A DNA stretch of 64,000 bases, taken from the NCBI GenBank assembly GCA_023898465.1, contig CP060223.1, forward strand, positions 352,001 through 416,000. Direction: 5' to 3'. The translations under genes were made by a program, and so were the position numbers. The notes beneath the pieces were generated by a model. It saw nothing but the letters and a program-made list of their open reading frames with translations. It did no database searches and was not told where the DNA came from. The DNA is from Candidatus Nomurabacteria bacterium. GTDB taxonomy: Bacteria > Patescibacteriota > Patescibacteriia > HK-STAS-PATE-3. Below, piece by piece: positions 1-64,000 of this stretch (positions within the stretch are counted from its first letter, which is position 1; each line of letters starts with the position of its first letter).

Positions 1-187
1 GATCATGATTTACTCGAGTCGGGACAGCGTTGTAAAACCGCATAGTGCTGAATTTATTTATGCGGCCTTGCCAAGCAAGCAAAAGCGTCTTTATTGGGTA
101 CATGACTCCTATCATTCGCCACTTCGCTCAAATGACAAAAGTGAAGTATTTCGACTACTGACAGATTTCGTGCGTTCATTACACTAG
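1..187 (+). CDS. C-terminal fragment of a protein running in from upstream; possibly an alpha/beta-hydrolase fold
   Basis: The frame is open from the window edge and stops at 187. Only 60 aa are visible (…HDSYHSPL…), with no diagnostic motif. Confidence 0.3.
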   Translation, partial: IMIYSSRDSVVKPHSAEFIYAALPSKQKRLYWVHDSYHSPLRSNDKSEVFRLLTDFVRSLH

Positions 188-271
188 TCTTTTCCTCAGG
201 GGCAAGCTGTGATAGGATTCCTTAAGATAGCCCATTGTATCCTTAGTTTTTCTGCCCTTGCCAGCGTTTTT

Positions 272-345
272 GCGGGTATAGTACAGGGGCAGTATGCGAC
301 CTTCCCAAGGTTGAGACACGGGTTCGAATCCCGTTACCCGCTCCA
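272..345 (+). tRNA. tRNA-Gly (anticodon CCC)
   Basis: The 74-nt cloverleaf was folded by hand. Acceptor GCGGGTA pairs with TACCCGC. D-stem is GTAC/GTAT. Anticodon stem CGACC/GGTTG flanks loop TTCCCAA, giving anticodon CCC. T-arm is ACGGG-TTCGAAT-CCCGT. Discriminator T is followed by an encoded CCA. The overlapping 64-aa minus-strand ORF 179..373 is an artefact of translating this tRNA sequence. Confidence 0.85.
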
Positions 346-375
346 AGATTATTCTCATTGTAGATATCCTCACAT

Positions 376-1926
376 ATGTTACGACGAAGTATTACCTCAC
401 TCCTAGTTGCCGCAATGCTTTTTTCGCTAGTACCTGGCTTAGGTCTAGCCCAAGAGCAGAATGAAGATATGATTCGCTTGCAGCTTGATCAGGCAACGGT
501 TGAGCGGGGCTATACACTACACACCCCGTCAGACGAGCTTATCATGGGAATTTTTCCAGGTGTGGTACATCGTCCAGCTCGGGTCACTATGCGCAAAGGC
601 TTGGCAGAAGATGCTATGGAGGCGCCCGAGGGCATGCATCGCGTGAGTGAAATTTATGAGTTTGACATTTTAACTGACCCCATCCAGATTTTTGGCCGAG
701 ATGTTATTTTGGCACTTAAGTATCACTCTGATACTAATCATAAGCGCCGAGCATTTTTCTGGGACGGTAATCGCACTCGCTGGATTCCACTGAGTTCTTA
801 TGATGTGCCAGATCAGCAGCGAGTCCGTGCTTTTACGCATCTTCCGTATTCTAAAATCGCAATTTTTGAAGAAGGCGGCGTCCAAGAGGGTATAGCGAGC
901 TGGTATCGTGATAGTCAGCACCCACTTACCGCATCCTCAAATGACTATGCCCTAGGCACAAAGGTGAGGGTGACAAACATTGATAATGGTACTTCAGTCG
1001 ATGTAACCATTCGTTCACGCGGGCCCTATGTTGATGGTCGAATTATTGACTTAACCTACGATGCCTTTGATGTGATCGCCAATCCAGGGATTGGTGTTAT
1101 TCATGTGCGCGTTGAAGCGGTTGACAGTATTGCTGAGGAGCAAGGGCAAGAGCCGAGCAGCTCTGCACCTGCTATTAGCGCCAGCTCTGCCATTGTGTTT
1201 GATCCGGTAAATAATCGAGTTATCTACGAGAAGGATCAACGACAGCAGTCAATTGCAAGCATTACAAAGCTTATGACTGTCATGGTATATCTTGAGTGGC
1301 ACCGTGATCACTCCGGCGTACCCTTTGATCAGTTAAACCTTACCTACAGTGCGAGCGATAATGTTGGCTCAGGAGAAAGCTCGATTGATATGAGCTCGGG
1401 CGATGTCATTGCCGCGGACGAAGCAATGAAGGCCGTATTAATTGCTTCTGCTAATAATGTGACGAAAACTCTGGCACGCTCAACTGGTATGTCGACGAGC
1501 GAATTCGCTGCACGTATGAATGACGCTGCTCGACGCCTCGGTATGTCAAACACGCACTTTGTTGAACCAACTGGCATTGACGCAGGTAACGTCTCTACAC
1601 CGGCCGACGTTGTAAAATTGGTAAATTATATTCTCAACCGTAATGGCGTCCGATTAATGACCGTAAGTGCCTCGGATGCTATTAGTGCAAACACTGGTAC
1701 TAACCACGAAAGAATAATTACGCTTCATAGTACTAACCATATCCTCGGCAGTGGTCTACCAATTTTTGGTGGAAAAACCGGCTATCTAGGAACTGGACAC
1801 GCCTCTTTTGCTCTAAAGTTTGTTGATGGAGCAAAGCAACGTGTAGTGGTTATCTTAGGTTCAGAAAACGGAAATACGCGCAATGATGACATGTTGCGCT
1901 TAGGTCGTTGGGCAATGGAGCAATAA
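376..1926 (+). CDS. Secreted bifunctional wall enzyme: RlpA-like double-psi beta-barrel domain fused to a serine-type D-Ala-D-Ala carboxypeptidase (PBP5/S11-like)
   Basis: N-terminal signal/TM helix. The DPBB signature is IASWYRD…GTKVRVTNIDNGTSVDVTIRSRGPYVDGRIIDLTYDAF. Downstream are the SxxK motif (SITK), SxN (SAN) and KTG (KTGY) of a PBP-type DD-peptidase. Confidence 0.75.
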   Translation: MLRRSITSLLVAAMLFSLVPGLGLAQEQNEDMIRLQLDQATVERGYTLHTPSDELIMGIFPGVVHRPARVTMRKGLAEDAMEAPEGMHRVSEIYEFDILTDPIQIFGRDVILALKYHSDTNHKRRAFFWDGNRTRWIPLSSYDVPDQQRVRAFTHLPYSKIAIFEEGGVQEGIASWYRDSQHPLTASSNDYALGTKVRVTNIDNGTSVDVTIRSRGPYVDGRIIDLTYDAFDVIANPGIGVIHVRVEAVDSIAEEQGQEPSSSAPAISASSAIVFDPVNNRVIYEKDQRQQSIASITKLMTVMVYLEWHRDHSGVPFDQLNLTYSASDNVGSGESSIDMSSGDVIAADEAMKAVLIASANNVTKTLARSTGMSTSEFAARMNDAARRLGMSNTHFVEPTGIDAGNVSTPADVVKLVNYILNRNGVRLMTVSASDAISANTGTNHERIITLHSTNHILGSGLPIFGGKTGYLGTGHASFALKFVDGAKQRVVVILGSENGNTRNDDMLRLGRWAMEQ

Positions 1927-1993
1927 TAGCGCTGGACGCAAAGCTCTTCTTGGTTTACCCTAGAGAGGGAGGGGACCGGTAAGAGGGGGATTC

Positions 1994-2674
1994 ATGATTC
2001 GTTTCGAAAACGTTACAAAAATATATCCCAATGGTGGTGTAGGTATCCAGGATGTAAATTTACACATCGAGCCTGGTGAATTTGTTTCTATTGTAGGTCA
2101 ATCAGGATCAGGTAAGTCAACCATCACTAAACTTATTATTGCCGAGCTTCGCCCAACGAAAGGCAAAGTGGTTATTGGTGGTTGGGATATTACGAAAATT
2201 AGTCAATCAGAAATTCCTCTGCTTCGTCGTCAAATCGGAGTTGTTTTCCAGGATTTTAAATTACTTCCCAAACGTACATTATTTGAAAATGTTGCTTTTG
2301 CTTTAGAAGTGTCTGGTGCAAGTAGGAAGAATATTGACACCATCGTCCCTCAAGTATTTAAAATTGTTGGATTAGAGCAAAAGATGGACCGCTACCCACA
2401 TCAAGTATCAGGTGGAGAGCAGCAGCGTACTGTTATTGCTCGTTCACTTGTGCATCGTCCGAAGATATTGGTTGCTGACGAGCCAACGGGAAATCTTGAT
2501 TCAATTAACGCTCAGGAAATTATCAGCCTACTGAAGAAGATTAATGAGTTTGGGACAACTGTGCTGCTAGTGACTCACAATAGAGAAATCGTAAACACTT
2601 TACGTAAACGCGTTATTACTATTGACCAAGGCCATATGGTGATGGACCAGAAGGCCGGGAAGTATCTCCTGTAA
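1994..2674 (+). CDS. ftsE: Cell-division ABC ATPase FtsE
   Basis: Walker A GQSGSGKST, ABC signature VSGGEQQR, Walker B ILVADEPTGNLD. RBS AAGAGGGGGA upstream. Immediately followed by ftsX. Confidence 0.9.
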   Translation: MIRFENVTKIYPNGGVGIQDVNLHIEPGEFVSIVGQSGSGKSTITKLIIAELRPTKGKVVIGGWDITKISQSEIPLLRRQIGVVFQDFKLLPKRTLFENVAFALEVSGASRKNIDTIVPQVFKIVGLEQKMDRYPHQVSGGEQQRTVIARSLVHRPKILVADEPTGNLDSINAQEIISLLKKINEFGTTVLLVTHNREIVNTLRKRVITIDQGHMVMDQKAGKYLL

Positions 2675-2676
2675 GT

Positions 2677-3600
2677 ATGTCATCCGCAACCCTCTCAAGA
2701 GTATTTAAGTTCGCATTTCAAAATTTTTACCGAAATGCCTGGTTATCAGTGGTGACTATTGTCATACTTTCCTTGACTCTTTTCATGATCAGCACTCTGG
2801 TGACCGCGCAAGCATTGGGAAATCAAGCGATTAATTCCGTGCTGAGCAAAGTCGATGTTTCGATATTCTTTACCGCAAATACAAGCACCCAGCAGGTAGA
2901 GTCATTAGCTGATCAATTGCGAAATCGTCCAGAGGTGGATTCGCTTGAGGTAATTAGTGCTGATGATGCTCTGGAAAAGTTTCGAGAAGAAAACTCGGAT
3001 GATCCGGTTATCCAGGAATCAATTGAAGAGCTAGGCTTAAATCCATTAGGGCCGGTCTTGGTTTTACAGGCAAAAGATTTAGAGGATTATCCGACTATAC
3101 TTGAATTCTTTGATACCGAAAGTGTTGCCCCGCTCATTCAGGACAAAGACAGGGATTTTGCAAGTAAGCAATTAGTTATCGAGCGACTTACTGCAATTGT
3201 AAAAAATCTCCGCGAAGTTGGTTTTATTGTTGTAGCAATTTTTATCCTTATTGCCTTTTTGGTCATCTTTAACACCATCCGTATTACTATTTATACGCAC
3301 CGTGAGGAAATCGGCATCATGAAACTGGTTGGTGCTTCAAACAATTTTGTTCGCGTACCTTTCCTTATTGAAAGTGTGCTGTACGCTATCATTGCGACGA
3401 TTGTTACTGCCTTGCTTTTCTATCCTGCGGTAGTTAGTTCAACCCCGGCAATTAATAATTTCTTTACAGGGTACGATTTCTCCTTCCTTGGGTATTTCCA
3501 GGCCGAATTTTGGAAAGTAGTCTTACTGCAGCTCGGTACAGCCATCCTTTTGAGCATATTCAGTGCGGCAGTGGCTGTAGGCCGTTATTTGAAGGTTTGA
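2677..3600 (+). CDS. ftsX: Cell-division permease-like protein FtsX
   Basis: Lies 2 nt after the ftsE stop. Has an N-terminal TM helix, a periplasmic domain and three C-terminal TM helices, which is the FtsX topology. Confidence 0.8.
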   Translation: MSSATLSRVFKFAFQNFYRNAWLSVVTIVILSLTLFMISTLVTAQALGNQAINSVLSKVDVSIFFTANTSTQQVESLADQLRNRPEVDSLEVISADDALEKFREENSDDPVIQESIEELGLNPLGPVLVLQAKDLEDYPTILEFFDTESVAPLIQDKDRDFASKQLVIERLTAIVKNLREVGFIVVAIFILIAFLVIFNTIRITIYTHREEIGIMKLVGASNNFVRVPFLIESVLYAIIATIVTALLFYPAVVSSTPAINNFFTGYDFSFLGYFQAEFWKVVLLQLGTAILLSIFSAAVAVGRYLKV

Positions 3601-3603
3601 GGG

Positions 3604-3632
3604 TTGACGAAAAGGGAAAAGCGGGGTATAGT
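3604..3632 (+). promoter_or_regulatory. Sigma70-type promoter for tRNA-Gln (TTGACG-17 nt-TATAGT)
   Basis: The -35 TTGACG is at 3604-3609, the spacer is 17 nt, and the -10 TATAGT is at 3627-3632. This is about 55 nt upstream of the tRNA. Confidence 0.5.
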
Positions 3633-3686
3633 GCCTCGTCGGTTTCTGTAAAAAACCATATATTACTTGCCTAGGCATACAGACGG

Positions 3687-3760
3687 TGGGGAGTCGTCTA
3701 ATGGTAGGACACTGCCCTTTGGAGGCAGGTACGATGGTTCGAATCCATCCTCCCCAGCCA
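3687..3760 (+). tRNA. tRNA-Gln (anticodon UUG)
   Basis: The 74-nt cloverleaf was folded by hand. Acceptor TGGGGAG pairs with CTCCCCA (U1-A72). D-stem is GTCT/GGAC. Anticodon stem CTGCC/GGCAG flanks loop CTTTGGA, giving anticodon TTG. T-arm is GATGG-TTCGAAT-CCATC. Discriminator G is followed by an encoded CCA. Overall similar to the E. coli tRNA-Gln layout. Confidence 0.85.
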
Positions 3761-3831
3761 GGAAAAGGTAATCCGTATGATGCGCGATAAAATACGCATC
3801 GTCATTTCCAGATAACTCATCAAAGGACATC

Positions 3832-4746
3832 ATGGAAATCCTTGAATTCCGAAACCTAAAGTGGATCTACATCGAGCAGACATCTTATAAAGATGTTGAA
3901 TACCTCGAGGAGCATTATCGTTTCCACCCGCTCGACCTAAAAGACTGTATTGGTGTTACACAGCGTCCGAAGATTGATATCTACGACGACTATCTCTTTT
4001 TAGTATTTCATTTCCCACAATACGATCGGGAGCAGCGTCGGATTCGCGTCCAGGAATTAAACGTCTTTTTAGGTCCGGACTATTTGATTACGCTTACCAA
4101 TCAGCCAAACCCAGGTTTGAGCGAGTATTTCCAGGAATATAAGCAGAAAATTGAAGCAAACCCTAAGCCAAATCGATTGCAGAATTCATCGGCTTACTTG
4201 CTCTACAAAGTGCTGGATTTACTTTTTAGCGCTTCTCAGCCGGTCATTGATATTATTGGTGAACGACTCTCAGTGGCTGAAGAAGAAGTTTTTAGTGAGA
4301 GTAAGCGAAGTGCCACAATGGATCTCTCTATTGTCCGTAGAAATATTTTAACTTATCAACGTCTACTCGAGCCGCAGCTGCATGTTATCGATAAAATGGT
4401 GCAGCTAAAAAAGAAGTTTATTCCTGATGAGTTGTCCGTGTATTTTGATGACATTCATGACGGTTTAGAGCGCACCTGGAGCGTTTTGCATAATTACAAA
4501 GATACGGTAGAAGGATTAGATCGCACAAATGAGACTTTAATTTCGCAGCGTTTAAATGAGATTATTCGAACGCTGACGGTTATTTCCGTTGTGACTATCA
4601 TCCCAGGTCTGATAATTAATTTTTATGGCATGAACATTAGCTTGCCATTTGCCGATCGACCGAATGCCTTTTTTCTCATCTCGGGTTTCCTGTTGCTCAT
4701 CATGATTGTCACATACTACATTTTGAAGCGTCGTCGCCTTACGTAG
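3832..4746 (+). CDS. corA: CorA-family Mg2+/Co2+ transporter
   Basis: Two C-terminal TM helices with the YGMN signature (NFYGMNISLP). The long cytoplasmic N-domain is typical of CorA. Confidence 0.8.
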   Translation: MEILEFRNLKWIYIEQTSYKDVEYLEEHYRFHPLDLKDCIGVTQRPKIDIYDDYLFLVFHFPQYDREQRRIRVQELNVFLGPDYLITLTNQPNPGLSEYFQEYKQKIEANPKPNRLQNSSAYLLYKVLDLLFSASQPVIDIIGERLSVAEEEVFSESKRSATMDLSIVRRNILTYQRLLEPQLHVIDKMVQLKKKFIPDELSVYFDDIHDGLERTWSVLHNYKDTVEGLDRTNETLISQRLNEIIRTLTVISVVTIIPGLIINFYGMNISLPFADRPNAFFLISGFLLLIMIVTYYILKRRRLT

Positions 4747-4764
4747 TATTTAGTGAATGAGATT

Positions 4765-4784
4765 GGCCCGAAAGGGCCTTTTTT
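4765..4784 (+). terminator. Rho-independent terminator after corA
   Basis: Stem GGCCCGAAAGGGCC followed by TTTTTT, 19 nt after the stop. Confidence 0.6.
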
Positions 4785-4798
4785 GGTATACTTAGCTC

Positions 4799-6271
4799 AT
4801 GCAGATGACAAAAAAGGGCACCAGTTTAATTGTTGCAGGAGGGCTGGTAGCCTCTTTAGCCATTGCGCTTGTTTTGTTAGGTGCAGAGAATGAGCCTGTC
4901 TCTGGCTCGAGTGTGGGACGAGTGAGTCCCGTAAACACGCCCCAGTCAGTTGTCCTGGGACAAGAAACATTTGCCCAGAGCGCGAAGCCTTTACGGAGCA
5001 TACATTCGCATATAGTTTTGCAGGGTGACGTAGTTGATATGCCGGAGCTGGCAAAAACCGGTGCTGGCTGGTTTATGCTCTCGGGCGATCAAGCAATTGT
5101 TTGGGGTGAAATAGAAACGAGTGCTGGACAATTTCGCTGGGATGCCCTCGATGAAATAGTTGCACAGGCGCGACAAAACGGATTTCACCTAGTACTTACT
5201 ATTGCGCCGTATGCTGGTTGGGATTACGAGGCTTGCCATAGTAGCGATGAGGCCGACTTCACAACAGAGCTTCCTGAGGCATACGCTGAGCCATGTGATG
5301 TTGGCGCTTTCAGCTTCTTTGTCGACAGTCTTATTGAGCGTTACGCAGCAGATTCTTCTCAAACAGACTTACAACACATTGCCTTCTATCTTCCTAATAA
5401 GCTGACTCGTTTCTCTACGGAGTTTCATTATGCCGGCGATGCTCAGCCTTGGAATGCATTACAAAAGCTCATTCAGAATGCAGCGCAGAATCATGCAAAT
5501 GTGTTCGCTTGGGATGATTCATGGTACATACTGCCCGAAGTATCTCCAGTGTTAAATAATGAAGTTGACGCATTTAGTTCAGGTGTAGTAACGACAATCG
5601 CACGATTATTCACTGAGGGGGCTAGTAAAATTGTTATCCCTGAGCAAAATGAACAAGAGGGTCAAGCACTTCGCTCGGCTGTTCGCACTTTTATTCAAAG
5701 TGCTGATCAATTTACCAAGGTACAAAAGATTTCAGATAGCATCATTATTTTTTCTCTACCAAATAAGCTTGAACGCTGGATCGCTTGGGGAGGGGAAACG
5801 GAGCAGCAAACACTCCAAAGTTTTTTACAAGGCCAGGTACGTGTGAGCGCGGCAAATGGGACGGAAAGAATAATGAACGCAGAACAGGTGCAATTGTCAG
5901 CTAGTCCAGTTATTATTGCGCCCTTACAACAGGTAGATATCGCAAGCGAGCAATCAGACGCAAAGGTAAAAATTGAACACCTTAGCCTGGCCGCTTTAGA
6001 GCAGGGCAAGCCGAGTCAAGCAAGAACAGTTTTTTCTCTCAATGAAGATATTGTCCTAGTGGTTCGCATGCAGTCAGACATTTCAGAAAGTGTAACCGCT
6101 ACTTTTTCACTAGCCCAGCAGGATGGCGGTATTCTCGTGCCAAATTCACAGATACAGTTGATTAACGGTGAAATTGGCGTACCTAAACCCAGCGCATTAG
6201 GAAAATACATTCTGACTCTGCAGGTGAGTCAGCAGGAGGTGTACCACTTAAACTTTGAAATAGTGGAATAG
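4799..6271 (+). CDS. Hypothetical membrane-anchored exported protein; the N-terminal region resembles a TIM-barrel glycoside-hydrolase fold
   Basis: N-terminal TM helix. WGEIETSAGQFRWDALDEIVAQARQNGFHLVLTI resembles the first beta/alpha units of GH5/GH42-type hydrolases. No firm family assignment is possible. Confidence 0.45.
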   Translation: MQMTKKGTSLIVAGGLVASLAIALVLLGAENEPVSGSSVGRVSPVNTPQSVVLGQETFAQSAKPLRSIHSHIVLQGDVVDMPELAKTGAGWFMLSGDQAIVWGEIETSAGQFRWDALDEIVAQARQNGFHLVLTIAPYAGWDYEACHSSDEADFTTELPEAYAEPCDVGAFSFFVDSLIERYAADSSQTDLQHIAFYLPNKLTRFSTEFHYAGDAQPWNALQKLIQNAAQNHANVFAWDDSWYILPEVSPVLNNEVDAFSSGVVTTIARLFTEGASKIVIPEQNEQEGQALRSAVRTFIQSADQFTKVQKISDSIIIFSLPNKLERWIAWGGETEQQTLQSFLQGQVRVSAANGTERIMNAEQVQLSASPVIIAPLQQVDIASEQSDAKVKIEHLSLAALEQGKPSQARTVFSLNEDIVLVVRMQSDISESVTATFSLAQQDGGILVPNSQIQLINGEIGVPKPSALGKYILTLQVSQQEVYHLNFEIVE

Positions 6272-6272
6272 T

Positions 6273-7130
6273 ATGGTACGTGCGCCGAATTTTTCTCCAG
6301 GCCAGCCCGGGTATAAAGTGCCCGGCTACCAAGCCCAACAAAATGGTAATACTGATCACGAGCATAGTCGCTCACACTTGATTGGCCTTTTACGGGTGAA
6401 GAATTTTGTTTTTATTCTCATCATAGCATCGGCGCTATTGTGGTTTTTTGATGTGATGCTGCACCTAGGCGAGTCAGTAACTATTTGGTGGGTACTTATT
6501 GCCTCGCTAGTTGTGCAAGCACTTGGTATTTTTCTTTTTGGCGCAATTATTCGACGACCGACTGTTCTCGCCTTTGGTCTACTTTCCCTACTCGTGAGTT
6601 ATTTCTTTCTCCCTTATGTCTATCTCTCATCTTGGTTAGGTTATGTGGGAGAGTTTTTTATCCTTGGACTTGGGTTGCTAGTAGTAGCTAAGACGGACAC
6701 TTTACCTAGAAATACTGACCACGTTTTTCTTCGCTTCTGTTTTAACTTGGCTATGTACGTCATCCTTTTCTTAATTTTCTGGAATATTACCGCATTGATG
6801 TCGTCATCAATTTATCGCATACATGAAAAAGATACAGAGGCATTAAGTAAAGAAATAAGCCAGCAGTTAGCCGGAGGAGAGCGAGTCGTGGATGTGAGCT
6901 CCGGGGTGAATTTAAGCGGACGATTTTTCTTCGCTGACTTCGGCGCGAGCCAGGGGATAGAGGTGTATGACAAGAGTGGATCCTCTTACAAGCTTCCTGA
7001 TGCGAGGACTGCCTGCGTGCGTCCATACGCGTATTTACCATCCTTACAGGAAAACACTAACTGGCTCTGTCGGGTCTTAAGCACCCATTGGATTTTCTTT
7101 TACGATTACCACACAAGCTTTGGACAGTGA
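6273..7130 (+). CDS. Hypothetical polytopic membrane protein
   Basis: Starts 2 nt after the preceding stop. Has about 5 predicted TM helices followed by a soluble C-domain of roughly 120 aa. No recognised motif. Confidence 0.45.
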   Translation: MVRAPNFSPGQPGYKVPGYQAQQNGNTDHEHSRSHLIGLLRVKNFVFILIIASALLWFFDVMLHLGESVTIWWVLIASLVVQALGIFLFGAIIRRPTVLAFGLLSLLVSYFFLPYVYLSSWLGYVGEFFILGLGLLVVAKTDTLPRNTDHVFLRFCFNLAMYVILFLIFWNITALMSSSIYRIHEKDTEALSKEISQQLAGGERVVDVSSGVNLSGRFFFADFGASQGIEVYDKSGSSYKLPDARTACVRPYAYLPSLQENTNWLCRVLSTHWIFFYDYHTSFGQ

Positions 7131-7425
7131 GTTAAGAAAAACAGTTGCCAAGCGCCTTGCCACGATTGAGGATCCCGAGCTCCATGTGGATATCGTAAGT
7201 CTGGGGCTGATTTATAACATCCACATAGTTAATAAGATATGCGTAGTGAGCATGTCTTTAACCTATCCCGGTTGTCCATTAGGGCCATACTTTGAAGAAA
7301 AAGTAAGAAGTGTGTTGCATGGTTTAGAAGGTTTTACCGAAGCAAAAGCGTCTATTATTTTTCAGCCTACTTGGAAGCCGGGCATGATGGATCCTCGCTT
7401 AAGAAATGCATATCAGAGAGCCTAA
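7120..7425 (+). CDS. DUF59 / MIP18-SufT-like Fe-S assembly protein
   Basis: TTG start. ELHVDIVSLGLIYNIHIV…LTYPGCPLGPYF matches the DUF59 fold (metal-sulfur cluster biosynthesis family). Confidence 0.55.
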   Translation: MDSELRKTVAKRLATIEDPELHVDIVSLGLIYNIHIVNKICVVSMSLTYPGCPLGPYFEEKVRSVLHGLEGFTEAKASIIFQPTWKPGMMDPRLRNAYQRA

Positions 7426-7447
7426 AATGTGATATACTGCATACTAT

Positions 7448-8323
7448 ATGGTACATAAGCAAAGAAACTCACAAGCCTGGAAAGTGTTAGAAAAAGCAAA
7501 AAGAGGTCATTATGCTGTAGGAGCTTTTAATGTTTCCACGCTCCCTGCCTTAAAAGGGATACTGAACGCCGCAGCAAAACTTCACTCACCAGTTATTATT
7601 GAGGCCTCTGGGGGTGAGACAAAGTTTTTTGGAACAGCCTTATTAGCTGCGGTTATCGCGCAATTTCGTAGAGAGTATCAAATACCGATTATCTTAAACC
7701 TTGATCATTCGAAGAAATATGAATTAGCCTTAGAGGGAATTACGGCCGGCTACGATCTTATTCATTTTGATGGTTCAGAACTTGATCCAGAGGTGAACGC
7801 TGGAATCTTAAAGAAAGTGGTAACAAAGGCTCACGCGAAGGGCTTGCTTGTTGAGGGAGAACGCGAACATATTGGTGGGAGCTCAAAAGTGCATAAAGGC
7901 CAGCGCCATGTGATAGATCCAGAGAATTTAACTGACCCTAAAATAGCTCACGACTTTGTGTCAAAAACAGGTATCGACACTTTAGCTATTTCAGTTGGTG
8001 AAGCGCATGGTTTGTATCAGGGCGCTAAGCATATTGATGTACAAAGGATTCGCGCTATTCGTAAAGCAGTTCCGTGTTTCCTTTCCTTACACGGTGGCTC
8101 GGGAATACCAGGGCCCAAGATCCGCCAAGCAGTGAAAGCAGGAGTAAACAAGATAAATGTAAATTCTGAACTGCGTTTTGCTTTCACTGACGCGCTCAGT
8201 AAGGAGTTGGCAAAAAAGTCCGCCTCTATTGTGCCTTATGATTATTTGCCACCAGCCATGAATGCGGTACAGCGTGTAGTTGAGAAAAAAATTGAACTCT
8301 TTGGGAGTAAGGGAAAGGCCTAG
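7448..8323 (+). CDS. fba: Class II fructose/tagatose-bisphosphate aldolase
   Basis: AVGAFNV…LNLDHS…HFDGSEL…SLHGGSG is the class II (zinc) aldolase pattern. Confidence 0.85.
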   Translation: MVHKQRNSQAWKVLEKAKRGHYAVGAFNVSTLPALKGILNAAAKLHSPVIIEASGGETKFFGTALLAAVIAQFRREYQIPIILNLDHSKKYELALEGITAGYDLIHFDGSELDPEVNAGILKKVVTKAHAKGLLVEGEREHIGGSSKVHKGQRHVIDPENLTDPKIAHDFVSKTGIDTLAISVGEAHGLYQGAKHIDVQRIRAIRKAVPCFLSLHGGSGIPGPKIRQAVKAGVNKINVNSELRFAFTDALSKELAKKSASIVPYDYLPPAMNAVQRVVEKKIELFGSKGKA

Positions 8324-8324
8324 T

Positions 8325-9320
8325 ATGTCTACCCGGAACCTGGATATCATTACCATAGGCTCAGGTACCCGAGATGTCTTTTTAAAGAGTGCTCGTTTTA
8401 AAGTGGTTCGAGATGATCGTTTTAGTACCGGGGAGGCGGAGTGCATGGCGCTTGGTACCAAAATTGATATTCCAGATATCACCTTTGAAACCGGCGGTGG
8501 AGCAACAAACTCAGCAGTTTCGTTTGCACGTTTTGGCTATCACACTGGTATTATTACTCGAATTGGAAAAAGCGACTCGCATAGTCAAGACGTCCTCAAT
8601 ACTCTAAAAAGGGAAGGCGTAGACACTTCTACCATTATTCGTGACGCGAAGCATCAAACTGGTTATTCTACCTTACTACTTACGAGCGCTGGTGAGCGCA
8701 CAATTCTTGCACATCGCGGAGCCTCTGCTCATTTCACAACTTCTGATATTCCATGGTCAAAATTGCAAAGCAAGTGGTTATATATTACTTCCTTAGCGGG
8801 GAACATGTCCCTTTTGGGCCGGCTTCTTAACCATGCAAACAAAAAGGGCATAAAGGTAGCCTGCAATCCAGGTACGAGTGAGTTAAGTCATCCCGCCAAG
8901 AAACTTTTTCCACTCCTCCGCAAACTTGATATATTCTTCCTCAATGACCTAGAGGCAGCAGCTCTCACCGGCATGCCCCATACCGATGAGGTTGGAATGC
9001 TAAAAAAACTCGGCCGAGCTTTACCGGGTATCGTGGTGATTACAGCCGGCAAGGACGGGTCTTTCTCTTGCGATAATGAGTACCGCTTCCATTCTACTAA
9101 TCGACCTATTCGTGTTTTAGACACTACAGGTGCAGGGGATGCCTTTGGGGCCGGCTTTGTGGCCGCCTATATGAAGCGCGAGGACATTCCTTATGCCCTA
9201 AAAGTAGGCACCCTGAATGCAGAGTCGGTTATTCAGCATATAGGAGCAAAACCAGGATTATTACGCCGTTTTCCATCGGTCGAAAAAATTAGGGTTGACA
9301 AGTATCGCTTCCCAAATTAA
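8325..9320 (+). CDS. PfkB-family sugar or sugar-phosphate kinase
   Basis: The start is reset to the ATG at 8325 (RBS GGGAAAGG, 1 nt after the fba stop). Has the N-terminal GG motif and the C-terminal PfkB signature DTTGAGDAFGAGFVAA. Confidence 0.8.
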   Translation: MSTRNLDIITIGSGTRDVFLKSARFKVVRDDRFSTGEAECMALGTKIDIPDITFETGGGATNSAVSFARFGYHTGIITRIGKSDSHSQDVLNTLKREGVDTSTIIRDAKHQTGYSTLLLTSAGERTILAHRGASAHFTTSDIPWSKLQSKWLYITSLAGNMSLLGRLLNHANKKGIKVACNPGTSELSHPAKKLFPLLRKLDIFFLNDLEAAALTGMPHTDEVGMLKKLGRALPGIVVITAGKDGSFSCDNEYRFHSTNRPIRVLDTTGAGDAFGAGFVAAYMKREDIPYALKVGTLNAESVIQHIGAKPGLLRRFPSVEKIRVDKYRFPN

Positions 9321-9367
9321 GCTCCGACCGCTAGCTAGTATTCTACTTAGATTCTTGGTATTGCGTT

Positions 9368-10894
9368 ATGGCTGTTTCTGAAAAAATGAAGCGTGAGATT
9401 CGGACGTACCGATTTCTCGAAATACTCCCAGGTGCATTCATTTGGCTTACTTTTGCTGTAACGCTTGTGGCAATCTTTTGGAAGCCGCTCTGGGCGATAG
9501 TTTTCATTATTGTCTTTGACGTCTTATGGCTGGTTCGTATTACCTATGTGCTGACATACATTATTTTAGCGTACACTCGTTACCGCCGGGCAAATAAAAT
9601 TGATTGGTTAGCGCAATGTCAACAGCCAAGATTACTCGGACGCTTCCATCAACTGAAGCATGTAGTTGTCGTGCCTAGCTTCCGAGATGAATTTCATATT
9701 ATCGATACGAGCTTACGATATCTTGTTGAATCAAGTGTGCCTCGCGAGCAAATTTTTGTTGTGCTTGCTCTAGAGGAGCGTGATGGCGAACGCGCGCATG
9801 AACTCGGTCGCCAATTAAGCGAAAAATACGGCCATCAATTTGGTCAGTGGTTGGTTACCTATCATCCAGCTGATTTGGCAGGAGAAATGCCAGGCAAGGG
9901 GTCAAATATCTCCTGGGCTGGTCATAGGATGAAGGAGCGAATTGATGAGCTTGGTTGGAATTACGATGACATTATCGTTACTTCGCTTGATGTTGATTCT
10001 TGTGTGCACCGCGAATACCTGGCCTGCTTGAGCTATGAGTTTATGACGCAAGCCTATCCGCATCGTAATAGTTATCAGCCCATTCCAGTTTTCCAAAATA
10101 ACACTTGGGACGCCCCAGCCTTCACTCGTGTGGTGGCCAGCTCAACTACCTTTTGGTTGCTTTCCGAGACTATACGCAACGACCGCATGTTTACTTTTTC
10201 GTCACACAGCATGAGCTTCCGGGCTTTGGTGGACGTAGGATTTTGGCAGAATGACATTGTCACGGAAGACTCTCGCATCTTTTTGCAGTGTTTAGTCAAT
10301 TACGATGGCGATTATGAAGTTGTGCCAATCTACCTTCCAGTTTCCATGGATACTGTGCAGGGGAGGACTTTTTGGCAAAGTGTGGTTAATCAATATAAGC
10401 AAATTCGTCGTTGGGCCTATGGCACTGAAAATCTTCCGTTTATGATTTGGAATTTTCGTGACATGCCAACAATGTCATTGCGCAAAAAGCTGCGCTATAT
10501 TTGGAATCAGCTGGAAGGGGAGTATTCATGGGCCACGGCCCCTATACTCATTTTTGTGCTAGGTTATGCGCCGCTTTGGGTTGCCCCAGAGGCTGTGCGG
10601 ACAACCGCGCTTTTTCAATCAGCCCCTTTTGTATTACAAACCATTCTCACTCTTTCTCTGACTGGTTTGTTTGTGAGTGCGGCAATTACTTGGATGATAT
10701 TGCCTCCACGGCCACGTAAAGTAAAGCAGTGGCGCAAACTTGCCATGATATTCCAATGGGTAGTGTTTCCGATCACCACTATCGCATTTGGCTCTATTCC
10801 GGCTATAGAGGCGCAAACTCGCTTAATGCTGGGCAAATATCTGGGTTTTTGGACAACTGAGAAGGTGAGGAGCGAGGAATCAAGTAAAGAGTAA
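9368..10894 (+). CDS. Membrane-embedded processive family-2 glycosyltransferase (cellulose/chitin-synthase-like)
   Basis: N- and C-terminal TM bundles. Central GT-A domain with DxD (SLDVDS) and the processive QxxRW motif (QYKQIRRWAYG). Confidence 0.7.
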   Translation: MAVSEKMKREIRTYRFLEILPGAFIWLTFAVTLVAIFWKPLWAIVFIIVFDVLWLVRITYVLTYIILAYTRYRRANKIDWLAQCQQPRLLGRFHQLKHVVVVPSFRDEFHIIDTSLRYLVESSVPREQIFVVLALEERDGERAHELGRQLSEKYGHQFGQWLVTYHPADLAGEMPGKGSNISWAGHRMKERIDELGWNYDDIIVTSLDVDSCVHREYLACLSYEFMTQAYPHRNSYQPIPVFQNNTWDAPAFTRVVASSTTFWLLSETIRNDRMFTFSSHSMSFRALVDVGFWQNDIVTEDSRIFLQCLVNYDGDYEVVPIYLPVSMDTVQGRTFWQSVVNQYKQIRRWAYGTENLPFMIWNFRDMPTMSLRKKLRYIWNQLEGEYSWATAPILIFVLGYAPLWVAPEAVRTTALFQSAPFVLQTILTLSLTGLFVSAAITWMILPPRPRKVKQWRKLAMIFQWVVFPITTIAFGSIPAIEAQTRLMLGKYLGFWTTEKVRSEESSKE

Positions 10895-10931
10895 ATAGAC
10901 TGCGGATAGTTGTCTATAACGAGAACTCTTT

Positions 10932-11297
10932 TTATTTCCGCAAAATCTTTTCCAAAGCTTTTCCTTTTGCTAGTTCATCCACCAATTTATCCAAATAGCG
11001 AATCTCTTGCATGAGGGGTTCCTTGATATTTTCCACCCTAATGCCACAAATTACCCCAGTAATAGCTTTCCGGGCAGGGTTTAGCTTAGGAGCCTTTGTA
11101 TAAAAGCTTGTTAGATCACTCTGTTGTTTTAGCTGTGTTTCAAGTTGTTTTTTTGAATATCCTGTTAACCACTGAATGGCCGTATCAAGCTCTGCTTTTG
11201 TACGCCCTTTCTTTTCCACTTTTGCAACATAGAGGGGATAGATGCTCGAAAAGGGCATGCTGTAGATTCGTGCTAGTTTTGTTTTAGATTGCTTCAT
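10932..11297 (-). CDS. DUF2200-family small protein
   Basis: [34 protein letters not shown] matches the conserved DUF2200 N-terminus. Confidence 0.5.
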
Positions 11298-11313
11298 AGC
11301 TGAGATGGCGATA

Positions 11314-12252
11314 TTATTTTCCTAATTCCGTATGCGCAAGATTAGGATATCCACGTAACAATGACTCAGAGCTTTGTGGTGTTTTCCCAGCTAGTTGCAA
11401 ACCCTTCAGTTGGAGCACACCTGAACCACACTGCACATAGAGTGTGTGGTCCTGTAAAAAGGTTGCACCAGCTTTAGTTTGATCAGCCAGCAGTGCAACT
11501 TGTACATCTAAGAGTTTCATTTGCTGTGCATTCCAGGTAGTCCAGATGCCTGGCCAAGGATGCAAGGCTTGAAACTGATGATAAATTTGCTCAGCACTTT
11601 TTGTCCAATCAATTTTTCCATCTTCGCGCGTAAGAATTTGCGTGAGAGAAACTCCCTCATTTGTCTGCGGTGTAGGCTGTATTTCATCTGCCAGGTAGGG
11701 GAGGAGTGAATTTTGCAATAACTCAGCACCTTTTTTTGCTAAACGTTCATGGAGCTGTTCTCGTAAAATGCCCCCCGGAATTACATAGCTTTCTTGCTGA
11801 AGAATTGGGCCAGTATCGAGACCTTTATCCAGCAGCATAATACTTACCCCGGTTTCTTTTTCGCCATTTAATAGAGCTCCTGCCACAGGACTTGCTCCGC
11901 GATACTTCGGGAGCATCGACGGATGTACGTTCACAAAACCCTTTGGCGGGATATTAAGCACTGCCTCAGGAATAAGCTTGCCATAAGAAGCGACAATCGC
12001 TACGTCAGGCTTTGTTTCTTGTAGCCAATGTGCAAAAACTTCATCCAACTTCTTTGGTTGCATGATAGGTAATCCTAGCCGCTTTGCTAATACGGCAACA
12101 GGATTTGGTGTGAGGGTCTGGGCTCGACCTACGGGTTTGTCTGGCTGGGTGACAACGGCGATAATACGAAGCGCACCCCACTTTGCCAGAGGCTCAAGTG
12201 TCTGAGCTCCGAATTCACCTGAACCTAAAAAGACGACGGACGGCGTTTCCAT
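11314..12252 (-). CDS. fmt: Methionyl-tRNA formyltransferase
   Basis: [11 protein letters not shown]-terminus and [14 protein letters not shown] formyltransferase motif. Lies downstream of def. Confidence 0.9.
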
Positions 12253-12731
12253 TTTTTGAGATCAAATGTTCCGTGAGTAATTCCCTTTGCTCTATCAATA
12301 AAAAGGCCGCCATTCAGATGGTCAACTTCGTGCTGAAAAATTCGTGCTAATAAGCCTTCAGCTTGCATTGTGTAACTTTCACCTTTTTCATCGTAGCCTT
12401 TGACGGTGAGCGATCTATGTCGTGGTACTGGGCCAAAAATTCCTTTAACCGAGAGACAGCCCTCTTCAACAGTTTCCTTGCGAAGCGATTTTTTCTGAAT
12501 AACAGGATTCATCATAACTATTGGCCCGTCTTTTGTTTCCACGATAATAATACGAAGATTTACGCCAACCTGAGGGGCGGCGATACCGATGCCATTCTCA
12601 GCATACATCGTTTCTAACATATCCTTGACCAGCTTACGAAAGGTGCCGGCCCGAATATCATCAAGCGTGACCGCCTTTGAGGGCTGTCGAATGCTTTCTT
12701 CATTGTACTGTGTGACGTGGAGATGGGCCAT
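12225..12731 (-). CDS. def: Peptide deformylase
   Basis: Motifs GIGIAAPQVG, EGCLSV and HEVDHLNG. Overlaps fmt by 28 nt. Confidence 0.9.
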   Translation of the reverse strand: MAHLHVTQYNEESIRQPSKAVTLDDIRAGTFRKLVKDMLETMYAENGIGIAAPQVGVNLRIIIVETKDGPIVMMNPVIQKKSLRKETVEEGCLSVKGIFGPVPRHRSLTVKGYDEKGESYTMQAEGLLARIFQHEVDHLNGGLFIDRAKGITHGTFDLKKWKRRPSSF

Positions 12732-12767
12732 ATGACTGCGCCAGTATACTCAAAATATGAGGAAAAA

Positions 12768-14609
12768 TCAAGTTGTGCTGGCAGATGGATCAAGGTCAAT
12801 CATCCATTCAGGTGGAAGCGATTGAAGTATTTTAGCTCGTTGTTCAGCCGTGCATTCTGGATCTAACTTAAGTAAAATTTGGACTAACTTTTTGTCTCCA
12901 TATACCCGGACTTGCGCTGGTAAGATTTCTTGTATAATCGTTGTATTATTTTTTTTCAGCACTGCTAAAATTGAAGCTTCAAGTTTATCAACTATCTCAT
13001 TTACTTGAAGTTGGTAACTAAGTTTAAGCAATCGGATACTCGGTGGAAAGTGAAATCGTTGTCTCTCCTTTAATTCATTTTTTAAAAAGCTTTGAATGGC
13101 AGTTGAGGAGAGGTGCTCAAGAATATATTGCTCTGTGTCGTAGCTTTGCACAATAAGTTTTTCAATAGCAGATTGCGCAAACTGTAGTGACCGAATGTGT
13201 TGATACACGGTTTCGGTAACATTCCAGCTCGATTGGGTGAGTTCACTCTCTAAGGAAAGTAGTACGGCTAGTTTAATTGGAGGAAGAGCTAAACGAAATA
13301 ATTTTTCCGTACCAATGAGAATATCAGCCTTTGCGAGATCTTCTTTTGTATATGCGCTTGATTTATCGATCGTTAGTATGTGCGCATCAGGGAAAAGTGC
13401 TCGTAAAGCTTTTGCGTTTCCCTCAATACCATAACCACTTGGTTTTATTTCTACACTTCGACATTGAGGGCACTGTAGGGGAATGTTTTGCGTGCGATTA
13501 CAATAAGGACAAAAAAGTCCACGCTCTTGGAGTTTGAGTGGAGTTGCGCATTGCTGACAGCTTGGACGCCAACCGCATTCTCGACAATTGAGACTGTGAT
13601 AACTACCACGTCGGTTTCGGAAGATAATTACTTTTTCCTTTTTAGCTAAGCATTCTTGTATAGCCTGCGTGCTTACTAAGGTGAGTATGCCCCCTGGTCC
13701 CTCACGTTGCTCATTTTTCATGGATGAAATTTGCGTAGTTGTCTGAGAGCCCCAACGCTCACTCCGGTGCCAGGAGCCGCTATATTTTTTTAGCATCTGC
13801 AAGGCGTCTAGACTGGGAATCCGACCCGTAAAAATGAGTCCGCTTCCATGTATTTTTGCTAGCTGTATAGCAAGATTTCGTGCATGGATATGCGGTTGGC
13901 GGTCGGTCTGCTTATACATATCTTCAAACTCATCAGTCAGAACAATACTTTGCAGGTCGGTAAACGGCTCATAAAGCGCACTTAGCGTGCCTAAGACAAG
14001 GAGATTGCCCTGGCGTATCCGTTCACGCGCTTGCCATTGCTCACTGCGGCTGAGCGAGCCGTGTAGGATAAGTGCTTGAAGCGGGAGAACTGCGTCGCTT
14101 TCTGCATAGTGCTCGAGACTTTGGATATCCGGAAAAAGGATAAGGATGCTCTGTCGGTCACGCTTCTTCAACAAGGCATTGAGATATTCCTCGTGAGCGC
14201 GAGGGAAATCATATTGAAAAAAAGTAAAAGAGAATTTCCCACTCTTTTTAACTTGCGCAGGTGTAGCGGAGAGTTTTTGTTCTTTTTTAGTGGGGGAGAG
14301 GAAGGCAGAGCGAAGCGCTAAGCCGACGGAGCTATGGTATTCTTTTGCTGCCCATTCAAGCAATGCTATTTGTTCAGACGTGAAAGCACCGGCCTGAAAA
14401 ACTTCCAGTATCGGCTGTATCGCTCGTGCAGGAACATCACTTTGCGACTTCATTTTTTTCACAATGCCAAAGACCTTCCTACGACGAAATGAAATCCGGA
14501 CTATTTGTCCAGGCTCGCAATGCATCCCCTCAGGTAAGGCGTAATCAAAAAAGCTAAGTTCTCTGGGGAGAGCCAGGGCGGGATAAACCTCGGCAAACTG
14601 TTTTTTCAT
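12768..14609 (-). CDS. priA: Primosomal protein N' (PriA) homologue with degenerate ATPase motifs
   Basis: PriA N-terminal 3'-end-binding region is present. The LHGSLSRSE…QGNLLVLGTLSALYEP…GSGLIFTGRIPSLDAL arrangement fits PriA. The four-CxxC zinc ribbon is present (CRECG…CQQC…CPYC…CPQC). Walker A and DExH appear degenerate (see findings). Confidence 0.7.
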   Translation of the reverse strand: MKKQFAEVYPALALPRELSFFDYALPEGMHCEPGQIVRISFRRRKVFGIVKKMKSQSDVPARAIQPILEVFQAGAFTSEQIALLEWAAKEYHSSVGLALRSAFLSPTKKEQKLSATPAQVKKSGKFSFTFFQYDFPRAHEEYLNALLKKRDRQSILILFPDIQSLEHYAESDAVLPLQALILHGSLSRSEQWQARERIRQGNLLVLGTLSALYEPFTDLQSIVLTDEFEDMYKQTDRQPHIHARNLAIQLAKIHGSGLIFTGRIPSLDALQMLKKYSGSWHRSERWGSQTTTQISSMKNEQREGPGGILTLVSTQAIQECLAKKEKVIIFRNRRGSYHSLNCRECGWRPSCQQCATPLKLQERGLFCPYCNRTQNIPLQCPQCRSVEIKPSGYGIEGNAKALRALFPDAHILTIDKSSAYTKEDLAKADILIGTEKLFRLALPPIKLAVLLSLESELTQSSWNVTETVYQHIRSLQFAQSAIEKLIVQSYDTEQYILEHLSSTAIQSFLKNELKERQRFHFPPSIRLLKLSYQLQVNEIVDKLEASILAVLKKNNTTIIQEILPAQVRVYGDKKLVQILLKLDPECTAEQRAKILQSLPPEWMIDLDPSASTT

Positions 14610-14612
14610 ACC

Positions 14613-15407
14613 CTAATGCGTTTCAAGAATACAGGTGCAATATCCAACCCCAAAAGGATACTCATAGGCCAAAATACGCCCGAAAAAATGTTTGCGATAT
14701 AAGACTCCGAGCAATAAAGAAAGCGGACCGAGTCCAAGCATTTTTGCTTCCTCCGCTTCTTCATTGCTGATGTGGAGAATTGCTTTTTCATCTCCCTGGA
14801 GTAATGCTTCCATGATTCGGGCATCAAGCGCAGAGGCCTTTGGTGTATACCCAGCCGGTGAGTTTTTCCCACGCTTATATGAAAGGTTTGCGCTGGCAAG
14901 CACGGCAACTCTTTCATTTGTCGCAAATATTTCTTCGCGAAGCATTTTACCAAATTCATACTGTGCTCGATTGTTTGTATTTGCCACCATTAAGGAAACG
15001 AGTCGAGCATTTGGTAGGTGTGGCATTGTTTGCATAGCGCTCAGTACAGTAGCGTAGTCAAGCTGCTGACCGCTTTGTAGCAGGAGAGGGAAGCGATGAT
15101 CCTCCGCTCGTTCTTTTAAGCGATGACTAAAAGCAATACTGCCAGGTACTTCTAACTGAGCGCTAAAGTCGCTAAATTCCTTTAAATCACCTTTAAGCGT
15201 TTCACCTACAGTGATTTCCCAAGCGGCAGGGATAGCGCCCTCGTGGGGGCTAAGGATAACCAATAGGTCTGGCTTGGCAGCATAAAGCTGCTGCGCCAAG
15301 GTATGATAAGCCTGGCGAGTTTTTTGCAGTTGATCGCTTGACCCAGGATTTGGCTCTTGGCTTAGCTGTGGAGGATGTGGGGCGATTGCCGCGAATACCA
15401 GCGACAT
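14613..15407 (-). CDS. LigB/Memo-like (class III extradiol dioxygenase fold) protein
   Basis: The N-terminal AIAPHPP…LVILSPHEG pattern resembles the DODA/LigB/MEMO1 family. Weak assignment. Confidence 0.35.
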   Translation of the reverse strand: MSLVFAAIAPHPPQLSQEPNPGSSDQLQKTRQAYHTLAQQLYAAKPDLLVILSPHEGAIPAAWEITVGETLKGDLKEFSDFSAQLEVPGSIAFSHRLKERAEDHRFPLLLQSGQQLDYATVLSAMQTMPHLPNARLVSLMVANTNNRAQYEFGKMLREEIFATNERVAVLASANLSYKRGKNSPAGYTPKASALDARIMEALLQGDEKAILHISNEEAEEAKMLGLGPLSLLLGVLYRKHFFGRILAYEYPFGVGYCTCILETH

Positions 15408-15413
15408 GCGTGC

Positions 15414-16883
15414 TTATTCTTCAACTTCAAAGGTGATCTTTTCGCCTGTTGGGTGAATATCTAGGGCGCGATCAGTAGTCCAAATGAGATTACTCCATTT
15501 CAAACCCAGTTGGTCAAAAACGCCAGGACTTGGGATACCGCGTTTCACACCGTCGGTGATTAAGTAGACACCGTCGGCTCCAGGGGAGGTGACGATTTCA
15601 CCATCCTTGAATTTTACCGGATCACCAATTGGGTATTGCTCAAGCTCTGCACGACTGACCGTAGTCCATCGCTGATACTTGAAGCGTGACCGTAGAATTT
15701 CCTTTGAGTAAATAGGATGACGAAGTCCATTTTCTACATAGACAATGCCGCCACTTTCGCGTTCCTGAAAAAGTACGCCAATCGGGTGAACGCTGTCCAC
15801 CTTAATCTCATCGCCATCAGGATAGATGGAGAGATCATCGTAGCTAACATGAATCAGCTCTTCAGGATTAAATCCGAGCTGACGGAAAACCTCTCGTGAA
15901 CGAATTGGGCGCTTTTTGCCATCTGCTAAGAGGTAGACGCCACCGTCAGGGGATTGGAGAAGGCTGAATTCAGGATATTTAATTGGTGTTGCGATTGGAT
16001 ACGCCTCGAGGACGAGTGGGTCTACATCAATAACTTTTTCTGGGTCATAGGAGCTATAGAAGGCTGAGCGAGAATGGAAAGGATGCCGCTTGCCATCTTT
16101 GATTAACCAAATACCGGCCTCACCGCGAGCTCGGAGGAGTGCCCCATCAAAATAGCGGACACTAAACCACTCTTGCCAAATCTTGGCAAAGAGAGAGTTG
16201 CCACCCCATCGTGGATCTCCGCCACCATAGGCGCCTACGTAAGGGTTGTAGGTGTAGAGGGCGGCAGTTGCCTCATTATCAGGAGTGATTTCAATACCAT
16301 CAACTGTGGTTTTGGGAATGCCAACGCCCCAACCAGAAACAGTATAGCCGCGTGACTGCATATCAGCTAGATAGCCATTTTGAATGCGATTACCCGCAGA
16401 ATCAACCTGGGTGCCAAATCCGAAATAGGCTGGATCGCAGTCTCCAGGACAGCCATAGCCCAGCGCCCGGTCAATAAGTTCCTGTGATGCAGTTTTTCGG
16501 GCTCGGACAAGTCCTGATTCTTTTTCAATCAAAACTAGGTAAAACTGTGGACTTAGTCGATATTTTGCTGCAGCCTCGGCAATAAGTCCGGCAGCTGATT
16601 TACGCTCGCCCTGCGCGTTATAACCGCTCACATCTTTTAGTGCGCCGCCGAGAGTGTTTAAGAAACGCTGAATTCGCCCTTCATTCATTGACTGCCAGTT
16701 GAAGAGGTCAGTGTTATTCAGCAGGTTATTTTTGTTAAAACTAAACGCTAAACCAGCCTGGGGAAGGCTGATGGTGAGTATGGTCCCTATGACTGCGAGA
16801 AACAGCGTAATTTTTCGCAGATACGGGTTTGAAGTGTTCCGCATGGTAGATAGAAGTATACTGGTTTTTCTGCTATAGTGCAA
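15414..16883 (-). CDS. Secreted or membrane-anchored protein with an N-terminal lysozyme/transglycosylase-like region and four C-terminal repeats of about 55 aa
   Basis: N-terminal TM/signal sequence. Has an 'EKES' motif reminiscent of SLT-type hydrolases. Repeats of the form G-x-Y/W-L-I-x-D-G-x-K/R-R/H-P-I-x-S-x-x-V/A-F are present, e.g. GIWLIKDGKRHPFHS, GVYLLADGKKRPIRS, GIVYVENGLRHPIYS, GVYLITDGVKRGIPS. Confidence 0.55.
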   Translation of the reverse strand: MHYSRKTSILLSTMRNTSNPYLRKITLFLAVIGTILTISLPQAGLAFSFNKNNLLNNTDLFNWQSMNEGRIQRFLNTLGGALKDVSGYNAQGERKSAAGLIAEAAAKYRLSPQFYLVLIEKESGLVRARKTASQELIDRALGYGCPGDCDPAYFGFGTQVDSAGNRIQNGYLADMQSRGYTVSGWGVGIPKTTVDGIEITPDNEATAALYTYNPYVGAYGGGDPRWGGNSLFAKIWQEWFSVRYFDGALLRARGEAGIWLIKDGKRHPFHSRSAFYSSYDPEKVIDVDPLVLEAYPIATPIKYPEFSLLQSPDGGVYLLADGKKRPIRSREVFRQLGFNPEELIHVSYDDLSIYPDGDEIKVDSVHPIGVLFQERESGGIVYVENGLRHPIYSKEILRSRFKYQRWTTVSRAELEQYPIGDPVKFKDGEIVTSPGADGVYLITDGVKRGIPSPGVFDQLGLKWSNLIWTTDRALDIHPTGEKITFEVEE

Positions 16884-17015
16884 GCGATGAGTGGCTTGCT
16901 AAAAATCAATTCTCAAGCAGTAAAACGTGCATGAAATGAGTAAGTTTGTTACTCAATACATCGTTTTGTCTACTCATCTGTTACGGATTAAGATGATGTT
17001 TCAATTGCAAAACCT

Positions 17016-17744
17016 ATGTTAAAGCTTTTTGGTGTACGTATTGATTCTCTGACAAAGGATGAACTGCGAAACAAGTTATTTGCGTTTCGTCAGAGCAGGG
17101 GACACATGATTGCCACGGTGAATCCGGAAATGTTGATGGAGGCTCGAGAAAATAAGGATTTGCAAAAAGCACTCGAGCAAGCTGATCTTCGTTTACCAGA
17201 CGGATTTGGCGTTATGCTGGCGGCAAAGTATCGTGGTCAGGCTTTAGCAGATCGACATCCAGGAATTGATATTATGAGCACCCTATTAGCACAGGCGGCC
17301 AAACAACAGGAGCGGGTGTATCTCTTTGGTGCTAAGTCAGGTGTGGCAGAAAAAGCAGCTGCTCGTCTGGTAAAAAAACATCCAGGCCTACAGATTGTCG
17401 GAGCAGAAAGTGGATTTCGTTTTTGGGGTATTCGCTTATCTGATCGTGAAATGCGTGATCGCATCAAACGCGCAAAACCAGACTTACTCTTCGTAGCGCT
17501 TGGTATCCCTAAGCAGGAGCTATGGCTAGCAAAAAATCTGCCACACCTTTCATCAGTGAAAATCGCTGTAGGCGTCGGTGGCGCTTTTGACGTTTTTGCC
17601 GGAAACGTACGTCGAGCACCTAGTTTCCTGCGAGTTATTGGCTTAGAATGGTTTTGGCGCCTCCTTGTACAACCATGGCGCTGGCAGCGAATTATCACTG
17701 CTACCTATCGTTTCTCACTGGCTGTAATTCGCGCGAAAGAATGA
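17016..17744 (+). CDS. WecB/TagA/CpsF-family (GT26) glycosyltransferase
   Basis: VNPEMLMEA…DGFGVMLAAK…FVALGIPKQELW is the GT26 pattern. Confidence 0.8.
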   Translation: MLKLFGVRIDSLTKDELRNKLFAFRQSRGHMIATVNPEMLMEARENKDLQKALEQADLRLPDGFGVMLAAKYRGQALADRHPGIDIMSTLLAQAAKQQERVYLFGAKSGVAEKAAARLVKKHPGLQIVGAESGFRFWGIRLSDREMRDRIKRAKPDLLFVALGIPKQELWLAKNLPHLSSVKIAVGVGGAFDVFAGNVRRAPSFLRVIGLEWFWRLLVQPWRWQRIITATYRFSLAVIRAKE

Positions 17745-18892
17745 AATTACCCAGCACCACATTTTCACAGTTAAGTATTTTACTCGGAGCAATACTGGGC
17801 GTGGGCATGTTTGGTTTGCCTTATTTGACAGCCCGAGCGGGTTGGACAAGTCTTTTACTTTGGTTTTTGGTAGCCGGGTTTGTTTTACTTATTGTTGGAT
17901 TTTGCTATATCCGCATTTTGCATAATAGTCAGGGCCAACACCGGCTACCCGGTTATGTTGAACAGCACTTAGGGCATCGTTGGAAACAGGCAGCAATTTT
18001 CACCACCACGATGAGTATTTGGGGCGCCTTGCTCGTATACGCTATCCTAGGCGGACAATTCTTGCATGATTTATTTGCGGATAGTGTGGGAGGTAGTTCG
18101 CTATTCTACCTCTTAGTTTTTTATGTGAGTGCGGCGGCTCTCCTTTATGTACAAGCAAAAACAATTGCTCGTGTGGAAATTTTATTGCTTTGTTTCTTCC
18201 TTGTGCTTCTGGCGATGTTATTTATCACAGGATCACGAACTGTGCAGTTTGATTTTTCTTCTTGGGATATTCGATACTTTATTCTGCCTTACGGCGCAGT
18301 ACTTTTTTCACTCTGGGGCATTGATGTGGTACCCGATGCAGCTGAGTTAGGGGAGAGGAGTGAAAAGCATATGCGTAAAACGTATTTTATTGCCCTAGCG
18401 AGCGCTGTGCTTATTTATTGCTTGTTTGTTTATGCAATACTTTCAATGAGTGGCATGGCGAGTAGTCGAGACGCACTTAGTGGCTTGGTTGGATTATTGC
18501 CACAAAAAGTTTTATTGTTCGGCTATATAATTGGTTTCATTGCCACCTTTACCTCTTTCATTAGTTTGGGAATGAATCTGCACAAGACTTTTCAATTTGA
18601 TTATGGTCAATCTAAGCACCTCGCGCTTTTTTCTACTTTAGCTTTCCCATTGGCCGTAGCTCTAGCTGGAGTTAGTGATTACTTAAATGTCATGGGTATT
18701 GTTGGATCGCTGGCAGTTGGTGCCGAGGCAATTATTATCCTGCACATGTATGATCGTTTTTCCCATGGCAGAGCACATCTCTATCGGCAGCGCGACTGGC
18801 TTACTTTTCTCACTCGTCCGCTCATGCTACTCTTGGGATTCGGAGTTATCTTAGGCATTCTTACCCCATTTTTATTGAAGTATTATGGCTGA
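17741..18892 (+). CDS. APC-superfamily amino-acid permease-like membrane protein
   Basis: The ATG at 17741 overlaps the upstream stop (ATGA). Has about 11 TM helices. The N-terminus resembles Trp/Tyr (HAAAP) permeases. Confidence 0.45.
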   Translation: MKLPSTTFSQLSILLGAILGVGMFGLPYLTARAGWTSLLLWFLVAGFVLLIVGFCYIRILHNSQGQHRLPGYVEQHLGHRWKQAAIFTTTMSIWGALLVYAILGGQFLHDLFADSVGGSSLFYLLVFYVSAAALLYVQAKTIARVEILLLCFFLVLLAMLFITGSRTVQFDFSSWDIRYFILPYGAVLFSLWGIDVVPDAAELGERSEKHMRKTYFIALASAVLIYCLFVYAILSMSGMASSRDALSGLVGLLPQKVLLFGYIIGFIATFTSFISLGMNLHKTFQFDYGQSKHLALFSTLAFPLAVALAGVSDYLNVMGIVGSLAVGAEAIIILHMYDRFSHGRAHLYRQRDWLTFLTRPLMLLLGFGVILGILTPFLLKYYG

Positions 18893-20321
18893 TTTGACGG
18901 CACCTCGAGTCCGATTTGCCCCTTCGCCAACTGGTGAGCTGCACCTCGGTGGATTACGGACCGCATATTATGATTGGTTACTTGCTCGCAAGTATGGCGG
19001 TACATTTGTTTTACGTATCGAGGACACGGATAGGACACGCTATGTAGAGGGAGCAGAAGAGCGCTTGTTAGCAACTCTCCAACAATTAGGCTTGCAGCCA
19101 GACGAGGGTCCGGGCCTGGGTGGTGAGTATGGACCATATCGTCAATCTGAGCGGCTAAGCATCTATCATGAGGCGATACAAGAGTTGATTGAGAAGAAGC
19201 AGGCATATTATTGTACTTGTACACCGGAGCGATTAGAAAAAATGCGTGCTGAGCAAAGCGCAAACAAGCAAGCTCCAGGCTATGATCGACATTGTCGTGA
19301 TCGTTATAATGAAAAACCAACTGAGCCGCATGTAGTACGTTTTCGCATGCCGGATAATGAAAAAATCACGGTAAATGATTTCTTACGGGGTAACTTAAAC
19401 GTTGCTACTAGCACGCTGGATGATTTTGTTATTCTCAAGGCTGACGGGTTTCCCACCTATCACAGCGCAGTGGTCATCGATGATCATGCTATGCAGATTA
19501 CGCACGTTTTGAGGGGCGAGGAATGGTTACCATCATTACCAAAGCACGTTTTGCTTTATCAGGCCTTTGGATGGGAAGCGCCGGTTTTTGTCCACCTCCC
19601 GCTCATCTTAGGTAAAGACAAGAAAAAGCTTTCGAAACGCCATGGCGCGCATTCAGTAGAAAAATTTTTGCAAGACGGTGTATTGTCTGAGCCTTTGTTA
19701 AACGCGATTGCTTTGCTGGGATGGCACGCCTCTGATGATCAAGAAAAATATACCCGCCAGGAATTATTAGCAAAGTTTTCACTAGAAGGATTGCAAAAAT
19801 CTTCAGCAGTTTTTGATCCGGAAAAATTAGCCTGGCTCAATGCGCAGTATATCAAAACAATGGATATAAAAGACTTGAGCGTGCTTGCCCGGCCTTATAT
19901 TTCTGATGTGATCGCTCCGCAATATCTTGAGCGATTAGATGAGGCGCTGCCACTCGTAATTGAACGAATTACACAGCTGAGTGAATTACCTGAGCGGCTG
20001 AGCTTTTTACAGAACGAGTTACACTATGATCAGGAAATCGTTCCCTTCAAAACACAGAGTAGGGAAGAGGCGCATGCCGCGCTTCAGCAAGATATGGATT
20101 GGCTGATGGCGTACAATGGTGAATGGGGTACGCAAGCTTTAGAAAAATTCTTCCATGAGCAAGTAGAAACTCTGGGTAAAAAAGTGGGAGAATATTTTTG
20201 GCCCTTGCGTGTCGCCTTGAGCGGCAAGAAAGCCTCACCTGGGACATTTGAGCTGCTGCATTTCTTCGGTAGGGAAGAGGCGCAAAAGCGCATTCAACAA
20301 GCATTGCAAGCGCTTCAATAA
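18885..20321 (+). CDS. gltX: Glutamyl-tRNA synthetase
   Basis: HIGH-like PSPTGELHLGG and KMSKS-like KLSKRHG, with the class I GluRS architecture. Confidence 0.9.
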   Translation: MADLTAPRVRFAPSPTGELHLGGLRTAYYDWLLARKYGGTFVLRIEDTDRTRYVEGAEERLLATLQQLGLQPDEGPGLGGEYGPYRQSERLSIYHEAIQELIEKKQAYYCTCTPERLEKMRAEQSANKQAPGYDRHCRDRYNEKPTEPHVVRFRMPDNEKITVNDFLRGNLNVATSTLDDFVILKADGFPTYHSAVVIDDHAMQITHVLRGEEWLPSLPKHVLLYQAFGWEAPVFVHLPLILGKDKKKLSKRHGAHSVEKFLQDGVLSEPLLNAIALLGWHASDDQEKYTRQELLAKFSLEGLQKSSAVFDPEKLAWLNAQYIKTMDIKDLSVLARPYISDVIAPQYLERLDEALPLVIERITQLSELPERLSFLQNELHYDQEIVPFKTQSREEAHAALQQDMDWLMAYNGEWGTQALEKFFHEQVETLGKKVGEYFWPLRVALSGKKASPGTFELLHFFGREEAQKRIQQALQALQ

Positions 20322-20332
20322 TAGTTAGTCGC

Positions 20333-20392
20333 AGGCGAGGAGTTTATCCTCGCCGAATCCAAACGCCCAAGATAAATTCTTGGGCTACGCGT
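20333..20392. repeat. Left copy of an inverted repeat pair (about 58 bp) containing two internal hairpins
   Basis: 53 of the first 55 nt are identical to the reverse complement of 22770..22824. It contains hairpins CGAGGA-gttta-TCCTCG and CCCAAGA-taaat-TCTTGGG. Begins 12 nt after the gltX stop. Confidence 0.6.
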
Positions 20393-20526
20393 GAATGAGT
20401 ATCTTCAGCAATAAATGCATTCACACAAGCGTAACAAGAGTAAGACTTGTGCGATATACAGTATGTTAACGGTTTTTTGTGAGGACTAGCCAAAAACTTT
20501 ATCTCGTGCTATAGTATATAGGCAAT

Positions 20527-21852
20527 ATGGGGGCAAAAAAGCTCAACCAAAAAGCAAAATATCTACGCATTAGTATATGCACCCTCCTGGTCGCAATAAT
20601 CGCGGCTGGCGGCTTTTTGTCATTCTCATGGCAGCAATTAGCTGGTATTGCGAAAGCTCAAGACGTTAGTATTCCAGATGAAACAACAACCGAGCTCATT
20701 AATCTCAATAGTGATATTGAAAATAAGCGCGATGAAATTAATGACTTAGAAAAGAAGAGTCAAGCCTACCAGCAAAATATTAACAAGAAACTCCAGCAAT
20801 CGCAGTCAATTGAAACGCAGCTTTCCACTTTAGAGGATCAAATCGCTCAGACGGAAACCGATCTCGAAAAAACCAATCTAGAGGTTGAGAAGTATGGATT
20901 AGAAATACAGCAAGTAGAGGGATCAATAGCCAAGCGAAATGAAGAAATAGATGCGGCAAAAGATCGAATCGGTGAGTTTATTCGAGTCATGCATCGCAAT
21001 GATAGTCGCACATATTTAGAAATTTCTTTACTACATGATAACTTCTCGAGTTATTTCATGCAGGAACGGGCGGTAAAGGATATTGAAAATGAAACCAAGA
21101 AGGCGCTTGATCAGCTGCATGTGTTAAAACAGGGTCTAGAGGATGATCTAGATACCTTAACTGACAAAAAGCGTGAACTCGATGAGGCAAAAACACGTTT
21201 GGAAAGTACTAAAGATGCGCATGCACAGGAGTTAGAATACCAACAGTTGCTTTTGACTCAGGTGCAAGGGGAGTCAGGTGAATTACAATCATTGCTTGAT
21301 GAGGTCCAACAGCAGGTTAATCAGGCCACTTCCGAAGTTTCTGTACTTGAGAATCGTTTCCGCGACCGTCTCTCTGAGGAAAATATCGATTTAGATACTT
21401 TACTGCAGGCTCAAAATGACTTTATTTGGCCAGTAAATCCAACTCGAGGCATTAGTGCTTATTTCCATGATCCTAGCTATCCTTATCGCGGCTATTTTGA
21501 GCATAACGCTATTGATGTCCCGACGCCTCAAGGCACTCAAGTTCGGGCTTCCGCCGATGGTATAGTAAGTATTGCTCGTGACACAAATTGGACCACCGAC
21601 AGCAGGGGACGACGAATTCCAGCCTATAACTATGTTTCCATCATTCACGGTGGCGGTATTTCAACGGTCTATGGCCACTTAAGTGCGGTATATGTGTCGC
21701 CAGAGCAATTTGTCCGCAAAGGAGAGGTGATAGGATTAAGTGGGGCAACGCCTGGCACGGCTGGTGCTGGACTCTTTACGACCGGACCACACTTGCACTT
21801 AGAGTTTCGACTTAACGGTATTCCAGTTAATCCTTTGAACTACTTGCCGTAG
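20527..21852 (+). CDS. EnvC-like coiled-coil protein with a C-terminal M23/LytM peptidase domain that retains catalytic residues
   Basis: Signal/TM sequence. About 270 aa are heptad-rich and predicted coiled coil. The M23 motifs HNAIDV…D…YGH…GPHLHLEF are present. Confidence 0.8.
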   Translation: MGAKKLNQKAKYLRISICTLLVAIIAAGGFLSFSWQQLAGIAKAQDVSIPDETTTELINLNSDIENKRDEINDLEKKSQAYQQNINKKLQQSQSIETQLSTLEDQIAQTETDLEKTNLEVEKYGLEIQQVEGSIAKRNEEIDAAKDRIGEFIRVMHRNDSRTYLEISLLHDNFSSYFMQERAVKDIENETKKALDQLHVLKQGLEDDLDTLTDKKRELDEAKTRLESTKDAHAQELEYQQLLLTQVQGESGELQSLLDEVQQQVNQATSEVSVLENRFRDRLSEENIDLDTLLQAQNDFIWPVNPTRGISAYFHDPSYPYRGYFEHNAIDVPTPQGTQVRASADGIVSIARDTNWTTDSRGRRIPAYNYVSIIHGGGISTVYGHLSAVYVSPEQFVRKGEVIGLSGATPGTAGAGLFTTGPHLHLEFRLNGIPVNPLNYLP

Positions 21853-21882
21853 CATTCTTGTGTGAATGTTGTCGAATTGCCG

Positions 21883-21908
21883 CAGGCCTTTACCGGGCCT
21901 GTTTTGTT
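21883..21908 (+). terminator. Rho-independent terminator after the M23 peptidase gene
   Basis: CAGGCC-tttaccg-GGCCTG followed by TTTTGTT. Confidence 0.55.
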
Positions 21909-22014
21909 AGGTACTATGTTCATACTGCAACATAGGGAGAGGAGGGCTTCCCATTGTTGGCGTAAGCTACTCCTGCATATTGACAAAGGACTGTAGAGCA
22001 TTGGAGGGTTAACC

Positions 22015-22668
22015 ATGCGTTGGAAGAGCATGTCTTACCTGGCCTTCTTGATGGCCTTCATCGTCAGTCTCGGTACGTGGACGGGCGCTCAGGCAGCTGA
22101 GGAAGAGGTCTGTGATCCTCAGCCGGTGATCATGTGCACTTCGGCCTACTATGACTTCATGAGGCTCCTCACGGACGGTAACTGCTCGACTGTGGTGACC
22201 GAAGGGGAGAGCTCCTGGACCTTCAATTCGTGGCCACTGCTGTACTGCACGCAAGTGCCGGCAACGCTCAACTACGATGACTACTTCAGCACCGTGTCGA
22301 GTACGATCGAGCTGCGCGACGAGCATCCTTCGTTGAGCTTGATGAGTGACGGCGAGTGCTTCGAGGTCTACGCGGCGTGTCAGGGAGGTGCCTACGGCGT
22401 CACGGTGATGTATACGCACGCTGATGGATCGATGAGCTACGTCGGACAGCCGGGTGATTGCCCAGTCCAGATCAGTGGCGCCATTGCACTCAAGTTCGAC
22501 GGCGAGGCGCGCGAGCTCTACGTCGACGAGGGTTTTCGGACTCAAGTCTATCGAGTCGATGACCCACTTGGCTCACAGCACGCTCGAACCCTTCTACCGG
22601 ACCAGGCCGATACCCAAAGCGATAGGGTAGCGACCGACCAGTTCGCTGAAGTGGTATCCACGCGCTAG
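22015..22668 (+). CDS. Small secreted cysteine-rich protein encoded by a compositionally foreign (about 60% GC) gene
   Basis: RBS GGAGG 7 nt upstream of the ATG. Signal peptide MRWKSMSYLAFLMAFIVSLGTWTGAQA. Eight Cys in the mature part. Third codon positions are strongly G/C-biased, and spot GC is about 60% against about 43% background. No recognisable family. Confidence 0.55.
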   Translation: MRWKSMSYLAFLMAFIVSLGTWTGAQAAEEEVCDPQPVIMCTSAYYDFMRLLTDGNCSTVVTEGESSWTFNSWPLLYCTQVPATLNYDDYFSTVSSTIELRDEHPSLSLMSDGECFEVYAACQGGAYGVTVMYTHADGSMSYVGQPGDCPVQISGAIALKFDGEARELYVDEGFRTQVYRVDDPLGSQHARTLLPDQADTQSDRVATDQFAEVVSTR

Positions 22669-22673
22669 TTCCC

Positions 22674-22731
22674 AGCTCGGAGCAAGTTACTTACTTAGGT
22701 GAGTAGCAGCTCCGAGCTTTCTTTCTTTAAA
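22674..22731 (+). terminator. Hairpin plus T-rich tract after the GC-rich gene
   Basis: Perfect 10-bp stem AGCTCGGAGC…GCTCCGAGCT with a 25-nt loop, followed by TTTCTTTCTTTAAA. Confidence 0.4.
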
Positions 22732-22766
22732 GAAGCTATTACAAGCGAGAAGTATAATGCATCTAC

Positions 22767-22824
22767 GCTACCCAAGAATTTATCTTGGGCGTTTAGATTC
22801 GGCGAGGATAAATTCCTCGCCTGC
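22767..22824. repeat. Right copy of the inverted repeat pair
   Basis: It is the reverse complement of 20333..20392 with two substitutions and a small terminal indel. Lies 158 nt beyond the ftsQ stop. Confidence 0.6.
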
Positions 22825-22981
22825 TCTTAGAGGGGAGCATAACCTGTGTAACTAATATAGTGTCGCACAATATATCTTCTACGTCGCTATAACCATATAA
22901 TGCAATAAAAGGCCTATTCCTAGCATCTAGGCAGATAGTGCGAAATTAGCCTCTATTTTGCTCTCTACGGCGTCTTTTACC

Positions 22982-24022
22982 CTATTTTAGGTATACACGC
23001 TCTCCAAATCTCACATCAATATATCGTAAGCTTTCTGGATGTACGCTCGGGTCTTGCAAAGTTCGCTGTAGTTTATTGATCTGCGCTTCAATATCATCTT
23101 TGAGGACATATACTTGCCAGCCAGCTTCGGTGACGATATGAAATTCAGGTGTAAAATATAGCAGCTGTTGTATATCACATGTAGACTCAGGCAGATCCTC
23201 GCTTTCATTTGTATTCGCAGCTAGATTTGTATTCGTTGTTTTATTTGTGTTACTTATGACATCTGAGTCATCCTCTACAGGTATATTTGCCTCAGAAGGA
23301 GTATTCACGCAATCAAGTTGAGGTATAAGTACTTTTTGCATAGAAAAGTCACTCGGAAAGCTATCAGTAAATTTTTGTATCCCGTGTAAGATGTTTGCAT
23401 CTATTTTTTGACTCCCCACATCAACACTCAACTCATTCTCATCTTCAATACGCAATAAGTTAAGCTCCTCATCATTATTTTGTATTTCTGAAATGATAAA
23501 GCCATTTTCATCCATGAAATATTTTTTTTCGCGTGACTGCCAAATATATTTTGCTGATTTTGCTTGGATGCTGATAGTGAGTGTATTTGGGAAGTCTTTT
23601 TGGATGGAGATATTTTCTACTCCTAAGATGTTGGCTATCGCCTGTTCAAGATGGTCGCCAAACCATAAGGGTCGTAAAATAAAATAGTTTTGGTTGGGTA
23701 TGACAAGTAGTGTTCGTTTACTTAACAACACATCTACTTGCGTGGCAATTTGCTGCTCCAATTGAGTAGTGCTATCGATGAGCTCGATGTGTATTGATGA
23801 GATGCGGAACATTGGCGAGTTCATAATAACGTACCAGAGCAACCCAAATACAAGCACTTGGAGAATAAGAAGTGTGCGGTTCCGCCAACGAGATTGGAGA
23901 CGGGTTTGTTCGCTTGGAAAAAGTGGATTACTACGATGCGAATAATGCACCTCGCTCGTAGCAGGCTTCGGGAGTGTTCGTCGTTTCCGACGTGAAAATA
24001 TACGAGAAAGGAATCGCCGCAT
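22982..24022 (-). CDS. FtsQ/DivIB-like cell-division protein
   Basis: Basic N-terminal tail, one TM helix, then a POTRA-like region (ISSIHIELIDSTTQLEQQIATQV…). The C-terminal domain is Asn/Thr-rich. It is the last gene of the greA-lysS-serS-alr operon. Confidence 0.55.
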   Translation of the reverse strand: MRRFLSRIFSRRKRRTLPKPATSEVHYSHRSNPLFPSEQTRLQSRWRNRTLLILQVLVFGLLWYVIMNSPMFRISSIHIELIDSTTQLEQQIATQVDVLLSKRTLLVIPNQNYFILRPLWFGDHLEQAIANILGVENISIQKDFPNTLTISIQAKSAKYIWQSREKKYFMDENGFIISEIQNNDEELNLLRIEDENELSVDVGSQKIDANILHGIQKFTDSFPSDFSMQKVLIPQLDCVNTPSEANIPVEDDSDVISNTNKTTNTNLAANTNESEDLPESTCDIQQLLYFTPEFHIVTEAGWQVYVLKDDIEAQINKLQRTLQDPSVHPESLRYIDVRFGERVYLK

Positions 24023-24032
24023 AACTTCCCTA

Positions 24033-25154
24033 TTATTTCACAATGTGTCGCGGGAGCAAAGGATGGATGTGGGTAATTACTTCATAGTTAATAGTGCCCA
24101 TATCTTTGGCAATATCCTGTGCGCTTAGTTCCTCTCTCCCCTGCCGGCCGATAATAACCACTTCGTCTCCAGCTTTTGCTTGAGGAATTAGTTCACAATT
24201 TACCACACTGAGATTCATGGATAGGCGGCCTAAAAACTTTGCTACTTTCCCTCGCAGCAGTACCTGACCATTATTAGAGAGTGATCGTTGCAGGCCCTCA
24301 AAATACCCGATAGGAAGTACAGCCACTCGCATTTTTTTCTTCACTCGATAGGTGCGATCATATCCGATTGTCGTGCTAGGCGGCAGTGTTTTAATTGCGA
24401 GCACTCGAGTTTTCCAACTTAGCACTGGACGAAGTTTGAGGTCTTGTATTTTTTTTAGCTCCGGGGCTGGCCACAAACCATACATGCCTAAACCTACTCG
24501 CAGCATGTCATAGCGCATCTTAGGATACTTCAGTACCGCGGCGGTGCAGCTAATATGACGAATAGCTTTTTTATCAAGTACTACCTGTAACTCTTCAACA
24601 CATTCCTGGAAACGCTTGTTTTGCTGAAGTGTAAAAGACTTGTTATTACTTTCTGATTGCGCAAAATGAGAAAACACGCCATTCATTTTTAGCGCTGGTT
24701 TTGCTAGCAGTAGTTTTTTTAGTTTTGCGAGCTCGTTTGGCAGGAAGCCGATCCGGCTCGTGCCAACATCAAGCTTAAGATGAAGAGAGAGGCGTTTTTG
24801 TAAGCTTGTAGGTAGGGCGCGTATCTCTTGGAGTTGGGCAAACGAGTGCAATACAAGGGAGATATTATTTTGCACCGCAGCACTCGCGCTCTGAGTATCC
24901 CAGTAGCTTAAAACAACAATTGGTTTGCGTATGCCCAGAGCTCGTAACTCTAGCGCTTCGTCAAGATTCGCCGTACCAAATACGTCCACGTTGTTTTGAA
25001 GTATCTTTACTACCTCAGGTGTTCCTAGTCCGTAGGCGTTTGATTTTACCACTGCCATAAGCTTCGCATTTCCGCTGATACGTCGAAAAGCCTTGGCATT
25101 ATGTACAAGCGCCGATTTACTCAGCTCAATCCAAGTAAATTCTGTTTTAGGCAC
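24033..25154 (-). CDS. alr: Alanine racemase
   Basis: The PLP-lysine motif AVVKSNAYGLG and a TIM-barrel plus C-terminal beta domain. Confidence 0.85.
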   Translation of the reverse strand: MPKTEFTWIELSKSALVHNAKAFRRISGNAKLMAVVKSNAYGLGTPEVVKILQNNVDVFGTANLDEALELRALGIRKPIVVLSYWDTQSASAAVQNNISLVLHSFAQLQEIRALPTSLQKRLSLHLKLDVGTSRIGFLPNELAKLKKLLLAKPALKMNGVFSHFAQSESNNKSFTLQQNKRFQECVEELQVVLDKKAIRHISCTAAVLKYPKMRYDMLRVGLGMYGLWPAPELKKIQDLKLRPVLSWKTRVLAIKTLPPSTTIGYDRTYRVKKKMRVAVLPIGYFEGLQRSLSNNGQVLLRGKVAKFLGRLSMNLSVVNCELIPQAKAGDEVVIIGRQGREELSAQDIAKDMGTINYEVITHIHPLLPRHIVK

Positions 25155-26442
25155 GGGGGCGAAGTTCTTTTAGGCCAACAATTTTCTGCAGAGCCTTAGG
25201 TATCTTTACGCTGCCGTCTTTCTGCTGATGATTTTCCAGGAGTGCAATCAGGATGCGCGGTGAAGCGATGACAGTATTGTTTAGTGTGTACACAAATTGT
25301 CGCTCGCTCCCCTCTCCTTCGCCTTTCGTTTTGATGTTTAATCGGCGGGCTTGCCAGTCGCTGAGGTTTGAGCTGGAGTGCGTTTCTCCATACCCTTGTC
25401 GGCCCGGCATCCATGTTTCAATATCAACCATGCGGCGTTTACCAGCCCCCATATCCCCCGTCGAAGTTTCAATGAGTTGATATGGTAAGTCGAGATGCTC
25501 TAACATTTTTTGAGAAATATCCAGCATGGTAGTAAACCATTTTTCTGCTTCAGCAGCCTCAGGTTTACATAGCACGACTTGCTCAACTTTTACGAATTCT
25601 CTCACACGATAAAGTCCCTTTGTGTCTTTACCATAGCTGCCAATTTCTTCGCGATAACATTGACTAATACCGCAGAGGAGTTTTGGCAATTGCACTTCTG
25701 GAATAGTTTCATTTGCGTAGTACGAAAGTAGTGCAGGCTCAGAAGTGCCGGCTAAATATAGCGCCTCGCGATCATCCGCTGGAGTTTCACTGCCTGGACT
25801 TTGTAGTGAAAAGATTTCATTTTTCCCAAAAGGAAAATGACCACTTCCGTAAAGCGCAAAACCCTTAATAGCAGTTGGAGGTGTCATTAAGGTAAAGCCA
25901 GCTTTTTGCATTTCCTGCAAGCCCAGTAAAAGAATTGCCTGTTGTAAAAGCACAGCTTCGTTTTTTAAATAGTATCCACGGAAGCCGGCTACTTGAGCGC
26001 CTTTCTCTAGATCGAGAATATCCAGAGCAAGGCCGAGGCTAATATGATCCTTTGCTTCAAAGGAAAATGTCTTTGGTGTGCCGACTTGCTTGATCACCTT
26101 ATTGCTACTTGCGTCGGGGCCAATCGGAGCTCCTTCCCAAGGTATGTTTGGCATGCGCCAAAGCATTTCATCACGCTCGAGAGTTAACTCTTTTAATTTT
26201 GCTTCCAAGTCCTGCAGCCTTTGCTTAAGCTCCTTTGCCTGAGTGATCTGGGCAGGATCAGATTGTTTGCCTTGCTTAGCCAGTGCATTTCTCTCTGCTC
26301 GTACAGTTTCTGTTTCGCTGAGCAGTGCGCGATACTCTTTGTCGACTTGAAGAAAGCGATCAAAGTCAATTGATACCCCCTTGTTTTTTATGGCCTCGCG
26401 TACAATGTCCTGATTAGCCAAAATGAAAGAAGTATCAAGCAT
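25147..26442 (-). CDS. serS: Seryl-tRNA synthetase
   Basis: N-terminal coiled-coil arm and class II motifs (…FRGYYL…, GSGHFPF). Confidence 0.9.
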
Positions 26443-27943
26443 GATCGTTGCTCCGTAAGCTTGGAAAAAGTATACATTCTCGCAGACTGTTTGCGTTGGT
26501 AAGTATGGCAGTTAATCGATCAATACCAATGCCGATACCAGCGGCTGGTGGCATGCCATACATAAGCGCCTGCACATATTCCTCATCATGTGGTTGTGCC
26601 TCATCATCCCCTGCTTCACGCATGCGCTGTTGCTCAAGGAATCGGTCGCGCTGATCAATTGGATCATTTAACTCGCTGAATCCATTTGCTAACTCAGTTG
26701 AGGCAACTACCAATTGGAAACGTTCAACATAGCGCTTATCATCCGGCTTTGCTTTTGCGAGCGGAGAAAGCTCAATTGGATGATCAATGATAAAGATGGG
26801 ATTGATGCATTCAGGACGAACGAATTTCTTAAAAATGCTATCAATTATTTTTCCTCGTCCATCTGACGCTGCTACCTCGACGCCGCGGCGTTCAGCTTCA
26901 TGGGCTAAGGCATCCCGCTCTGGGAAGCGCTCAATATCCAGCTTAGCGTATTTGCGCACTGCATCACGGAAAGTCATTTGAGGGATTTCTTTTGGCCAAG
27001 TAATATGCTTATCGCCAAAAGCAAGCGTGTCACCCAGTTCAGTTGCTTTCAAAATGTTTGTGAAGAGCTCCTGGGTCATCTTCATTAAGGCTTGGTAATC
27101 CGCGTAGGCTATATAAAATTCCACCTGAGTAAATTCAGGGCTGTGGTCACGATCAATTCCCTCATTACGGAAGCAGCGACCGATTTCGTATACTCGCTCA
27201 TAGCCACCGACCAGCAGACGTTTTAAATAAAGCTCAGGCGCAATGCGTAAGAACAGATCCTGATTAAGTGTATCGTGATGAGTAATAAAAGGCTTAGCGC
27301 TGGCTCCTCCAGCCTGTCCTTGGAGAATTGGTGTTTCTACCTCTAGGAATTGTTGACCATCCAAAAAGCTTCGAATCGCGCTTATAATTTTTGCCCGCGT
27401 GCGAAATCTATTTTGAACCTCGGGGTTAGTTAAGAGATCAAGCTCTCGATGCCGAAGTCTTGTTTCAGCTTCACTTAAACCTTTGCGCTTATCAGGCAGT
27501 GGGTAAAGACTCTTACTCAGTATCTGATATTCCTCAACCTGAATAGTTTTTTCTCCTCGTCGCGTAGTACCCAGAGTGCCAGTCAGGCTGACAAAATCAC
27601 CCAGGTCTACCAGGCTGGTCCACTTTTCAAAAGCGTCATCCCCCACCTTATCTTTTGCGAGCGAGAGTTGTATTTTTCCACTCTCATCTTCAATATCACC
27701 AAAGCAGAGCGTGCCATGCAGTCTAATAGCTCGCAGTCGTCCATAAAGTGTTACTTTTGTTTCCGCGGTAACAAGTGCATCAAAATCAGAAAGTAGCTCT
27801 CCTACTCTATGCGTTCTGGAATTTTGTGCTCGAGCTGGATACGCGAAAAGCCCTTGGCTCTCCAGAGTGGCCCGTTTTTCCTTCCTGAAACGATGCTGGT
27901 CAAGTTCTTGTGTTGGCATACCAAATCGCCTGGAGTGTATCAC
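26435..27943 (-). CDS. lysS: Lysyl-tRNA synthetase, class II
   Basis: OB-fold anticodon-binding N-domain and class II core (…FRNEGID…, GIGIDR). Confidence 0.9.
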
Positions 27944-27977
27944 GCCAGGCAGTGCTTCGGCAATGGTGAGCGTGATA

Positions 27978-28442
27978 TTATTCGATTTCCAGAATAGTAA
28001 CCTCGGTAGTGCCCTTTGGTACTACAATAGTTACCTTATCCTTAGTCTTGCGGCCTAGGAAAGCCTGACCAAGAGGAGATTCATGGGAAATTTTACCCTC
28101 AACTGGATCAGCCTCATTTGAGCCCACAATCGTGTAGATGTGCTTGTTGCCATCTGAATGCTGCACAGTGATAGTTGAGCCAATTGAAACGATGTCCCCG
28201 CCTTTGGTTTGAGCGATGACCTTTGCTTGTTTGAGAATCATTTCAAGTTCATTGATGCGACCCTCAATAAAAGCCTGTTCGTTTTTAGCCTCGGTATATT
28301 CTGCGTTCTCTGATAAATCACCAAGCTCTTTTGCTTCTTGGATGCGATTTGCCACCTCTTTGCGGCGAACATTTTTCAGCTGCTCAAGTTCATCCTGGAT
28401 TTTTTTTAATCCTGTAGGAGTGAGGAATTTTTCTTGTGTCAT
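27978..28442 (-). CDS. greA: Transcription elongation factor GreA
   Basis: N-terminal coiled coil with acidic tip and a C-terminal FKBP-like domain, with characteristic length. Confidence 0.9.
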
Positions 28443-28531
28443 ATACTATCTTACGGGAAAAAGTCGAAACAGAAGTTCGGATTGCGGCGATGCCAAAGGC
28501 ATGAAGCCATCCGTTTTAATTGACTGCGGAT

Positions 28532-28560
28532 ATACTACTTGAACACTCCTGCTATGTCAA
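28532..28560 (-). promoter_or_regulatory. Sigma70-type promoter for the greA-lysS-serS-alr-ftsQ operon (TTGACA-17-TAGTAT on the minus strand)
   Basis: Reverse-complement reading gives TTGACAtagcaggagtgttcaagTAGTAT, with a 17-nt spacer and TAGTAT as the -10. This is about 90 nt upstream of the greA start. Confidence 0.45.
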
Positions 28561-28564
28561 TAGT

Positions 28565-30502
28565 CTACTGCGAAGCCTCAATATTAGCGAAATATTCCTC
28601 ATATCCAGCTTGGGCAACCGGCAGAGCGGCTGCATGACCTTCGCCGCCCTTTTCCACCATTACCGTGATGACGATCTCAGGATTTTCATATGGGGCAAAT
28701 GAGGTAAACCAAGCGTGTGTTGCATTGGTAGTTGAGGAGAACTGAGCAGTACCGGTCTTAGCAGCAATTGCAACCGGCATACTATTGAGACGTACTGCGC
28801 TACCACTAGTAACGACAAGACGCATTCCCTCTCTGACAGCTTTTAGAGATGAGGCGCTTACTACATTTTGCCGCAGCACCTCAGGGTTAATGTGAGAGAG
28901 AAGATTACCTTCCGCGTCCAGCCAATCCATGGCAATCTGGGGTCGATAAAGCGTGCCGCCATTTGCAATTGCCGCAGTCGCGTTTGCAATTTGCAGTGGC
29001 GTGACAAGCACATCACCCTGACCAATGGCATAGTGATAGGTGTCGCCAATATACCATGGTTCATCCTTCACCTCTTCTTTCCATTCCGGGGTTGGTAAAA
29101 ATCCATCAGCTTCATTTGGCAGATCAATCCCAAGTCTTTGGTCGAAACCAAAGCGTTTGGTGTACTCATTGAGTCGGTCGATTCCTAAGCCGTCAATATC
29201 GCCATCACCACCACCAATGGTGTAAAAATAGGTATTCACTGAGTCGGCAATCGCCTTTGCTAAGTTTGTTGGACCGTGACCACCAGCTTTCCAGTCTGGG
29301 AAATACCATTTATCAATACGAATGCCACCAGAGCTTTGAATAATCGTTTGCGGTGTAACTATTCCCTCCTCTAAGGCTGCTGCTGCAATAACTGGCTTAA
29401 TAGTTGAGCCAGATGGGTACTCGCCCGAGATTGCGCGATTAAGTAGAGGTGTTTTAGGGTCGTTAATAAGTTGGCTATAGGCGTCAACGCTTATCCCCTG
29501 ACTAAAGGCATTAGCGTCAAAGCCAGGCGAGCTCACCATTGCGAGTACGTTTCCCGTGCGCGGATCCAAAGCTACTGCCGCACCGCCACTGGCGTTATTT
29601 TTATCGACACTTTCATTTAGGGCGTCTTGCAGTCGATTTTGCAAACCAATATCAATTGATGTACGAAGTGTTTTTCCGGGACTTGGGTCTTGGCTGGCTA
29701 TTAAACGCTTCTCGCGATTGAGATGATCCCGTTCAACTTGTCGATAGCCATGACGACCACGCAGTTCATCCTCGTAGTATTTTTCTAGACCGGTTTTCCC
29801 TGTGTAGTCGAGTCGACTATAGCTGGGATCCTCCTCCAGTTCCTGATCGCTAATTTTACCTACATAGCCGAGTATGTGCGAGGTGGAATTCGCATGATCG
29901 TATTCTCTGGCTGCTATAGTTTCAACCTCAATACCTGGATAAAGATAGTCTTCAGTGATAAGTTGAGCAGCTTGGGTATATGGCACACGTTCAGCAATTT
30001 CAATCGGCAGTCTGCTATAGAGCGTTTCATCGGTTAATTTCGAGCTAATATCCTCAAAAGGTATTTCCAGCATCTTCCCAATATGTGCAAGGAGCGCATT
30101 GCGCTCATCTTCTTTTTCAGGCAGATCAATTGGAATCATCACCACACTAAAGCTCGGCACGTTTTTTACAAGCTGTTCGCCATTACGATCCAAAATAAGT
30201 CCTCGCATAGCTGGTATACGCTCAGTGCGGATGCGATTGTTTTCCGCCTGATCAAGACGCTCGGCACCTTGAACTACCTGGAGACTAAAAGTGCGGATGG
30301 TCAGCAGAGAAATAAGCACCCCGACAAAAAGGAAAAGTATACGAAAATATCTTTGGGTCACCGAGTTCGGCACTCCAGATTCCTGACCACCTTGAATTAC
30401 CTCATCCACTGAAAAAGCGTTTGGTGAGGAACGGTTTACTCGACCGTATACGCGGGACGGTCCGACTGAGTCAATGAAAGGGTTGCTACGTAGTGAAGGC
30501 AT
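28565..30502 (-). CDS. mrdA: Penicillin-binding protein 2 (elongasome transpeptidase)
   Basis: N-terminal TM helix, dimerisation domain, and transpeptidase motifs SxxK (STIKP), SxN and KTGTA. Lies downstream of mreBCD. Confidence 0.85.
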   Translation of the reverse strand: MPSLRSNPFIDSVGPSRVYGRVNRSSPNAFSVDEVIQGGQESGVPNSVTQRYFRILFLFVGVLISLLTIRTFSLQVVQGAERLDQAENNRIRTERIPAMRGLILDRNGEQLVKNVPSFSVVMIPIDLPEKEDERNALLAHIGKMLEIPFEDISSKLTDETLYSRLPIEIAERVPYTQAAQLITEDYLYPGIEVETIAAREYDHANSTSHILGYVGKISDQELEEDPSYSRLDYTGKTGLEKYYEDELRGRHGYRQVERDHLNREKRLIASQDPSPGKTLRTSIDIGLQNRLQDALNESVDKNNASGGAAVALDPRTGNVLAMVSSPGFDANAFSQGISVDAYSQLINDPKTPLLNRAISGEYPSGSTIKPVIAAAALEEGIVTPQTIIQSSGGIRIDKWYFPDWKAGGHGPTNLAKAIADSVNTYFYTIGGGDGDIDGLGIDRLNEYTKRFGFDQRLGIDLPNEADGFLPTPEWKEEVKDEPWYIGDTYHYAIGQGDVLVTPLQIANATAAIANGGTLYRPQIAMDWLDAEGNLLSHINPEVLRQNVVSASSLKAVREGMRLVVTSGSAVRLNSMPVAIAAKTGTAQFSSTTNATHAWFTSFAPYENPEIVITVMVEKGGEGHAAALPVAQAGYEEYFANIEASQ

Positions 30503-31031
30503 GTGTACCAGTTAAGGGGTTACGTGCTTGCATACGATCTGGCCAAAGCATTTGGATAAAGCGATAACTGACCAGGGCGAAAAATACATTTTCCGCGATA
30601 CCAAGCAGCAAATATGACCACGCGGAAGGTGCAAAAACATCAGTTACATTGCTTTGGGTTAATAAACTGTAGCTGAAAAAGACCCCATAGGTCAAAAGTA
30701 TATAAGCAATACTACCAATAAGCGTGCAAGTCAGCACCAGTAGCCAGATTCGGTGAGTTCGCCAGGAGTTGGTGAGCAAAAAGCTCATAGTGCAACTAGC
30801 TGGAATAATAATGATATATTGAGCAGGAAAGGCGCTATAAAAATAGACGCTGAGCATCCAGCCGGTGATTAGGGCAACCGAGAGCGAGTGTCGAACTGAT
30901 ACGGTGAGTAATACTAAAGGAAAAACAAGCCAGAGTTGCAGTGGGTGTAGCCAGCTGGGTAGATAAGGTTGTGCGCTTAAGGAAAAAACGACCAACCCAA
31001 GCGCAATTATGACTATGAGACTATTCTTCAT
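30486..31031 (-). CDS. mreD: Rod-shape protein MreD (assigned by position)
   Basis: 181-aa polytopic membrane protein between mreC and PBP2, overlapping both. Confidence 0.5.
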   Translation of the reverse strand: MKNSLIVIIALGLVVFSLSAQPYLPSWLHPLQLWLVFPLVLLTVSVRHSLSVALITGWMLSVYFYSAFPAQYIIIIPASCTMSFLLTNSWRTHRIWLLVLTCTLIGSIAYILLTYGVFFSYSLLTQSNVTDVFAPSAWSYLLLGIAENVFFALVSYRFIQMLWPDRMQARNPLTGTHAFTT

Positions 31032-31845
31032 CTGTGCTTGGTCCTTGGACTACTGATACTAATTGTAGCCGATCAAGTGAAACTGGGTAGCGTATGCTGG
31101 CACTTTGAAATAGATTCGTGGCAGTTGAGCTGACATCGCCAACCGTACCAATCAGTAATCCACGAGGGACTCCGGCTTCTAGTCCAGCGGTTACGATGCT
31201 TTGTCCAAACTCGATTGGTTCATCTTGCGGCACAGTGGTAAGCCGAAGTGCGAGTCCCCTTTCACCGATTACAATTCCAGGAGAGTTAAACTCATTCTGT
31301 ACTTCTACTGATATTTTACTGCGTCGGTCAGTCACCAAGAGGACTTGAGCAGTGTTACTTGTTGTAGAAGAAACACGACCGATCACAATGCCGTCCTCCA
31401 CTACAACAACTTGACCAACAAATACACCGGAAGATTGCCCACGGTTAATAATAATAATTTGTGCACTAGGGTCTAAACTGCGACCAATAACGCGCGTGAC
31501 CTGGAAACGTAGGTTTTTAGTGCTTAGTAACTGTGATTGTTCATTTGCGCTGGCTTGGTCACGGAGCAAAGAACGCAGCTCTGCATTTTCTACCAACAAG
31601 GAATTCCGCTCTTCTTCGAGCTGGGCCACCTGGAACTGGAGGTCCCCTGTTACGCCTTTTGGTTGGAACCAGGATTGAATACCAGCCGCCATAGAGGCGC
31701 TTGCTTCTTGAATCGGATTAATAATAGCCGAGGTTAAAGATCGAAAAGGTTTACCAAAACCAAAAGCATCAAGCACTACCAAAAGAAGAATAGCTACCAG
31801 AAAAAGTAGCGTAAAACTTCTGGCTGAGAGACGACGCTGTGACAT
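31021..31845 (-). CDS. mreC: Rod-shape protein MreC
   Basis: N-terminal TM helix, coiled coil, and beta-rich C-domain (…GLLIGTV…). Lies 2 nt after mreB. Confidence 0.75.
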   Translation of the reverse strand: MSQRRLSARSFTLLFLVAILLLVVLDAFGFGKPFRSLTSAIINPIQEASASMAAGIQSWFQPKGVTGDLQFQVAQLEEERNSLLVENAELRSLLRDQASANEQSQLLSTKNLRFQVTRVIGRSLDPSAQIIIINRGQSSGVFVGQVVVVEDGIVIGRVSSTTSNTAQVLLVTDRRSKISVEVQNEFNSPGIVIGERGLALRLTTVPQDEPIEFGQSIVTAGLEAGVPRGLLIGTVGDVSSTATNLFQSASIRYPVSLDRLQLVSVVQGPSTDEE

Positions 31846-31846
31846 A

Positions 31847-32905
31847 CTACTTAATTAAGACGTTTTCGTCTTGGGTTGAGAGCACGAGTACTTTACGTAG
31901 CGCATCAAGATCTTCCAAAACTATACCGGTCCCACGTACTACCGTAGTAAGTGGGTCATCGGCAATATGAACTGGAATGCGTGCCTCTCGTTGAATTGAT
32001 TGATCTAAGCCTCGGAGTAAGGCGCCGCCACCAGAGAGGATAATACCTCGCTCGTAAATATCAGCTACTAACTCAGGCGGAGTACTTTCAATCGTAGTTT
32101 TAATTGCATCGATAATCATACGCACAGAGCGTTGAGTAGCTTCTAAAATATGTTGACTACTTACAGTGACCTCGCGAGGTAATCCACTAATCAAGTCGCG
32201 TCCCCGCATTTTTGTTTCTCGCTCTTCCACCTTCTCATTTGCTGCGCCAATGGCAATTTTAATATCCTCAGCAGTTCGTTCACCGAGAAGCAGATTAAAA
32301 TGATCGCGGGCGTAATTAATGATGTTCTCATTTAGTTCGTCGCCGGCTATACGCAGAGATTTCCAAGCCACCACACCACCTAGCGCAATGACTGCAATCT
32401 CCGTAGTTCCACCGCCAATATCGACGACCATATTTCCCGAAGGGTCTTGTATAGGCAGTCGTGATCCAATCGCTGCCGCCATTGGTTCTTCAATAAGATA
32501 CACTTCACGTGCGCCAGCTGAGAGAGTGGCGTCTTCAACTGCTTTACGCTCCACTTCTGTTACACCGAGCGGAATGCCAATAACTACGCGTGGGCGCGGT
32601 AAAAGCCCAGAGTTTTCTCGGTGCACTTTTTGGATAAAGTGCTTTAACATTTTTTCAGTAACTTCGAAGTCGGAAATTACACCGTCAACCAGAGGCCGAG
32701 TAGCTACAATGTGCCCAGGTGTTTTTCCTACCATTTTACGCGCCTCATCACCTACAGCAAGAATTTGATCGGTGCGGGTGTTGATGGCAACTACCGAAGG
32801 TTCGTTGATGACAATTCCCTTGTCTCGTACGTACACAAGCGTATTTGAGGTGCCGAGATCGATTCCCATGTCGCGGGAAAAACGACCAAAGATTCTATTG
32901 AGCAT
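31847..32905 (-). CDS. mreB: Actin-like rod-shape protein MreB
   Basis: MGIDLGTSNTLVYV…DIGGGTTEIAVI…ILSGGGALLRGLD are the MreB/actin-fold phosphate and adenosine motifs. Confidence 0.9.
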   Translation of the reverse strand: MLNRIFGRFSRDMGIDLGTSNTLVYVRDKGIVINEPSVVAINTRTDQILAVGDEARKMVGKTPGHIVATRPLVDGVISDFEVTEKMLKHFIQKVHRENSGLLPRPRVVIGIPLGVTEVERKAVEDATLSAGAREVYLIEEPMAAAIGSRLPIQDPSGNMVVDIGGGTTEIAVIALGGVVAWKSLRIAGDELNENIINYARDHFNLLLGERTAEDIKIAIGAANEKVEERETKMRGRDLISGLPREVTVSSQHILEATQRSVRMIIDAIKTTIESTPPELVADIYERGIILSGGGALLRGLDQSIQREARIPVHIADDPLTTVVRGTGIVLEDLDALRKVLVLSTQDENVLIK

Positions 32906-32907
32906 GC

Positions 32908-34191
32908 TTATCCTTTCTCCCCACTCAAGGTGTGCAAGATGTCCTGTGGCGAGAGAAGTTGACTGTCTTTCTCATCACGTTTTTTTACCTCGACCTTGTC
33001 ACCTGTCTTTGCTGAAACGAGTAATCGATATGGTATCCCCAGCAGATCCGAATCATTTAACTTCTCGCCGGCCGATGCATTGCGGTCATCATAGAGGACA
33101 GTTTTACCTGCATTGAGAAGTAAGGTAATGAGGGTTTCCGTTGCAGAGTTAATCTCTGGTGTATTGCCTAATTGCACAACGTGGAAGTCAAAAGGTGCTA
33201 CGGACAAGGGCCAGCGAATACCTTTTTCATCATTGTGTACTTCAACAATGGTCCCAATTAAACGCGAAACGCCAATACCATAGGAAGCCATGATAATAGG
33301 CATCTTTTTACCTTCCTCATTCACGAAATGAGCTCCGATGCCATCGCTGTATTTTGTGCCAAGCTTGAAAATATTACCTACCTCAATAGCTCGGCTAATC
33401 TGGATGCGATCCTCTGGATTATTTGGACAAGGATTACCCTCTTTTACCTTTGCGATTTCTTTATTTTGCGCAAAAGTACAATTAGGGCAGTAAAATATAT
33501 GATCTTCACCTGCTTCGGTGAGCACCTGGAACTCGTGTGAGTATTCTTTAGTAAAGTCACCGCCGGATGCTTCAACAATTTTTGCATCCAGGCCACATCG
33601 GGTAAACACATTGAGATAAGCAGTTTTCACTCTCTCATAGTATGCATTCATATCATCTTCACTGGTATGCAAGCTATAGAGATCCTTCATGCTAAATTCC
33701 CTGCCACGATTCAAACCAGACTTTGGTCGAGCTTCGTGACGAAACTTTGTTTGAATCTGATACAGCGCAACAGGTAAATCCTTATATGATTTTACAAATT
33801 GCCGAGCGAGTTCAGCAATGACTTCCTCGTGTGTTACACCTAGGCCTACGTGCTTTTCAGAATGATCGAGGAACTGATACATGACAGGTTTCAGTCCTTC
33901 CCATCGACCAGTTTTATCCCACAGCTCTTTTGGTTGAAGGGCCGGCATGAGCACTTCTTGTCCATCAACCGCATTCATCTCTTCTCGGATGATGGTTTCA
34001 ATCTTCCGAAGCACACGCAAACCAAGCGGAAGATAGCTATATGCTCCAGCCATGTGCTTGCGAATAAAAGCTCCCTGCTCTAGCAAGCGGGCATTAATAC
34101 TTTCCTCGCCTCTTGGCGCTTCACGTAATGTGGTGCCAAAGAGTTGAGACTGTCGAACAAGGTTAGGAACCGAAGCTTTGGAAGAAATCAC
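32908..34191 (-). CDS. proS: Prolyl-tRNA synthetase, short form without an editing insertion
   Basis: Class II core with a ProRS N-terminus (…AGAYSYLPLGLRVLRKIE…). At 427 aa it has no INS domain. Confidence 0.85.
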   Translation of the reverse strand: MISSKASVPNLVRQSQLFGTTLREAPRGEESINARLLEQGAFIRKHMAGAYSYLPLGLRVLRKIETIIREEMNAVDGQEVLMPALQPKELWDKTGRWEGLKPVMYQFLDHSEKHVGLGVTHEEVIAELARQFVKSYKDLPVALYQIQTKFRHEARPKSGLNRGREFSMKDLYSLHTSEDDMNAYYERVKTAYLNVFTRCGLDAKIVEASGGDFTKEYSHEFQVLTEAGEDHIFYCPNCTFAQNKEIAKVKEGNPCPNNPEDRIQISRAIEVGNIFKLGTKYSDGIGAHFVNEEGKKMPIIMASYGIGVSRLIGTIVEVHNDEKGIRWPLSVAPFDFHVVQLGNTPEINSATETLITLLLNAGKTVLYDDRNASAGEKLNDSDLLGIPYRLLVSAKTGDKVEVKKRDEKDSQLLSPQDILHTLSGEKG

Positions 34192-35281
34192 GGACGCGAT
34201 CTCCGATGTTAAAACGATTAATGTCTTGAATGCTAATAACTAGAATAAAAAGAATGAGGGCATAAAAACCTATCGTATGCACTAGACCCTCAACTTTTGG
34301 ACTGACTGCTTTGCCACGCACTTTTTCGAGAAGAACAAAGAAAACTCTTCCACCGTCTAAAGCTGGAATTGGAAGAATATTCATCACTGCTAAGCTAAGC
34401 GATAGCACCGCAGTGAACTGAAGGACATAGACGAAACCAAGTTTAGCTACCTGCCCAGTCACAACAGCGATACCAATCGGGCCTGCCACGTCAGGTGAAA
34501 CCATTCCCTGAGTAAATAGGAGCTTAAAGAGCTCAAAAAGCGATACGATAATTAGCCAGAGCAGCTGTAGCGTATACCAAGGACCCAACCAAAGTGCTTG
34601 ATACCATGGGTAGCGTACGAGACCGGTTTCGGCGGCCGCTACACCAATCTTCGGCGTCGTATCACCCTCGGCGATCTCAGGAGTTACCGTGAGTGTTTTA
34701 CTTTCATTTTCATGCGAATACTGCAGTTCGAGCGCTTCAATAGGTTCTTGTGAGGTGGCGGCCTGGAGATCGCTCACCGTGCGTATTTCCTGACCGTTAA
34801 TTTTTTCAATAACGTCATTCACAGCTAAGCCAGCTTTTTCGGCTGGTGATCCTTCGACTACCGTCACAATCTGTAGCTTATGATCAGAAACCTGACCACC
34901 TGATGCGAGCTGGTCTTGATCTAAAGCGGATGGAATACCAATCCCAAAGGCTATACTGAGTAATACCGCCGCAGTAATTACGTTCATGAGTACGCCCGCC
35001 GAGAGGATGACGACGCGTTTCCAAGGTGCTTGGGCTACGAAGCTATCAGGATCGACATTTTCGCCAGACTCCCCTTTTAAGCGTACGAAGCCACCAAATG
35101 GTATCCAGTTAATCGAATAAATAGTATCGCCACGTCGGATTCCGGCAATGCGAGGCGGGAAACCAAAACCAAATTCCTCAACCTTTACACCTAGTTTACG
35201 AGCAGCGCTGAAGTGTCCAAATTCATGAACAAAGACGACTACACTAAATACGACGATAAATACGATGAGGGTAAGTAACAT
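34163..35281 (-). CDS. rseP: RIP zinc metalloprotease RseP (site-2 protease)
   Basis: HEFGHF in TM1, a PDZ domain, and a C-terminal LDGG region. Confidence 0.8.
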   Translation of the reverse strand: MLLTLIVFIVVFSVVVFVHEFGHFSAARKLGVKVEEFGFGFPPRIAGIRRGDTIYSINWIPFGGFVRLKGESGENVDPDSFVAQAPWKRVVILSAGVLMNVITAAVLLSIAFGIGIPSALDQDQLASGGQVSDHKLQIVTVVEGSPAEKAGLAVNDVIEKINGQEIRTVSDLQAATSQEPIEALELQYSHENESKTLTVTPEIAEGDTTPKIGVAAAETGLVRYPWYQALWLGPWYTLQLLWLIIVSLFELFKLLFTQGMVSPDVAGPIGIAVVTGQVAKLGFVYVLQFTAVLSLSLAVMNILPIPALDGGRVFFVLLEKVRGKAVSPKVEGLVHTIGFYALILFILVISIQDINRFNIGDRVRDFFQSFGS

Positions 35282-35284
35282 AGC

Positions 35285-35830
35285 TTATACAGTCATTATT
35301 TCTTCTTCTTTTGCTTTGGCTAAGTCGCGTAATTGCGTGTGAAATTTTTGCAGTGATTCTTGCAGCTCTTTTTCCTGCCGTTCAACAATGTCTTCTGAGA
35401 GTGAACCCTCTTTTCCTTGATCACGCCAAGTTCGCAATACTTCTTCGCGGGTTTTTTTCATTGCCACCTTTGCCTCTTCTTCAAACTGCACCACAACTTT
35501 CAACAGCTCTTTACGACGCTCTTCAGTTAATTCAGGTAATGGTAAGCGAATAGTTGTGCCATCGAGGCTAGGTTGTAGCCCAAGCGGTGAAGCCTTAATG
35601 GCCTTTTCAATTTCCTGGACCATTGAAGCATCCCAGGGTTGGATGACTATTAAACGAGGCTCAGGCGCGGAAATATTTGCCAATTGCTGCAGAGGCATAT
35701 TTGAACCGTAAGCTTCAACTTTTAGATTTTCCACTAGGGCCGGATTTGCTCGGCCGGTTCGCAATGTTGCTAATTGCGATTTATAGAAATCAAGTGCTTT
35801 TTGAAATTTTTCTGTATAGGTGTCGGACAT
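35285..35830 (-). CDS. frr: Ribosome recycling factor
   Basis: Full-length RRF pattern (…LRTGRANPALVENLKVEAYG…). Confidence 0.9.
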   Translation of the reverse strand: MSDTYTEKFQKALDFYKSQLATLRTGRANPALVENLKVEAYGSNMPLQQLANISAPEPRLIVIQPWDASMVQEIEKAIKASPLGLQPSLDGTTIRLPLPELTEERRKELLKVVVQFEEEAKVAMKKTREEVLRTWRDQGKEGSLSEDIVERQEKELQESLQKFHTQLRDLAKAKEEEIMTV

Positions 35831-35831
35831 A

Positions 35832-36899
35832 TTATTTCTCTACAAAAAGTGTACCAATAAAGTGTTGATCTGGACGTTGAGGATGAATCGCATATACCGT
35901 GACAAGTCGACTGGTGGGAATAGTAACTACTTCCCAAGTAGCTCCGGCGTCTTTGCTGATATGCAATTTATTTTCTGTTGTGAAGAAAATATTATTTGAG
36001 TTGCGCGGGTCAACATGCACAGTACGTATCACCAGTGTGTTATTAGGCACCAAAGTTTGCATTGCCTCCCAATTACTACCAAGGTCATTTGAACGAAGCA
36101 GGCCATAGTTGGTAGCGATATATATGCGTGATGCTTGTTGTGTGTCGAATGCTAATGCGTTTACCACATTTGCACCGTTAAATTGCATTAGGTTTTCTTG
36201 CAAAGGAGTCCAGGTTAATCCTGCATCGCCGGAACGTTGTAGATACTTCTTATCCACAATAGCCATGAGTATTGTTGCATCATTTGGATGCATGTAGAGC
36301 TGATTAACTGCGCTTTGGAAAATGTGAAGCACGTGCCAGGTCTGACCACGATCGAGACTTTCAAGAATCACTCCACCCGTGTTGCTGGCGTAGATGTGAT
36401 CGGCATTATTTGGTTCAATAACAATGCTGGTAATAACAAGCTGCTCACGTGATTCTGTATACACGCGATCCCAGGTAATTCCACCGTCAAAGCTTTTTTC
36501 AATATGAGGTCCGTAGCCAGCATAGAGGACTTCCGGCTCCTCCGGGTCGATTGCTAAGGCAATAACGTTACCATCTTGGCGTCCAGTTACCTGCCAGCGC
36601 TCGCCTGCATCTTCAGTTCGATAAAGACCGTTTCCACGGGTGCCATAGTAAATGGTGTCTGGGTCAGATGGGTGAAAGACAAATATGCCGCCATTCGCTT
36701 TCTCAATGGTGACCAGCTTTTTATCAACCGTGCCGATGATGGCTTTTTGCTCCCAAGTTTGACCCTGATCATCGCTACGAAAAGCTCCACCGTCTGCTTG
36801 TTTTGAGGGTCCAAAAATTGTGCAACTCTGTCCAGTGAGTGCAATAATGGAAAGTAATCCAATAGAGAGAAGTGTGGTGCGTAGTAGAGATTTAGACAT
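35832..36899 (-). CDS. Secreted BNR/Asp-box repeat beta-propeller protein (Ycf48/sortilin-like)
   Basis: The start is reset to the ATG after the holB stop. Signal peptide. Seven S-x-D-x-G-x-T/N-W repeats are present (SDDQGQTW, TEDAGERW, SFDGGITW, SLDRGQTW, SGDAGLTW, SNDLGSNW, SKDAGATW). Confidence 0.7.
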   Translation of the reverse strand: MSKSLLRTTLLSIGLLSIIALTGQSCTIFGPSKQADGGAFRSDDQGQTWEQKAIIGTVDKKLVTIEKANGGIFVFHPSDPDTIYYGTRGNGLYRTEDAGERWQVTGRQDGNVIALAIDPEEPEVLYAGYGPHIEKSFDGGITWDRVYTESREQLVITSIVIEPNNADHIYASNTGGVILESLDRGQTWHVLHIFQSAVNQLYMHPNDATILMAIVDKKYLQRSGDAGLTWTPLQENLMQFNGANVVNALAFDTQQASRIYIATNYGLLRSNDLGSNWEAMQTLVPNNTLVIRTVHVDPRNSNNIFFTTENKLHISKDAGATWEVVTIPTSRLVTVYAIHPQRPDQHFIGTLFVEK

Positions 36900-37863
36900 A
36901 GGTGAGAAGTAAATCCTCGAGTAAAAGTGCTGCTTGAGTGTTTTGTCGTAATAGTTTTTGACCCTGAAGCGCTTTGCGCACATGTTTCACTCGATGTGCC
37001 TGAAGTTTTTGTCCAGTCTGGTCTTTTTGAAAGAGTCGATTTTTTTCGTCGAGTACGAGATAGTGGAGAAATCGTGCAGCAATCTCTTGCTTTTCAGAGA
37101 ATTCTTTCACGCCCTTGAAAAGAGTCGTAACAAATTGGTGTTTTTCATGAAGCGACTGAGTGCGTAGTTGGCGAATATTCTCGAGCAGTTGTTCAGCTGC
37201 ATCTAGTGCCTCACTGTCATTTACCCAGTCGGTAAGTAGTCCAGGACGACCTTCTGCTAAAGCGACAATATCACGCGTGCGCTTCTTCTCAGAGAAATGT
37301 TCAAGTAAATGTTCTTCAAGTTGAGCATCTTTACTTCCCTGCAAAGGAATTTGCTGACAGCGAGATCGAAGCGTGCTAAGGAGGAGCTGTGGGTGTGAGC
37401 TAGTGCAGAGAAAAAGTGTTTTTGGCGGCGCATCCTCAAATGCCTTGAGTAATGCATTCATAGCCGATTCAGAAAGTGCATCTATATCACTCATGAGTAC
37501 AACACGGTGTTTTGCTCGTAAGGGACTTTGTTGTGCTGCTTGCACTATTTTTCGTACATCTTCAACACCTGAAAACTCAGCAGCAGAAAATCCAACAAAG
37601 TCAGTGTGGGAACTTAATTCTGTTGAGCTTACGATTGGCCATGGTAGCGTAGCCTCCATATCGTTAAGGATATGATGGGCAAAGATTTGAGCTAGCGTGG
37701 TTTTGCCTACTTGAGCGGGTCCGGTAAAAAGGTAGGCGTGATGTAAGGAGCCTGACTGCTGGACATTTTGCAAATACTGACAAACCTGCTCGTTCCCTAT
37801 AAAGTGCGGGAATGACCAGTTGGCGTTTTTTTGCGCCCGCTTAGGAGTTTTTTTCTTCATCAA
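36892..37863 (-). CDS. holB: DNA polymerase III delta' subunit
   Basis: AAA+ clamp-loader Walker A GPAQVGKTT and SRC-like SRCQ motif. Confidence 0.75.
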   Translation of the reverse strand: MMKKKTPKRAQKNANWSFPHFIGNEQVCQYLQNVQQSGSLHHAYLFTGPAQVGKTTLAQIFAHHILNDMEATLPWPIVSSTELSSHTDFVGFSAAEFSGVEDVRKIVQAAQQSPLRAKHRVVLMSDIDALSESAMNALLKAFEDAPPKTLFLCTSSHPQLLLSTLRSRCQQIPLQGSKDAQLEEHLLEHFSEKKRTRDIVALAEGRPGLLTDWVNDSEALDAAEQLLENIRQLRTQSLHEKHQFVTTLFKGVKEFSEKQEIAARFLHYLVLDEKNRLFQKDQTGQKLQAHRVKHVRKALQGQKLLRQNTQAALLLEDLLLTYV

Positions 37864-37902
37864 AGCGAATCGACTCTACCATATCAGGGGCTTTTTCGCA
37901 AG

Positions 37903-39087
37903 CTACATTTGCTCAATTAGGTCTCGTATTTGTTGACCTGTTTTTTGCCAGCTAAAGCCTTTTACTTGTTGGAACCCCTTTTCACGCAATTGTTCGCGCA
38001 GCTCGCTTGAACCATTCACATCCTTTAGTGCCTGGGCGATGCTCTCTGGTGTATCATCTCTCAAATAGTAAGCTGCATTGCCAGCCACTTCAGGCAAAGA
38101 CGCAAATTTTGAGCATATCACTGGCACGCCGAGCGCCATGGCCTCTAAAACCGGTAATCCAAAGCCTTCGTATTTACTTGGGAAAAGGAGCATGCGGGCT
38201 CCAGCCATAATTTGCGGAACTTCCTCGTGTACTCGCTCAAGTAAAAAGATTTGTTTCCGCGTTTCTTCATCAAGTGCAGCCCAGGCTTCGTCAAAGCCCG
38301 TACCCGGCTTGCCAATCAAGACAAGATGCTGATCTTTGTTTTCTTTTTGAAATTGTGCAAAACCGCGCAAAAGTCCATCTATGTTTTTTTTCTTTTCCCA
38401 ACGCCCAATAAAAAATACATATGATTCAGGAAGCGCATATGTGTGACGCGTTTGCGCAATCTCTTCTTCTGAATAAGTCTTTGCGTAATCAGGGTGTAAG
38501 CCATTATGAATAACCCGAATGCGCTCTTTAGGAAAAGGAAAAAAGTGGCAAATTTCATCGCGGGAGAAATTCGAAACGGTCAGGATCTCGCCTCCATGTT
38601 GTAACGCCATGCGGACACTAAAGCGGTGATAATCTAGCTCGTTGTTTCCGTAGCGTCCTAGTGAGAAAAGTCGCACAAAAAAACTAAAGAGGTAGCGCAA
38701 TACTCCTCTTTTTGGCCCAATGGGATGCTGCGCATAAAGTTCTGGAAAGCGTTCAAATCCCACGTCATGAATAGTCGTGATAAGTTTTTTGGGATGGATA
38801 AACGGAATTGTATGAGCAGGTACAAAAAGTATCTCAGGTTTATTCCAAAACATTTCCCAAGATAGCCGGAAGAGATTCCAAAGAAATTTTGGCGGCCATT
38901 TTAGCACTCGTATCTCAGCTTTTTCAGCCAGATAGTGCATATCAGCAACTAGGGGCTCCTTCACATACAGTACGTAGCTATTTTTTGTATCTTGCTCAAG
39001 TAACTCCTTGATAACAAAAAACGAGTACCATTCTGTGCCGGTACGGTGGAGCGTATTGGCGCGAGATGCATCAATACCGATTCGCAT
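37903..39087 (-). CDS. GT4-family glycosyltransferase
   Basis: C-terminal EX7E-type motif EGFGLPVLEAMALGVPVICS. Confidence 0.8.
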   Translation of the reverse strand: MRIGIDASRANTLHRTGTEWYSFFVIKELLEQDTKNSYVLYVKEPLVADMHYLAEKAEIRVLKWPPKFLWNLFRLSWEMFWNKPEILFVPAHTIPFIHPKKLITTIHDVGFERFPELYAQHPIGPKRGVLRYLFSFFVRLFSLGRYGNNELDYHRFSVRMALQHGGEILTVSNFSRDEICHFFPFPKERIRVIHNGLHPDYAKTYSEEEIAQTRHTYALPESYVFFIGRWEKKKNIDGLLRGFAQFQKENKDQHLVLIGKPGTGFDEAWAALDEETRKQIFLLERVHEEVPQIMAGARMLLFPSKYEGFGLPVLEAMALGVPVICSKFASLPEVAGNAAYYLRDDTPESIAQALKDVNGSSELREQLREKGFQQVKGFSWQKTGQQIRDLIEQM

Positions 39088-40101
39088 TTACTTTGTCATT
39101 AAAATGCTGCGCTTGTAGGATTCGAGGTTTTCTAGAGCAACTCCGGTGCCGCGAGCAACACAGAGACGGGTATCATCAGCCACATAGGCTGGCACACCGG
39201 TAGCTTGAGACATGAGTCGATCAATGTTGCGTAGCTGTGAGGATCCGCCACTAAGTACCATGCCTTTATCAATGACGTCGGCAGAGAGCTCAGGAGGAGT
39301 TTCCTGGAGCACTGATTTGACTGCTTGGATAATCCCAGCCAGCTCATCTTGAATTGCCTCAGTCACATCGTCAGACAGCACGGTAATGGTTTTTGGTAGA
39401 CCGCTAATAATATCGCGTCCGCGAACTTCTAGAGCCAATTTCTCATCCATTGGTAAAGCAGACCCGATCATTATTTTGACTTGCTCGGCTGTTTGCTCGC
39501 CAATTGCTAGGCCATATTTTTTGCGTATGTATTCCTGAATTGCGGCATCTAATTTGTTTCCTCCAATGCGCACTGAGGTATTTGCCACAATACCACCCAG
39601 GGAAATGACAGCAATTTCTGAGGTACCACCGCCAATATCGATAATCATGTGCCCAGAGGCAGATCCGATCGGGATATTTGCACCAATAGCCGCTGCAATA
39701 GGCTCTTTGATAATATACGCGGCCTTTGCTCCAGCGGCTAAGGTTGCGTCGACCACAGCTCTTCGTTCAGTTGAGGTAATGCCGGCCGGTACAGCAATCA
39801 TAACTTCAGGGCGGAAAAAGCGGACACCGCCAGAAGCTTTATTAATAAAATACCGCAGCATTGCTTCAGTCGTGCGATAGTCGGCAATTACTCCATCGCG
39901 AAGTGGTCGATATGCCACAATAGTGTCAGGGGTTCTTCCTAACATTTCCTTTGCTTCATCACCCACTGCGAGCACCTTCTTGTCCATCAATGAGACTGCC
40001 ACCACAGACGGTTCATTAATCACAATACCACGCCCGGGCACATGGACGAGCGTTGACGTGGTACCAAGATCAATCCCCAATCGTTTCAAGAAAAAAGCCA
40101 T
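39088..40101 (-). CDS. Second MreB-family actin-like protein (paralogue)
   Basis: LGIDLGTTSTLVHV…DIGGGTSEIAVISLGG…VLSGGSSQLRNID. It abuts the GT4 gene with no spacer. Confidence 0.85.
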   Translation of the reverse strand: MAFFLKRLGIDLGTTSTLVHVPGRGIVINEPSVVAVSLMDKKVLAVGDEAKEMLGRTPDTIVAYRPLRDGVIADYRTTEAMLRYFINKASGGVRFFRPEVMIAVPAGITSTERRAVVDATLAAGAKAAYIIKEPIAAAIGANIPIGSASGHMIIDIGGGTSEIAVISLGGIVANTSVRIGGNKLDAAIQEYIRKKYGLAIGEQTAEQVKIMIGSALPMDEKLALEVRGRDIISGLPKTITVLSDDVTEAIQDELAGIIQAVKSVLQETPPELSADVIDKGMVLSGGSSQLRNIDRLMSQATGVPAYVADDTRLCVARGTGVALENLESYKRSILMTK

Positions 40102-40102
40102 G

Positions 40103-42043
40103 CTATTTCTCCAGGATGAAGGTCAGGTCGTGTGATAATGGACCGCTTAAATATACGCCATCGTTTTCACTTTGCAGATACTCGAGTGGTGTAATGGTGT
40201 GCGACTTATATCCAGGGTGGATACGTATTTCTAAGCTATGTGGCTCTGTGCCTGGCTGCTTCTGCACATCAAGCTGATAGTCACCCTTCTTTAGAGTATC
40301 TGTAATAGCTTTTGGTAGACGATATTGGATGTGTAAGTCCCCTTCTTCAAGTGGCTCAATCGAAGTGAAGCCTTGAATAACTGTTTTGCCTAAGTCTTCG
40401 TCAAGAGTGGGTTCAGTTGCTTTACCATTCTGAATTTTATCGTTGGTCAGGAAACCCTCTGCACTAATGAGCTCACTGCCAAGCGGGACGTAGATGCGAG
40501 TGTAGGTTCTATAGCGGGTAGACTTCCAGGTAATTGTCCCCTCGTTGCGGTAGTGCACGTTAAGCGTAGCAATAGCCTCACCATCAACCATTTCAACTGA
40601 GTAGCTAATAGTTCTCTTTACTCCCGGGTCACTCTTAAGCGAAGCCATGTTTGCATCAACAACATACAGGTAGTCATCTTCTGTTTCCTTTACTTCTCCA
40701 CCCCAGTTTTCGTCCTGAATAATCGCCTGCAGTTCAGGATCCTTGAGATAGAGCAGAATTTGCTTTTCCTCAACATTTTCTAGGAAGGTTGACCAAAGTC
40801 TATTCCAATCCGATTGAGGGAGCGCTAAAAGACGATCCATGAGGATTTGTGACATCTCGCCGATGATTTCTTTACGTGCTAATTCGTCTATACCTTGTTG
40901 ATAATATCCCTGTTCAACTTGGTACTGTAATGTGTCAACGAAGTTGTCACGTGTAAATTCGATATTTTGAACAGTTATACTGCCGGTTAGTTCGATCAAT
41001 GACTCAATAAAACTTGGAGTAACCGCGATTACTCCATCAAAGGATTTTACTGGACCGCGTTCTTGCTCATAAAACCAGAGGGCTTGCTCAGCAGCTCGTG
41101 GAAAATGTGGTGACCAGTTAGAGTCTCGTAAAAACCATTGCGTACTTCGTAAATATTTTTGCAGCGGCTCGGGTGGGTCAATATCCAGGAACTTTTCAGC
41201 TGGAACGTCGAGATTATAAATGTTATCTGTGGTAAAAGTCTCAATTTCGCCAGCATCAACCTTTAAGACGCCATAGGTGCCGATAAATCCACCGGTTGGA
41301 CGGAGTTCAGTATTATTCTGCAGCAAGAATAAGTAGGTTTGCTTATCAGGATAGCCGGCTAAAACTGGAATAGTGCGCGCTAGAGATGAAAACTGAGCCA
41401 CCGCGCTCTGCACCAAAGGAAGCTTTTCGCTAATGGGGTCAATTGCGCTTTGTAGTGGGCCAACTAAGCCCGTCTTCGGCACCTTGTTAAACTCCTCCAC
41501 TGATTGCGTAATTTTGGTTTCAGCATCACGTAGGACAGGATCAGCGTCATGTAGTTTACCTAAAAGCACTCGCTTATCTTGCGGTGTTAAACTCTTTAAG
41601 CTTAATTGCCCAGAAGCGTTTTGAAATGGAACAATCGTAGTATTCGCAAAATCTGCAATTTCATGAATTGCTTGACTGCTGGTGATTGCGGCTTGAATCA
41701 GATGATCGGCTGCTGTGTATTGACGTGCAGCATATGGCAAAACGCGAAGCCAGGCTAGCCCTCGCAGAGCGCTATCCGCTTCTTCAAACTTTCCAATCGC
41801 ATCGTTTAAGGAAATCGTGGCAGCAGAAAAATCCTGTGCCTCAAAATGTTCCTGGGCATTGAGAAGCGCGTTTTGACCGTCCTTGGCAGCTCGAGCAACC
41901 TTCACAGCAGATGGATACGAGAAAGCACCTAGAATAGCGATGATGATGATAAGACTGCCTAAAACAATCCCGAGGACCTTAGGCCACCGTCTCTTTTGCT
42001 TACCCTTCTTATGTAGATTTATAGATGTTGCGCGTTCTGGCAC
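40103..42043 (-). CDS. Hypothetical 646-aa membrane-anchored protein (DUF4012-like, tentative)
   Basis: One N-terminal TM helix and a large extracytoplasmic domain. The assignment rests on the motif NNTELRPTGGFIG, recalled from DUF4012 proteins and not verified here. Confidence 0.45.
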   Translation of the reverse strand: MPERATSINLHKKGKQKRRWPKVLGIVLGSLIIIIAILGAFSYPSAVKVARAAKDGQNALLNAQEHFEAQDFSAATISLNDAIGKFEEADSALRGLAWLRVLPYAARQYTAADHLIQAAITSSQAIHEIADFANTTIVPFQNASGQLSLKSLTPQDKRVLLGKLHDADPVLRDAETKITQSVEEFNKVPKTGLVGPLQSAIDPISEKLPLVQSAVAQFSSLARTIPVLAGYPDKQTYLFLLQNNTELRPTGGFIGTYGVLKVDAGEIETFTTDNIYNLDVPAEKFLDIDPPEPLQKYLRSTQWFLRDSNWSPHFPRAAEQALWFYEQERGPVKSFDGVIAVTPSFIESLIELTGSITVQNIEFTRDNFVDTLQYQVEQGYYQQGIDELARKEIIGEMSQILMDRLLALPQSDWNRLWSTFLENVEEKQILLYLKDPELQAIIQDENWGGEVKETEDDYLYVVDANMASLKSDPGVKRTISYSVEMVDGEAIATLNVHYRNEGTITWKSTRYRTYTRIYVPLGSELISAEGFLTNDKIQNGKATEPTLDEDLGKTVIQGFTSIEPLEEGDLHIQYRLPKAITDTLKKGDYQLDVQKQPGTEPHSLEIRIHPGYKSHTITPLEYLQSENDGVYLSGPLSHDLTFILEK

Positions 42044-42092
42044 GTTGCACTTTCAACTAGGCAATGGAGCTTCAAATTCTACTGAAAAATGC

Positions 42093-42923
42093 TTACTCCG
42101 TCAAGCCTGGAATAGGATGTGAGGATGGCGTGTTTTGCCGAAAATATTTGGCAAAGTAGCGAATACCGGAATGAATGTGAATTCGGGTGGCTGCAGTAAA
42201 TATGCCACTAAGGCCCGGACTCTCAGCAGATAAACGACGATGATAATGCACTAAGGCTGCTTCTGGATAATAGTAGACCGCATAGCCTGCCGCCCAAAAG
42301 CGTCTGCACCAATCCACATCTTCAAAATAAAGGAAGTATCGCTCATCCATTTCACCAATCTGCTCATAGGCTGACCGTCGTACGAGCATACAGGCACCTA
42401 ATACCCAGTCCACTGGCTGCGTGTGCGTCTTTTCGGTATCACGCATGATGTAGTGGCGAAGTGCCTTTTTTGCCCAAGGCAAATTACCCAAAGGTGTACG
42501 GCGATAGAGAGGAATCATCATGCCAGGAAATCGATACATTGATTCCTGGACAGTTCCATCAGGATTGGTAAGTTTTGGAGCGAGTAAAGCAATTTGCGGA
42601 TTTTTTTTCATGAAATCGAGCATCTTCTCGATCATGTTTTCAAAAATGGCAATGTCAGGATTGATGATAAGGAAAAACTGACCTTGCGCGGCTCGCATAC
42701 CCACATTATTTCCAGATGCTAAGCCCCTGTTTTCATTAAGTTGAATACCTTTGACGTCTGGAAAACGCTCCTGCAGCATTTCCATTGTGCCGTCATTGGA
42801 ATTATTATCTACGACGATAACTTCATATGAACAGCGCAAATGAGATTGTTCAATACCACGCAAGCAGGTTTTTACTAAACCGCGCGATTTATAATTTACG
42901 ATAATTATTGATAGTTCAACCAT
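42093..42923 (-). CDS. GT2-family glycosyltransferase
   Basis: SIIIVNYKS…VVDNNSNDGT GT-A N-terminus and a DxD motif. Confidence 0.8.
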   Translation of the reverse strand: MVELSIIIVNYKSRGLVKTCLRGIEQSHLRCSYEVIVVDNNSNDGTMEMLQERFPDVKGIQLNENRGLASGNNVGMRAAQGQFFLIINPDIAIFENMIEKMLDFMKKNPQIALLAPKLTNPDGTVQESMYRFPGMMIPLYRRTPLGNLPWAKKALRHYIMRDTEKTHTQPVDWVLGACMLVRRSAYEQIGEMDERYFLYFEDVDWCRRFWAAGYAVYYYPEAALVHYHRRLSAESPGLSGIFTAATRIHIHSGIRYFAKYFRQNTPSSHPIPGLTE

Positions 42924-42924
42924 A

Positions 42925-43947
42925 CTATTGAAACCATTTACGAAGTGATTGTTGGGAAACGCGAGCCTTATGCATGAGGGCTTTTTTCTTTTTCCGCATT
43001 AGGGGCATTAATTTGAGAGCAGCGATACTCTGCCGCAGAACTGAAGGCTGAAAGAAAAGCAGGTAAATAAACTTTTTCAGTTCATAGCTTAGTATCCAAG
43101 GAGCGCTAAGAAGAAAACTTGCGATACTTTCATTTTTTGCAAGCATGAGCAAATGATTTCGGTACGAGAGTGCGTTAATCACCTTTGCTCTATGTCGATG
43201 TTCAGCAACAACCTGTCGGGTGCTTTCACTATCACCTCGGGCACTTCGATGGTGATATGCCAGCGCCTGTGGTATGCACCATGCTTCCCAACCAAGTCGC
43301 TGTAAGCGCCAGGCCATATCCACATCTTCTTTGTAGGCAAAGAATTCCTCATCAAAGTACTCATCTTGGTAACGAACATCTTCTAGGGCCTGTCGTCGGT
43401 ATACTACTGCAGAGCCGCTTATGCCAAACACTGGGGTAGGAGCATCGAATTGACCTCGATCTCGCTGACCCTCCCCACGATCGACCACTCGCCGGCTACG
43501 CAGACCCTGTAAACCGACCGAATCAATCCTATCAGACATATCTACTTGCTTCAAATCCCCTTCCGCAAAGGCGAATCTTAGCGTTTTTCCGCCAATGCTG
43601 CCGCATTTGGGCTTGCTTTGTATGCCATGCATCAGAGTTTCCAGGAATGTAGATGTGGCGATGATATCCGGATTAAGCACAAGGACAAATGGTGAGCTGG
43701 AGAAATGAATACCTTGATTATGTGCTTTTGCGAAGCCCAGGTTTGTACGATTTTTTATTACCTGAATTTGTGGATAGTTTGCGCTAAGAATTGCAAGCGT
43801 GTCATCAGTAGAATTATTATCGATAATTAACACGCGGAAGTTTTGGTAGCTTTGTTTTTTTAGCGATTCCAAGCAATGCTGAATAAAAATTCCACTATTC
43901 CAGGTGACAATATGAATACTTAATTCTGGCGTTTCAGGATTCTGCAT
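42925..43947 (-). CDS. GT2-family glycosyltransferase
   Basis: SIHIVTWNSG…LIIDNNSTDDT. Start is uncertain: the internal ATG at 43947 is preferred to the TTG at 44004. Confidence 0.7.
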   Translation of the reverse strand: MQNPETPELSIHIVTWNSGIFIQHCLESLKKQSYQNFRVLIIDNNSTDDTLAILSANYPQIQVIKNRTNLGFAKAHNQGIHFSSSPFVLVLNPDIIATSTFLETLMHGIQSKPKCGSIGGKTLRFAFAEGDLKQVDMSDRIDSVGLQGLRSRRVVDRGEGQRDRGQFDAPTPVFGISGSAVVYRRQALEDVRYQDEYFDEEFFAYKEDVDMAWRLQRLGWEAWCIPQALAYHHRSARGDSESTRQVVAEHRHRAKVINALSYRNHLLMLAKNESIASFLLSAPWILSYELKKFIYLLFFQPSVLRQSIAALKLMPLMRKKKKALMHKARVSQQSLRKWFQ

Positions 43948-45505
43948 GAGTATTTGGAACAAGCGTGAAAATGAGAGCGCACATGAGTATCGCGCTAATA
44001 CCAAGCGGATGGTTTAAATATGGTGTAAAGGCGTGAGCAGCGAGTAAGGAAAGTAATGCGCTGAGCGTACCAAGTTTAATAATCAGTTCATATTGGTTTT
44101 GTACCTTCCACTGAAATCCTTTCCGAAAGACACTTCCCAAAAAGATGAGATAGATAAGTAAGCCAATACCTCCTAGTTTTACTAAAAGGTCTAAGTAGCC
44201 CCACTCATACACATAGACCGCTACAGTTTCTACCTCGTCGGTCCCGGCTACCAGTGAACGATATCGAACAAGTGTTCCAAAGCCGGATCCAATAAGAGGC
44301 GCCTCTTTTATTTTTTCAACAACATTGGGCAGTAATTGTAAACGGTTCGATGCGGCAAGCTCGGTGTTAGGTTGAAAAAGTGATTGCAGGCGTCCCACGC
44401 TGGCATCCCAAGCACCCGGCACAATTGCTAAAGCTCCTAGCATAACAACAAGCACAGTCAGCGAGGTAAGGAAAAGGCGTAACTTGAATTGCTTTGGTAA
44501 TATGGCAAAAAGAAAAAGTATTCCGACAGCTAACCCAAACCAAAAGCTACGTGAGAATCCGATAAACAGTGCTGCGCCAAGTAAAAAGAGGCTAAGTACA
44601 CCGATGTATCGCGAGCTGCTCCACTTACTTGTCTGTAAGAGAAAAAGCAGGGCTGGAAAAAGTAGTAATAAAATGTAGAGATGGCTTATTACAAAAACCC
44701 GGAAAATTCTTCCACTAAAGTATGATATTTCAGCCATGCCGGTATCTCTTGCCCAGCGATAGACACTTGGACGATCTTGAGTTATCTCACTGCGGTCAAG
44801 TTGAATTTTTGAAGCATCGAGCTTTGTAGTCTGGCCAAGTCGGGCTGGCTCACCACTATCCTCATCCAACTTTGCCAGTTGTCCTGAATCAACCTGGGTG
44901 GCACTTACAAAATTTGGACGATAATAGACCGTGGCAAAAAGTGTGCTTAAGAAGAAGGTAAAAACTATTAGGGCCAAGGTTGCGGCAGCGCCCCAGTAAG
45001 CAAGACTACGCAGCTGCCCTATATTTCGTATACTCTGGAACAACGGGAAAACAAAAAGAAAATAAATATAGCCATTGAGGTCAAAAAACCATATCTCGTG
45101 CGGATTTTTTGCATAGCCCAGCATAGCTGCGAGGAGGATCCAGAGCGCCAAGCTGAGTAATGGCCAGCGAAATTGGCTTTGCCATACCGTTATTCTTTTT
45201 TCACGTATGACTTGCCAAAGAAAGACGAGACCGAGAATGCCGAAAATGGCGTAGCGAATGGGAATAGCCTGACCAAAAGCGACAATAGAAAAAATGTAAC
45301 CCTTGCCGCCAATAATAAGTTCGCTCAGAGCTATATAAATTCCATACTCCGGTGCTCGAAAGCTAAGGTAAATGGTACACGCAACAATGAGGAAAAAAAG
45401 CGTGGTATTTATCCAAGGGTAGAGAAAACCAAGATACGCTAATCCGTAAAGCGCTAAACACACACTAGAGAGCAAGGAAACTTTCTTCAGCACAGTATTA
45501 GTCAT
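43934..45505 (-). CDS. O-antigen ligase/polymerase (Wzy/WaaL-like) membrane protein
   Basis: About 12 TM helices with a large outward loop. Sits in a GT/Wzx cluster. Confidence 0.6.
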   Translation of the reverse strand: MTNTVLKKVSLLSSVCLALYGLAYLGFLYPWINTTLFFLIVACTIYLSFRAPEYGIYIALSELIIGGKGYIFSIVAFGQAIPIRYAIFGILGLVFLWQVIREKRITVWQSQFRWPLLSLALWILLAAMLGYAKNPHEIWFFDLNGYIYFLFVFPLFQSIRNIGQLRSLAYWGAAATLALIVFTFFLSTLFATVYYRPNFVSATQVDSGQLAKLDEDSGEPARLGQTTKLDASKIQLDRSEITQDRPSVYRWARDTGMAEISYFSGRIFRVFVISHLYILLLLFPALLFLLQTSKWSSSRYIGVLSLFLLGAALFIGFSRSFWFGLAVGILFLFAILPKQFKLRLFLTSLTVLVVMLGALAIVPGAWDASVGRLQSLFQPNTELAASNRLQLLPNVVEKIKEAPLIGSGFGTLVRYRSLVAGTDEVETVAVYVYEWGYLDLLVKLGGIGLLIYLIFLGSVFRKGFQWKVQNQYELIIKLGTLSALLSLLAAHAFTPYLNHPLGISAILMCALIFTLVPNTHAES

Positions 45506-46430
45506 GCGCGGTTGGAGTTTTAAGCTTTAGCATGCTAAGCGGAGCGGCCAGCGCGGCCAGAAAAAGACTAAGAGGTCGAGCGAGTCTAAGAACTATAGTA
45601 TCCCATCGTGAGCCATGTTTGGCAAAATAGATTTGCATGCTGTGAATAAAATAGCGCTGCTTGGTAATACTGAGCACTTGCCTGAAGCTCTCACCTCGAG
45701 CATGAAATACTTCTGCCTGTGAGGTATAAAAGACTTTAAGTCCGGCCTTTTTTACACGATAGCAATAATCAACTTCTTCAAACCATATAAAATAGTCCTC
45801 ATCAAGTAGGCCCACTTGTTCAATTGCATTTTTGTGTATAAGAAAAAATGCTCCTTTTACCTGATCCACTTCCCCATCCTGCGTATAATTCCAACTCGAT
45901 GCGTAGTACCTTTTCAAGGCAGGAAAACGAGGGAAAAATCGATGCAGTTTAAGCATGATGAGTAACTGATCGCTTAGCTGAGGAAAAGCTCGAATACTCT
46001 CTTGCGTTGTTCCATCTTCATTTACGAGACGGCATCCGAGCACGCCAATATTTTCTTCCTGTTCCAGCACTTGTTTTACCTTACTTAACGTATCTATTTT
46101 GACAATTGCATCTGGGTTAAGGAGTAGCATGTGGCCGGGTTTTGCAGCACGTATGCCTTGATTTACCGCCTTTGCAAAGCCTACATTTTTACTATTGGCA
46201 ATGAGAGTAATGTTTGGATACTTTTCTTTTAGCGACCTAAGCGAGCCATCTTGGGAGGCGTTATCGACAACGATAATATCTTCTGGATTTTGCCTGCTCT
46301 GCAAAAGCGCGGCTATGCATTGGAGTACTAACTCCCTCACATTCCAGCTCACAATTATTACGGTCATAGGTGTTTGAGACATTAGCGTACTGGGTGCAGA
46401 AGCCGATAAATCGTAAAGGAGATTTTCCAT
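45498..46430 (-). CDS. GT2-family glycosyltransferase
   Basis: MTVIIVSWNV…VVDNASQDGS. Start is uncertain, with alternative in-frame ATGs. Confidence 0.75.
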   Translation of the reverse strand: MENLLYDLSASAPSTLMSQTPMTVIIVSWNVRELVLQCIAALLQSRQNPEDIIVVDNASQDGSLRSLKEKYPNITLIANSKNVGFAKAVNQGIRAAKPGHMLLLNPDAIVKIDTLSKVKQVLEQEENIGVLGCRLVNEDGTTQESIRAFPQLSDQLLIMLKLHRFFPRFPALKRYYASSWNYTQDGEVDQVKGAFFLIHKNAIEQVGLLDEDYFIWFEEVDYCYRVKKAGLKVFYTSQAEVFHARGESFRQVLSITKQRYFIHSMQIYFAKHGSRWDTIVLRLARPLSLFLAALAAPLSMLKLKTPTAHD

Positions 46431-47107
46431 ACAAGACTCTTCAATGCGCCGCCTTTAGGGAGTTGATGCTTTTGAGACAGGTACGCCTTAGCCTCGGCCC
46501 GCAACTCACTACGAGTGCTAATTGCACTGCGCTGATGTGCTAAGGTCTGAAAGAGTTGAGGTGCTACAGCGACTCCCCTGCCTCCTTTTTCCACCACACT
46601 TAACCAGAGATCCCAGTCTTGGAAGCGCTTCAGGTGAGTATCAAAGCCCGGGAAATGTGCACGGCGGATGAGCGACATCGTGGAAATAAAGTTTAAGCGT
46701 TGTAGCCAGTAGTGGCTGAAATGTACTGCTGGCATTGGCCGCTCATCAAACACAAAGCTACCATAAGCAAAGGCGGCCTTAGTATTTTTTTGAAGTGCAG
46801 TGAGTAAGGTGTGAAGCGCATTCGGCGCTAACTTCACATCTGCATCGCAAAAGTAAAGATATGCACCTTTACTGAGTCGTGCTCCAGCGTTGCGAGCAGC
46901 TGGTGCGCCTTGAGCTTCCTGTTGAAGTACTTGGATATTTTCTTTAGCTAAATCCTGGGCAATATGCAAAGTATCTTGAGTTGCTCCGTCGCAGACAATA
47001 ATAATTTCTACATTAACACTTTGCTGCTCCTGAATACTTTGTACAGTAGTGCGTAGAGTCTCCGCATCATTTTGACACGGGATGATAACACTAATAAGCT
47101 CATTCAT
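46382..47107 (-). CDS. GT2-family glycosyltransferase
   Basis: ISVIIPCQNDAETL…CDADV DxD motif. The start is reset to the ATG 2 nt after the upstream stop. Confidence 0.75.
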   Translation of the reverse strand: MNELISVIIPCQNDAETLRTTVQSIQEQQSVNVEIIIVCDGATQDTLHIAQDLAKENIQVLQQEAQGAPAARNAGARLSKGAYLYFCDADVKLAPNALHTLLTALQKNTKAAFAYGSFVFDERPMPAVHFSHYWLQRLNFISTMSLIRRAHFPGFDTHLKRFQDWDLWLSVVEKGGRGVAVAPQLFQTLAHQRSAISTRSELRAEAKAYLSQKHQLPKGGALKSLVWKISFTIYRLLHPVR

Positions 47108-48224
47108 GAAGGAGCTCCTCCATTGTGCGCTTCCAGGTAAATTCAGTTTGCACACGAGTATAATGCTTCTCACCTAATTGTTGTGCCCAGGTTTGGTCAC
47201 CCATAAGCTCTTTTATGGCTCTAGCTAACTCCTCTGGATTTCCCGGATCAACTAGTAGTCCGCTTTGCGCGGGTAGCACAATATCCTCGGCTCCACTTTG
47301 CCTTGTGGCGATAACAGGTAGCCTATAACGAGCAGCTTCTAAGAGTACTATTCCGAAACTTTCTGCGTGTCCTCTCACTGGGCGACTAGGTAGTACAAAC
47401 ACATCAGCTTGCGCATACCATTTAGCTTTTTCTTCAGCATTGTCTGGTATTGCTCCGATGAAATGTACTTGCTCAAGTATGCCTAATGTATTGGCGAGTT
47501 GTTTGAGGGCGCCCATTTCGGGACCATCACCAACGACAATGTAGCGAACAGGTGCTTTTAGCAATGCTAAAGCGTGAAGCATGACATCAATCCCCTTCAT
47601 TGCTACTAGTCGACTTATTGTGAGGACGGTAAAACCTTCAGTTGATGTTCTCTGTGGTAATTCCGGAAAATCAGCAAAATCAATCCCAGGGTGTGCAATG
47701 CGAATTTTTTTCTGAAGCTTTGGGTCTGTACCAAAATGCTTTGCGGTCTGATTGCTGTTTGCATAAAGAGTGTCGGCAAAGCGTAAGGTCAACCGGTAAA
47801 AAAATGCATGCACTGGATTTTGTTGCGGCAACACAGCATCAATGCCGTGAGACATAATATCGTAGCGGATTCCTAAACAGAGACGCATGAGTGGCGCAAG
47901 GATAGCGTATTGCGCATAGTGGCCAAATAAAATGCGATGTATTTCAAAGCGACGTATATACCGTGGAAGTCGCCAAAGCATAGGAAGCCAGCTTGGCTTG
48001 CACCAAGACCAGGCAAAAAGCTTTTGACGAATTACCCGGTGTGGAATGTTGTCATCATTCGCGTCTACTTCTTTATCCGTCCAAATAATCAGCGAATCCT
48101 CTGGCCATCGTCTCGTTACCTCAGACCAAAAATGCTCTAAACCTCCAAGTTTAGGCGGAAAAAAAGCGGTAATGAGTAATGTTTTATTCTGCCGTTGCGC
48201 CATTTCTTCGTCGAATAATCCCAT
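47100..48224 (-). CDS. GT4-family glycosyltransferase
   Basis: Typical GT-B C-domain (…VLPSRPVRGHAESFGIVLLEAARYRLPVIAT…). Confidence 0.8.
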   Translation of the reverse strand: MGLFDEEMAQRQNKTLLITAFFPPKLGGLEHFWSEVTRRWPEDSLIIWTDKEVDANDDNIPHRVIRQKLFAWSWCKPSWLPMLWRLPRYIRRFEIHRILFGHYAQYAILAPLMRLCLGIRYDIMSHGIDAVLPQQNPVHAFFYRLTLRFADTLYANSNQTAKHFGTDPKLQKKIRIAHPGIDFADFPELPQRTSTEGFTVLTISRLVAMKGIDVMLHALALLKAPVRYIVVGDGPEMGALKQLANTLGILEQVHFIGAIPDNAEEKAKWYAQADVFVLPSRPVRGHAESFGIVLLEAARYRLPVIATRQSGAEDIVLPAQSGLLVDPGNPEELARAIKELMGDQTWAQQLGEKHYTRVQTEFTWKRTMEELLHE

Positions 48225-49653
48225 AAAGTGTTTGTATGTCTGTACGGGTTATCCCTCCAACTAGGAAGAAGGCAATGGCATAAATAATCGCGGCGATCGG
48301 TAGCAGGGCAAAGACAGACAAGCTAGAACCAAGCGCTAAAAGAATCCCTACCATAATCGCAGAAGCAATGAGGCTGCGAGCCCAACGTCCGAGGAGCCAA
48401 ACGATGCGATACTTCGCCACTTTCCATGACCAGATTGTGCTGAGCACAAAGAGTACTAATGCACTAAGGAGCGCTGCTGCACTTGCTCCAACATGCTGCC
48501 ATTGTGGGATAAGAATAACATTCGCCACGATGTTAACAATGGTTGTAATCATTATATTAATCGTGTGAATTTTCTGTTTATTACATGCTCCAAGCAAGGT
48601 TCCGGCAATGAGATTAATGAAAATAAATGGAAGGCTAAGGATGGAAACCTGCAAAGCTGAAATACTCTGGGCGTAGGTTGGCCAAAGATTTGGGTTGGTG
48701 ATCAGAGGACCAGCGAGGACAAAAACACCAGCCGCAATTGGTGTGCCAATACTGAGCATGAAAAAATATGATTGTTCAAGCAAGCGTCGCAGCTTATCCT
48801 GTGAGCTAAGATAAAGCTCACTGAAGGCCGGAAAGACACTATTAGAGATTGCTAAAGGTAAAAACTGAATAGCATACGTAAGCTTGTAGGCAACACTGTA
48901 CCATCCCACATGTGCGTCATCCGTCATCTGTTTAAGTAAGACAATATCAACGTAGGCATAGAGCTTCGTGAAGATGCCAGCCAGGAAAAACGGTGTTGCC
49001 CACTTAGCAAATTGCTTGATAACCGAAAGATCAATCCGAGGAGTAACTTTGAATTTCAGCGTCCTGACCATATGCCAAAGTGCATAGGAAAAGTTTGCCA
49101 AGGCGCCGAGCATCACGGCAATACCCAGGATAATCGGACTAGGGTTAATTACTAAGCCAACAATGCCGAAACCTAGCACAAAGACTTGGTGAATAATCGT
49201 TCCAGTGGCTTCGTAGCGGAAGTTTTGATACCCACGAAAAATGCCATACAGCGTAACGCTGAAGGATTCGATAACCATTGAGATTCCAGCCAGCCAAAGC
49301 ACTTCTTGGGTAAGAATATCGTATCCTAAAATGAGTGCGGTAACCCAAATTCCGGCATAGGCCAGCACCGCCAAGAAAATTTTAATCGCCAGTATGGTGG
49401 AAAGATAACTTTGCGTTTTCTCTTTTGCTCGAGCGACTTCACGAATAAGTACTGGGTTAAGTCCCAGATCAATACCAATGCTAAAGATCGTGACAAAAGA
49501 AATAGCAAAGACATAAATACCCGTATGCTCAGGTGAAAGTGTGCGAGAATAAAAAACAAAGTACCCAAATGAGAGCACTTTTTGTGCAATATACGCGGCC
49601 GTGAGATAGGTCGAGTTTCTAAGTACTTTTCCTGAACTTTCGGAAGGTGACAA
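48184..49653 (-). CDS. Wzx-like oligosaccharide flippase (MOP superfamily)
   Basis: About 14 TM helices, 489 aa, with a polysaccharide-biosynthesis-protein pattern. First gene of the glycan locus. Confidence 0.7.
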   Translation of the reverse strand: MSPSESSGKVLRNSTYLTAAYIAQKVLSFGYFVFYSRTLSPEHTGIYVFAISFVTIFSIGIDLGLNPVLIREVARAKEKTQSYLSTILAIKIFLAVLAYAGIWVTALILGYDILTQEVLWLAGISMVIESFSVTLYGIFRGYQNFRYEATGTIIHQVFVLGFGIVGLVINPSPIILGIAVMLGALANFSYALWHMVRTLKFKVTPRIDLSVIKQFAKWATPFFLAGIFTKLYAYVDIVLLKQMTDDAHVGWYSVAYKLTYAIQFLPLAISNSVFPAFSELYLSSQDKLRRLLEQSYFFMLSIGTPIAAGVFVLAGPLITNPNLWPTYAQSISALQVSILSLPFIFINLIAGTLLGACNKQKIHTINIMITTIVNIVANVILIPQWQHVGASAAALLSALVLFVLSTIWSWKVAKYRIVWLLGRWARSLIASAIMVGILLALGSSLSVFALLPIAAIIYAIAFFLVGGITRTDIQTLYGIIRRRNGATAE

Positions 49654-49699
49654 GTCGGAACCCTCTCACGAAATTATGATAAATCTGACGGAGTGCGAA

Positions 49700-50179
49700 C
49701 TAGCGCTTTTGCCACTGCGGTGCACGTCGAGCACGCTTCAGACCTGGCTTCTTACGCTCCTTCACGCGGGCGTCACGAGTAAGCCACCCAGCTTGTTTGA
49801 GAGCTTTACGATGCTCAGGGTCAGCCACGAGCAGGACGCGAGCAATGCCATGTCGAACTGCTTCAGCCTGACTGTGCTTACCACCACCCTGCACTTTTAC
49901 GGTGTAAGCAAAGCGCTCATCAGCTGCAACAAGATCAATCGGTGATTTCACGATGGTATGCAATTCCGGTTCTGGGAAGTACTCATTCAGTGGCTTTTCA
50001 TTCACTGTAATCTCCCCTACACCACCGGCTAAGCGGCGGACGCGAGCGACTGCGGTCTTACGTCGACCCACAGCATATAAGTAGTCTCGCTTCTTTGGTG
50101 CAGATTTTTTAGGTGCAACACCACGAGCTTTTCGTTCTCGGGCAACCTTTTGCTTTACCGTTGTCTTGCTTGTAGCCAT
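49700..50179 (-). CDS. rpsI: Ribosomal protein S9 (with N-terminal basic extension)
   Basis: …VGRRKTAVARV…GGGKHSQAEAVRHGIARVLL…. Confidence 0.9.
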   Translation of the reverse strand: MATSKTTVKQKVARERKARGVAPKKSAPKKRDYLYAVGRRKTAVARVRRLAGGVGEITVNEKPLNEYFPEPELHTIVKSPIDLVAADERFAYTVKVQGGGKHSQAEAVRHGIARVLLVADPEHRKALKQAGWLTRDARVKERKKPGLKRARRAPQWQKR

Positions 50180-50185
50180 AACTCG

Positions 50186-50560
50186 TTAAACTATATGAAG
50201 ATTCTTAAGTAGCTTTGCTTGAAGTCGATTCTTAGGCAGCATACGGCGGACCGCATCACGCAATACCTTTTCAGGAGATTTTGTAAATGCTTGACGCAGG
50301 GTTTGTTGCTTTAAATTACCAGTGTAGCCGGTATGCTTGTAGATTATCTTGTTATCCAGTTTATTCCCGCTAAAACTCACCTCGTTAAGGTTTTTTACAG
50401 TAACCTGAACAGGTGCAACCAGGTTTGGTTGATATGTTGCCTTATGCTTGCCTTGGAGATAGCGCGCGATTTCAGATGACATCCGTCCAAAGGTTTTGCC
50501 TTTAGCATCAAGCGTAATATGTTCGATTTGCATTTCCTTTGTCATACGCTTATTCAACAA
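50186..50560 (-). CDS. rplM: Ribosomal protein L13
   Basis: …DAKGKTFGRMSSEIARYLQGKHKATYQPN… The true start may be an internal ATG that avoids an 11-nt overlap with rplQ. Confidence 0.85.
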   Translation of the reverse strand: MLNKRMTKEMQIEHITLDAKGKTFGRMSSEIARYLQGKHKATYQPNLVAPVQVTVKNLNEVSFSGNKLDNKIIYKHTGYTGNLKQQTLRQAFTKSPEKVLRDAVRRMLPKNRLQAKLLKNLHIV

Positions 50561-50903
50561 ATTCTAAACTGACAATTGCAGCACCATCACCTTGGCGCTG
50601 ACCAAGTTTGATAATTCGAGTGTAGCCACCATTGCGCTTGGCAAAACGTGGGCCGACTTTGGTGAGTAGCTTATTCGCATTGCGTTCGTTACCAAGCAGA
50701 GAAATTAGGCGTCGGCGCTGTGCTAGGCTAGAAGTTTTACTGGCAGTAACCAGCTTTTCTACAAAGGGCTTAATATATTTTGCCCTTGCTTCTGTGGTCG
50801 TGATCCGCTCATGCAGAATAAAACTATTTGCCAAGGCCTTTTTCAAAGCTTCTCGGTTAGCCTTTGGGCGATTAAGTTTTTTTGTCGTTAATCGATGCCG
50901 CAT
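50550..50903 (-). CDS. rplQ: Ribosomal protein L17
   Basis: MRHRLTTKKLNRPKANREALKK… Overlaps rpoA by 4 nt. Confidence 0.9.
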   Translation of the reverse strand: MRHRLTTKKLNRPKANREALKKALANSFILHERITTTEARAKYIKPFVEKLVTASKTSSLAQRRRLISLLGNERNANKLLTKVGPRFAKRNGGYTRIIKLGQRQGDGAAIVSLEFVE

Positions 50904-50907
50904 GGAC

Positions 50908-51660
50908 TTATTTGCTTTCCTTAACCTCTTCTTCTGCTTCCTCAGCTACTTCTTCTTTTTCAGCTTCCTTCTCAGCGAGAGGTGCTTTTAACAAGTCAAA
51001 GTGAGCAAAGAGTACTTCGGCAGCATCACGGAAGGCTTGTTCAGGGTCAATAGTTCCATCAGTGGTAATATCCAGCTTCAACTTATCGAAGTTTGTCATT
51101 TGACCAACACGAACGTGCTCAGTTGAGAAGTTGACTGTGCGTACAGGTGTGTAAATAGCGTCGATAGCAATTTGACCGATTTCACGCTCTTCTTTTTCTC
51201 GTGTTTCAACTGGAATGTAGCCACGACCAGGAGCAACTCGTGCCTCTAGTTCAAATTCAGCATCTTTATCGGTTAAGGTGGCAATCACCTGTGAACCATT
51301 TACGATTTCTACCTGACTTGGAACAGTGAAATCTTTCGCTTTTACCACTTTGTCACCCTTTACCTTCAGGGTAATGGTCATTGGTTCGTCGCCTTGGAGC
51401 TTCAAGCGAACTGATTTGAGATTCAAAATAATGGTAACCACATCCTCTTTCACATTTGGAAGAGTGGTAAATTCATGATCAGCACCCTTAATTTTGACGT
51501 CTGTAATTGCAGCGCCAGGGAGTGAGCTTAAGAGCACGCGTCGCATAGCATTACCCAGAGTTGTACCGTAGCCTGGATAGCACGGGGTAACCGTGATGGT
51601 AGCGCTCTGAGCGTCTTTGCGCTCGACGTCGATGCTTGATGGAAGAGGAATGTTCTCCAT
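50908..51660 (-). CDS. rpoA: RNA polymerase alpha subunit, N-terminal domain only; an acidic tail replaces the alpha-CTD
   Basis: The alpha-NTD signature …TLGNAMRRVLLSSLPGAAIT… is present. At 250 aa the protein ends in EKEAEKEEVAEEAEEEVKESK. Confidence 0.85.
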   Translation of the reverse strand: MENIPLPSSIDVERKDAQSATITVTPCYPGYGTTLGNAMRRVLLSSLPGAAITDVKIKGADHEFTTLPNVKEDVVTIILNLKSVRLKLQGDEPMTITLKVKGDKVVKAKDFTVPSQVEIVNGSQVIATLTDKDAEFELEARVAPGRGYIPVETREKEEREIGQIAIDAIYTPVRTVNFSTEHVRVGQMTNFDKLKLDITTDGTIDPEQAFRDAAEVLFAHFDLLKAPLAEKEAEKEEVAEEAEEEVKESK

Positions 51661-51689
51661 AATCGTGTGAGGGTAAAAAACGGAACTAA

Positions 51690-52301
51690 TTATCGTGAAT
51701 AAAATTCGACGATCTGTGGCATTTCGATGCCAAGCTTCAAATCGTCCTCAGCCGGCAGTCGCTCTACACGGCCTTCAAGTTTATCTACATCTTGAGTAAG
51801 CCAAGATGGCAAAGTAGTATTTTTGGTAAGGAGTTTTTTCACATCCTGCCAATAGGCTGATTCTTTGCGGTTTTCATGTACGCTGATAAGGTCATTCACT
51901 TTTACTTCGTAGGAAGGAATAGTGAGTTTGCGACCGTTTACCAAGAAATGTCCGTGACTGATTAACTGACGAGCAGTGTCACGACTTGGCGCAAAACCAA
52001 GGCGGAAAACAACATTATCGAGACGGGTTTCTAAAAGCTGCAATAGAATTTCACCAGTATTACCTTGCTTGCGGATTGCTCGTTCGTAATATTTAACGAA
52101 TTGACGCTCTAAGAGACGATAAATCGCCTTTGCCTTTTGCTTCTCGCGTAGCTGAGTGCCGTAGGCTGAAACACGGCGATTCACACGTTGTCCGTGCATT
52201 CCTGGTGGATAATTTCGCTTTACCAGGATTTTTGACTTGATGCCGATATCTGCACCGGCTCGTCGAGATTGCTTTGCTTTAGGTGAGAGATTGCGTGCCA
52301 T
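51690..52301 (-). CDS. rpsD: Ribosomal protein S4
   Basis: Full-length S4 pattern with an S4 RNA-binding domain. Confidence 0.9.
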   Translation of the reverse strand: MARNLSPKAKQSRRAGADIGIKSKILVKRNYPPGMHGQRVNRRVSAYGTQLREKQKAKAIYRLLERQFVKYYERAIRKQGNTGEILLQLLETRLDNVVFRLGFAPSRDTARQLISHGHFLVNGRKLTIPSYEVKVNDLISVHENRKESAYWQDVKKLLTKNTTLPSWLTQDVDKLEGRVERLPAEDDLKLGIEMPQIVEFYSR

Positions 52302-52302
52302 A

Positions 52303-52773
52303 TTAGACTCTGCGTACTTTACGTGGACGACAGCCGTTATGTGGGGTTGGGGTGATGTCCTTGATGGAGTTGATGGTGAAACCTTGGGCGCTTAAGGCTC
52401 GGATAGCAGCCTCACGACCAGAACCAATACCCTTCACAAAAACGTCAAGCGTTTTTAAGCCGGTGTCGCGTACTTTTTCAGTAACATTTCGCACAATAAT
52501 TCCAGCTGCGTATGGGGTAGCCTTTTTCGGGCCCTTAAATCCAGCCATTCCGGATGATCCCCAGGCTAATGCGTTACCGCTTCCATCAGTCAAAGTGACA
52601 ATGGTGTTGTTATAGCTGGCTTGAATATGAGCTTGTCCATGTGTGACAAACTTCTTTTTCTTCTTTTTCTTACCTCGAGAAGATTTCACCGCTGGCGCAG
52701 CCGAAGTACTTGCTTCAGTGCTTTCAGCGACTTTTTCCTCTTTCTGTTCTGCTTGTGTTGCTTCTTCGCTCAT
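52303..52773 (-). CDS. rpsK: Ribosomal protein S11 (with an N-terminal acidic plus poly-Lys extension of about 40 aa)
   Basis: …GQAHIQASYNNTIVTLTD…GFKG…; K7 run near the N-terminus. Confidence 0.9.
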   Translation of the reverse strand: MSEEATQAEQKEEKVAESTEASTSAAPAVKSSRGKKKKKKKFVTHGQAHIQASYNNTIVTLTDGSGNALAWGSSGMAGFKGPKKATPYAAGIIVRNVTEKVRDTGLKTLDVFVKGIGSGREAAIRALSAQGFTINSIKDITPTPHNGCRPRKVRRV

Positions 52774-52776
52774 AGT

Positions 52777-53169
52777 TTATGTCTTTTCAGCTGCTGGTTT
52801 GCGACCTGAACCCATCGTACGTCGGACGTTACCGCGAACTGTACGTGAATTTGTCTTGGTTCGTTGCCCGTGGACTGGTAAGCCCTTTGAGTGGCGGGAT
52901 CCACGATACGCGCCAATATCCTTTAAACGCTTAATATTTGCGCTAATTTCACGACGAAGTTCACCTTCGACGCGGAATTCTTTTTCAATAAATTCGCGGA
53001 GTGTATTTGTCTGCTGCTCATCAAGGGCTTGCGTGCGCAAATCATTGCTAATTTTAGCCATTTCAAGAATTTTTTTGGCACGAGTCCGACCAATACCGTA
53101 AATGTAGGTCAGAGCAATTTCAATGCGTTTGTTGTTTGGGAGTGTTACTCCAGCGATACGAACAGCCAT
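52777..53169 (-). CDS. rpsM: Ribosomal protein S13
   Basis: [31 protein letters not shown]…. Confidence 0.9.
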
Positions 53170-53171
53170 AA

Positions 53172-53285
53172 TTATCCTTGACGTTGCTTATGTCGTGGGT
53201 TTTCACATATCACGACAAGTCGCTTCTTTCTACGAATTAAGCGACATTTTAAACACATTTTTTTTACTGATGGACGTACTTTCAT
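53172..53285 (-). CDS. rpmJ: Ribosomal protein L36 (absent from the ORF track; found by hand translation)
   Basis: The minus strand translates to [37 protein letters not shown], 37 aa with a CxxC…C…H zinc ribbon. The start shares one nt with the infA stop (TAATG) and the gene ends 2 nt before rpsM. Confidence 0.85.
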
Positions 53286-53536
53286 TAGTGTCGATAGGTA
53301 ATGCGACCCTTGGTTAAATCGTATGGCGTCATTTCAAGTGTCACCGAATCGCCTGGTACAATACGAATTTTGAACATTCGCATACGGCCAGACAGGTGGG
53401 CAAGCACTTCTTTGCCGTTTTCGAGCTCCACCCGAAACATTGCGTTTGGAAGTTGCTCGGTTACGGTGCCGATCAGCTCAATAAAACCCTTTTTATTTTC
53501 GCTGACATTGAGTTGTTTCTTTGGGTCTTTCGCCAA
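53285..53536 (-). CDS. infA: Translation initiation factor IF-1
   Basis: S1-like OB fold …[31 protein letters not shown]…. Confidence 0.9.
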
Positions 53537-53647
53537 AATAGAAAGTTGAACTAGGCGTTGTTATTGTGCACGCCTAACCCTGGTAAAAGCATCAGATCTA
53601 TTTCCAGATACGTCAGGGTCAATCACAAAGTCGTGCACACTGGCGCA

Positions 53648-53676
53648 ACTATAACGGATGTGGCTTTTCTCGTCAA
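53648..53676 (-). promoter_or_regulatory. Sigma70-type promoter of the infA-…-rpsI ribosomal operon (TTGACG-17-TATAGT on the minus strand)
   Basis: Reverse complement of CGTCAA at 53671-76 and ACTATA at 53648-53, with a 17-nt spacer. The hexamers match those of the tRNA-Gln promoter. Lies about 110 nt upstream of infA. Confidence 0.5.
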
Positions 53677-54003
53677 GAGTAAGCATGTTTTCTTACATAT
53701 TGAATATATTTGGCTAATATTAGCAAAAAGACAAAGACTCCTGCCCGGAACTCGATTCGAGCGCATCAATGAGTTCTCGCCTGTATGCAATGTCCCAGAC
53801 TTGTGGAGTACAGCGCCTCTCAACTCTGAAACTGGAAAAATATGACTTGTCGCGAGCTTTTGATGACAGTCCGAGCAGGAGCCTTTGCCCAAGTGCAACA
53901 ATACAAGGCTCTGCTGATGCAGCTACCTTGTAAAAAACACTCCTTGTGACAACGTGTACTCCCCTGCTTCCTTAAGCTAAGTGTACGCCGCTATCTTGTC
54001 ATG

Positions 54004-54408
54004 TCAAGCATTTTCCCGAACTTCCAGTTCGTCAAAGCCGGTTTCTTCGCTAAATACACGCTGGTACTCCACATCCTCAAATATGCCAATAACAATTTCG
54101 GCGGTAAATTTTACCTTACAACCATCGCGCAAGTGTCCACCTATGACATTTCCTTCCTTGTCGGATATAGACACATGAATGTGACACCCCTTTGATGAGA
54201 TTGTTCCGGTGCCGGAAACAATTTCAAATGGACCATCCCATTCTTTCACTGCTTGGTTGTTTGCCTCGGATCCCGCCATACGCAGGACAGCATTTTCTAG
54301 ACCACCTACGATGGAGAGTAAAACACCAGCCGAAACATTTTGCGTCCGCGCTTCAATCTCTTCTTTAAGGAGTTGTCCTGGCCGTAAACGAAAAGTAAGT
54401 TGTTTCAT
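54004..54408 (-). CDS. PPC-domain (DUF296) putative DNA-binding protein
   Basis: About 134 aa. The fold pattern …VLLSIVGGLENAVLRMAG…GPFEIVSGTGTIS…HIHVSISD…G.V.GGHL… is typical of PPC/DUF296. The start overlaps the Nudix stop (ATGA). Confidence 0.5.
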   Translation of the reverse strand: MKQLTFRLRPGQLLKEEIEARTQNVSAGVLLSIVGGLENAVLRMAGSEANNQAVKEWDGPFEIVSGTGTISSKGCHIHVSISDKEGNVIGGHLRDGCKVKFTAEIVIGIFEDVEYQRVFSEETGFDELEVRENA

Positions 54409-54839
54409 AGTACTTGAATTAACTCTATCACACCGCTAAGTAGATTACTTTCGCCGAGAGCATCGTCTCTATTAAACCAGCGTACCTCCGCCACTTTTTT
54501 GTCTTTGGCCACTGGCGTGCCTGATTCGAGGCGGCATTCATACGGGATAAGAATTACTTGCCAATCCACACCCTCATTTGTTCGCCACATTTTGGTTTGA
54601 ACAAGCGGAAGTAAACGAGTAATGCTTACTTCACAATCAATTTCTTCCTTTATTTCGCGATGAAGTGCTTGTTCAACTGTTTCATTTACTTCAATCTTTC
54701 CACCAGGAAATTCCCACTTGGCATCAGCCTCTGGAATAAGCTTATCAATTCGGCGTTGTAATAAAAGTTCACCGTTTTCGTTTGTAATGAGTCCGACAAC
54801 GATGATAATTTGCTTAACGTTATTTACGCTTGCATTCAT
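54405..54839 (-). CDS. NUDIX hydrolase
   Basis: The Nudix box GGKIEVNETVEQALHREIKEEID matches GX5EX7REUXEEXGU. The start overlaps the NADAR stop (ATGA). Confidence 0.75.
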   Translation of the reverse strand: MNASVNNVKQIIIVVGLITNENGELLLQRRIDKLIPEADAKWEFPGGKIEVNETVEQALHREIKEEIDCEVSITRLLPLVQTKMWRTNEGVDWQVILIPYECRLESGTPVAKDKKVAEVRWFNRDDALGESNLLSGVIELIQVL

Positions 54840-55306
54840 GTTAGTTCATTACGGATTTCCATCCAGATTTTACCAATCATATTCAGGCCTGTTTTTTGAG
54901 GTCCGTTACCCCAAAAATCATCGACAGGAGAGTTCTCAATAATTTCTTTATCACCTGTTTTCTTAAGAACCTCCATTACATCAGGATTTTGATTTACCTT
55001 AGCGCAAAAAATTTCCTTCATAATGCGCACTTTTTCAGAATGCCACTCCTTGTATATTTTTTCTTTATGTTTTTGTGCAAGTCGGTGAGCCATTTCCGGA
55101 CTTCGTGAAGCAAGTATTTCTTGTTTGACTTCAGGGTAGTCGCGAAATTTTTGCCATTGATATGCGTGCTCAGCAGTAGGAAAGCTTTGTCCCCATATGT
55201 CAATTCTATGGGCTGAAAAAGAATCGAAAACATGAAAGGCTGGAGTAAAAAAATATATTTCATCCCCGCTTTCCATATTTAGATCTTTACTTGAGCTTGG
55301 ATACAT
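54836..55306 (-). CDS. NADAR (YbiA/DUF1768) family protein
   Basis: It aligns by eye with E. coli YbiA: FPTAEHAYQWQKF matches WPTSEHYFQAQKF, SRSPEMAHRLAQ matches VSSPMVAARMGR, and DDFWGNGPQKTGLNMIGKIWMEIR matches DAYWGDGGHGKGKNRLGYLLMELR. Confidence 0.8.
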   Translation of the reverse strand: MYPSSSKDLNMESGDEIYFFTPAFHVFDSFSAHRIDIWGQSFPTAEHAYQWQKFRDYPEVKQEILASRSPEMAHRLAQKHKEKIYKEWHSEKVRIMKEIFCAKVNQNPDVMEVLKKTGDKEIIENSPVDDFWGNGPQKTGLNMIGKIWMEIRNELT

Positions 55307-55367
55307 ATACTAGAATACTATTTTATAAAACCGAACAGCTGAACTTTATTTCTAGTAGAGTTTGTAT

Positions 55368-58061
55368 TTATGCCCCGTGACACTTTTTATACTTTTTGCC
55401 TGAACCGCAAGGACAAAGGTCGTTACGACCCACTTTTGGTAAGGCGTTTGTGGTTTCTTGCGCGCTTGGTGCTTTTGCAGCCGGAGTATTTGGGTCTGAT
55501 GGTGAAAAAGCCGACTTAGCATCTTGTTGCACCTTAGCCGGCGCGGTCATAGTAAGTACTCGTCGCTGCATTGGAGTTGCTTGCGCAATATTCTGCGTCT
55601 GAGACATGCGGAAGAGGGTGAAAACTATGGAATTGTTTACTGAGTCAATGAGTTGCGTAAACATGCCATACGCCTCTTTTTTGTATTCCACTAGAGGATC
55701 GCGCTGTCCATAGCCACGCAAGCCAATTCCTTGGCGCAATCGGGTCATGTTGTCGAGGTGCTCAATCCAAAGCGTATCAATAGAGCGTAAAGCTACTCCT
55801 CGCTCTACTTGGCGCATCCTCTCAACGCTAATATGTTCCTCAATGCGGGCGTACTCTGTTTGCGCTAAATCAACTAAGTAGTGAATGATAGCTTGTCGCG
55901 CCGCTGCATCCGCAGCAGTATCCCCTGCTTGGGCACGTAATTCATCAAGCTTAATTCTTTTTTCAATGGCAATTGGAAACATGGAATCCACAATTTCGTA
56001 TATTTCTTCAATATCCCAGGCGTGCTCATCCTCAGAAGCGGTGTGAAAAGAAACTGCTTTAGTAATCTCTTCCTCAATCGATTTCAGTACGATTTCGCGT
56101 AATTTTTCCGGCTCAGCTGACAGGTATTCGTTTCGCTTGCGATAAATGACTTCGCGATGTTTATTCATCACGTCATCGTATTCAACTAAATGCTTACGAA
56201 TATCAAAATTATGACCTTCAACTTTTTTCTGCGCTTGCTCGATTGATCTGGAGATAAGCTTATTTTCGATTGGCATATCCTCAGGCAAGCCAAGACGTTC
56301 CATAATACTCTTCATGCGATCAGAGCCGAAGATGCGCATGAGATCATCATCCATGCAGACAAAAAATTGTGTCGAACCTGGATCGCCCTGACGCCCGGCT
56401 CGCCCGCGGAGCTGATTGTCAATCCGACGTGATTCGTGTCGCTCAGTGCCGATAACGTGCAGACCGCCAACTGAACGTACAAATTCAGCTTCCTGCTCTT
56501 GATAAGGCGCTCCACCGAGGATAATGTCGACGCCGCGACCTGCCATGTTTGTTGCAACGGTGACCGCACCTTTGCGGCCGGCTTGTGCTAAAATCGCCGC
56601 TTCTTTTTCGTGGTTTTTTGCGTTCAATACCTCGTGCGGAATCCCTTCGCGCTTGAGTAATTCACCTAAAATTTCATTCTTTTCAATCGATATAGTGCCG
56701 AGCAACACTGGTTGTCCCAGCTCATGACGGCGCTTTACTTCTCGCACGACGGAAAGAAACTTCCCTTTTTCGTTTTTATAAATACTGTCAGGCAGGTCAA
56801 CGCGGGCTAAGGGTTTATTTGTTGGAATAGTTACAACCTCGAGCTCGTATATTTTTGAAAACTCTTCCGCTTCAGTCATTGCTGTGCCAGTCATACCGCT
56901 TAACTTATCGTAAAGTCGGAAGAGGTTTTGGAAAGAAATGGTAGCGAGGGTTTCGCTTTCCTTCTTAATCTCCACTCGTTCTTTTGCTTCAATGGCCTGA
57001 TGCAAGCCCTCAGAATAACGGCGGCCAAACATTAAACGACCAGTAAATTCATCGACAATAACCACCTCACCATCTTTTACCACGTAATCTTTATCTCGTT
57101 GGAATAATGCGTGCGCTTTTAGAGCTTGTTCAACTCGATGAACTGTCTCAATTCCACCCGCCTCATACATATTTTCAATATGCAAAGCTTGTTCAATTTT
57201 AGCGATTCCTCCCTCGGTTAAGGTGGCGCTACGCATTTTCTCATCAACGTTATAGTCAGCTCCTTCGCTTAGGCGTTGGACTAAGTCAGCATAACGATAA
57301 TTTTCTTCACCAGAATCTTCAGCAGGGGCGGAAATGATAAGCGGAGTGCGAGCTTCGTCAATTAAGATGGAATCAACTTCGTCGACAATGGCGTAATGTA
57401 ATGCCCGCTGTACTTTCAACGAGGCATCCGGCACCATATTATCGCGCAGATAATCAAAGCCAAATTCATTATTAGTTCCATAAGTGATATCAGCTGCGTA
57501 CGCGTCTTTACGCTGAACTGGTCGCAAATTATTCCATTGCGGATCATCTGATTGAAACTCAGGGTCGTAAAGAAACGCAGCCTCGTGCTGAATAGAGGCC
57601 ACGCTGAGGCCTAGGGCGTGGTAAACCGGGCCCATCCACTGTGCATCACGTTTGGCGAGGTAGTCATTTACCGTAACCACATGTACGCCTTTACCGCTGA
57701 GAGCATTTAATGTTACCGGTAAAGTGGCAACTAGGGTTTTTCCTTCACCAGTTTTCATTTCAGCAATCATGCCCTTATGAAGGACCATGCCACCAATTAA
57801 CTGCACATCAAAATGGCGCATGCCAAGTTTTCGCTTGGCCGTTTCTCTGACTATCGCAAAAACCTCAACCAAAAACTTTTCCGCAGTAGGTGTTTCCTGC
57901 TCTCGGAGCTCGGATTGAATTTCTTGCACGCGCTGCAAAATAGCGGCATCGTCCATGCCTTGTATCTTCGCCTCTAGCGCCGAAATCTCGTCAACTGTCT
58001 TCTGCAGTGACTTCACGGTGCGGGCGTTTGCATCTCCAAACAATTTCGTCAAAACCGACAT
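55368..58061 (-). CDS. secA: Preprotein translocase ATPase SecA
   Basis: 897 aa with DEAD-like motor motifs, the preprotein-binding and HSD/HWD domains, and the C-terminal zinc-finger [14 protein letters not shown]. Confidence 0.95.
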
Positions 58062-58116
58062 AATCGTGCGAACCGTACTCTACCCCGCTGAGCAGGTTCT
58101 GTAAAGGTATTAGTTG

Positions 58117-58401
58117 TTAATGGCGCTTTCTCAATTGAGTTTCAAGCATATCTTGGACAATATCAATTGCCGCGTAGAAGTCCTCATGCTCAGTCTCTGC
58201 GTAGATATCTGGTCCAGAAACCTGCATTTGGGCTTTTACGGTGCAAATTTTGCCGTGACGATGATGAAAATTACGCTCGAAAGTAAGAGAAAGCTGCGTA
58301 ATATCCTTCGCATACTTTTCTAAACGCTGCATCTTATCTTCCGCATATTCACGCAGCGCGTCAGTTGTGTCGATATTTTGTCCGTGGATGATTATATTCA
58401 T
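58117..58401 (-). CDS. hpf: Ribosome hibernation-promoting factor (short HPF/RaiA)
   Basis: The start is reset to MNIIIHGQNIDTT…, 1 nt after the murB stop. Has the S30AE beta-alpha-beta-beta-beta-alpha pattern. Confidence 0.75.
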   Translation of the reverse strand: MNIIIHGQNIDTTDALREYAEDKMQRLEKYAKDITQLSLTFERNFHHRHGKICTVKAQMQVSGPDIYAETEHEDFYAAIDIVQDMLETQLRKRH

Positions 58402-58402
58402 A

Positions 58403-59299
58403 CTAGAATCCAATATACCGTATTTCCTCACGGAGTTGAACCCCATAAGAATCACGGATTTGCTGTTTAATGTAGCTAATGAGCATAACTATATGTTCGG
58501 CTTTTGCTTCTCCGGTGTTCACAATGAAATTTGCATGCTGGGTAGACACTTGAGCGCCTCCGATTTCCTTACCTTTTAGTCCGGCTTGATCAATGAGTCG
58601 ACCAGCTGACTGGCCAGGAGGATTGGTGAAAATACAGCCAGCCGAAGCGTTTTTTAGTGGTTGCACTTCCTTTTTTCGAAGCAAGTTTTCGTTTATTCGA
58701 CTGCGGATTGCCACCGGATCGTCACTTTGCAATGGAAACCAAGCTCGTAAAACCACACCGCCCTGTTGTTTAAATACGCTTGTACGGTAGGCAAAGGCGC
58801 ATTCTTCCGGGGTAAAAAGCTTTACCGTACCACCTGTATCAAGTCCCTCAACCTTACTACTCTTATTTCCCAGTCCATATTCCGAATTTCCGGCATTGCC
58901 AAATATCCCACCACCCACAGTACCCGGTATGCCGGCTAGGAATTCCATACCACTTAAGCCATGCTGCGCTGCGCTGTTCATAAGTAAACTGAGTGGAACG
59001 TCAGCCTCTGCTTCTAAAACACTATCCTCAAGTAAAGTAATTTGCTTTCCACCTGATCGAATAACCACCCCATCAAAACCCTGATCAGAAATAAGCACAT
59101 TTGCCCCAGAGCCTAGGACAATAAAAGGAAGTGCTAATTCCTGAACTGCACGTAATAAGGAAAGAAACTCTTGCGCGGTCTGTGGGTGATAAAACAACTT
59201 TGCGGGACCACCTACTTTAAAATACGTGTAGGGTGCTAATATCTCGTTCTCTTTCCCGTTTGGGAAGCGGCGTAATAGCTCTTGTAGCTTATCTTGCAT
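58403..59299 (-). CDS. murB: UDP-N-acetylenolpyruvoylglucosamine reductase
   Basis: FAD-binding N-domain (…YTYFKVGGPAKLF…GSGANVL…) with the MurB C-domain. Confidence 0.85.
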   Translation of the reverse strand: MQDKLQELLRRFPNGKENEILAPYTYFKVGGPAKLFYHPQTAQEFLSLLRAVQELALPFIVLGSGANVLISDQGFDGVVIRSGGKQITLLEDSVLEAEADVPLSLLMNSAAQHGLSGMEFLAGIPGTVGGGIFGNAGNSEYGLGNKSSKVEGLDTGGTVKLFTPEECAFAYRTSVFKQQGGVVLRAWFPLQSDDPVAIRSRINENLLRKKEVQPLKNASAGCIFTNPPGQSAGRLIDQAGLKGKEIGGAQVSTQHANFIVNTGEAKAEHIVMLISYIKQQIRDSYGVQLREEIRYIGF

Positions 59300-60656
59300 T
59301 GTCGTGTTGCTCCTTAGCTAAGATTTTTTGCATAAGGGCGTGCACTGAACCAGCACCCAAGCAAAGCACAACCGCATTACTTGAAATGTGAGTATGGAGT
59401 GACTTATCTAAGACCTCTTCAGTGTCACAAAGTTCTACATTTTTCTTTTTCTCCTGCAATTGAGCATACAAATCTTCCAAGGTAAAAACGTTTGCTTTAT
59501 TTTGTTCGCGACCAAGTACTTCGTAGGTGTGATATAAGAGTATCGTATCAGCTGGTACAAGTGCTTCAGTGAATGCTGAGCCAAAGGCGTTTAATCTTTG
59601 TTGTTGGTGCGGCTGAAATACCACGATGAGTTTTTTATCAGGAAATATCTGCTTGGCAGCTTGTAGTGTCGCGGCAATTTCCGTGGGATGATGGGCATAA
59701 TCGGAAATAAACTCAGTCCCAAAATACGTCCCTAAATGTTGGAAGCGTCGTTCTATGCCTTGTAAGCGAGAAAAGCCAAGCTCTATCGCTTCCTTTTTGA
59801 CTCCTAGGTGCTGTGCAACGGCAATAGCGCCCAGCGCGTTGCTTATCATATGCTCGCCAGGAAGCGGCACGTGAATAGTTCCGAATTCGGATGAGACAAG
59901 CGTACTACCATTTATGTCGTGTGAAATCTGTAGATCTTGCTTTGCGTTATTTAAGCTGAACCAATGCGCTCGATCACGAATATGCTGAGGTAGTTGCTGA
60001 ATGCCTGGATCGTCGGCATTTAAAAAGTATGTACCTTTCGTTTGTCCTAAAAACTGGGTGAAAGTATCAAGAACATCCTCAAAATGAGCATAGGTATCAA
60101 CGTGATCATGCTCAATATTTGTGACAACACTTATTTCTGGATGATAGTTAAGAAATGAACGATTAAACTCATCTGCTTCCAACACAAGATATTTTCCCTT
60201 TCCAGCCCGGAAATTGCCGCCCCAGTTTTTTACGCGACTGCCTACTACAACGATTGGATCAAGCTGAGCAGCCTCGAGTAGCATACCAAGAAAAGTAGTT
60301 GTGCTTGTTTTACCATGCGTTCCACTGACGGCAATTACCTGAAGCCCCTCACTCATTTGCGCTAAGGCCTCTGGATAGCTTAACACAGGGATATTTTTCC
60401 TTGCCGCTTCCTGACGTTCTGGATGTGTCACTGCTATTGCCGGACTATACAGCACAACTTCGCTTGCTTCCGGCAAATGCGATTCACCTATGCGCACCTC
60501 AATTTTTTCATCACGGAGTTGACGTATATTATCTGAGTCAGCTGCATCGCTGCCGCTCACGCTGATTCCCTCGCTGCGAAGCCAACGGGCAAGTGCGCTA
60601 ATACCTATGCCACCGATGCCTATGCAATGCACATGTTTTGCTTTGAGAAGCTTCAT
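59289..60656 (-). CDS. murC: UDP-N-acetylmuramate--L-alanine ligase
   Basis: HVHCIGIGGIGISALA N-terminus and the Mur-ligase P-loop GTHGKTSTT. Confidence 0.9.
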   Translation of the reverse strand: MKLLKAKHVHCIGIGGIGISALARWLRSEGISVSGSDAADSDNIRQLRDEKIEVRIGESHLPEASEVVLYSPAIAVTHPERQEAARKNIPVLSYPEALAQMSEGLQVIAVSGTHGKTSTTTFLGMLLEAAQLDPIVVVGSRVKNWGGNFRAGKGKYLVLEADEFNRSFLNYHPEISVVTNIEHDHVDTYAHFEDVLDTFTQFLGQTKGTYFLNADDPGIQQLPQHIRDRAHWFSLNNAKQDLQISHDINGSTLVSSEFGTIHVPLPGEHMISNALGAIAVAQHLGVKKEAIELGFSRLQGIERRFQHLGTYFGTEFISDYAHHPTEIAATLQAAKQIFPDKKLIVVFQPHQQQRLNAFGSAFTEALVPADTILLYHTYEVLGREQNKANVFTLEDLYAQLQEKKKNVELCDTEEVLDKSLHTHISSNAVVLCLGAGSVHALMQKILAKEQHDNAR

Positions 60657-61735
60657 TATTCTACCTTCCCAGTAATTCGTAAAATTTCCTGAGCAATTTT
60701 TTTTGTTGCATCTGGACGAGCAAGTTGCTGCATATGCATAGCTAACTCGCTTCGAACATCGGCATTACTCATGAGTTGCTCAACTTCAGCCAAGAGTCTG
60801 CTGGCCTGCAAGGATTGTTCAGGGAGGACTTTAATAGCGTCGTGTAATTTAAAATACTCAGCATTTCTCACTTGATGAGATCCTGGAATTGGCACGATGA
60901 TACTTGGTTTTCCTAGGAGTGACAACTCGGTTAAGGTTGATAATCCAGCACGACTGATGACAATGTCAGCTACAGCGTACGCATGAGGCATTTCAACCGT
61001 AAGAAACTCATAGGTGTGGTAGTTTGGATGCGGCACGCTAAATCCACCCTTCCCCTTACCGGTGAGATGGAGAATTTGAAAATGTTCAAGCAAGCGAAGT
61101 GAGGCTGAAGCGATAAGTTGGTTTAAACGCAGTGCACCAGTGCCGCCGCCCATAACTACAATAGTTGGTAAATTACTTCGCAGATTGAACAGCGACCGCG
61201 CTTCCTCAACGCTTCCTTTTAGTATCTCTTTTCGGTATGGATTTCCGGTTACGAGTGCTTTAGATGTTTCGAGTTGTTGTCGCGTCTCTTCAAAACCAAG
61301 TGTGAGTCGGCTGACGCTCGGCAGAACAAGTTTATTTGCTAAACCAAGGTCAATATCAAGCTGATGCGCAAGACTAGGGATGCGTAACATTCTACCCGCC
61401 CACATAACTGGCACACTTACAAAGCTACCCGTACCTACGATAATATCCGGCTTCAAATCTCTTAAACGTGCCAAGGACTGCATCGTACCGCCAGCAATTT
61501 TAAAGAGATCAAAAAAGTTATGGAATGAGAAGTATCTTCGGAGCTTTCCCGCATGAATACTGGTAAATTCAATTCCACTTTGCTCTACTAATTCTCGCTC
61601 AGGGCCATCATCAGTGCCGATAAAAGTGAAACGAATTTTAGGGTCTTGCGCTTGTAATTCTTCTGCAATTGCTAAGAGACTGGTTACTGAACCGCCTGTT
61701 CCCCCGCCTGTTAACACTACATGCAAGGACTTCAT
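60656..61735 (-). CDS. murG: Lipid II synthase MurG (GT28)
   Basis: TGGGTGGSV G-loop with a GT-B fold. Lies between ftsW and murC. Confidence 0.85.
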   Translation of the reverse strand: MKSLHVVLTGGGTGGSVTSLLAIAEELQAQDPKIRFTFIGTDDGPERELVEQSGIEFTSIHAGKLRRYFSFHNFFDLFKIAGGTMQSLARLRDLKPDIIVGTGSFVSVPVMWAGRMLRIPSLAHQLDIDLGLANKLVLPSVSRLTLGFEETRQQLETSKALVTGNPYRKEILKGSVEEARSLFNLRSNLPTIVVMGGGTGALRLNQLIASASLRLLEHFQILHLTGKGKGGFSVPHPNYHTYEFLTVEMPHAYAVADIVISRAGLSTLTELSLLGKPSIIVPIPGSHQVRNAEYFKLHDAIKVLPEQSLQASRLLAEVEQLMSNADVRSELAMHMQQLARPDATKKIAQEILRITGKVE

Positions 61736-62850
61736 AGTGATCGAAAAGATTTAACTTCTTTTTTTTGGCGACTAATGCTGAGCAGTATACCTGCGGCGGC
61801 TAAGTTGATAACTAAAGCAGTACCACCGTAGCTCACAAAAGGCAAAGGAATGCCAGTCAAAGGTAGGATTCCTGAAAGCGCACCGATATTTACAAAGGCC
61901 TGCAAACCAAGCCAGGCGGTAATACCTGCGGCGAGTAACCTACCAAAGTCGTCAGGGGCTTGTCGGGCAGTTTGAAAACCGCGGTAAATAAGGAAGGCAA
62001 ACACTGCGAGAAGTGCGACCACCATGAGGAAGCCAAGCTCTTCAGCAATAACGGCAAAAATCGAGTCACCAGCAGCCTCAGGAAGATAATTAAACTTTTG
62101 CCTAGAATGTCCAAGTCCAACACCAAAGATGCCACCTGTCCCAATAGCCAGAAGTGCTTGATTAATGTGATAGCCGATTCCCTGCGGATCAAGGGCTGGG
62201 TTAAGAAAAACAGTTAATCGAGCAGCCCGGTACGGTGCAATTTTGATAAAAATGGCAAAAAGCGAAACAGCTATGGCCGTGATCCAAGCAAAGTGCTTAG
62301 CCGGAGCGCCAGCTACAAAATAGACAATAACCGCAATAAGTCCAATGACGGTCATGGTTCCTAGGTCTGGCTGAGCCATAACGAGTAATGTGATAATTCC
62401 CAGGATAACCATAAATGGGACAAAGCTATATATCGGTTCTCGAAATCCTTCTCGTCGCTTTTCTAACCAAGAGGCTAGGTAAACTAAGAAGGCTAATTTA
62501 ACAAGCTCGGTAGGCTGAAACTGCACGCCTAAATTAATCCATCGACGAGCGCCGAGGTATTCTTCTCCAATTCCAGGAACAAAAACCATGATGAGAAAAA
62601 CTATACTGAGGAAAAGCAAAAGTACGGCAAACTTTTTCCATAAATGATAATCAAGCCGCTGAATAATAAAGAAACCAGCCAGGCCGAGGACGGCGCTGAT
62701 AATTTGCCGTCGAAGTAAGGCATTCGAATCACCATATTGCTGAAAAGAAATCACCGAGGAGGCTGAGGAAAGCATGATCAGACCAAAGAGAACTAAACCA
62801 ACAATGGTGATAAGTAATGCGTAGTCAGCTTGTCGTAATTGATGGCGCAT
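61732..62850 (-). CDS. ftsW: SEDS-family lipid II polymerase FtsW (dcw context)
   Basis: 10-TM SEDS pattern (…GQSRQKFNYLPEA…DFIFAVIAEELGF…). Flanked by murD and murG. Confidence 0.8.
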   Translation of the reverse strand: MRHQLRQADYALLITIVGLVLFGLIMLSSASSVISFQQYGDSNALLRRQIISAVLGLAGFFIIQRLDYHLWKKFAVLLLFLSIVFLIMVFVPGIGEEYLGARRWINLGVQFQPTELVKLAFLVYLASWLEKRREGFREPIYSFVPFMVILGIITLLVMAQPDLGTMTVIGLIAVIVYFVAGAPAKHFAWITAIAVSLFAIFIKIAPYRAARLTVFLNPALDPQGIGYHINQALLAIGTGGIFGVGLGHSRQKFNYLPEAAGDSIFAVIAEELGFLMVVALLAVFAFLIYRGFQTARQAPDDFGRLLAAGITAWLGLQAFVNIGALSGILPLTGIPLPFVSYGGTALVINLAAAGILLSISRQKKEVKSFRSL

Positions 62851-64000
62851 TAGTGCTTCTTTAGTAAGTGATGGACCGCTTTTCGAAAAGCATCGCCTCG
62901 GGCGTACGCATTAGTAAAGCTCGTGAAGCTGGCAGCAGCTGGAGAAAGTAAAACACTTCCCTTTTTTGTAAGAAGCTTGTTCGCAACATGCACTGCAGTG
63001 GGCATAGTATCAACCGGGCCATGCACTTTGGTGTAAGAAATATGTCGCAAACGCTCATGTAATTTTTCACTTGCTGGACCAGGCAAAAGTACTACATGGG
63101 CAATTTCCTGCTTAATTTTTTGCGCCAAAACGCTGAAATCTAGACCTTTATCACTTCCCCCGGCAATCAGCACCCTTGGTTTAGGAAATGCGTCTAAGGC
63201 TGCTAGTACAGCCTCTGGCGTTGTTGCTGTTGTATCGTTGATGTAGGTTATTCCCTTTACTTTTGCAATTACTTCTTGGCGGTTTTTTACTCCTTGGAAG
63301 CTGCGTAATCCTTTGCTGATTTTCGCACTCGGTACACGCAGTGCATCGGCAACCGCGATTGCCGCTAATGCATTCATTTGTGAGTGTTGACCGGGTAGTT
63401 GCAGATCATTGAGTTGAGCCAGTGTACGAGTCCCTGATCCGGGTGCTAGAAAAGCTTTTTGGCTCAAGCGGTAAATATTTTTTCCTTTTTTGGAGGCGCT
63501 GTACCATTGCACTGGTACCTTTGCCTTACGCAAAATTATTTTCAGCAGTTCATTATCTTGATTTGCAATAAGCACGTCACCCTTTTTCTGAAAAGCGGTC
63601 AGGAGTGATTTTGCCTGAATGTAGGCTTGCATGTTGGGATAATGATCTAGGTGATCCGGATAAATATTTGTGAAAACCGCCAGATGAGGACTCCACCCTA
63701 AATGAGCAACTGATTCCAACATCCAACTCGAGAGTTCAAGTACTACTGGATCATTTTCCTTAATCTTAAAAAGGAAATTTAACGGCGATACTCCAATATT
63801 TCCACCTAAAAAGACATTTGCATACTGTGTCTGCAGTAAAGTGGCAATTAAAGACGTGGTAGTTGATTTGCCGCGCGTTCCAGTAACGCCAATAGTGAGT
63901 TTTGATGGGCAATGCTGCACAAAAAAACTGATGTCGCTTTCTGTGGCAATGTTCTTTTTCCGTGCCGCTTGAAGAAAGGGTGAATCCTGCTGTACTACAG
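62850..64000 (-). CDS. murD: UDP-N-acetylmuramoylalanine--D-glutamate ligase; the N-terminus lies beyond the window edge
   Basis: Mur-ligase P-loop GVTGTRGKSTTTSL. The frame stays open to position 64000 (…QQDSPFLQAARKKNIATESDISFFVQ…). Confidence 0.85.
   Translation of the reverse strand, partial: VVQQDSPFLQAARKKNIATESDISFFVQHCPSKLTIGVTGTRGKSTTTSLIATLLQTQYANVFLGGNIGVSPLNFLFKIKENDPVVLELSSWMLESVAHLGWSPHLAVFTNIYPDHLDHYPNMQAYIQAKSLLTAFQKKGDVLIANQDNELLKIILRKAKVPVQWYSASKKGKNIYRLSQKAFLAPGSGTRTLAQLNDLQLPGQHSQMNALAAIAVADALRVPSAKISKGLRSFQGVKNRQEVIAKVKGITYINDTTATTPEAVLAALDAFPKPRVLIAGGSDKGLDFSVLAQKIKQEIAHVVLLPGPASEKLHERLRHISYTKVHGPVDTMPTAVHVANKLLTKKGSVLLSPAAASFTSFTNAYARGDAFRKAVHHLLKKH

Follow-up and report, generated by a model that had tools for sequence, protein, structure and literature searches.

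Two oppositely oriented copies of a putative asymmetric hairpin repeat flank a resident M23 peptidase gene in a Candidatus Nomurabacteria genome

In a 64-kb stretch of a Candidatus Nomurabacteria genome (hereafter the window), two related units, A and B, lie in opposite orientation on either side of a gene for an EnvC-like M23 peptidase (hereafter M23). We give roughly even chances to the reading that they are two insertions of one small non-autonomous repeat, placed in the two non-operonic spacers that border this resident gene. Each unit is asymmetric, with a 12-nt left end, CTTGTGTGAATG, and a right end of ~76 nt, whose last 54 nt consist of two related 8-bp palindromes with GYAG tags, arranged head to head and resembling REP dimers or REPINs. 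Copy A would be the bare unit, whereas in copy B the two ends enclose a high-GC3 core of 867 nt. Patescibacteria (CPR) have genomes of about 1 Mb, tightly packed and with few recognisable mobile elements, and the route by which they gain lineage-specific genes is unclear, hence the interest of a locus where a foreign gene for a secreted protein sits between hairpin-repeat ends with boundaries at base-pair level, adjoining a cell-wall hydrolase gene that has an empty copy of the repeat on its other side. The features are listed in Table 1.

Table 1. Features of the locus, in window coordinates.
Feature	Position	Strand	Basis or remarks
Copy A, 99-nt miniature unit	20331..20429	-	aligned locally with both ends of copy B; nhmmer E=4.8e-31
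Left arm	20331..20384	-	core of copy A right end; hairpins 20334-20354 and 20365-20385
Left-end 12-mer CTTGTGTGAATG of copy A	20418..20429	-	exact match to copy B
EnvC/MepM-like gene, coiled coil and M23 peptidase domain	20527..21852	+	Pfam PF01551, 7e-23; NCBIfam
Copy B, 968-nt unit	21857..22824	+	left-end 12-mer, 867-nt GC-rich core, right end; local alignment, nhmmer
Left-end 12-mer CTTGTGTGAATG of copy B	21857..21868	+	exact match to copy A
Hairpin and T-run inside copy B	21882..21902	+	30 nt past the M23 stop; terminator scan
Orphan gene, 217 aa, hypothetical protein USN53882.1	22015..22668	+	ORF, composition, annotation
Terminator-like site of the orphan gene	22673..22727	+	long-loop hairpin (AGCTCGGAGC ... 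GCTCCGAGCT), then TTCTTTCTTT; read by eye
Diverged inner part of copy B right end (GAAGTATAATGCATCTACGCTA)	22749..22770	+	gapped, ~68% to 20385-20407 of copy A
Right arm	22771..22824	+	core of copy B right end; hairpins 22771-22789 and 22801-22821
Ancestral M23/ftsQ-like spacer	22832..22887	+	GGGGAG 22832-22837; conserved box GTCGCACAATATATCTTCTACGTCGC 22862-22887

The locus had been singled out in an earlier note for a near-perfect inverted repeat of 58 nt. Repeat finding recovered this repeat as two 54-nt arms, complementary at 52 of 54 positions (96%) and with 2386 nt between them; the longer figure adds a few weakly matching bases. Each arm holds the two hairpins that had been described, GGCGAGGA-RTTTA-TCCTCGCC and GCCCAAGA-TAAAT-TCTTGGGC, with perfect 8-bp stems and 5-nt loops, the stem of the second hairpin being 7 bp in the right arm. 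RNA folds of the arms gave z-scores of -4.6 to -5.4, and copy A folded as single-stranded DNA formed three hairpins (z=-5.8). Hairpin 1 matches hairpin 2, taken as its reverse complement, at 15 of 21 positions and has the same ATTTA loop, and three compensatory stem pairs separate the two. The differences between the two arms are confined to one loop and the spacer and leave the stems unaffected. Searches of the 64 kb with half-patterns of the arm found two sites only at up to 3 mismatches, and none of 100 dinucleotide shuffles contained even one match. The remark that the hairpins lack T-tracts needs correcting, as a partial T-run follows hairpin 2 in the outward reading (GTTTGGATTC / CGTTTAGATT); read outward from the segment, this hairpin was flagged as terminator-like by the terminator scanner. 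At least three independent assemblies contain the pair of repeats. Over this region, Logan contigs from two other samples run collinearly with the window at 99.8-99.9% identity, so the arrangement is not an assembly artefact.

Between the arms we located everything that had been listed there, namely a promoter-like site (20487-20515, ahead of M23), the M23 gene, a terminator and a GC-rich ORF, and the segment indeed contains no transposase or integrase. The hairpin that follows the M23 stop inside copy B is likely the present-day M23 terminator. The identity of gltX on the left was confirmed; the support for the label ftsQ on the right consists of synteny and of sub-threshold matches to POTRA_1 and FtsQ_DivIB_C, and we write ftsQ-like below. 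From this content and the inverted repeat that bounds it, the earlier note had proposed that a single 2.5-kb non-autonomous cassette with terminal inverted repeats brought M23 and the Cys-rich gene between gltX and ftsQ, a reading that we now consider extremely unlikely. We compared five relatives (L004, L005, L127, L129 and L128, the M23 ortholog of the last being partial and truncated by its contig). Convergent order of gltX and M23 with the ftsQ-like gene is common to all five (partial in L128), and M23 is orthologous and occupies the same position in the same orientation. The longer order wecG-permease-gltX-M23, facing the ftsQ-like gene, was found in L004, L005 and L127 and, with the upstream gene cut off, in L129; past the ftsQ-like gene, Alr and serS come next in L004, L127 and L129. 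M23 is 45-68% identical to its counterparts in the five relatives, with 45-47% where gltX reaches 55-57%, and the identities of the neighbouring genes are consistent with vertical descent. Full-length syntenic orthologs thus mark M23 as resident and not as cargo, and this synteny in itself already contradicts the cassette. Moreover, the sequences just outside the 2.5-kb segment (TTAGTC|...|TCTTAG) have only the 2-nt 'TC' in common and reveal no target duplication, and the two arms are parts of different units, each of which has a second end of its own. Relatives sharing both the gene order and the repeats had been named as evidence against a cassette: the order is indeed shared, but neither the repeat nor the Cys-rich orphan ORF occurs in any of the five (0/5), which implies that the repeats were added later. 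What survives of the insertion-like reading is lineage-specific DNA at a convergent junction, without a recombinase of its own and in one piece with a foreign gene; what falls is the single 2.5-kb element. A long inverted repeat around genes thus need not mark a cassette, since synteny here showed the enclosed gene to be resident.

That the arms are instead the right ends of two copies of one repeat element, inserted in opposite orientation, is to our mind about evenly balanced. On the minus strand, copy A runs from its left-end 12-mer (20429-20418) through 11 nt to its ~76-nt right end (20407-20331), and it begins 10 nt past the gltX stop codon. Copy B begins 4 nt past the M23 stop and ends 7 nt short of the ancestral GGGGAG block, its boundaries coinciding with the resumption of the spacer that the five relatives define. 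In this spacer, GGGGAG is present in 5/5 relatives, and the conserved box has 0-5 mismatches in L004, L005, L127 and L129 and is recognisable, if more diverged, in L128. Nothing convincing emerged from a search for RNA structure in the conserved spacer on either strand, and a small ORF over the box was dropped, its start codon not being conserved. The gltX-M23 spacer of L127 contains two related palindromes of a sequence unrelated to the present repeat. The 12-mer occurs only twice in the 64 kb with up to 1 mismatch, and none of 5000 shuffles gave such a sequence common to both units by chance. The right ends of A and B form a gapped alignment of 76-78 nt. Divergence between the copies is uneven, with 12/12 and 52/54 identities at the ends against ~68% in the middle, a pattern that constraint on the ends would be expected to produce. 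At both outer boundaries the homology breaks off sharply, and with A and B removed the spacers resemble those of the relatives. The flanks of the units, TTACG|A|GACTAA and GCATT|B|TCTTAG, are unrelated to each other and reveal neither a conserved target sequence nor a duplication. The units end in CTTGTGTG... on the left and ...CGCCTGC on the right, with no terminal inverted repeats within either. Their common left end amounts to 12 nt and has no shared hairpin: in copy A it pairs with the flank of its own right end, and in copy B another hairpin lies 25 nt inside the unit. These sharp shared ends, the absence of the units at orthologous sites, the compensated hairpins and the foreign composition of the copy B core are direct observations. 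Mobility of the repeat is inferred from this single locus, with two copies known.

The 867-nt core of copy B is foreign by composition. Its orphan gene has a GC content of 58% and a GC3 of 0.72, against 0.37-0.43 in the neighbouring genes, with a GGAGGG ribosome-binding site 7 nt upstream. It encodes a Cys-rich protein with a signal-peptide-like N-terminus, for which AlphaFold gave a model with a pLDDT of 39. Among 5.8 billion clusters no homolog was found other than the protein itself, and there was no match in Pfam or NCBIfam, nor by tblastn against plasmids and phages; an exhaustive HMMER search returned only a repeat-like match of 37 aa to an unannotated 806-aa protein. The terminator-like hairpin that follows the gene is absent from the list of the terminator scanner, which has a loop limit of 8 nt. 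The core represents either cargo of the unit or a nested insertion.

Alternatively, the repeat might not be mobile DNA at all but act in cis for the host, having been duplicated locally around M23 and then retained by selection, which we regard as rather unlikely. It could provide protein-binding operators (two dyads 31 bp apart, in pairs 2.4 kb apart that would allow a DNA loop), RNA elements that stabilise 3' ends, or, in a transcript reading through from gltX, a long-range stem that RNase III would cut. Stem pairing kept through the three compensatory changes together with the ATTTA loop, and copy differences that spare the stems, would suit such a role, as would the palindromes of the L127 spacer and the near absence of other GC-rich perfect hairpins from the window. 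Both arms also lie on one potential plus-strand transcript, where their duplex reaches -106 kcal/mol versus about -58 for the local hairpins. However, the repeat is absent from 5/5 relatives that kept the gene order, so M23 and gltX can function without it. The M23 promoter comes after the left arm, and a transcript of M23 would therefore not include both arms; the shared 12-mer and the foreign DNA inside one unit are left unexplained. The arms might otherwise be substrates for RecA or for a site-specific recombinase encoded elsewhere that would invert the segment and switch M23 and the orphan gene. This we hold to be very unlikely: 54-nt inverted repeats do flank a promoter-containing segment, but all assemblies recovered show the same orientation, M23 is in its ancestral orientation, the ~30 window ORFs scanned include no recombinase, and promoter and genes would flip together, so that a small effect on expression is expected.

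A last reading takes the arms as opposed fork-arrest (Ter-like) or dif-related sites at the replication terminus. The cumulative GC skew reaches its maximum at ~23-25 kb, the genes to the left are on the plus strand and give way to 41 kb of minus-strand genes, and the conserved, unstructured DNA box lies exactly at this junction. We find this reading extremely unlikely nonetheless, as the skew switch is not seen in two of four relatives with the same order (L004 and L129, where the strand switch is not reproduced either), ribosomal-protein and rpoA genes lie within 30 kb, and the site, judging by its locus tag H6760_01800, falls roughly a third of the way into the record. The arms are again absent from the relatives, and the insertion does not interrupt the conserved box but is separated from it by 37 nt.

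Returning to two insertions of a small repeat, we searched for further copies and found none elsewhere in the 64-kb window, in ~75 kb of the relatives, in JGI metagenomes or in IMG/VR, and blastn against plasmids and phages gave no match. Metagenome scans with the exact hairpin 2 and with a degenerate inner-half pattern returned nothing, or unrelated simple hairpins. A scan of genome contigs with the pattern GGCGAGGANNNNNTCCTCGCCGAA gave only chance matches, in more than 120 unrelated high-GC genomes; among the matches listed there were no Nomurabacteria and no locus with a second hairpin. The window has 57 ORFs of at least 150 aa; the ~30 ORFs scanned include no transposase, RAYT or recombinase, and Rfam reported two tRNAs only at gathering scores and only noise in the region at E<=5. 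We propose that A and B would have arrived separately, possibly by local hopping, and would have been mobilised in trans by an enzyme encoded elsewhere. The most likely candidate would be a single-strand, hairpin-recognising enzyme of the HUH/Y1 type, of the RAYT or TnpA(IS200/IS605) kind, which we favour because inverted termini and target duplication are both absent. In RNA, the hairpins may now serve as 3'-end stem-loops for the gltX and the M23/orphan-gene transcripts. It is a tentative and quite unlikely further step that the 12-mer and the REP-dimer-like right end define a new class of asymmetric, hairpin-ended, non-autonomous elements in Patescibacteria, with a 968-nt loaded and a 99-nt empty form. 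If true, elements of this class might each transport one foreign gene and provide cassette-like gene gain in ultra-reduced genomes, which have next to no mobile-element machinery of their own. Should more copies exist, REP/REPIN-like elements would extend to a new phylum and be linked to gene capture; should none exist, the locus would be a local curiosity.

Several known systems were considered and set aside. An integron attC cassette lacks support, as the R'' (RYYYAAC) and R' (GTTRRRY) motifs were absent by eye from the boundaries CATT|CTTGTG and CCTGC|TCTTAG. A group II intron (5' GUGYG, domains V/VI) gave no Rfam match at E<=5 in 20250-23050, and a 99-nt copy is too small for one. For an IMEX/dif module, the only dif-like box is 37 nt away from the end of copy B, with the ancestral GGGGAG in between, and no Xer site of 11-6-11 layout was seen by eye in the arms. 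Repeats of a diversity-generating retroelement would have another geometry, and the only two substitutions are not adenine-specific.

REPs are not known to have been described in Patescibacteria. The present palindromes resemble them, as four 21-nt units with GC-rich stems of 7-8 bp that are extragenic, immediately follow ORFs where the junction is convergent or unidirectional, and show no target duplication. As for the unpaired GYAG tag at the outer foot, GCAG stands at hairpin 1 in both copies and GTAG at hairpin 2 in copy A; copy B has GCTA where copy A has GTAG, so that the tag of its hairpin 2 is degenerate. As in REP dimers, REPINs or BIMEs, hairpins 1 and 2 are head-to-head, differ in their stems (a heterodimer) and point their tags outward across a 10-nt spacer. 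REPs are palindromic units of 20-40 bp with stems of 6-13 bp and a GTAG tag, GYAG variants being accepted (PMC3733652), and head-to-head heterodimers with GYAG tags have been described downstream of ORFs (Di Nocera et al. 2013, PMC3733652). The layout GCAG-hairpin-10 nt-hairpin-CTAC found here matches these heterodimers (PMC3733652). Unlike REPs, which are dispersed in high copy number, the present dimers number two in 64 kb; their loops have 5 nt where most REP loops have 2-4 nt, and their stems are perfect. Each dimer is also joined to ~45 further nt that end in the conserved 12-mer, a gene-bearing core of 867 nt lies inside one of the copies, and no RAYT gene was found among the ~30 window ORFs scanned.

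The units also share properties with PATEs, non-autonomous derivatives of IS200/IS605 elements that a Y1 HUH TnpA mobilises: their ends are asymmetric, without terminal inverted repeats, hairpins lie near one end, and they have neither target duplication nor internal transposase. They differ in sharing no left-end hairpin, in having two hairpins and not one at the right end, and in the absence of a common 4-5-nt target 5' of the left end (TTACG for A versus GCATT for B), a common CTT target arising only if the unit is taken to start at GTGTG; moreover, the ~30 window ORFs scanned include neither TnpA nor TnpB. Like the composite transposons Tn5 and Tn10, two inverted copies bracket a host gene with like ends outward, but here the flanking units encode no transposase and there is no sign that the bracketed M23 segment ever moved. 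Finally, although A and B each lack the terminal inverted repeats and target-site duplication of MITEs and mobile insertion cassettes (for example MIC231 and Correia elements), they are like them in being small, intergenic and devoid of transposase, with a long variant that carries a passenger gene.

The inverted repeat reported in the earlier note was borne out: its two arms (20331-20384 and 22771-22824), 2386 nt apart, are 54 nt each and complementary at 52 of 54 positions (96%). Either half-arm, searched with up to 3 mismatches across the 64-kb window, matched no place besides the two arms, and the same search on dinucleotide shuffles gave a match in 0 of 100. Each arm contains two perfect hairpins, GGCGAGGA-RTTTA-TCCTCGCC and GCCCAAGA-TAAAT-TCTTGGGC, whose folding gave z-scores of -4.6 to -5.4 against shuffled controls; elsewhere in the window there are hardly any perfect GC-rich hairpins of 7 bp or more. 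The arm reads 5'-GCAG-hairpin1-10 nt-hairpin2-CTAC-3'. Hairpin 1 is identical to the reverse complement of hairpin 2 at 15 of 21 positions: the loop ATTTA and the closing GA/TC are common to both and three compensatory stem pairs differ. The arm is composed of two inversely oriented, related palindromes. Each carries a GYAG tag at its outer foot, that of hairpin 2 being degenerate in copy B. In the outward direction from the M23 peptidase gene, a partial T-run comes after hairpin 2, which a terminator scan flagged as terminator-like. Logan contigs from other samples displayed the identical layout at 99.8-99.9% identity, which rules out an assembly artefact. The assemblies lend no support to an invertible segment, a reading that we consider weaker than the locally duplicated host structure weighed below.

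Features of the locus and conserved spacer blocks in the relatives (window positions unless a contig is named)
Feature	Position	Strand	Remarks
gltX	18885-20321	+	
Unit A	20429->20331	-	99 nt: 12-mer, 11 nt, right end
M23 peptidase	20527-21852	+	long coiled coil (EnvC/MepM-like)
Unit B	21857->22824	+	968 nt: same ends as A around 867-nt core
Hairpin with T-run	21882-21902		
Cys-rich ORF	22015-22668	+	217 aa; N-terminus signal-peptide-like
Convergent gene, ftsQ-like	22982-24022	-	346 aa; domain matches only sub-threshold (POTRA_1/FtsQ_DivIB_C)
Conserved spacer blocks	22832-22887		
Conserved spacer blocks, L004	10820-10845		
Conserved spacer blocks, L005	5621-5646		
Conserved spacer blocks, L127	9348-9373		
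Conserved spacer blocks, L129	2181-2206		
Conserved spacer blocks, L128	~842-866		

The proteins of the locus are annotated as USN53881-USN53883 in a 1,082,586-bp MAG of Candidatus Nomurabacteria (Patescibacteria), and the convergent gene adjoins alr and serS, the position of ftsQ. We compared the locus with contigs of five relatives (L004, L005/L006, L127, L128 and L129). Where flanks were present, the gene order was wecG-permease-gltX-M23 -> <- ftsQ-like-ddl-alr-serS. The window M23 aligned over its full length with those of L004 and L005 at 45-47% identity, in line with its neighbours gltX (55% in L004, 57% in L005/L006), alr (43-45%) and serS (56%); M23 identity was 62% in L127, 68% in L128 (partial) and 51% in L129. 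Neither the inverted repeat nor the Cys-rich ORF was found in any of the five. Synteny and orthology in relatives devoid of both elements thus indicate that M23 is resident and not cargo, and that the 2.5-kb segment did not arrive as a single insertion. The single 2.5-kb cassette proposed earlier, contradicted by this synteny, is also a weaker reading than a duplicated host structure; insertion-like DNA is indeed present, but the unit and its cargo had been wrongly drawn.

The relatives also delimit the extra DNA. All of them possess GGGGAG 3-22 nt past the M23 stop and a conserved box, GTCGCACAATATAYCTTNTAYG, ~20-35 nt beyond it. In the window these ancestral blocks (GGGGAG at 22832-22837, box at 22862-22887) begin 7 nt past the end of the right arm; the extra DNA downstream of M23 therefore extends from just past the stop codon to 22824. 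The M23 and ftsQ-like stops are ~115 nt apart in L004. Upstream, the gltX-M23 spacer, in which the -10 region TGCTATAGT is conserved, measures 205 nt in the window versus 59 nt in L004 and 132 nt in L127.

Several features of these spacers were observed besides. The blocks between M23 and the ftsQ-like gene (GGGGAG, then G.GTCG.A.AATATA..TT.TA.G, then GCC(T)CTATTTTGC near the ftsQ-like stop) are kept across six lineages whose proteins are only ~45-60% identical, and exhibit neither a consensus RNA structure on either strand nor a conserved start codon. The box is faintly dif/Xer-site-like: an AT-rich centre of 8 nt lies between an arm of ~9 nt and a YTAYG arm. L005 (3153-4215), like L006, has its own extra 236-aa ORF between gltX and M23, with hairpins nearby; this ORF matches no Pfam family and does not resemble the Cys-rich ORF of the window. 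The intergenic DNA on both sides of M23 looks like a place where lineage-specific genes land repeatedly. The gltX-M23 spacer of L127 (7880-7930) bears two related perfect palindromes, TGACTTAAGTCA and GCCACTTAAGTGGC, ~33 nt apart, at the same position as the window hairpins and unrelated in sequence. L004 has an 18-nt direct repeat, GGAGAGCTTKCGTCGYAC (9383-9400 and 10792-10809, 16/18 identical), at the gltX 3' end and just past the M23 stop, possibly by chance. ddl (D-Ala-D-Ala ligase) separates the ftsQ-like gene from alr in L004, L005, L127 and L129 but is missing from the window, where these two genes are just 10 nt apart (24022-24033) and tblastn of the L004 Ddl found no copy over the 64 kb. 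Three window ORFs (490, 285 and 489 aa, within 4799-7130 and 15414-16883) are without Pfam match; the third keeps its position in relatives, beside a LigB-family gene.

Homology between the two copies, A and B, extends beyond the 54-nt arms. Read in their own orientations, both start with an identical 12-mer, CTTGTGTGAATG, absent elsewhere in the window at up to 1 mismatch; when the left spacer was shuffled 5000 times, no shuffle had a 12-nt match to the 48 nt that follow the M23 stop. The right ends align with gaps over 76-78 nt, at 96% identity in the last 54 nt and ~68% in the ~22 nt before. These near-identical ends around a diverged middle suggest that the ends are the constrained part. 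The homology ends sharply at both outer boundaries. When A was deleted in silico the gltX-M23 spacer became 106 nt, and when B was deleted the M23 stop lay 11 nt from GGGGAG, both inside the relatives' range. Folded as single-stranded DNA, copy A forms three hairpins; in the first of them, the 12-mer region pairs with the beginning of the right end.

The core of B, without paralogous DNA elsewhere in the window, carries the 217-aa Cys-rich ORF; a GGAGGG ribosome-binding site precedes this ORF, and a hairpin of its own, with a T-run, lies at 22673-22727. Its GC content (58%) and GC3 (0.72 versus 0.37-0.43 in neighbouring genes) argue that the ORF is genuinely coding and was obtained from a donor of higher GC. 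Apart from itself, no homolog turned up in two very large protein searches; it had no domain match and no match in plasmids and phages, and its predicted structure model was unusable.

The two units share their ends, their sites are empty in the relatives, the core is foreign and the right end is structured. On the best-supported reading, a small non-autonomous repeat inserted twice, in separate events, into the two permissive spacers flanking the resident M23 gene; the opposite orientation of its two copies is the source of the 54-nt inverted repeat. The orphan core may be the cargo of a full-length form, in which case A would derive from that form by deletion, or it may have inserted later into a second copy that was bare. 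Because the units have end hairpins and lack inverted termini and target duplications, we infer that the most plausible agent of movement is a single-strand, hairpin-recognising HUH/Y1 enzyme of RAYT or IS200/IS605-TnpA type, acting in trans.

The chief alternative is that a host cis-acting structure, for instance an operator pair or a set of RNA stem-loops, was duplicated locally. A gltX read-through transcript could form a long-range duplex of -106 kcal/mol. This explanation accounts neither for the shared 12-mer, nor for the foreign core, nor for the absence from relatives. A link to the replication terminus is a weak alternative. Cumulative GC skew peaks at ~23-25 kb (locus ~22700-25000), where the plus-strand genes to the left give way to minus-strand genes that continue uninterrupted for 41 kb to the right, and this region could be the terminus; however, skew and strand switch are inconsistent among relatives (no skew switch in L004 or L129), rpoA and genes for ribosomal proteins are no more than 30 kb away, and the locus-tag position is away from the record midpoint. 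A minus-strand block left of the peak keeps positive skew. Strain contigs (L001/L002), compared with 14527-27076, had zero differences over 14527-23005 (8.5 kb) and 28 substitutions over 23006-26318, mostly synonymous and four common to L002, with a sharp recombination or sweep boundary ~180 nt right of copy B.

A profile of the 99-nt unit found no further copy in the window and ~75 kb of relatives, nor were copies found in JGI metagenomes, IMG/VR, or plasmids and phages; a scan of species-representative genomes gave only chance matches, in high-GC genomes. The ~30 window ORFs scanned, all housekeeping or unknown, included no transposase, RAYT or recombinase. More genomic copies with the same two ends would raise the significance of the element, above all one carrying a different gene.

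A TIR-bounded MITE or cassette was rejected, there being no inverted termini within the unit and no target duplication; an integron cassette, a group II intron and a Xer-dependent element were rejected as well. Miniature elements derived from IS200/IS605 likewise lack inverted termini and target duplications, but A and B differ from them in having no shared left-end hairpin and no common target. We rate A and B as small palindromic intergenic repeat elements, a known kind of which, to our knowledge, there is no prior description in Patescibacteria. Head-to-head REP heterodimers consist of units of 20-40 bp with stems of 6-13 bp and GTAG tags that may degenerate to GYAG; the stems of the partners differ, the spacers are short, and the sites lie 3' of ORFs, between unidirectional or convergent genes (PMC3733652). 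The high copy number that defines REP/REPIN sequences contrasts with the two copies present within the DNA searched, whereas the form of the right end of A and B agrees with the head-to-head REP heterodimer of that description.

Follow-up and report, generated by a model that had tools for sequence, protein, structure and literature searches.

The window analysed here is a 64-kb stretch of a 'Candidatus Nomurabacteria' chromosome. It contains a plus-strand gene of foreign base composition that is physically joined to the host DNA (Table 1). We consider it likely that this gene, referred to below as the high-GC ORF, arrived by horizontal acquisition of a single-gene cassette of about 1 kb from an unsampled GC-rich source, and that its product is exported by the Sec pathway. 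As an orphan gene of horizontal origin, the high-GC ORF is rather unremarkable, and it does not represent a novel type of system.

Table 1 Features of the window, followed by the lengths and contents of the corresponding M23/FtsQ spacers
Feature	Positions or length	Strand	Description and basis
M23 peptidoglycan endopeptidase gene, coiled-coil; left flank, native	20527..21852	+	Pfam PF01551, E = 7e-23; NCBIfam
Lineage-specific insertion, approximate	21853..22825		Spacer comparison with L002/L004/L006; boundaries accurate to within some tens of bases
Terminator-like hairpin after the M23 gene	21882..21902	+	GCAGGCC...GGCCTGT plus TTTTGTT; scan
Shine-Dalgarno sequence	22003..22008	+	GGAGGG, 6 nt ahead of the ATG; sequence
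High-GC orphan gene	22015..22668	+	ATG start, 217 codons; NCBI USN53882.1, 'hypothetical protein H6760_01800'
Predicted Sec type I signal peptide	22015..22095	+	27 aa, cleavage AQA/AEEE; inspection and hydropathy
Intrinsic terminator	22674..22729	+	Interrupted 19-bp hairpin, then TTTCTTTCTTT; fold, inverted repeat I13
AGGGGAG box, conserved	22831..22837	+	Alignment A1
Candidate dif (Xer) site	22860..22887	+	Imperfect palindrome GTGTCGCACAA-TATATC-TTCTACGTCGC, whole site also written GTGTCGCACAATATATCTTCTACGTCGC; alignment, PWM
FtsQ/DivIB-like gene; right flank, native	22982..24022	-	Sub-threshold POTRA_1 and FtsQ_DivIB_C
M23/FtsQ spacer, window	1129 bp		Holds the high-GC ORF
M23/FtsQ spacer, L002	140 bp		Empty
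M23/FtsQ spacer, L004/L005	115 bp		Empty
M23/FtsQ spacer, L006	131 bp		Empty
M23/FtsQ spacer, L003, L008, L009, L010			Holds an unrelated 233-aa gene

A compositionally foreign gene joined to the host chromosome

The overall GC content of the window is 45.1%. The 55 other ORFs found in it that are 120 aa or longer have a mean GC content of 44.8 ± 2.5% and a mean GC content at third codon positions (GC3) of 39.8 ± 3.2%. The high-GC ORF reaches 58.4%, with 56.9, 45.9 and 72.5% GC at codon positions 1, 2 and 3. Compared with the 55 ORFs, this corresponds to z = 5.4 for GC and z = 10.3 for GC3. GC remains between 55 and 63% across 60-nt windows within the gene, and the gene is the richest GC stretch of the 64 kb at scales of 400, 600 and 800 bp (0.598 at 400 bp, against 0.542 for the runner-up stretch). 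Its codon-adaptation index, calculated with the window's own ORFs as the reference set, is 0.688 versus 0.787 ± 0.022 (z = -4.4). Lysine, asparagine and isoleucine are low in the product (0.9, 1.4 and 2.3%, versus host means of 6.1, 3.6 and 7.2%). An earlier reading of the same DNA, made from the sequence only, had described the segment as a compositional outlier of about 60% GC. The GC, GC3 and codon-adaptation values confirm this description.

The order GC3 > GC1 > GC2 is typical for a coding sequence shaped in a GC-rich genome. The position-3 GC excess was equalled in none of 20000 shuffles. The antisense ORF at 22009-22545 (178 aa) has the opposite, non-coding-like pattern, with 75% GC1 and 53% GC3. 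The plus frame is therefore the coding frame, and the high-GC ORF is a genuine, compositionally foreign gene. Given how GC3 generally tracks genome GC, we infer a source genome of about 58-65% GC.

A native fast-evolving gene might also reach an unusual composition through selection or local mutational bias. Lineage-specific hypothetical proteins that are secreted abound in CPR genomes, and the failure of our searches to find a donor would agree with such an origin. We nevertheless judge it very improbable. The excess of 33 points at synonymous third positions is confined to a single gene, and no selective cause is known for such a pattern; GC3 in the remaining ORFs of 120 aa or more spans 29-46% (maximum 45.9%). 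The GC island has a sharp edge at about position 22682, just past the stop codon, and syntenic sites in related genomes are empty (see below).

Sharp compositional boundaries in a metagenome-assembled genome could also betray a chimeric assembly, or contaminating read-through of GC-rich DNA from another organism. The identity of both junctions, and of the gene itself, in three independent assemblies argues strongly against this. The first is the NCBI record of USN53882.1, a 1,082,586-bp contig from a 'Candidatus Nomurabacteria' MAG. The second, Logan contig SRR14234116 (3357 bp), spans both junctions and shows 4 SNPs, all within the FtsQ-like gene. In the third, Logan contig SRR12358676 (20.5 kb), the ORF is identical and 28 SNPs are found, all at window positions of at least 23006. 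Because the SNPs lie elsewhere, the contigs come from distinct populations, and a chimeric join shared between them is not credible. Thus a chimera, a concern raised by the sequence-only reading, has hardly any probability left after this check at the assembly level. The high-GC ORF is physically joined to the host chromosome.

The insertion site and the neighbouring palindrome

The high-GC ORF is flanked by two native genes. The product of the left one, the M23 peptidase, is 100% identical to a 'Candidatus Nomurabacteria' MAG protein, and its orthologues are found in CPR genomes (Kerfeldbacteria, Komeilibacteria and 'Patescibacteria group') with 45-68% identity. These Patescibacterial homologues support the CPR host guessed earlier. 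The right one, the FtsQ-like gene, heads a 41-kb run of minus-strand genes and has an orthologue in locus L002 (30% identity, E = 3e-52). The relatives share the gene order GltX, M23 and, on the opposite strand, FtsQ-like. The nearest sampled ones are distant, with 62-68% identity for M23 and 49% for GltX.

The high-GC ORF is absent from all seven syntenic relatives. Three of their spacers are empty (115-140 bp) and four are otherwise occupied. This pattern points to an acquisition specific to the lineage; together, the composition of the gene and its absence from the seven relatives uphold the idea of a foreign gene gained there. The gain is dated after the split from the sampled relatives and before the divergence of the three sampled populations. 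The very large GC3 contrast that is left indicates little amelioration, and the acquisition is recent only relative to these distant relatives. Because of their distance, the phyletic pattern taken strictly would also allow loss elsewhere; the composition of the gene argues against loss.

The native-like sequence, with the conserved AGGGGAG box and a palindrome, picks up again at about position 22826, and this sets the right end of the insertion. Besides the ORF and its terminator, the inserted segment comprises 162 bp of upstream sequence and an AT-rich tail in which two more hairpins lie. No tRNA is located near the cassette, and neither a target-site duplication, a significant terminal repeat nor a mobility gene was found flanking it. 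A 10-nt terminal inverted repeat (21854-21863 and 22770-22779, 9 of 10 positions complementary) has a post hoc chance of about 0.04 by our own estimate, and was not relied on as a sign of a mobile element. Direct repeat D3 (14 matches of 18) was judged to be due to chance.

In the relatives, the AGGGGAG box lies close behind the stop codon of the M23 gene; in the window, the insertion has pushed it away. The gap from the box to the palindrome is about 22 nt, with 33 nt in L004 and about 790 nt in L009. The palindrome is conserved in all 8 relatives' loci, with the consensus GTGTCGCACAA-TATAcC-TTtTAtGCCxC, and is single-copy within the window (PWM score 38.0, next best 14.7). It is laid out as 11+6+11, and 7 of the 11 arm positions are symmetric. 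For comparison, dif sites are about 28 bp long, and a centre of 6-8 bp separates their two 11-bp arms, which are partly dyad-symmetric (PMC5357621). Using the E. coli dif sequence and the palindrome criterion of Kono, both taken from PMC3025954, the palindrome matches E. coli dif at 14 of 28 positions overall and at 7 of 11 in the left (XerC-side) arm. The criterion demands more than 4 complementary pairs out of 6 between positions 7-12 and 17-22 (PMC3025954). The candidates score 4-5, which is borderline, and E. coli dif scores 6.

The position of the palindrome is that of a replication terminus. The cumulative G-C curve reaches its maximum at 23-24 kb, with a skew of +0.054 leftward and -0.019 rightward, and gene orientation converges at 22.7-23.0 kb, genes being on the plus strand at 17.6-22.7 kb and on the minus strand for 41 kb rightward. 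The skew peak of L002 also adjoins the L002 copy of the palindrome. The conserved spacer matched no Rfam family; the top hit had 17 bits and E = 0.5. A motif search with regular expressions found no tyrosine-recombinase or Xer gene in the window or in the relatives' loci, and the searchable literature describes no dif site in Patescibacteria/CPR. Altogether, we lean slightly towards identifying the palindrome as the dif site. The spacer that adjoins it is a slot that varies between lineages.

In four relatives (L003, L008, L009 and L010) this slot holds a 233-aa gene. It belongs to a small family of 18 clusters with 45-68% identity and no Pfam domain. The gene is always found at the M23/FtsQ junction, with its 3' end within about 10 nt of the right arm of the palindrome. 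The unit made of gene and site is inverted between lineages: L003 and L008 have it on the FtsQ side, L009 and L010 on the M23 side. Its GC content is 6-9 points under that of its own locus. A structure predicted from a 17-sequence alignment has a pLDDT of 87.5, and all top PDB matches of this model are PD-(D/E)xK nucleases: Bax1 (5.6e-4), BstEII, Can2/Card1, Cas4, PspGI and NucS. The model thus indicates a PD-(D/E)xK nuclease-like fold. The arrangement recalls the xerS-difSL modules, in which XerS adjoins difSL (PMC5357621), in that a gene is fixed beside a palindrome and moves or inverts with it. Unlike XerS, the 233-aa protein has a predicted nuclease-like fold and not that of a tyrosine recombinase, and its gene is absent from the window locus. 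The product of the high-GC ORF is unrelated to this family (hhalign probability 0.1%).

The location of the cassette, about 35 bp from a conserved single-copy palindrome that has dif architecture and lies at the terminus, raises the idea that the host Xer recombinase integrated it at dif as an IMEX- or dif-module-like element. Both IMEX and single-gene modules with flanking Xer sites are well known (PMC5357621, PMC7399989, PMC12907356). As in such systems (CTX-phi, TLC-phi and GGI, or the pdif modules of Acinetobacter), a small cargo is found by a dif-like site at the terminus, in a slot that differs among the relatives. In L003, a partial second site is present at the far end of the resident gene, with 15 of 18 positions matching the centre and right arm of the consensus; 2 of 300 shuffles scored equally. 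However, the second Xer site that defines these modules, whether hybrid or degenerate, is missing in the window. The best PWM score between 21800 and 22850 is 6.4, compared with 38 for the palindrome, so that neither boundary carries a second dif-like site, and gapped searches for one did no better than shuffles. Tests for a second copy of each locus's own site were not significant in L003, L008, L009 and L010. Moreover, the insertion point is outside the palindrome, left of the AGGGGAG box, and does not abut the dif core. The dif identity of the palindrome and the action of Xer on it are themselves putative, with a borderline Kono score and no Xer gene in the window. With no second site, repeat or mobility gene, capture by Xer is only a hypothesis, and we hold it to be unlikely.

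Gene signals and the predicted product

The sequence-only reading had credited the gene with a good ribosome binding site, a hairpin terminator and a cleavable signal peptide. The first two are borne out, and the sequence is consistent with the third. The Shine-Dalgarno sequence is well placed with respect to the ATG. The terminator hairpin (22674-22718) starts six bases past the stop codon and is followed by the T-rich run UUUCUUUCUUU. It is strong, with a folding energy of -33.2 kcal/mol (z = -4.9), and none of 200 shuffles folds equally well. The N-terminal part of the protein has by inspection the layout of a type I signal peptide: a charged n-region (MRWK, charge +2), a 15-residue hydrophobic core (MSYLAFLMAFIVSLG, mean Kyte-Doolittle value 1.99) and then AQA/A. 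The -35 promoter element TTGACA that had been proposed did not hold up. TTGACA is present at 21980-21985, but a -10 element at a spacing of 16-18 nt would overlap the ribosome binding site. A scan with the sigma-70 consensus, which may not apply to CPR, found no plus-strand promoter upstream of the ORF. The ribosome binding site and the terminator suggest that the gene may be expressed.

The missing promoter leads to a less favourable interpretation, in which the gene is foreign and integrated but is a passenger: a leftover donor gene, still undecayed, that is neutral, silent or without function in this host. The terminator-like hairpin between the M23 gene and the ORF, absent at the same position in the relatives, fits with this. 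So does the lack of homologues, and hence of any sign of conservation, in a gene that is absent from every relative. The three available copies are identical and therefore give no measure of purifying selection. Against a relic stand the intact 217-codon frame, the well-spaced ribosome binding site, the complete signal peptide and the strong terminator. The gene has also been kept in three populations of a streamlined genome of about 1 Mb, which would normally shed useless DNA, and the promoter scan used a consensus that CPR may not follow. We regard a relic as rather unlikely, though it deserves more weight than capture by Xer, and we retain the acquisition of a gene with an exported product as the preferred explanation.

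Judged from its N-terminal region, the product is most likely exported by Sec and cleaved after AQA; it would then leave the cell or stay at its surface. Inspection of the 217-aa protein revealed no lipobox, LPXTG motif or additional hydrophobic segment. The mature protein would have 190 aa, a mass of 21 kDa, a pI of 4.05 and one lysine. It is probably beta-rich. The number of cysteines is seven (residues 33, 41, 57, 78, 115, 122 and 149) and not eight as first counted, which makes 3.7% of the 190 mature residues. An odd number, with no homologues from which conserved positions could be read, makes a disulfide-rich secreted protein less convincing. Like the small secreted cysteine-rich proteins, the product is small, acidic, orphan and cysteine-containing, and has an N-terminal Sec signal. 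It differs from them by having only seven cysteines in 190 residues, and it has no family or fold; small secreted cysteine-rich proteins are in any case a descriptive category and not a homology class. An extracellular or cell-surface role is suggested by the predicted signal peptide. A role as effector, adhesin or toxin is pure speculation, with no family, fold or informative neighbour to guide it.

No relative of the 217-aa protein is detectable among about 15 billion public proteins. A word-seeded HMMER search of 5.8 billion clusters gave no true homologue, and an exhaustive phmmer search of 1.84 billion cluster representatives returned only a fragment of the protein itself and two repeat proteins. 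No match was obtained in Pfam, NCBIfam, PHROGs or PADLOC, and the best match among PDB sequences has E = 0.27. Searches of phages and plasmids with tblastn, and of IMG/VR viral contigs, revealed nothing real.

Several apparent leads were set aside. The score of P0002 (E = 1e-6) is inflated by one 37-residue match that recurs four times in the subject. Likewise, that of P0003, a giant NHL/FN3 protein (E = 3e-4), is inflated by one 24-residue match recurring three times. This match corresponds to a single segment, LYVDEG..QVY, and Pfam NHL is absent from the protein, so an NHL or beta-propeller identity was not retained. An internal 50-aa repeat (DGECFEVY / DGEARELY, DNA repeat D1) is not significant, 12 of 100 shuffles reaching an equal score. 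P0001, a 108-aa gene call, is not a pseudogene variant: its DNA is identical to the intact gene, and the truncated call is therefore an artefact of the gene caller. An AlphaFold2 prediction made without an alignment had a pLDDT of 34.8; this model is unusable and no fold can be assigned from it.

Source of the gene and its meaning for the host

The proposal of a high-GC partner, possibly an actinobacterium, as donor found no support: no organism yielded a true homologue when the 1.84 billion representatives were searched exhaustively with HMMER. In the sets of 5.8 and 1.84 billion, no homologue was found in low-GC relatives either, the kind of hit that would have spoken against a recent acquisition. 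Adding phages, plasmids and viral contigs to these two sets, no homologue is nested in a plausible donor lineage. Either the donor has escaped sampling so far, or divergence has made the gene unrecognisable. With no donor or homologue at hand, the case for transfer is therefore made by composition and phyletic pattern.

Horizontal gene transfer into Patescibacteria, including genomic islands, is documented, and 83% of the reported transfers occurred between Patescibacteria (PMC12455944). The GC3 contrast observed here, 73% versus 40%, points to a source outside this group. The high-GC ORF resembles known orphan genes and single-gene islets of horizontal origin by its deviating GC and GC3, its poor codon adaptation, its empty syntenic sites and its patchy distribution, and also in that no function can be assigned. 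It differs from them in that no donor, homologue, mobility gene, tRNA or repeat accompanies it. Single orphan genes for which a donor, a fold or expression data are lacking are common in metagenome-derived genomes.

The preferred explanation would run as follows. This Patescibacteria lineage would have received a single-gene cassette of about 1 kb by horizontal transfer, the source being an unsampled organism or mobile element, probably of roughly 58-65% GC. The cassette would have landed at the replication terminus, where the M23-peptidase and FtsQ-like genes converge on a short spacer, some 35 bp from the candidate dif site. The insertion may be connected with this terminus and dif neighbourhood. 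Three elements would have come with the cassette or been maintained in it: a Shine-Dalgarno sequence, an uninterrupted frame of 217 codons and a strong intrinsic terminator of its own. The protein would then enter the Sec pathway, be cleaved after AQA, and be released or retained at the surface.

A bolder version can be formulated. The spacer by the terminus palindrome would be a dedicated gene-capture slot of this CPR clade, served by Xer or by the PD-(D/E)xK nuclease found beside the site in relatives, and it would have taken up the gene of a new-fold secreted protein acting between symbiont and host, from an unsampled GC-rich organism, possibly the symbiont's own host. We give this version little credence.

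The wider value of the locus lies in a candidate dif site for a Patescibacteria clade, in the turnover of the adjoining spacer between lineages, and in a gene of predicted nuclease fold that moves along with the dif candidate. CPR bacteria, whose genomes are very small, are believed to lead an attached life on other cells. In such an organism, a foreign and apparently secreted protein that has been retained is therefore a reasonable candidate for an interaction factor, and its GC-rich signature could in principle indicate the partner organism.

A dif-like palindrome at the GC-skew maximum

The convergent spacer between the M23 peptidase gene and the FtsQ-like gene, which flank the foreign gene on its left and right, contains a conserved AGGGGAG box and a 28-nt imperfect palindrome (GTGTCGCACAATATAcCTTtTAtGCC) positioned at the GC-skew maximum. 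The conserved palindrome is a candidate for the dif site of this Patescibacteria clade. No Rfam family was matched by the element, and no literature on dif in CPR bacteria was found. Rightward of the dif-like site, all ORFs of at least 120 aa are carried by the minus strand over 41 kb (22982-63920); this run comprises the FtsQ-like gene, alanine racemase, seryl-tRNA synthetase and every later ORF of that size. A D-Ala-D-Ala ligase gene is located between FtsQ and Alr in the relatives' loci L006 and L008 and is absent from this position in the window.

Box/palindrome element and 233-aa gene in the window and in syntenic loci of relatives lacking the foreign gene
Feature	Sequence	Position	Strand
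AGGGGAG box + palindrome	window	22831-22887	
Box/palindrome element	L002	7270-7325	
Box/palindrome element	L003	843-870	
Box/palindrome element	L004	5289-5316	
Box/palindrome element	L006	2179-2206	
Box/palindrome element	L008	4709-4740	-
Box/palindrome element	L009	4698-4729	-
Box/palindrome element	L010	4709-4740	-
233-aa gene	L003	862-1563	-
233-aa gene	L008	4001-4699	
233-aa gene	L009	4001-4699	
233-aa gene	L010	4001-4702	

Insertion ends and strain variation

A 10-nt inverted repeat, ATTCTTGTGT / ACCCAAGAAT (21854-21863 and 22770-22779; 9/10 complementary), has its left copy 2 nt past the M23 stop codon and its right copy close to the insertion's right-hand end. The pair might be what remains of terminal repeats; its chance probability, estimated post hoc, is about 0.04, and no target-site duplication accompanies it. 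In the AT-rich tail, between the terminator of the foreign gene and the AGGGGAG box, two hairpins stand side by side (22771-22821), CCCAAGA-ATTTA-TCTTGGG and GGCGAGGA-TAAAT-TCCTCGCC, with loops complementary to each other.

Comparison of 17342-27077 with the two Logan contigs carrying the foreign gene (SRR12358676 and SRR14234116) revealed strong clustering of strain SNPs: 0 in 17342-23005 (5.7 kb, foreign gene included), 28 in 23006-26318, among them all 4 from SRR14234116, and 0 in 26319-27077. The cluster resembles a tract of homologous recombination, with its left boundary about 120 bp right of the dif-like site.

A 233-aa family adjoining the palindrome

In four of the relatives' loci, the spacer is occupied by an unrelated 233-aa gene. 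This family, devoid of any Pfam domain, is invariably found at the same terminus junction, with the palindrome adjoining the 3' end of the gene. The orientation of the gene-plus-palindrome unit is flipped between lineages, and the gene is 6-9 points poorer in GC than its own locus. The AlphaFold2 model of the protein (pLDDT 87.5) resembles PD-(D/E)xK nucleases (Bax1, BstEII, Can2, Cas4, PspGI). The gene and palindrome may constitute a site-associated nuclease module.

Follow-up and report, generated by a model that had tools for sequence, protein, structure and literature searches.

A second MreB-family protein, MreB2, of an ultra-small CPR/Patescibacteria bacterium is a member of a separate and ancient MreB subfamily found in CPR/Patescibacteria and Chloroflexota. 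The genes of this subfamily travel with enzymes of undecaprenyl-linked envelope glycans, and not with MreC, MreD and PBP2. A functional tie of MreB2 to glycan synthesis is well supported by comparative genomics, and we propose a model in which a dedicated filament may serve this synthesis.

Organization of the MreB2 locus

We analyzed a stretch of 64,000 nt, referred to here as the window. As stated in the initial annotation, the canonical mreB gene (MreB1) lies in an mreBCD-PBP2 operon, followed by MreC, a positional MreD and PBP2, and a second full-length MreB-family gene is present at 39088-40101, with an intact reading frame that begins at ATG and encodes an end-to-end PF06723 match. The features of the window are as follows.

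17016..17744, plus strand: TagA/WecG-family glycosyltransferase, wall-polymer linkage-unit type (PF03808, E 1.7e-57), unlinked to MreB2 here
28565..32905, minus strand: elongasome operon MreB1-MreC-MreD-PBP2 (Pfam and position)
28565-30502, minus strand: PBP2 (PBP_dimer and Transpeptidase)
30486-31031, minus strand: MreD, assigned by position, no Pfam match
31021-31845, minus strand: MreC (PF04085)
31847-32905, minus strand: MreB1, with an E. coli-like N-terminal amphipathic segment
37903..39087, minus strand: GT4b, GT4-family glycosyltransferase, 394 aa (Glycos_transf_1, E 5.7e-29)
39088..40101, minus strand: MreB2, 337 aa (PF06723), with a short N-terminus and a GG-x-R-(L/F)-F-R-P hydrophobic loop
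40103..42043, minus strand: DUF4012 protein, 646 aa (PF13196, E 1.2e-33)
42076..42104, minus strand: weak promoter-like site TTGACG-17-TAGAAT, 10/12 consensus positions (consensus scan)
42093..42923, minus strand: GT2d, GT2 glycosyltransferase (PF00535, E 1.7e-22), 49-nt gap to the DUF4012 start
42925..44004, minus strand: GT2c, GT2 glycosyltransferase (PF00535, E 4.9e-24)
43934..45505, minus strand: Wzy_C / O-antigen-ligase-family polytopic membrane protein, 523 aa, polymerase or ligase (PF04932, E 4.4e-13)
45498..46430, minus strand: GT2b, GT2 glycosyltransferase (PF00535, E 6.3e-22)
46382..47173, minus strand: GT2a, GT2 glycosyltransferase (PF00535, E 2.6e-26)
47100..48224, minus strand: GT4a, GT4 glycosyltransferase of an orthogroup other than that of GT4b (PF00534, E 7.8e-37)
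48184..49653, minus strand: Wzx-type flippase, Polysacc_synt / MurJ-like MOP family (PF01943, E 4.6e-34)

MreB2 lies about 6 kb from the mreBCD-PBP2 operon. The DUF4012 stop codon is separated by 1 nt from the MreB2 ATG, and the MreB2 TAA is followed by the GT4b ATG with 0 nt between them, and this DUF4012-MreB2-GT4b block is bounded by gaps of 49 and 39 nt. Read directly, these junctions agree with the spacing given in the initial annotation, but its order was reversed: the three genes are on the minus strand, and thus DUF4012 lies upstream and GT4b, described there as upstream, lies downstream of MreB2 in the direction of transcription. Gaps of 0-1 nt are generic in such compact genomes. The membrane protein annotated as DUF4012-like is a true DUF4012 match, and the proposed GT2/GT4/Wzy/Wzx surroundings were borne out by Pfam matches to four GT2s, GT4, Wzy_C and Polysacc_synt (Wzx). 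The wider window is a long envelope and housekeeping array that includes mur genes, ftsW, secA and alr.

With its PF01943 flippase, PF04932 Wzy_C protein, four GT2s and two GT4s, the locus is of the Wzx/Wzy type, although the NCBIfam Wzx_EPS model scores the flippase below its cut-off. Among the window ORFs scanned, there was no priming phosphoglycosyl transferase (WbaP/Bac_transf or WecA/PF00953) and no Pfam match to a Wzz/PCP chain-length regulator or LCP ligase. Priming enzymes adjoin MreB2 in other genomes, Bac_transf in four loci and PF00953 in one. The NCBIfam and PDB sequence matches of GT4b were to generic GT4 enzymes only (MshA, BshA, GlgA), all below cut-offs.

Scans for consensus promoters and terminators gave numbers close to those in shuffled controls (22 versus 26.1 and 20 versus 18.2, respectively), and operon boundaries drawn from these scans were rejected, since the counts do not differ from shuffled sequence. 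The single weak promoter-like site upstream of DUF4012 begins within the final GT2d codons and extends into the 49-nt intergenic gap. DUF4012, MreB2 and GT4b may be co-transcribed.

MreB2 is a genuine MreB

MreB2 matched PF06723 (MreB_Mbl) with 444 bits (cut-off 27, E 2.4e-133), residues 6-330 aligning to positions 2-326 of the 327 in the profile, and passed the NCBIfam models NF010539 (458.8 bits, cut-off 293) and TIGR00904 (445.6 bits, cut-off 365.75). Motif reading and alignment agree with the earlier statement that the phosphate-1, phosphate-2 and adenosine motifs are intact. These are GIDLGT, DIGGGTSE and LSGGSS, respectively, and the catalytic Glu lies within KEPIAAAIG. GIDLGT, KEP(E), DIGGGT(S)E and GGS are kept in 81 MreB2 sequences and align with the motifs of the T. 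maritima, C. crescentus and E. coli proteins. Substitutions that set the clade apart from canonical MreBs include Lys for Glu before the catalytic Glu, Thr for Val at 111 and Ser for Glu at 147.

Comparison of the N-termini indicates that MreB2 lacks an N-terminal helix, whereas MreB1 has the amphipathic segment. In the alignment, the MreB2 GG-x-R-(L/F)-F-R-P motif coincides with the T. maritima L93/F94 insertion loop, a putative membrane-binding element.

MreBH and other actin-like families were rejected on model scores. MreB2 reached 372 bits against the MreBH model NF010540 (cut-off 515), 75 for MamK (cut-off 400), 53 for FtsA (cut-off 176), 29 for PilM (cut-off 133) and 55 for BeeR (cut-off 530), and a ParM-type actin was ruled out in the same way.

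The MreB1/MreB2 split is ancient

MreB2 and MreB1 of the window share 49% identity. The two proteins form separate clades, each recovered in 200/200 bootstraps, with 47% identity between the clades, and are about as distant from each other as either is from the MreBs of E. coli, Thermotoga and other phyla (~50%). The phylogeny proposed in the initial annotation thus rejects an origin of MreB2 as a recent tandem duplicate. MreB2-like proteins of sister lineages are 50-57% identical to MreB2 and, together with it, group apart from MreB1 and from MreBs of E. coli, Caulobacter, Geobacillus and Synergistota in 192-195/200 bootstraps. Within the same 13 genomes, MreB2 is better conserved than MreB1 (mean identity 79% versus 69%) and, judged by these identities, is under the tighter constraint.

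We considered orthology to Bacillus Mbl because an atp-MurA-MreB order in Chloroflexota recalls the murAA...mbl order in Bacillus. MreB2 and Mbl formed a joint clade in only 31/200 neighbor-joining bootstraps and share 48.6% identity, and orthology is not supported by this tree. The Mbl query was approximate, being ~91% identical to real Bacillaceae proteins, and the tree used retrieved database sequences only; within this Bacillaceae Mbl-type set the spoIIID-mbl-flhOP context was confirmed for one member.

MreB2 genes are linked to glycan transferases

We compared the 80 best-scoring MreB2 loci, one per species-level genome, which are phylogenetically non-independent. A DUF4012 gene is directly upstream of MreB2 in 55/77 genomes. 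Directly downstream, 54/75 genomes have a GT4 gene and 4/75 a gene for a Bac_transf priming enzyme. Of the adjoining GT4s, 53/55 fall into a single orthogroup (bootstrap 78/100), which has ten further members displaced by at least one gene, and GT4a falls outside this GT4b clade. In about a quarter of the genomes, DUF4012 or GT4b is missing as an immediate neighbor of MreB2. GT2d lies upstream of DUF4012 in many loci, and GT2c-GT2d are conserved as a pair. The position of MreB2 beside holB-frr-rseP-MreB1 is also conserved, and in five genomes MreB2 directly follows mreB1-mreC-mreD-PBP2-greA. The greA-MreB2 junctions are likewise tight (-1 to 7 nt). By gene order, MreB1 and not MreB2 belongs to the elongasome operon, mreC adjoining MreB2 in none of the 80 loci.

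The linkage of MreB2 to glycan genes is retained in at least four rearranged contexts. These are greA-MreB2-WbaP-like-GT4x3, dehydratase-CheY-MreB2-GT4b-S8 protease-epimerase, MacB-MacB-DUF4012-MreB2-GT4b and WecA-GT2-GT2c-GT2d-MreB2, the last with PF00953 (locus L017). In sister lineages, TagA/WecG is encoded immediately or almost immediately downstream of the MreB2-like gene, while one sister lineage has the order MurA-MreB2-holB-frr-rseP-MreB1, with no glycosyltransferase beside MreB2. The Chloroflexota order is atp-MurA-MreB2-like-GT4-...-TagA-GT2-GT2, and the neighboring GT4 scores 127 bits to GT4b versus 46 bits to GT4a.

MreB2 is no recent duplicate, and its linkage to glycosyltransferases, for which the initial annotation had proposed a synteny check, is conserved, in rearranged contexts and Chloroflexota included. 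Together these two results argue for the functional tie to glycan synthesis. The conserved partners are transferases of the cytoplasmic face (GT4, TagA, WbaP-like, MurA) and DUF4012. Thus, of the earlier suggestion that an actin-like filament is tied to glycan polymerization and flipping, the tie to glycan synthesis stands as comparative genomics, whereas the Wzx/Wzy genes for flipping and polymerization are not the conserved partners.

Secreted subtilases of the S8 family that carry FG-GAP repeats also recur beside MreB2 modules, as do PEGA-domain proteins.

The DUF4012 protein

The DUF4012 protein matched PF13196 over residues 234-375 (117 bits, cut-off 28) and is 100% identical to a database entry named 'DUF4012 domain-containing protein'. 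A short, basic tail at the N-terminus is followed by one transmembrane helix and a large extracytoplasmic part, which AF2 predicts to comprise a helical bundle, an alpha/beta core and beta-sandwiches (pLDDT 89.2, pTM 0.85). A structure search with this model found no full-length analogue. In the alignment, no residue of the cytoplasmic tail before P103 is invariant, and a conserved tail acting as an MreB-binding peptide was rejected; the unconserved tail thus offers no obvious peptide of this kind. Residues E246, D279, D307, D457, D463, K470, D472 and R510/R512/R516 of the ectodomain, by contrast, are invariant. In the locus, DUF4012 stands in the position of a putative extracytoplasmic accessory protein.

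A model for a glycan-linked MreB filament

We propose, at about even odds, that a membrane-bound MreB2 filament acts as a scaffold on the cytoplasmic face for the synthesis of a wall polysaccharide linked to undecaprenyl, working in parallel to the peptidoglycan elongasome. With all its nucleotide-binding and catalytic motifs retained and a hydrophobic insertion loop of the Thermotoga type, MreB2 would polymerize on the inner face of the membrane. The filament would recruit or position the peripheral GT4b and, via GT4b, a membrane-embedded assembly line of a WecA/WbaP-type primer, the GT2s, Wzx and the Wzy_C protein. The bitopic DUF4012 protein would work on the glycan product outside the membrane. 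Synthesis of the wall or surface polysaccharide would in this way coincide in place and time with peptidoglycan insertion by the MreB1-MreCD-PBP2 elongasome.

A possible though unlikely alternative is that MreB2 is a second elongasome isoform like Mbl or MreBH, which co-polymerizes with MreB1 and guides peptidoglycan synthesis, the vicinity of glycan genes reflecting the way in which streamlined genomes cluster their envelope genes in general. In Bacillus, one machine can be shared by several MreB isoforms, and MreB2 passes all the MreB models, but it never adjoins mreC and does not group with the Bacillaceae Mbl proteins. The mreBCD-PBP2 operon is near in the window and directly precedes greA-MreB2 in the five genomes above; however, where MreB2 switches sides of the mre operon it takes the glycan genes along. 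Although the window is a single long envelope and housekeeping array, the neighbor of MreB2 is one GT4 orthogroup and not just any envelope gene. The sister lineage with the glycosyltransferase-free order would fit an isoform, whereas in distant lineages and Chloroflexota the partners are swapped for analogous TagA and WbaP-like enzymes.

A role for MreB2 and DUF4012 in other surface structures is improbable. Here they would serve, for example, to glycosylate or anchor S-layer proteins, pilins or adhesins via the O-oligosaccharyltransferase-like Wzy_C protein, for host attachment of an episymbiont. Wzy_C-family proteins include both O-antigen ligases and protein O-oligosaccharyltransferases, and the protein in the locus matches PF04932, but its gene lies outside the tightly conserved neighbors of MreB2. 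The recurrent S8 subtilases and PEGA-domain proteins would suit such a role, whereas TagA/WecG, MurA and WecA as partners indicate polymers linked to peptidoglycan. The DUF4012 family, which is enriched in CPR, has been discussed with cell-surface and host-interaction families (PMC6744442), but the structural matches are partial (TM ≤ 0.18).

Adjacency without functional meaning, an inherited order hitch-hiking in slowly rearranging small genomes, is very improbable: the best 80 loci come from related lineages, the flanking holB, frr and rseP keep their positions just as well and the scans for promoters and terminators were uninformative, but the linkage outlasts at least four rearrangements, non-orthologous replacement of the transferase and the divide between CPR and Chloroflexota. 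Part of the linkage may nonetheless be frozen synteny, given the long co-directional housekeeping and envelope arrays of CPR, the holB-frr-rseP-MreB1 synteny and the sister lineage that lacks the glycosyltransferase.

The proposed scaffold for wall polysaccharide synthesis can be extended, as a rather doubtful conjecture, to a 'glycopolymer elongasome'. CPR and Chloroflexota would then possess a second, self-contained actin-based machine dedicated to wall polysaccharide, in which MreB2, GT4b (or a TagA/WbaP-type committed-step transferase) and DUF4012 would be the counterparts of MreB, the Mur/MraY enzymes and MreC/PBP2. DUF4012 would in this case represent a new type of extracellular factor that processes or ligates glycans.

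Where bacteria place wall glycopolymers such as teichoic acids, rhamnose polysaccharides and secondary wall polymers with respect to growing peptidoglycan is still poorly understood, and the known link between MreB and glycopolymers rests on interaction and localization data from Bacillus. If correct, the MreB2 scaffold would provide genetic evidence that this link is of ancient origin and that a dedicated paralogue can take it over, place the CPR-enriched orphan family DUF4012 in a pathway and give a reason why ultra-small CPR cells retain two MreBs despite extreme genome reduction. The Chloroflexota would possibly be tractable hosts in which to test it.

Comparison with known systems

CPR MreBs have been placed in two clades, with some Parcubacteria and Microgenomates having both, and different roles were suggested for the two types (Takahashi et al. 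2020, bioRxiv 10.1101/2020.05.13.095042). MreB1 and MreB2 of the window fit this division, with no direct mapping between the two sets of clades. Neither the gene neighborhoods nor the function of the two types are given in that study. The present analysis adds the association with DUF4012, GT4b, TagA and MurA, the relatives in Chloroflexota and the differing putative membrane-binding elements. Our literature search found no published account of the linkage between MreB2 and glycan genes.

DUF4012 is enriched in Gram-positives as well as CPR (PMC6744442), and in Bifidobacterium longum 105-A the DUF4012 gene BL105A_0406 belongs to an EPS locus of the Wzx/Wzy type, where it lies between the genes for the priming transferase and wzz (PMC5412050). 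The part of the locus table examined lists no MreB gene. Neither paper describes a pairing of DUF4012 with MreB.

MreB2 shares the fold family and motifs of the canonical elongasome MreBs of E. coli, Caulobacter, Thermotoga and Geobacillus (47-55% identity), and ATP-dependent, membrane-bound double filaments are predicted for it on this likeness. It differs in never lying beside mreC/mreD, its neighbors being glycan transferases and DUF4012.

Precedents for tasks beyond vegetative rod elongation are the Spiroplasma paralogues MreB1-5, whose structures (7bvy, 7e1c) are distant matches to MreB2, and the Streptomyces MreB/Mbl proteins, which act in spore-wall synthesis. These belong to other clades and have other partners, and we know of none that is encoded inside a glycosyltransferase cluster.

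A further parallel is Bacillus, where MreB, Mbl and MreBH are likewise multiple ancient paralogues in a monoderm-type cell, only one of them in an mreBCD operon, and MreB2 has the short N-terminus and hydrophobic loop of the Gram-positive/Thermotoga type. However, the Bacillus isoform genes lie outside glycan clusters (the Mbl locus being murAA...spoIIID-mbl-flhOP), and MreB2 stands apart from Mbl and below the MreBH cut-off. No LCP gene was seen beside MreB2 in the loci examined, whereas in B. subtilis the LCP (TagTUV) ligases for wall teichoic acid were discovered through MreB, with which they interact, and Bacillus MreB is physically and genetically tied to these wall-glycopolymer attachment enzymes (PMC7831098).

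MreB2 is set in a run of envelope glycan genes

Genes of the 25-50 kb region were assigned by Pfam scans. The window is from a Patescibacteria genome, and from about 25 to 50 kb every gene in it lies on the minus strand, in the following order of transcription:

rpsI, then 48184-49653 (minus), Wzx-type flippase
glycosyltransferases GT4a, GT2a and GT2b, then 43934-45505 (minus), Wzy_C-family membrane protein
glycosyltransferases GT2c and GT2d, then 40103-42043 (minus), DUF4012 protein
39088-40101 (minus), MreB2, the second MreB paralogue, then 37903-39087 (minus), GT4 glycosyltransferase GT4b
holB, BNR beta-propeller protein, frr, rseP and proS (minus)
31847-32905 (minus), MreB1, then MreC, positional MreD, PBP2 and greA (minus)

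The initial annotation gave the coordinates and motifs of MreB2 correctly but inverted the orientation, since DUF4012 lies upstream and GT4b downstream. The DUF4012 stop codon is followed by 1 nt and the MreB2 ATG, the MreB2 TAA abuts the GT4b ATG (0 nt between), and gaps of 49 and 39 nt bound the trio. A consensus scan for promoters and terminators gave the same counts as shuffled controls, and a single weak promoter-like site was found upstream of DUF4012.

The BNR/Sortilin-Vps10-like beta-propeller protein (35832-36983, minus) has a signal-like N-terminal segment, and in many CPR (Patescibacteria) loci its gene keeps this place, with holB on one side and frr on the other. Its top NCBIfam match, the F510_1955 glycosylhydrolase family, is sub-cut-off (138 versus 175 bits). 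The ORF overlaps that of holB by ~90 nt, thus the true start is probably an internal Met. Envelope genes are unusually dense in the window, including a Mur ligase, ftsW/rodA, murG, murC, murB, secA, alanine racemase, a DPBB and S11 D,D-carboxypeptidase fusion and an M23 peptidase. The envelope-rich stretches are:

58403-63920 (minus)
55368-58061 (minus)
24033-25154 (minus)
376-1926 (plus)
20527-21852 (plus)

Sizeable ORFs at 4799-6271 (plus), 6273-7130 (plus), 15414-16883 (minus), 22982-24022 (minus) and 30486-31031 (minus) gave no Pfam match; the last encodes a polytopic protein, named MreD from its mre-operon position alone.

MreB2 is a distinct MreB

The PF06723 profile aligns with MreB2 over its whole length (E 2.4e-133), both NCBIfam MreB models score it above their cut-offs, and the closest solved structures are Geobacillus, Thermotoga and Caulobacter MreB. 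It shares 49% identity with MreB1. In an NJ tree of 81 MreB2, 13 MreB1 and the E. coli, Caulobacter, Thermotoga and Geobacillus MreBs, the MreB2 and MreB1 clades were each recovered in 200/200 bootstraps. Identity between the clades is 47%, not above the ~50% of either to the MreBs of other phyla, and within the same 13 genomes MreB2 is better conserved than MreB1 (79% versus 69%). Thus, judged from sequence, MreB2 is an ancient duplicate under strong constraint. The initial annotation had left a recent tandem duplication to be settled by phylogeny, and the separate clades and their 47% identity rule it out.

Alignment showed that MreB2 retains GIDLGT, the catalytic Glu (KEP), DIGGGT(S/T)E and GGS. 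Its N-terminus is short, and its GG-x-R-(L/F)-F-R-P loop falls, in the alignment, on the loop by which Thermotoga MreB inserts into the membrane (L93/F94), whereas the N-terminal segment of MreB1, MLNRIFGRFSRD, resembles that of E. coli MreB. Judged from the alignment, each paralogue thus seems to have a different one of the two known ways in which MreB binds membranes. Substitutions peculiar to the MreB2 clade include Lys in place of Glu next to the catalytic Glu, on its N-terminal side, and changes at positions 111 (Val to Thr), 143 (Leu to Ile) and 147 (Glu to Ser).

Two CPR MreB types are already published; Takahashi et al. (bioRxiv 10.1101/2020.05.13.095042) placed CPR MreBs in two clades and suggested different roles, giving neither genomic context nor function. 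Our literature searches aimed at a DUF4012-MreB2-GT4 module found nothing on it, on its TagA, WbaP-type or MurA variants, or on its extension to Chloroflexota. What is new here is the conserved association of one subfamily of MreB paralogues with a distinct pathway.

Neighbours of MreB2 are conserved in CPR genomes

Scanning one genome per GTDB species gave at least 600 matching stretches; of the 600 listed, 583 encode a relative. We analysed neighbours in the best 80 loci of these 583 listed relatives (72-83% identity to MreB2), from genomes labelled Kerfeld-, Komeili-, Uhr-, Magasanik-, Falkow- and Buchananbacteria, Parcubacteria and Paceibacter. By Pfam, DUF4012 is immediately upstream in 55/77, followed in frequency by a CheY-like receiver (6), GreA (5) and GT2 (4); the gene immediately downstream encodes a GT4 in 54/75 loci, and in 4/75 it encodes a Bac_transf priming transferase. 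A separate HMM classification was concordant (DUF4012 56/77, GT4 52/75). The conserved linkage to glycosyltransferases bears out the synteny expected initially. The orthogroup of GT4b (bootstrap 78/100) holds 53 of 55 adjacent GT4s and 10 more displaced by at least one gene, and leaves out every other GT4 of the loci, including GT4a.

MreB2 lies on either side of the mre operon, but remains in the company of glycan genes. The pairing is kept in rearranged contexts, which comprise greA-MreB2-WbaP-like transferase-GT4x3; sugar-nucleotide dehydratase, CheY-like receiver, MreB2, GT4b, S8 subtilase with FG-GAP repeats and epimerase; two MacB/FtsX, DUF4012, MreB2 and GT4b; and ClpB, WecA/TagO-type PF00953, a 494-aa GT2_3-family protein, GT2c, GT2d and MreB2. 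In the last (L017, 1549-4128) the primer and GT2_3 protein are directly upstream of GT2c-GT2d-MreB2. The GT2_3 protein is homologous to a 508-aa GT2_3-family membrane glycosyltransferase of the window (9368-10894, plus) which, like a TagA/WecG transferase (17016-17744, plus), is far from the MreB2 cluster. This arrangement suggests that TagA/WecG, GT2_3, the WecA/TagO-type primer and the GT2c-GT2d-MreB2 locus form a single GlcNAc-PP-undecaprenyl-primed pathway.

In six genomes (L072, L073, L075, L076, L077, L080) the gene next upstream of MreB2 encodes a stand-alone CheY-like receiver (PF00072, ~138 aa; L072 5503-5919). Sugar-nucleotide dehydratase/epimerase genes precede it, and it may be a regulatory input to the module. 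In Falkowbacteria-type genomes, two genes recur directly downstream of GT4b, one for a secreted S8 subtilase of ~680-780 aa that carries FG-GAP repeats and the other for an NAD-dependent epimerase of ~340-370 aa:

L056 8412-11704 and L072 8219-11378
L034, L043, L044, L055, L060, L065-L067 and L073-L080, similar loci

In one Uhrbacteria-type locus the gene after GT4b encodes a transcriptional regulator of the sugar-specific TrmB type (L013 8282-9046); ORFs of ~250-290 aa, matched by size alone, occupy this position in about ten others. Many MAGs with a Patescibacteria-type MreB2 locus are labelled "uncultured Gammaproteobacteria bacterium" (L002, L007, L009, L012 and others) and one "Bacillota", and the closest relatives of the window's MreB2 are labelled Candidatus Kerfeldbacteria or Patescibacteria, though the contig is labelled Candidatus Nomurabacteria. 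Database taxon labels are unreliable for carriers of this locus.

The subfamily extends to Chloroflexota

Searching 1.84 billion cluster representatives for relatives beyond the MreB2 clade, we found the next-nearest clusters at 54-59% identity. P0244 has MurA, MreB2-like, holB, frr, rseP and MreB1-like, with no glycosyltransferase. P0243, P0259 and P0256 have a divergent PEGA-domain gene, MreB2-like, then TagA/WecG, directly or beyond a small ORF or gap. The PEGA-domain protein is 382-401 aa in three such loci, with murB nearby in the first two:

L084 512-4107
L085 4673-8602
L086 249-3417

Chloroflexota P0396 has atpG/D/C, MurA, MreB2-like, GT4, a reverse-strand GT4, polysaccharide deacetylase, TagA/WecG and two GT2; the GT4 next to MreB2-like scores 127 bits against GT4b (34% identity) and 46 bits against GT4a. 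A relative from Synergistota, about 50% identical, is encoded within a canonical mreBCD-PBP2-minCDE-rodA operon. The sister proteins join MreB2 in 192-195/200 bootstraps, excluding MreB1 and the E. coli, Caulobacter, Geobacillus and Synergistota MreBs. Thus, an MreB subfamily with distinctive conserved neighbours is common to CPR and Chloroflexota. These neighbours are GT4b, TagA, WbaP-type and WecA-type enzymes for undecaprenyl-linked envelope glycans, and MurA; MreC and MreD are absent from the conserved set in the contexts examined. The initial annotation had tied MreB2 to glycan polymerisation and flipping genes; the glycan linkage stands for transferases, and those kept are committed-step or priming enzymes, with MurA.

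The DUF4012 protein

The protein begins with a basic tail of ~20 residues and has a single hydrophobic helix, from which an N-in topology is predicted. The AlphaFold2 model is confident (pLDDT 89.2, pTM 0.85) and combines a long bundle of helices with an alpha/beta core and, towards the C-terminus, beta-sandwiches; a structure search of the PDB returned no full-length analogue. Invariant residues, the first being P103, are mostly polar or charged and in the ectodomain (in motifs such as LQNNTELRPTGGFIGTYG, RDSNWSPDFP, VVDANLASLKSD and TRYRTYTRVYVP), hinting at a catalytic or glycan-binding site. Published work describes DUF4012 only as a CPR- and Gram-positive-enriched family (PMC6744442) and as a gene of a Bifidobacterium EPS cluster (PMC5412050).

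Proposed role of MreB2

We give an even chance to the best-supported proposal, that MreB2 forms a membrane-bound filament, which would organise wall or surface polysaccharide synthesis on the cytoplasmic face. Its most constant partner would be GT4b, DUF4012 would work outside the membrane, and the filament would act alongside the MreB1-MreCD-PBP2 peptidoglycan elongasome. MreB2 might instead be an ordinary second elongasome isoform, its location mirroring the way streamlined genomes keep envelope genes in conserved arrays. Tight spacing is indeed generic in these genomes (greA-MreB2 junctions are also -1 to 7 nt) and the P0244 lineage lacks the adjacent glycosyltransferase, but the neighbour is specifically one GT4 orthogroup, and in distant lineages analogous enzymes take the place of GT4b. 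Both points count against this main rival, which we consider less likely.

A glycan-organising MreB2 would fit two precedents: the LCP (TagTUV) wall-teichoic-acid ligases of B. subtilis were discovered as MreB partners (PMC7831098), and rhamnose wall polysaccharides are proposed for ABY1-class Patescibacteria (PMC11809585). Although Mbl and MreB2 are not joined in the tree, the Mbl locus of Bacillus methanolicus (L089, CP007739.1, 2259-12905) runs in the order murAA, spoIID, several others, spoIIID, mbl, flhO and flhP, and its murAA echoes the MurA-MreB2-like adjacency of Chloroflexota and one CPR lineage.
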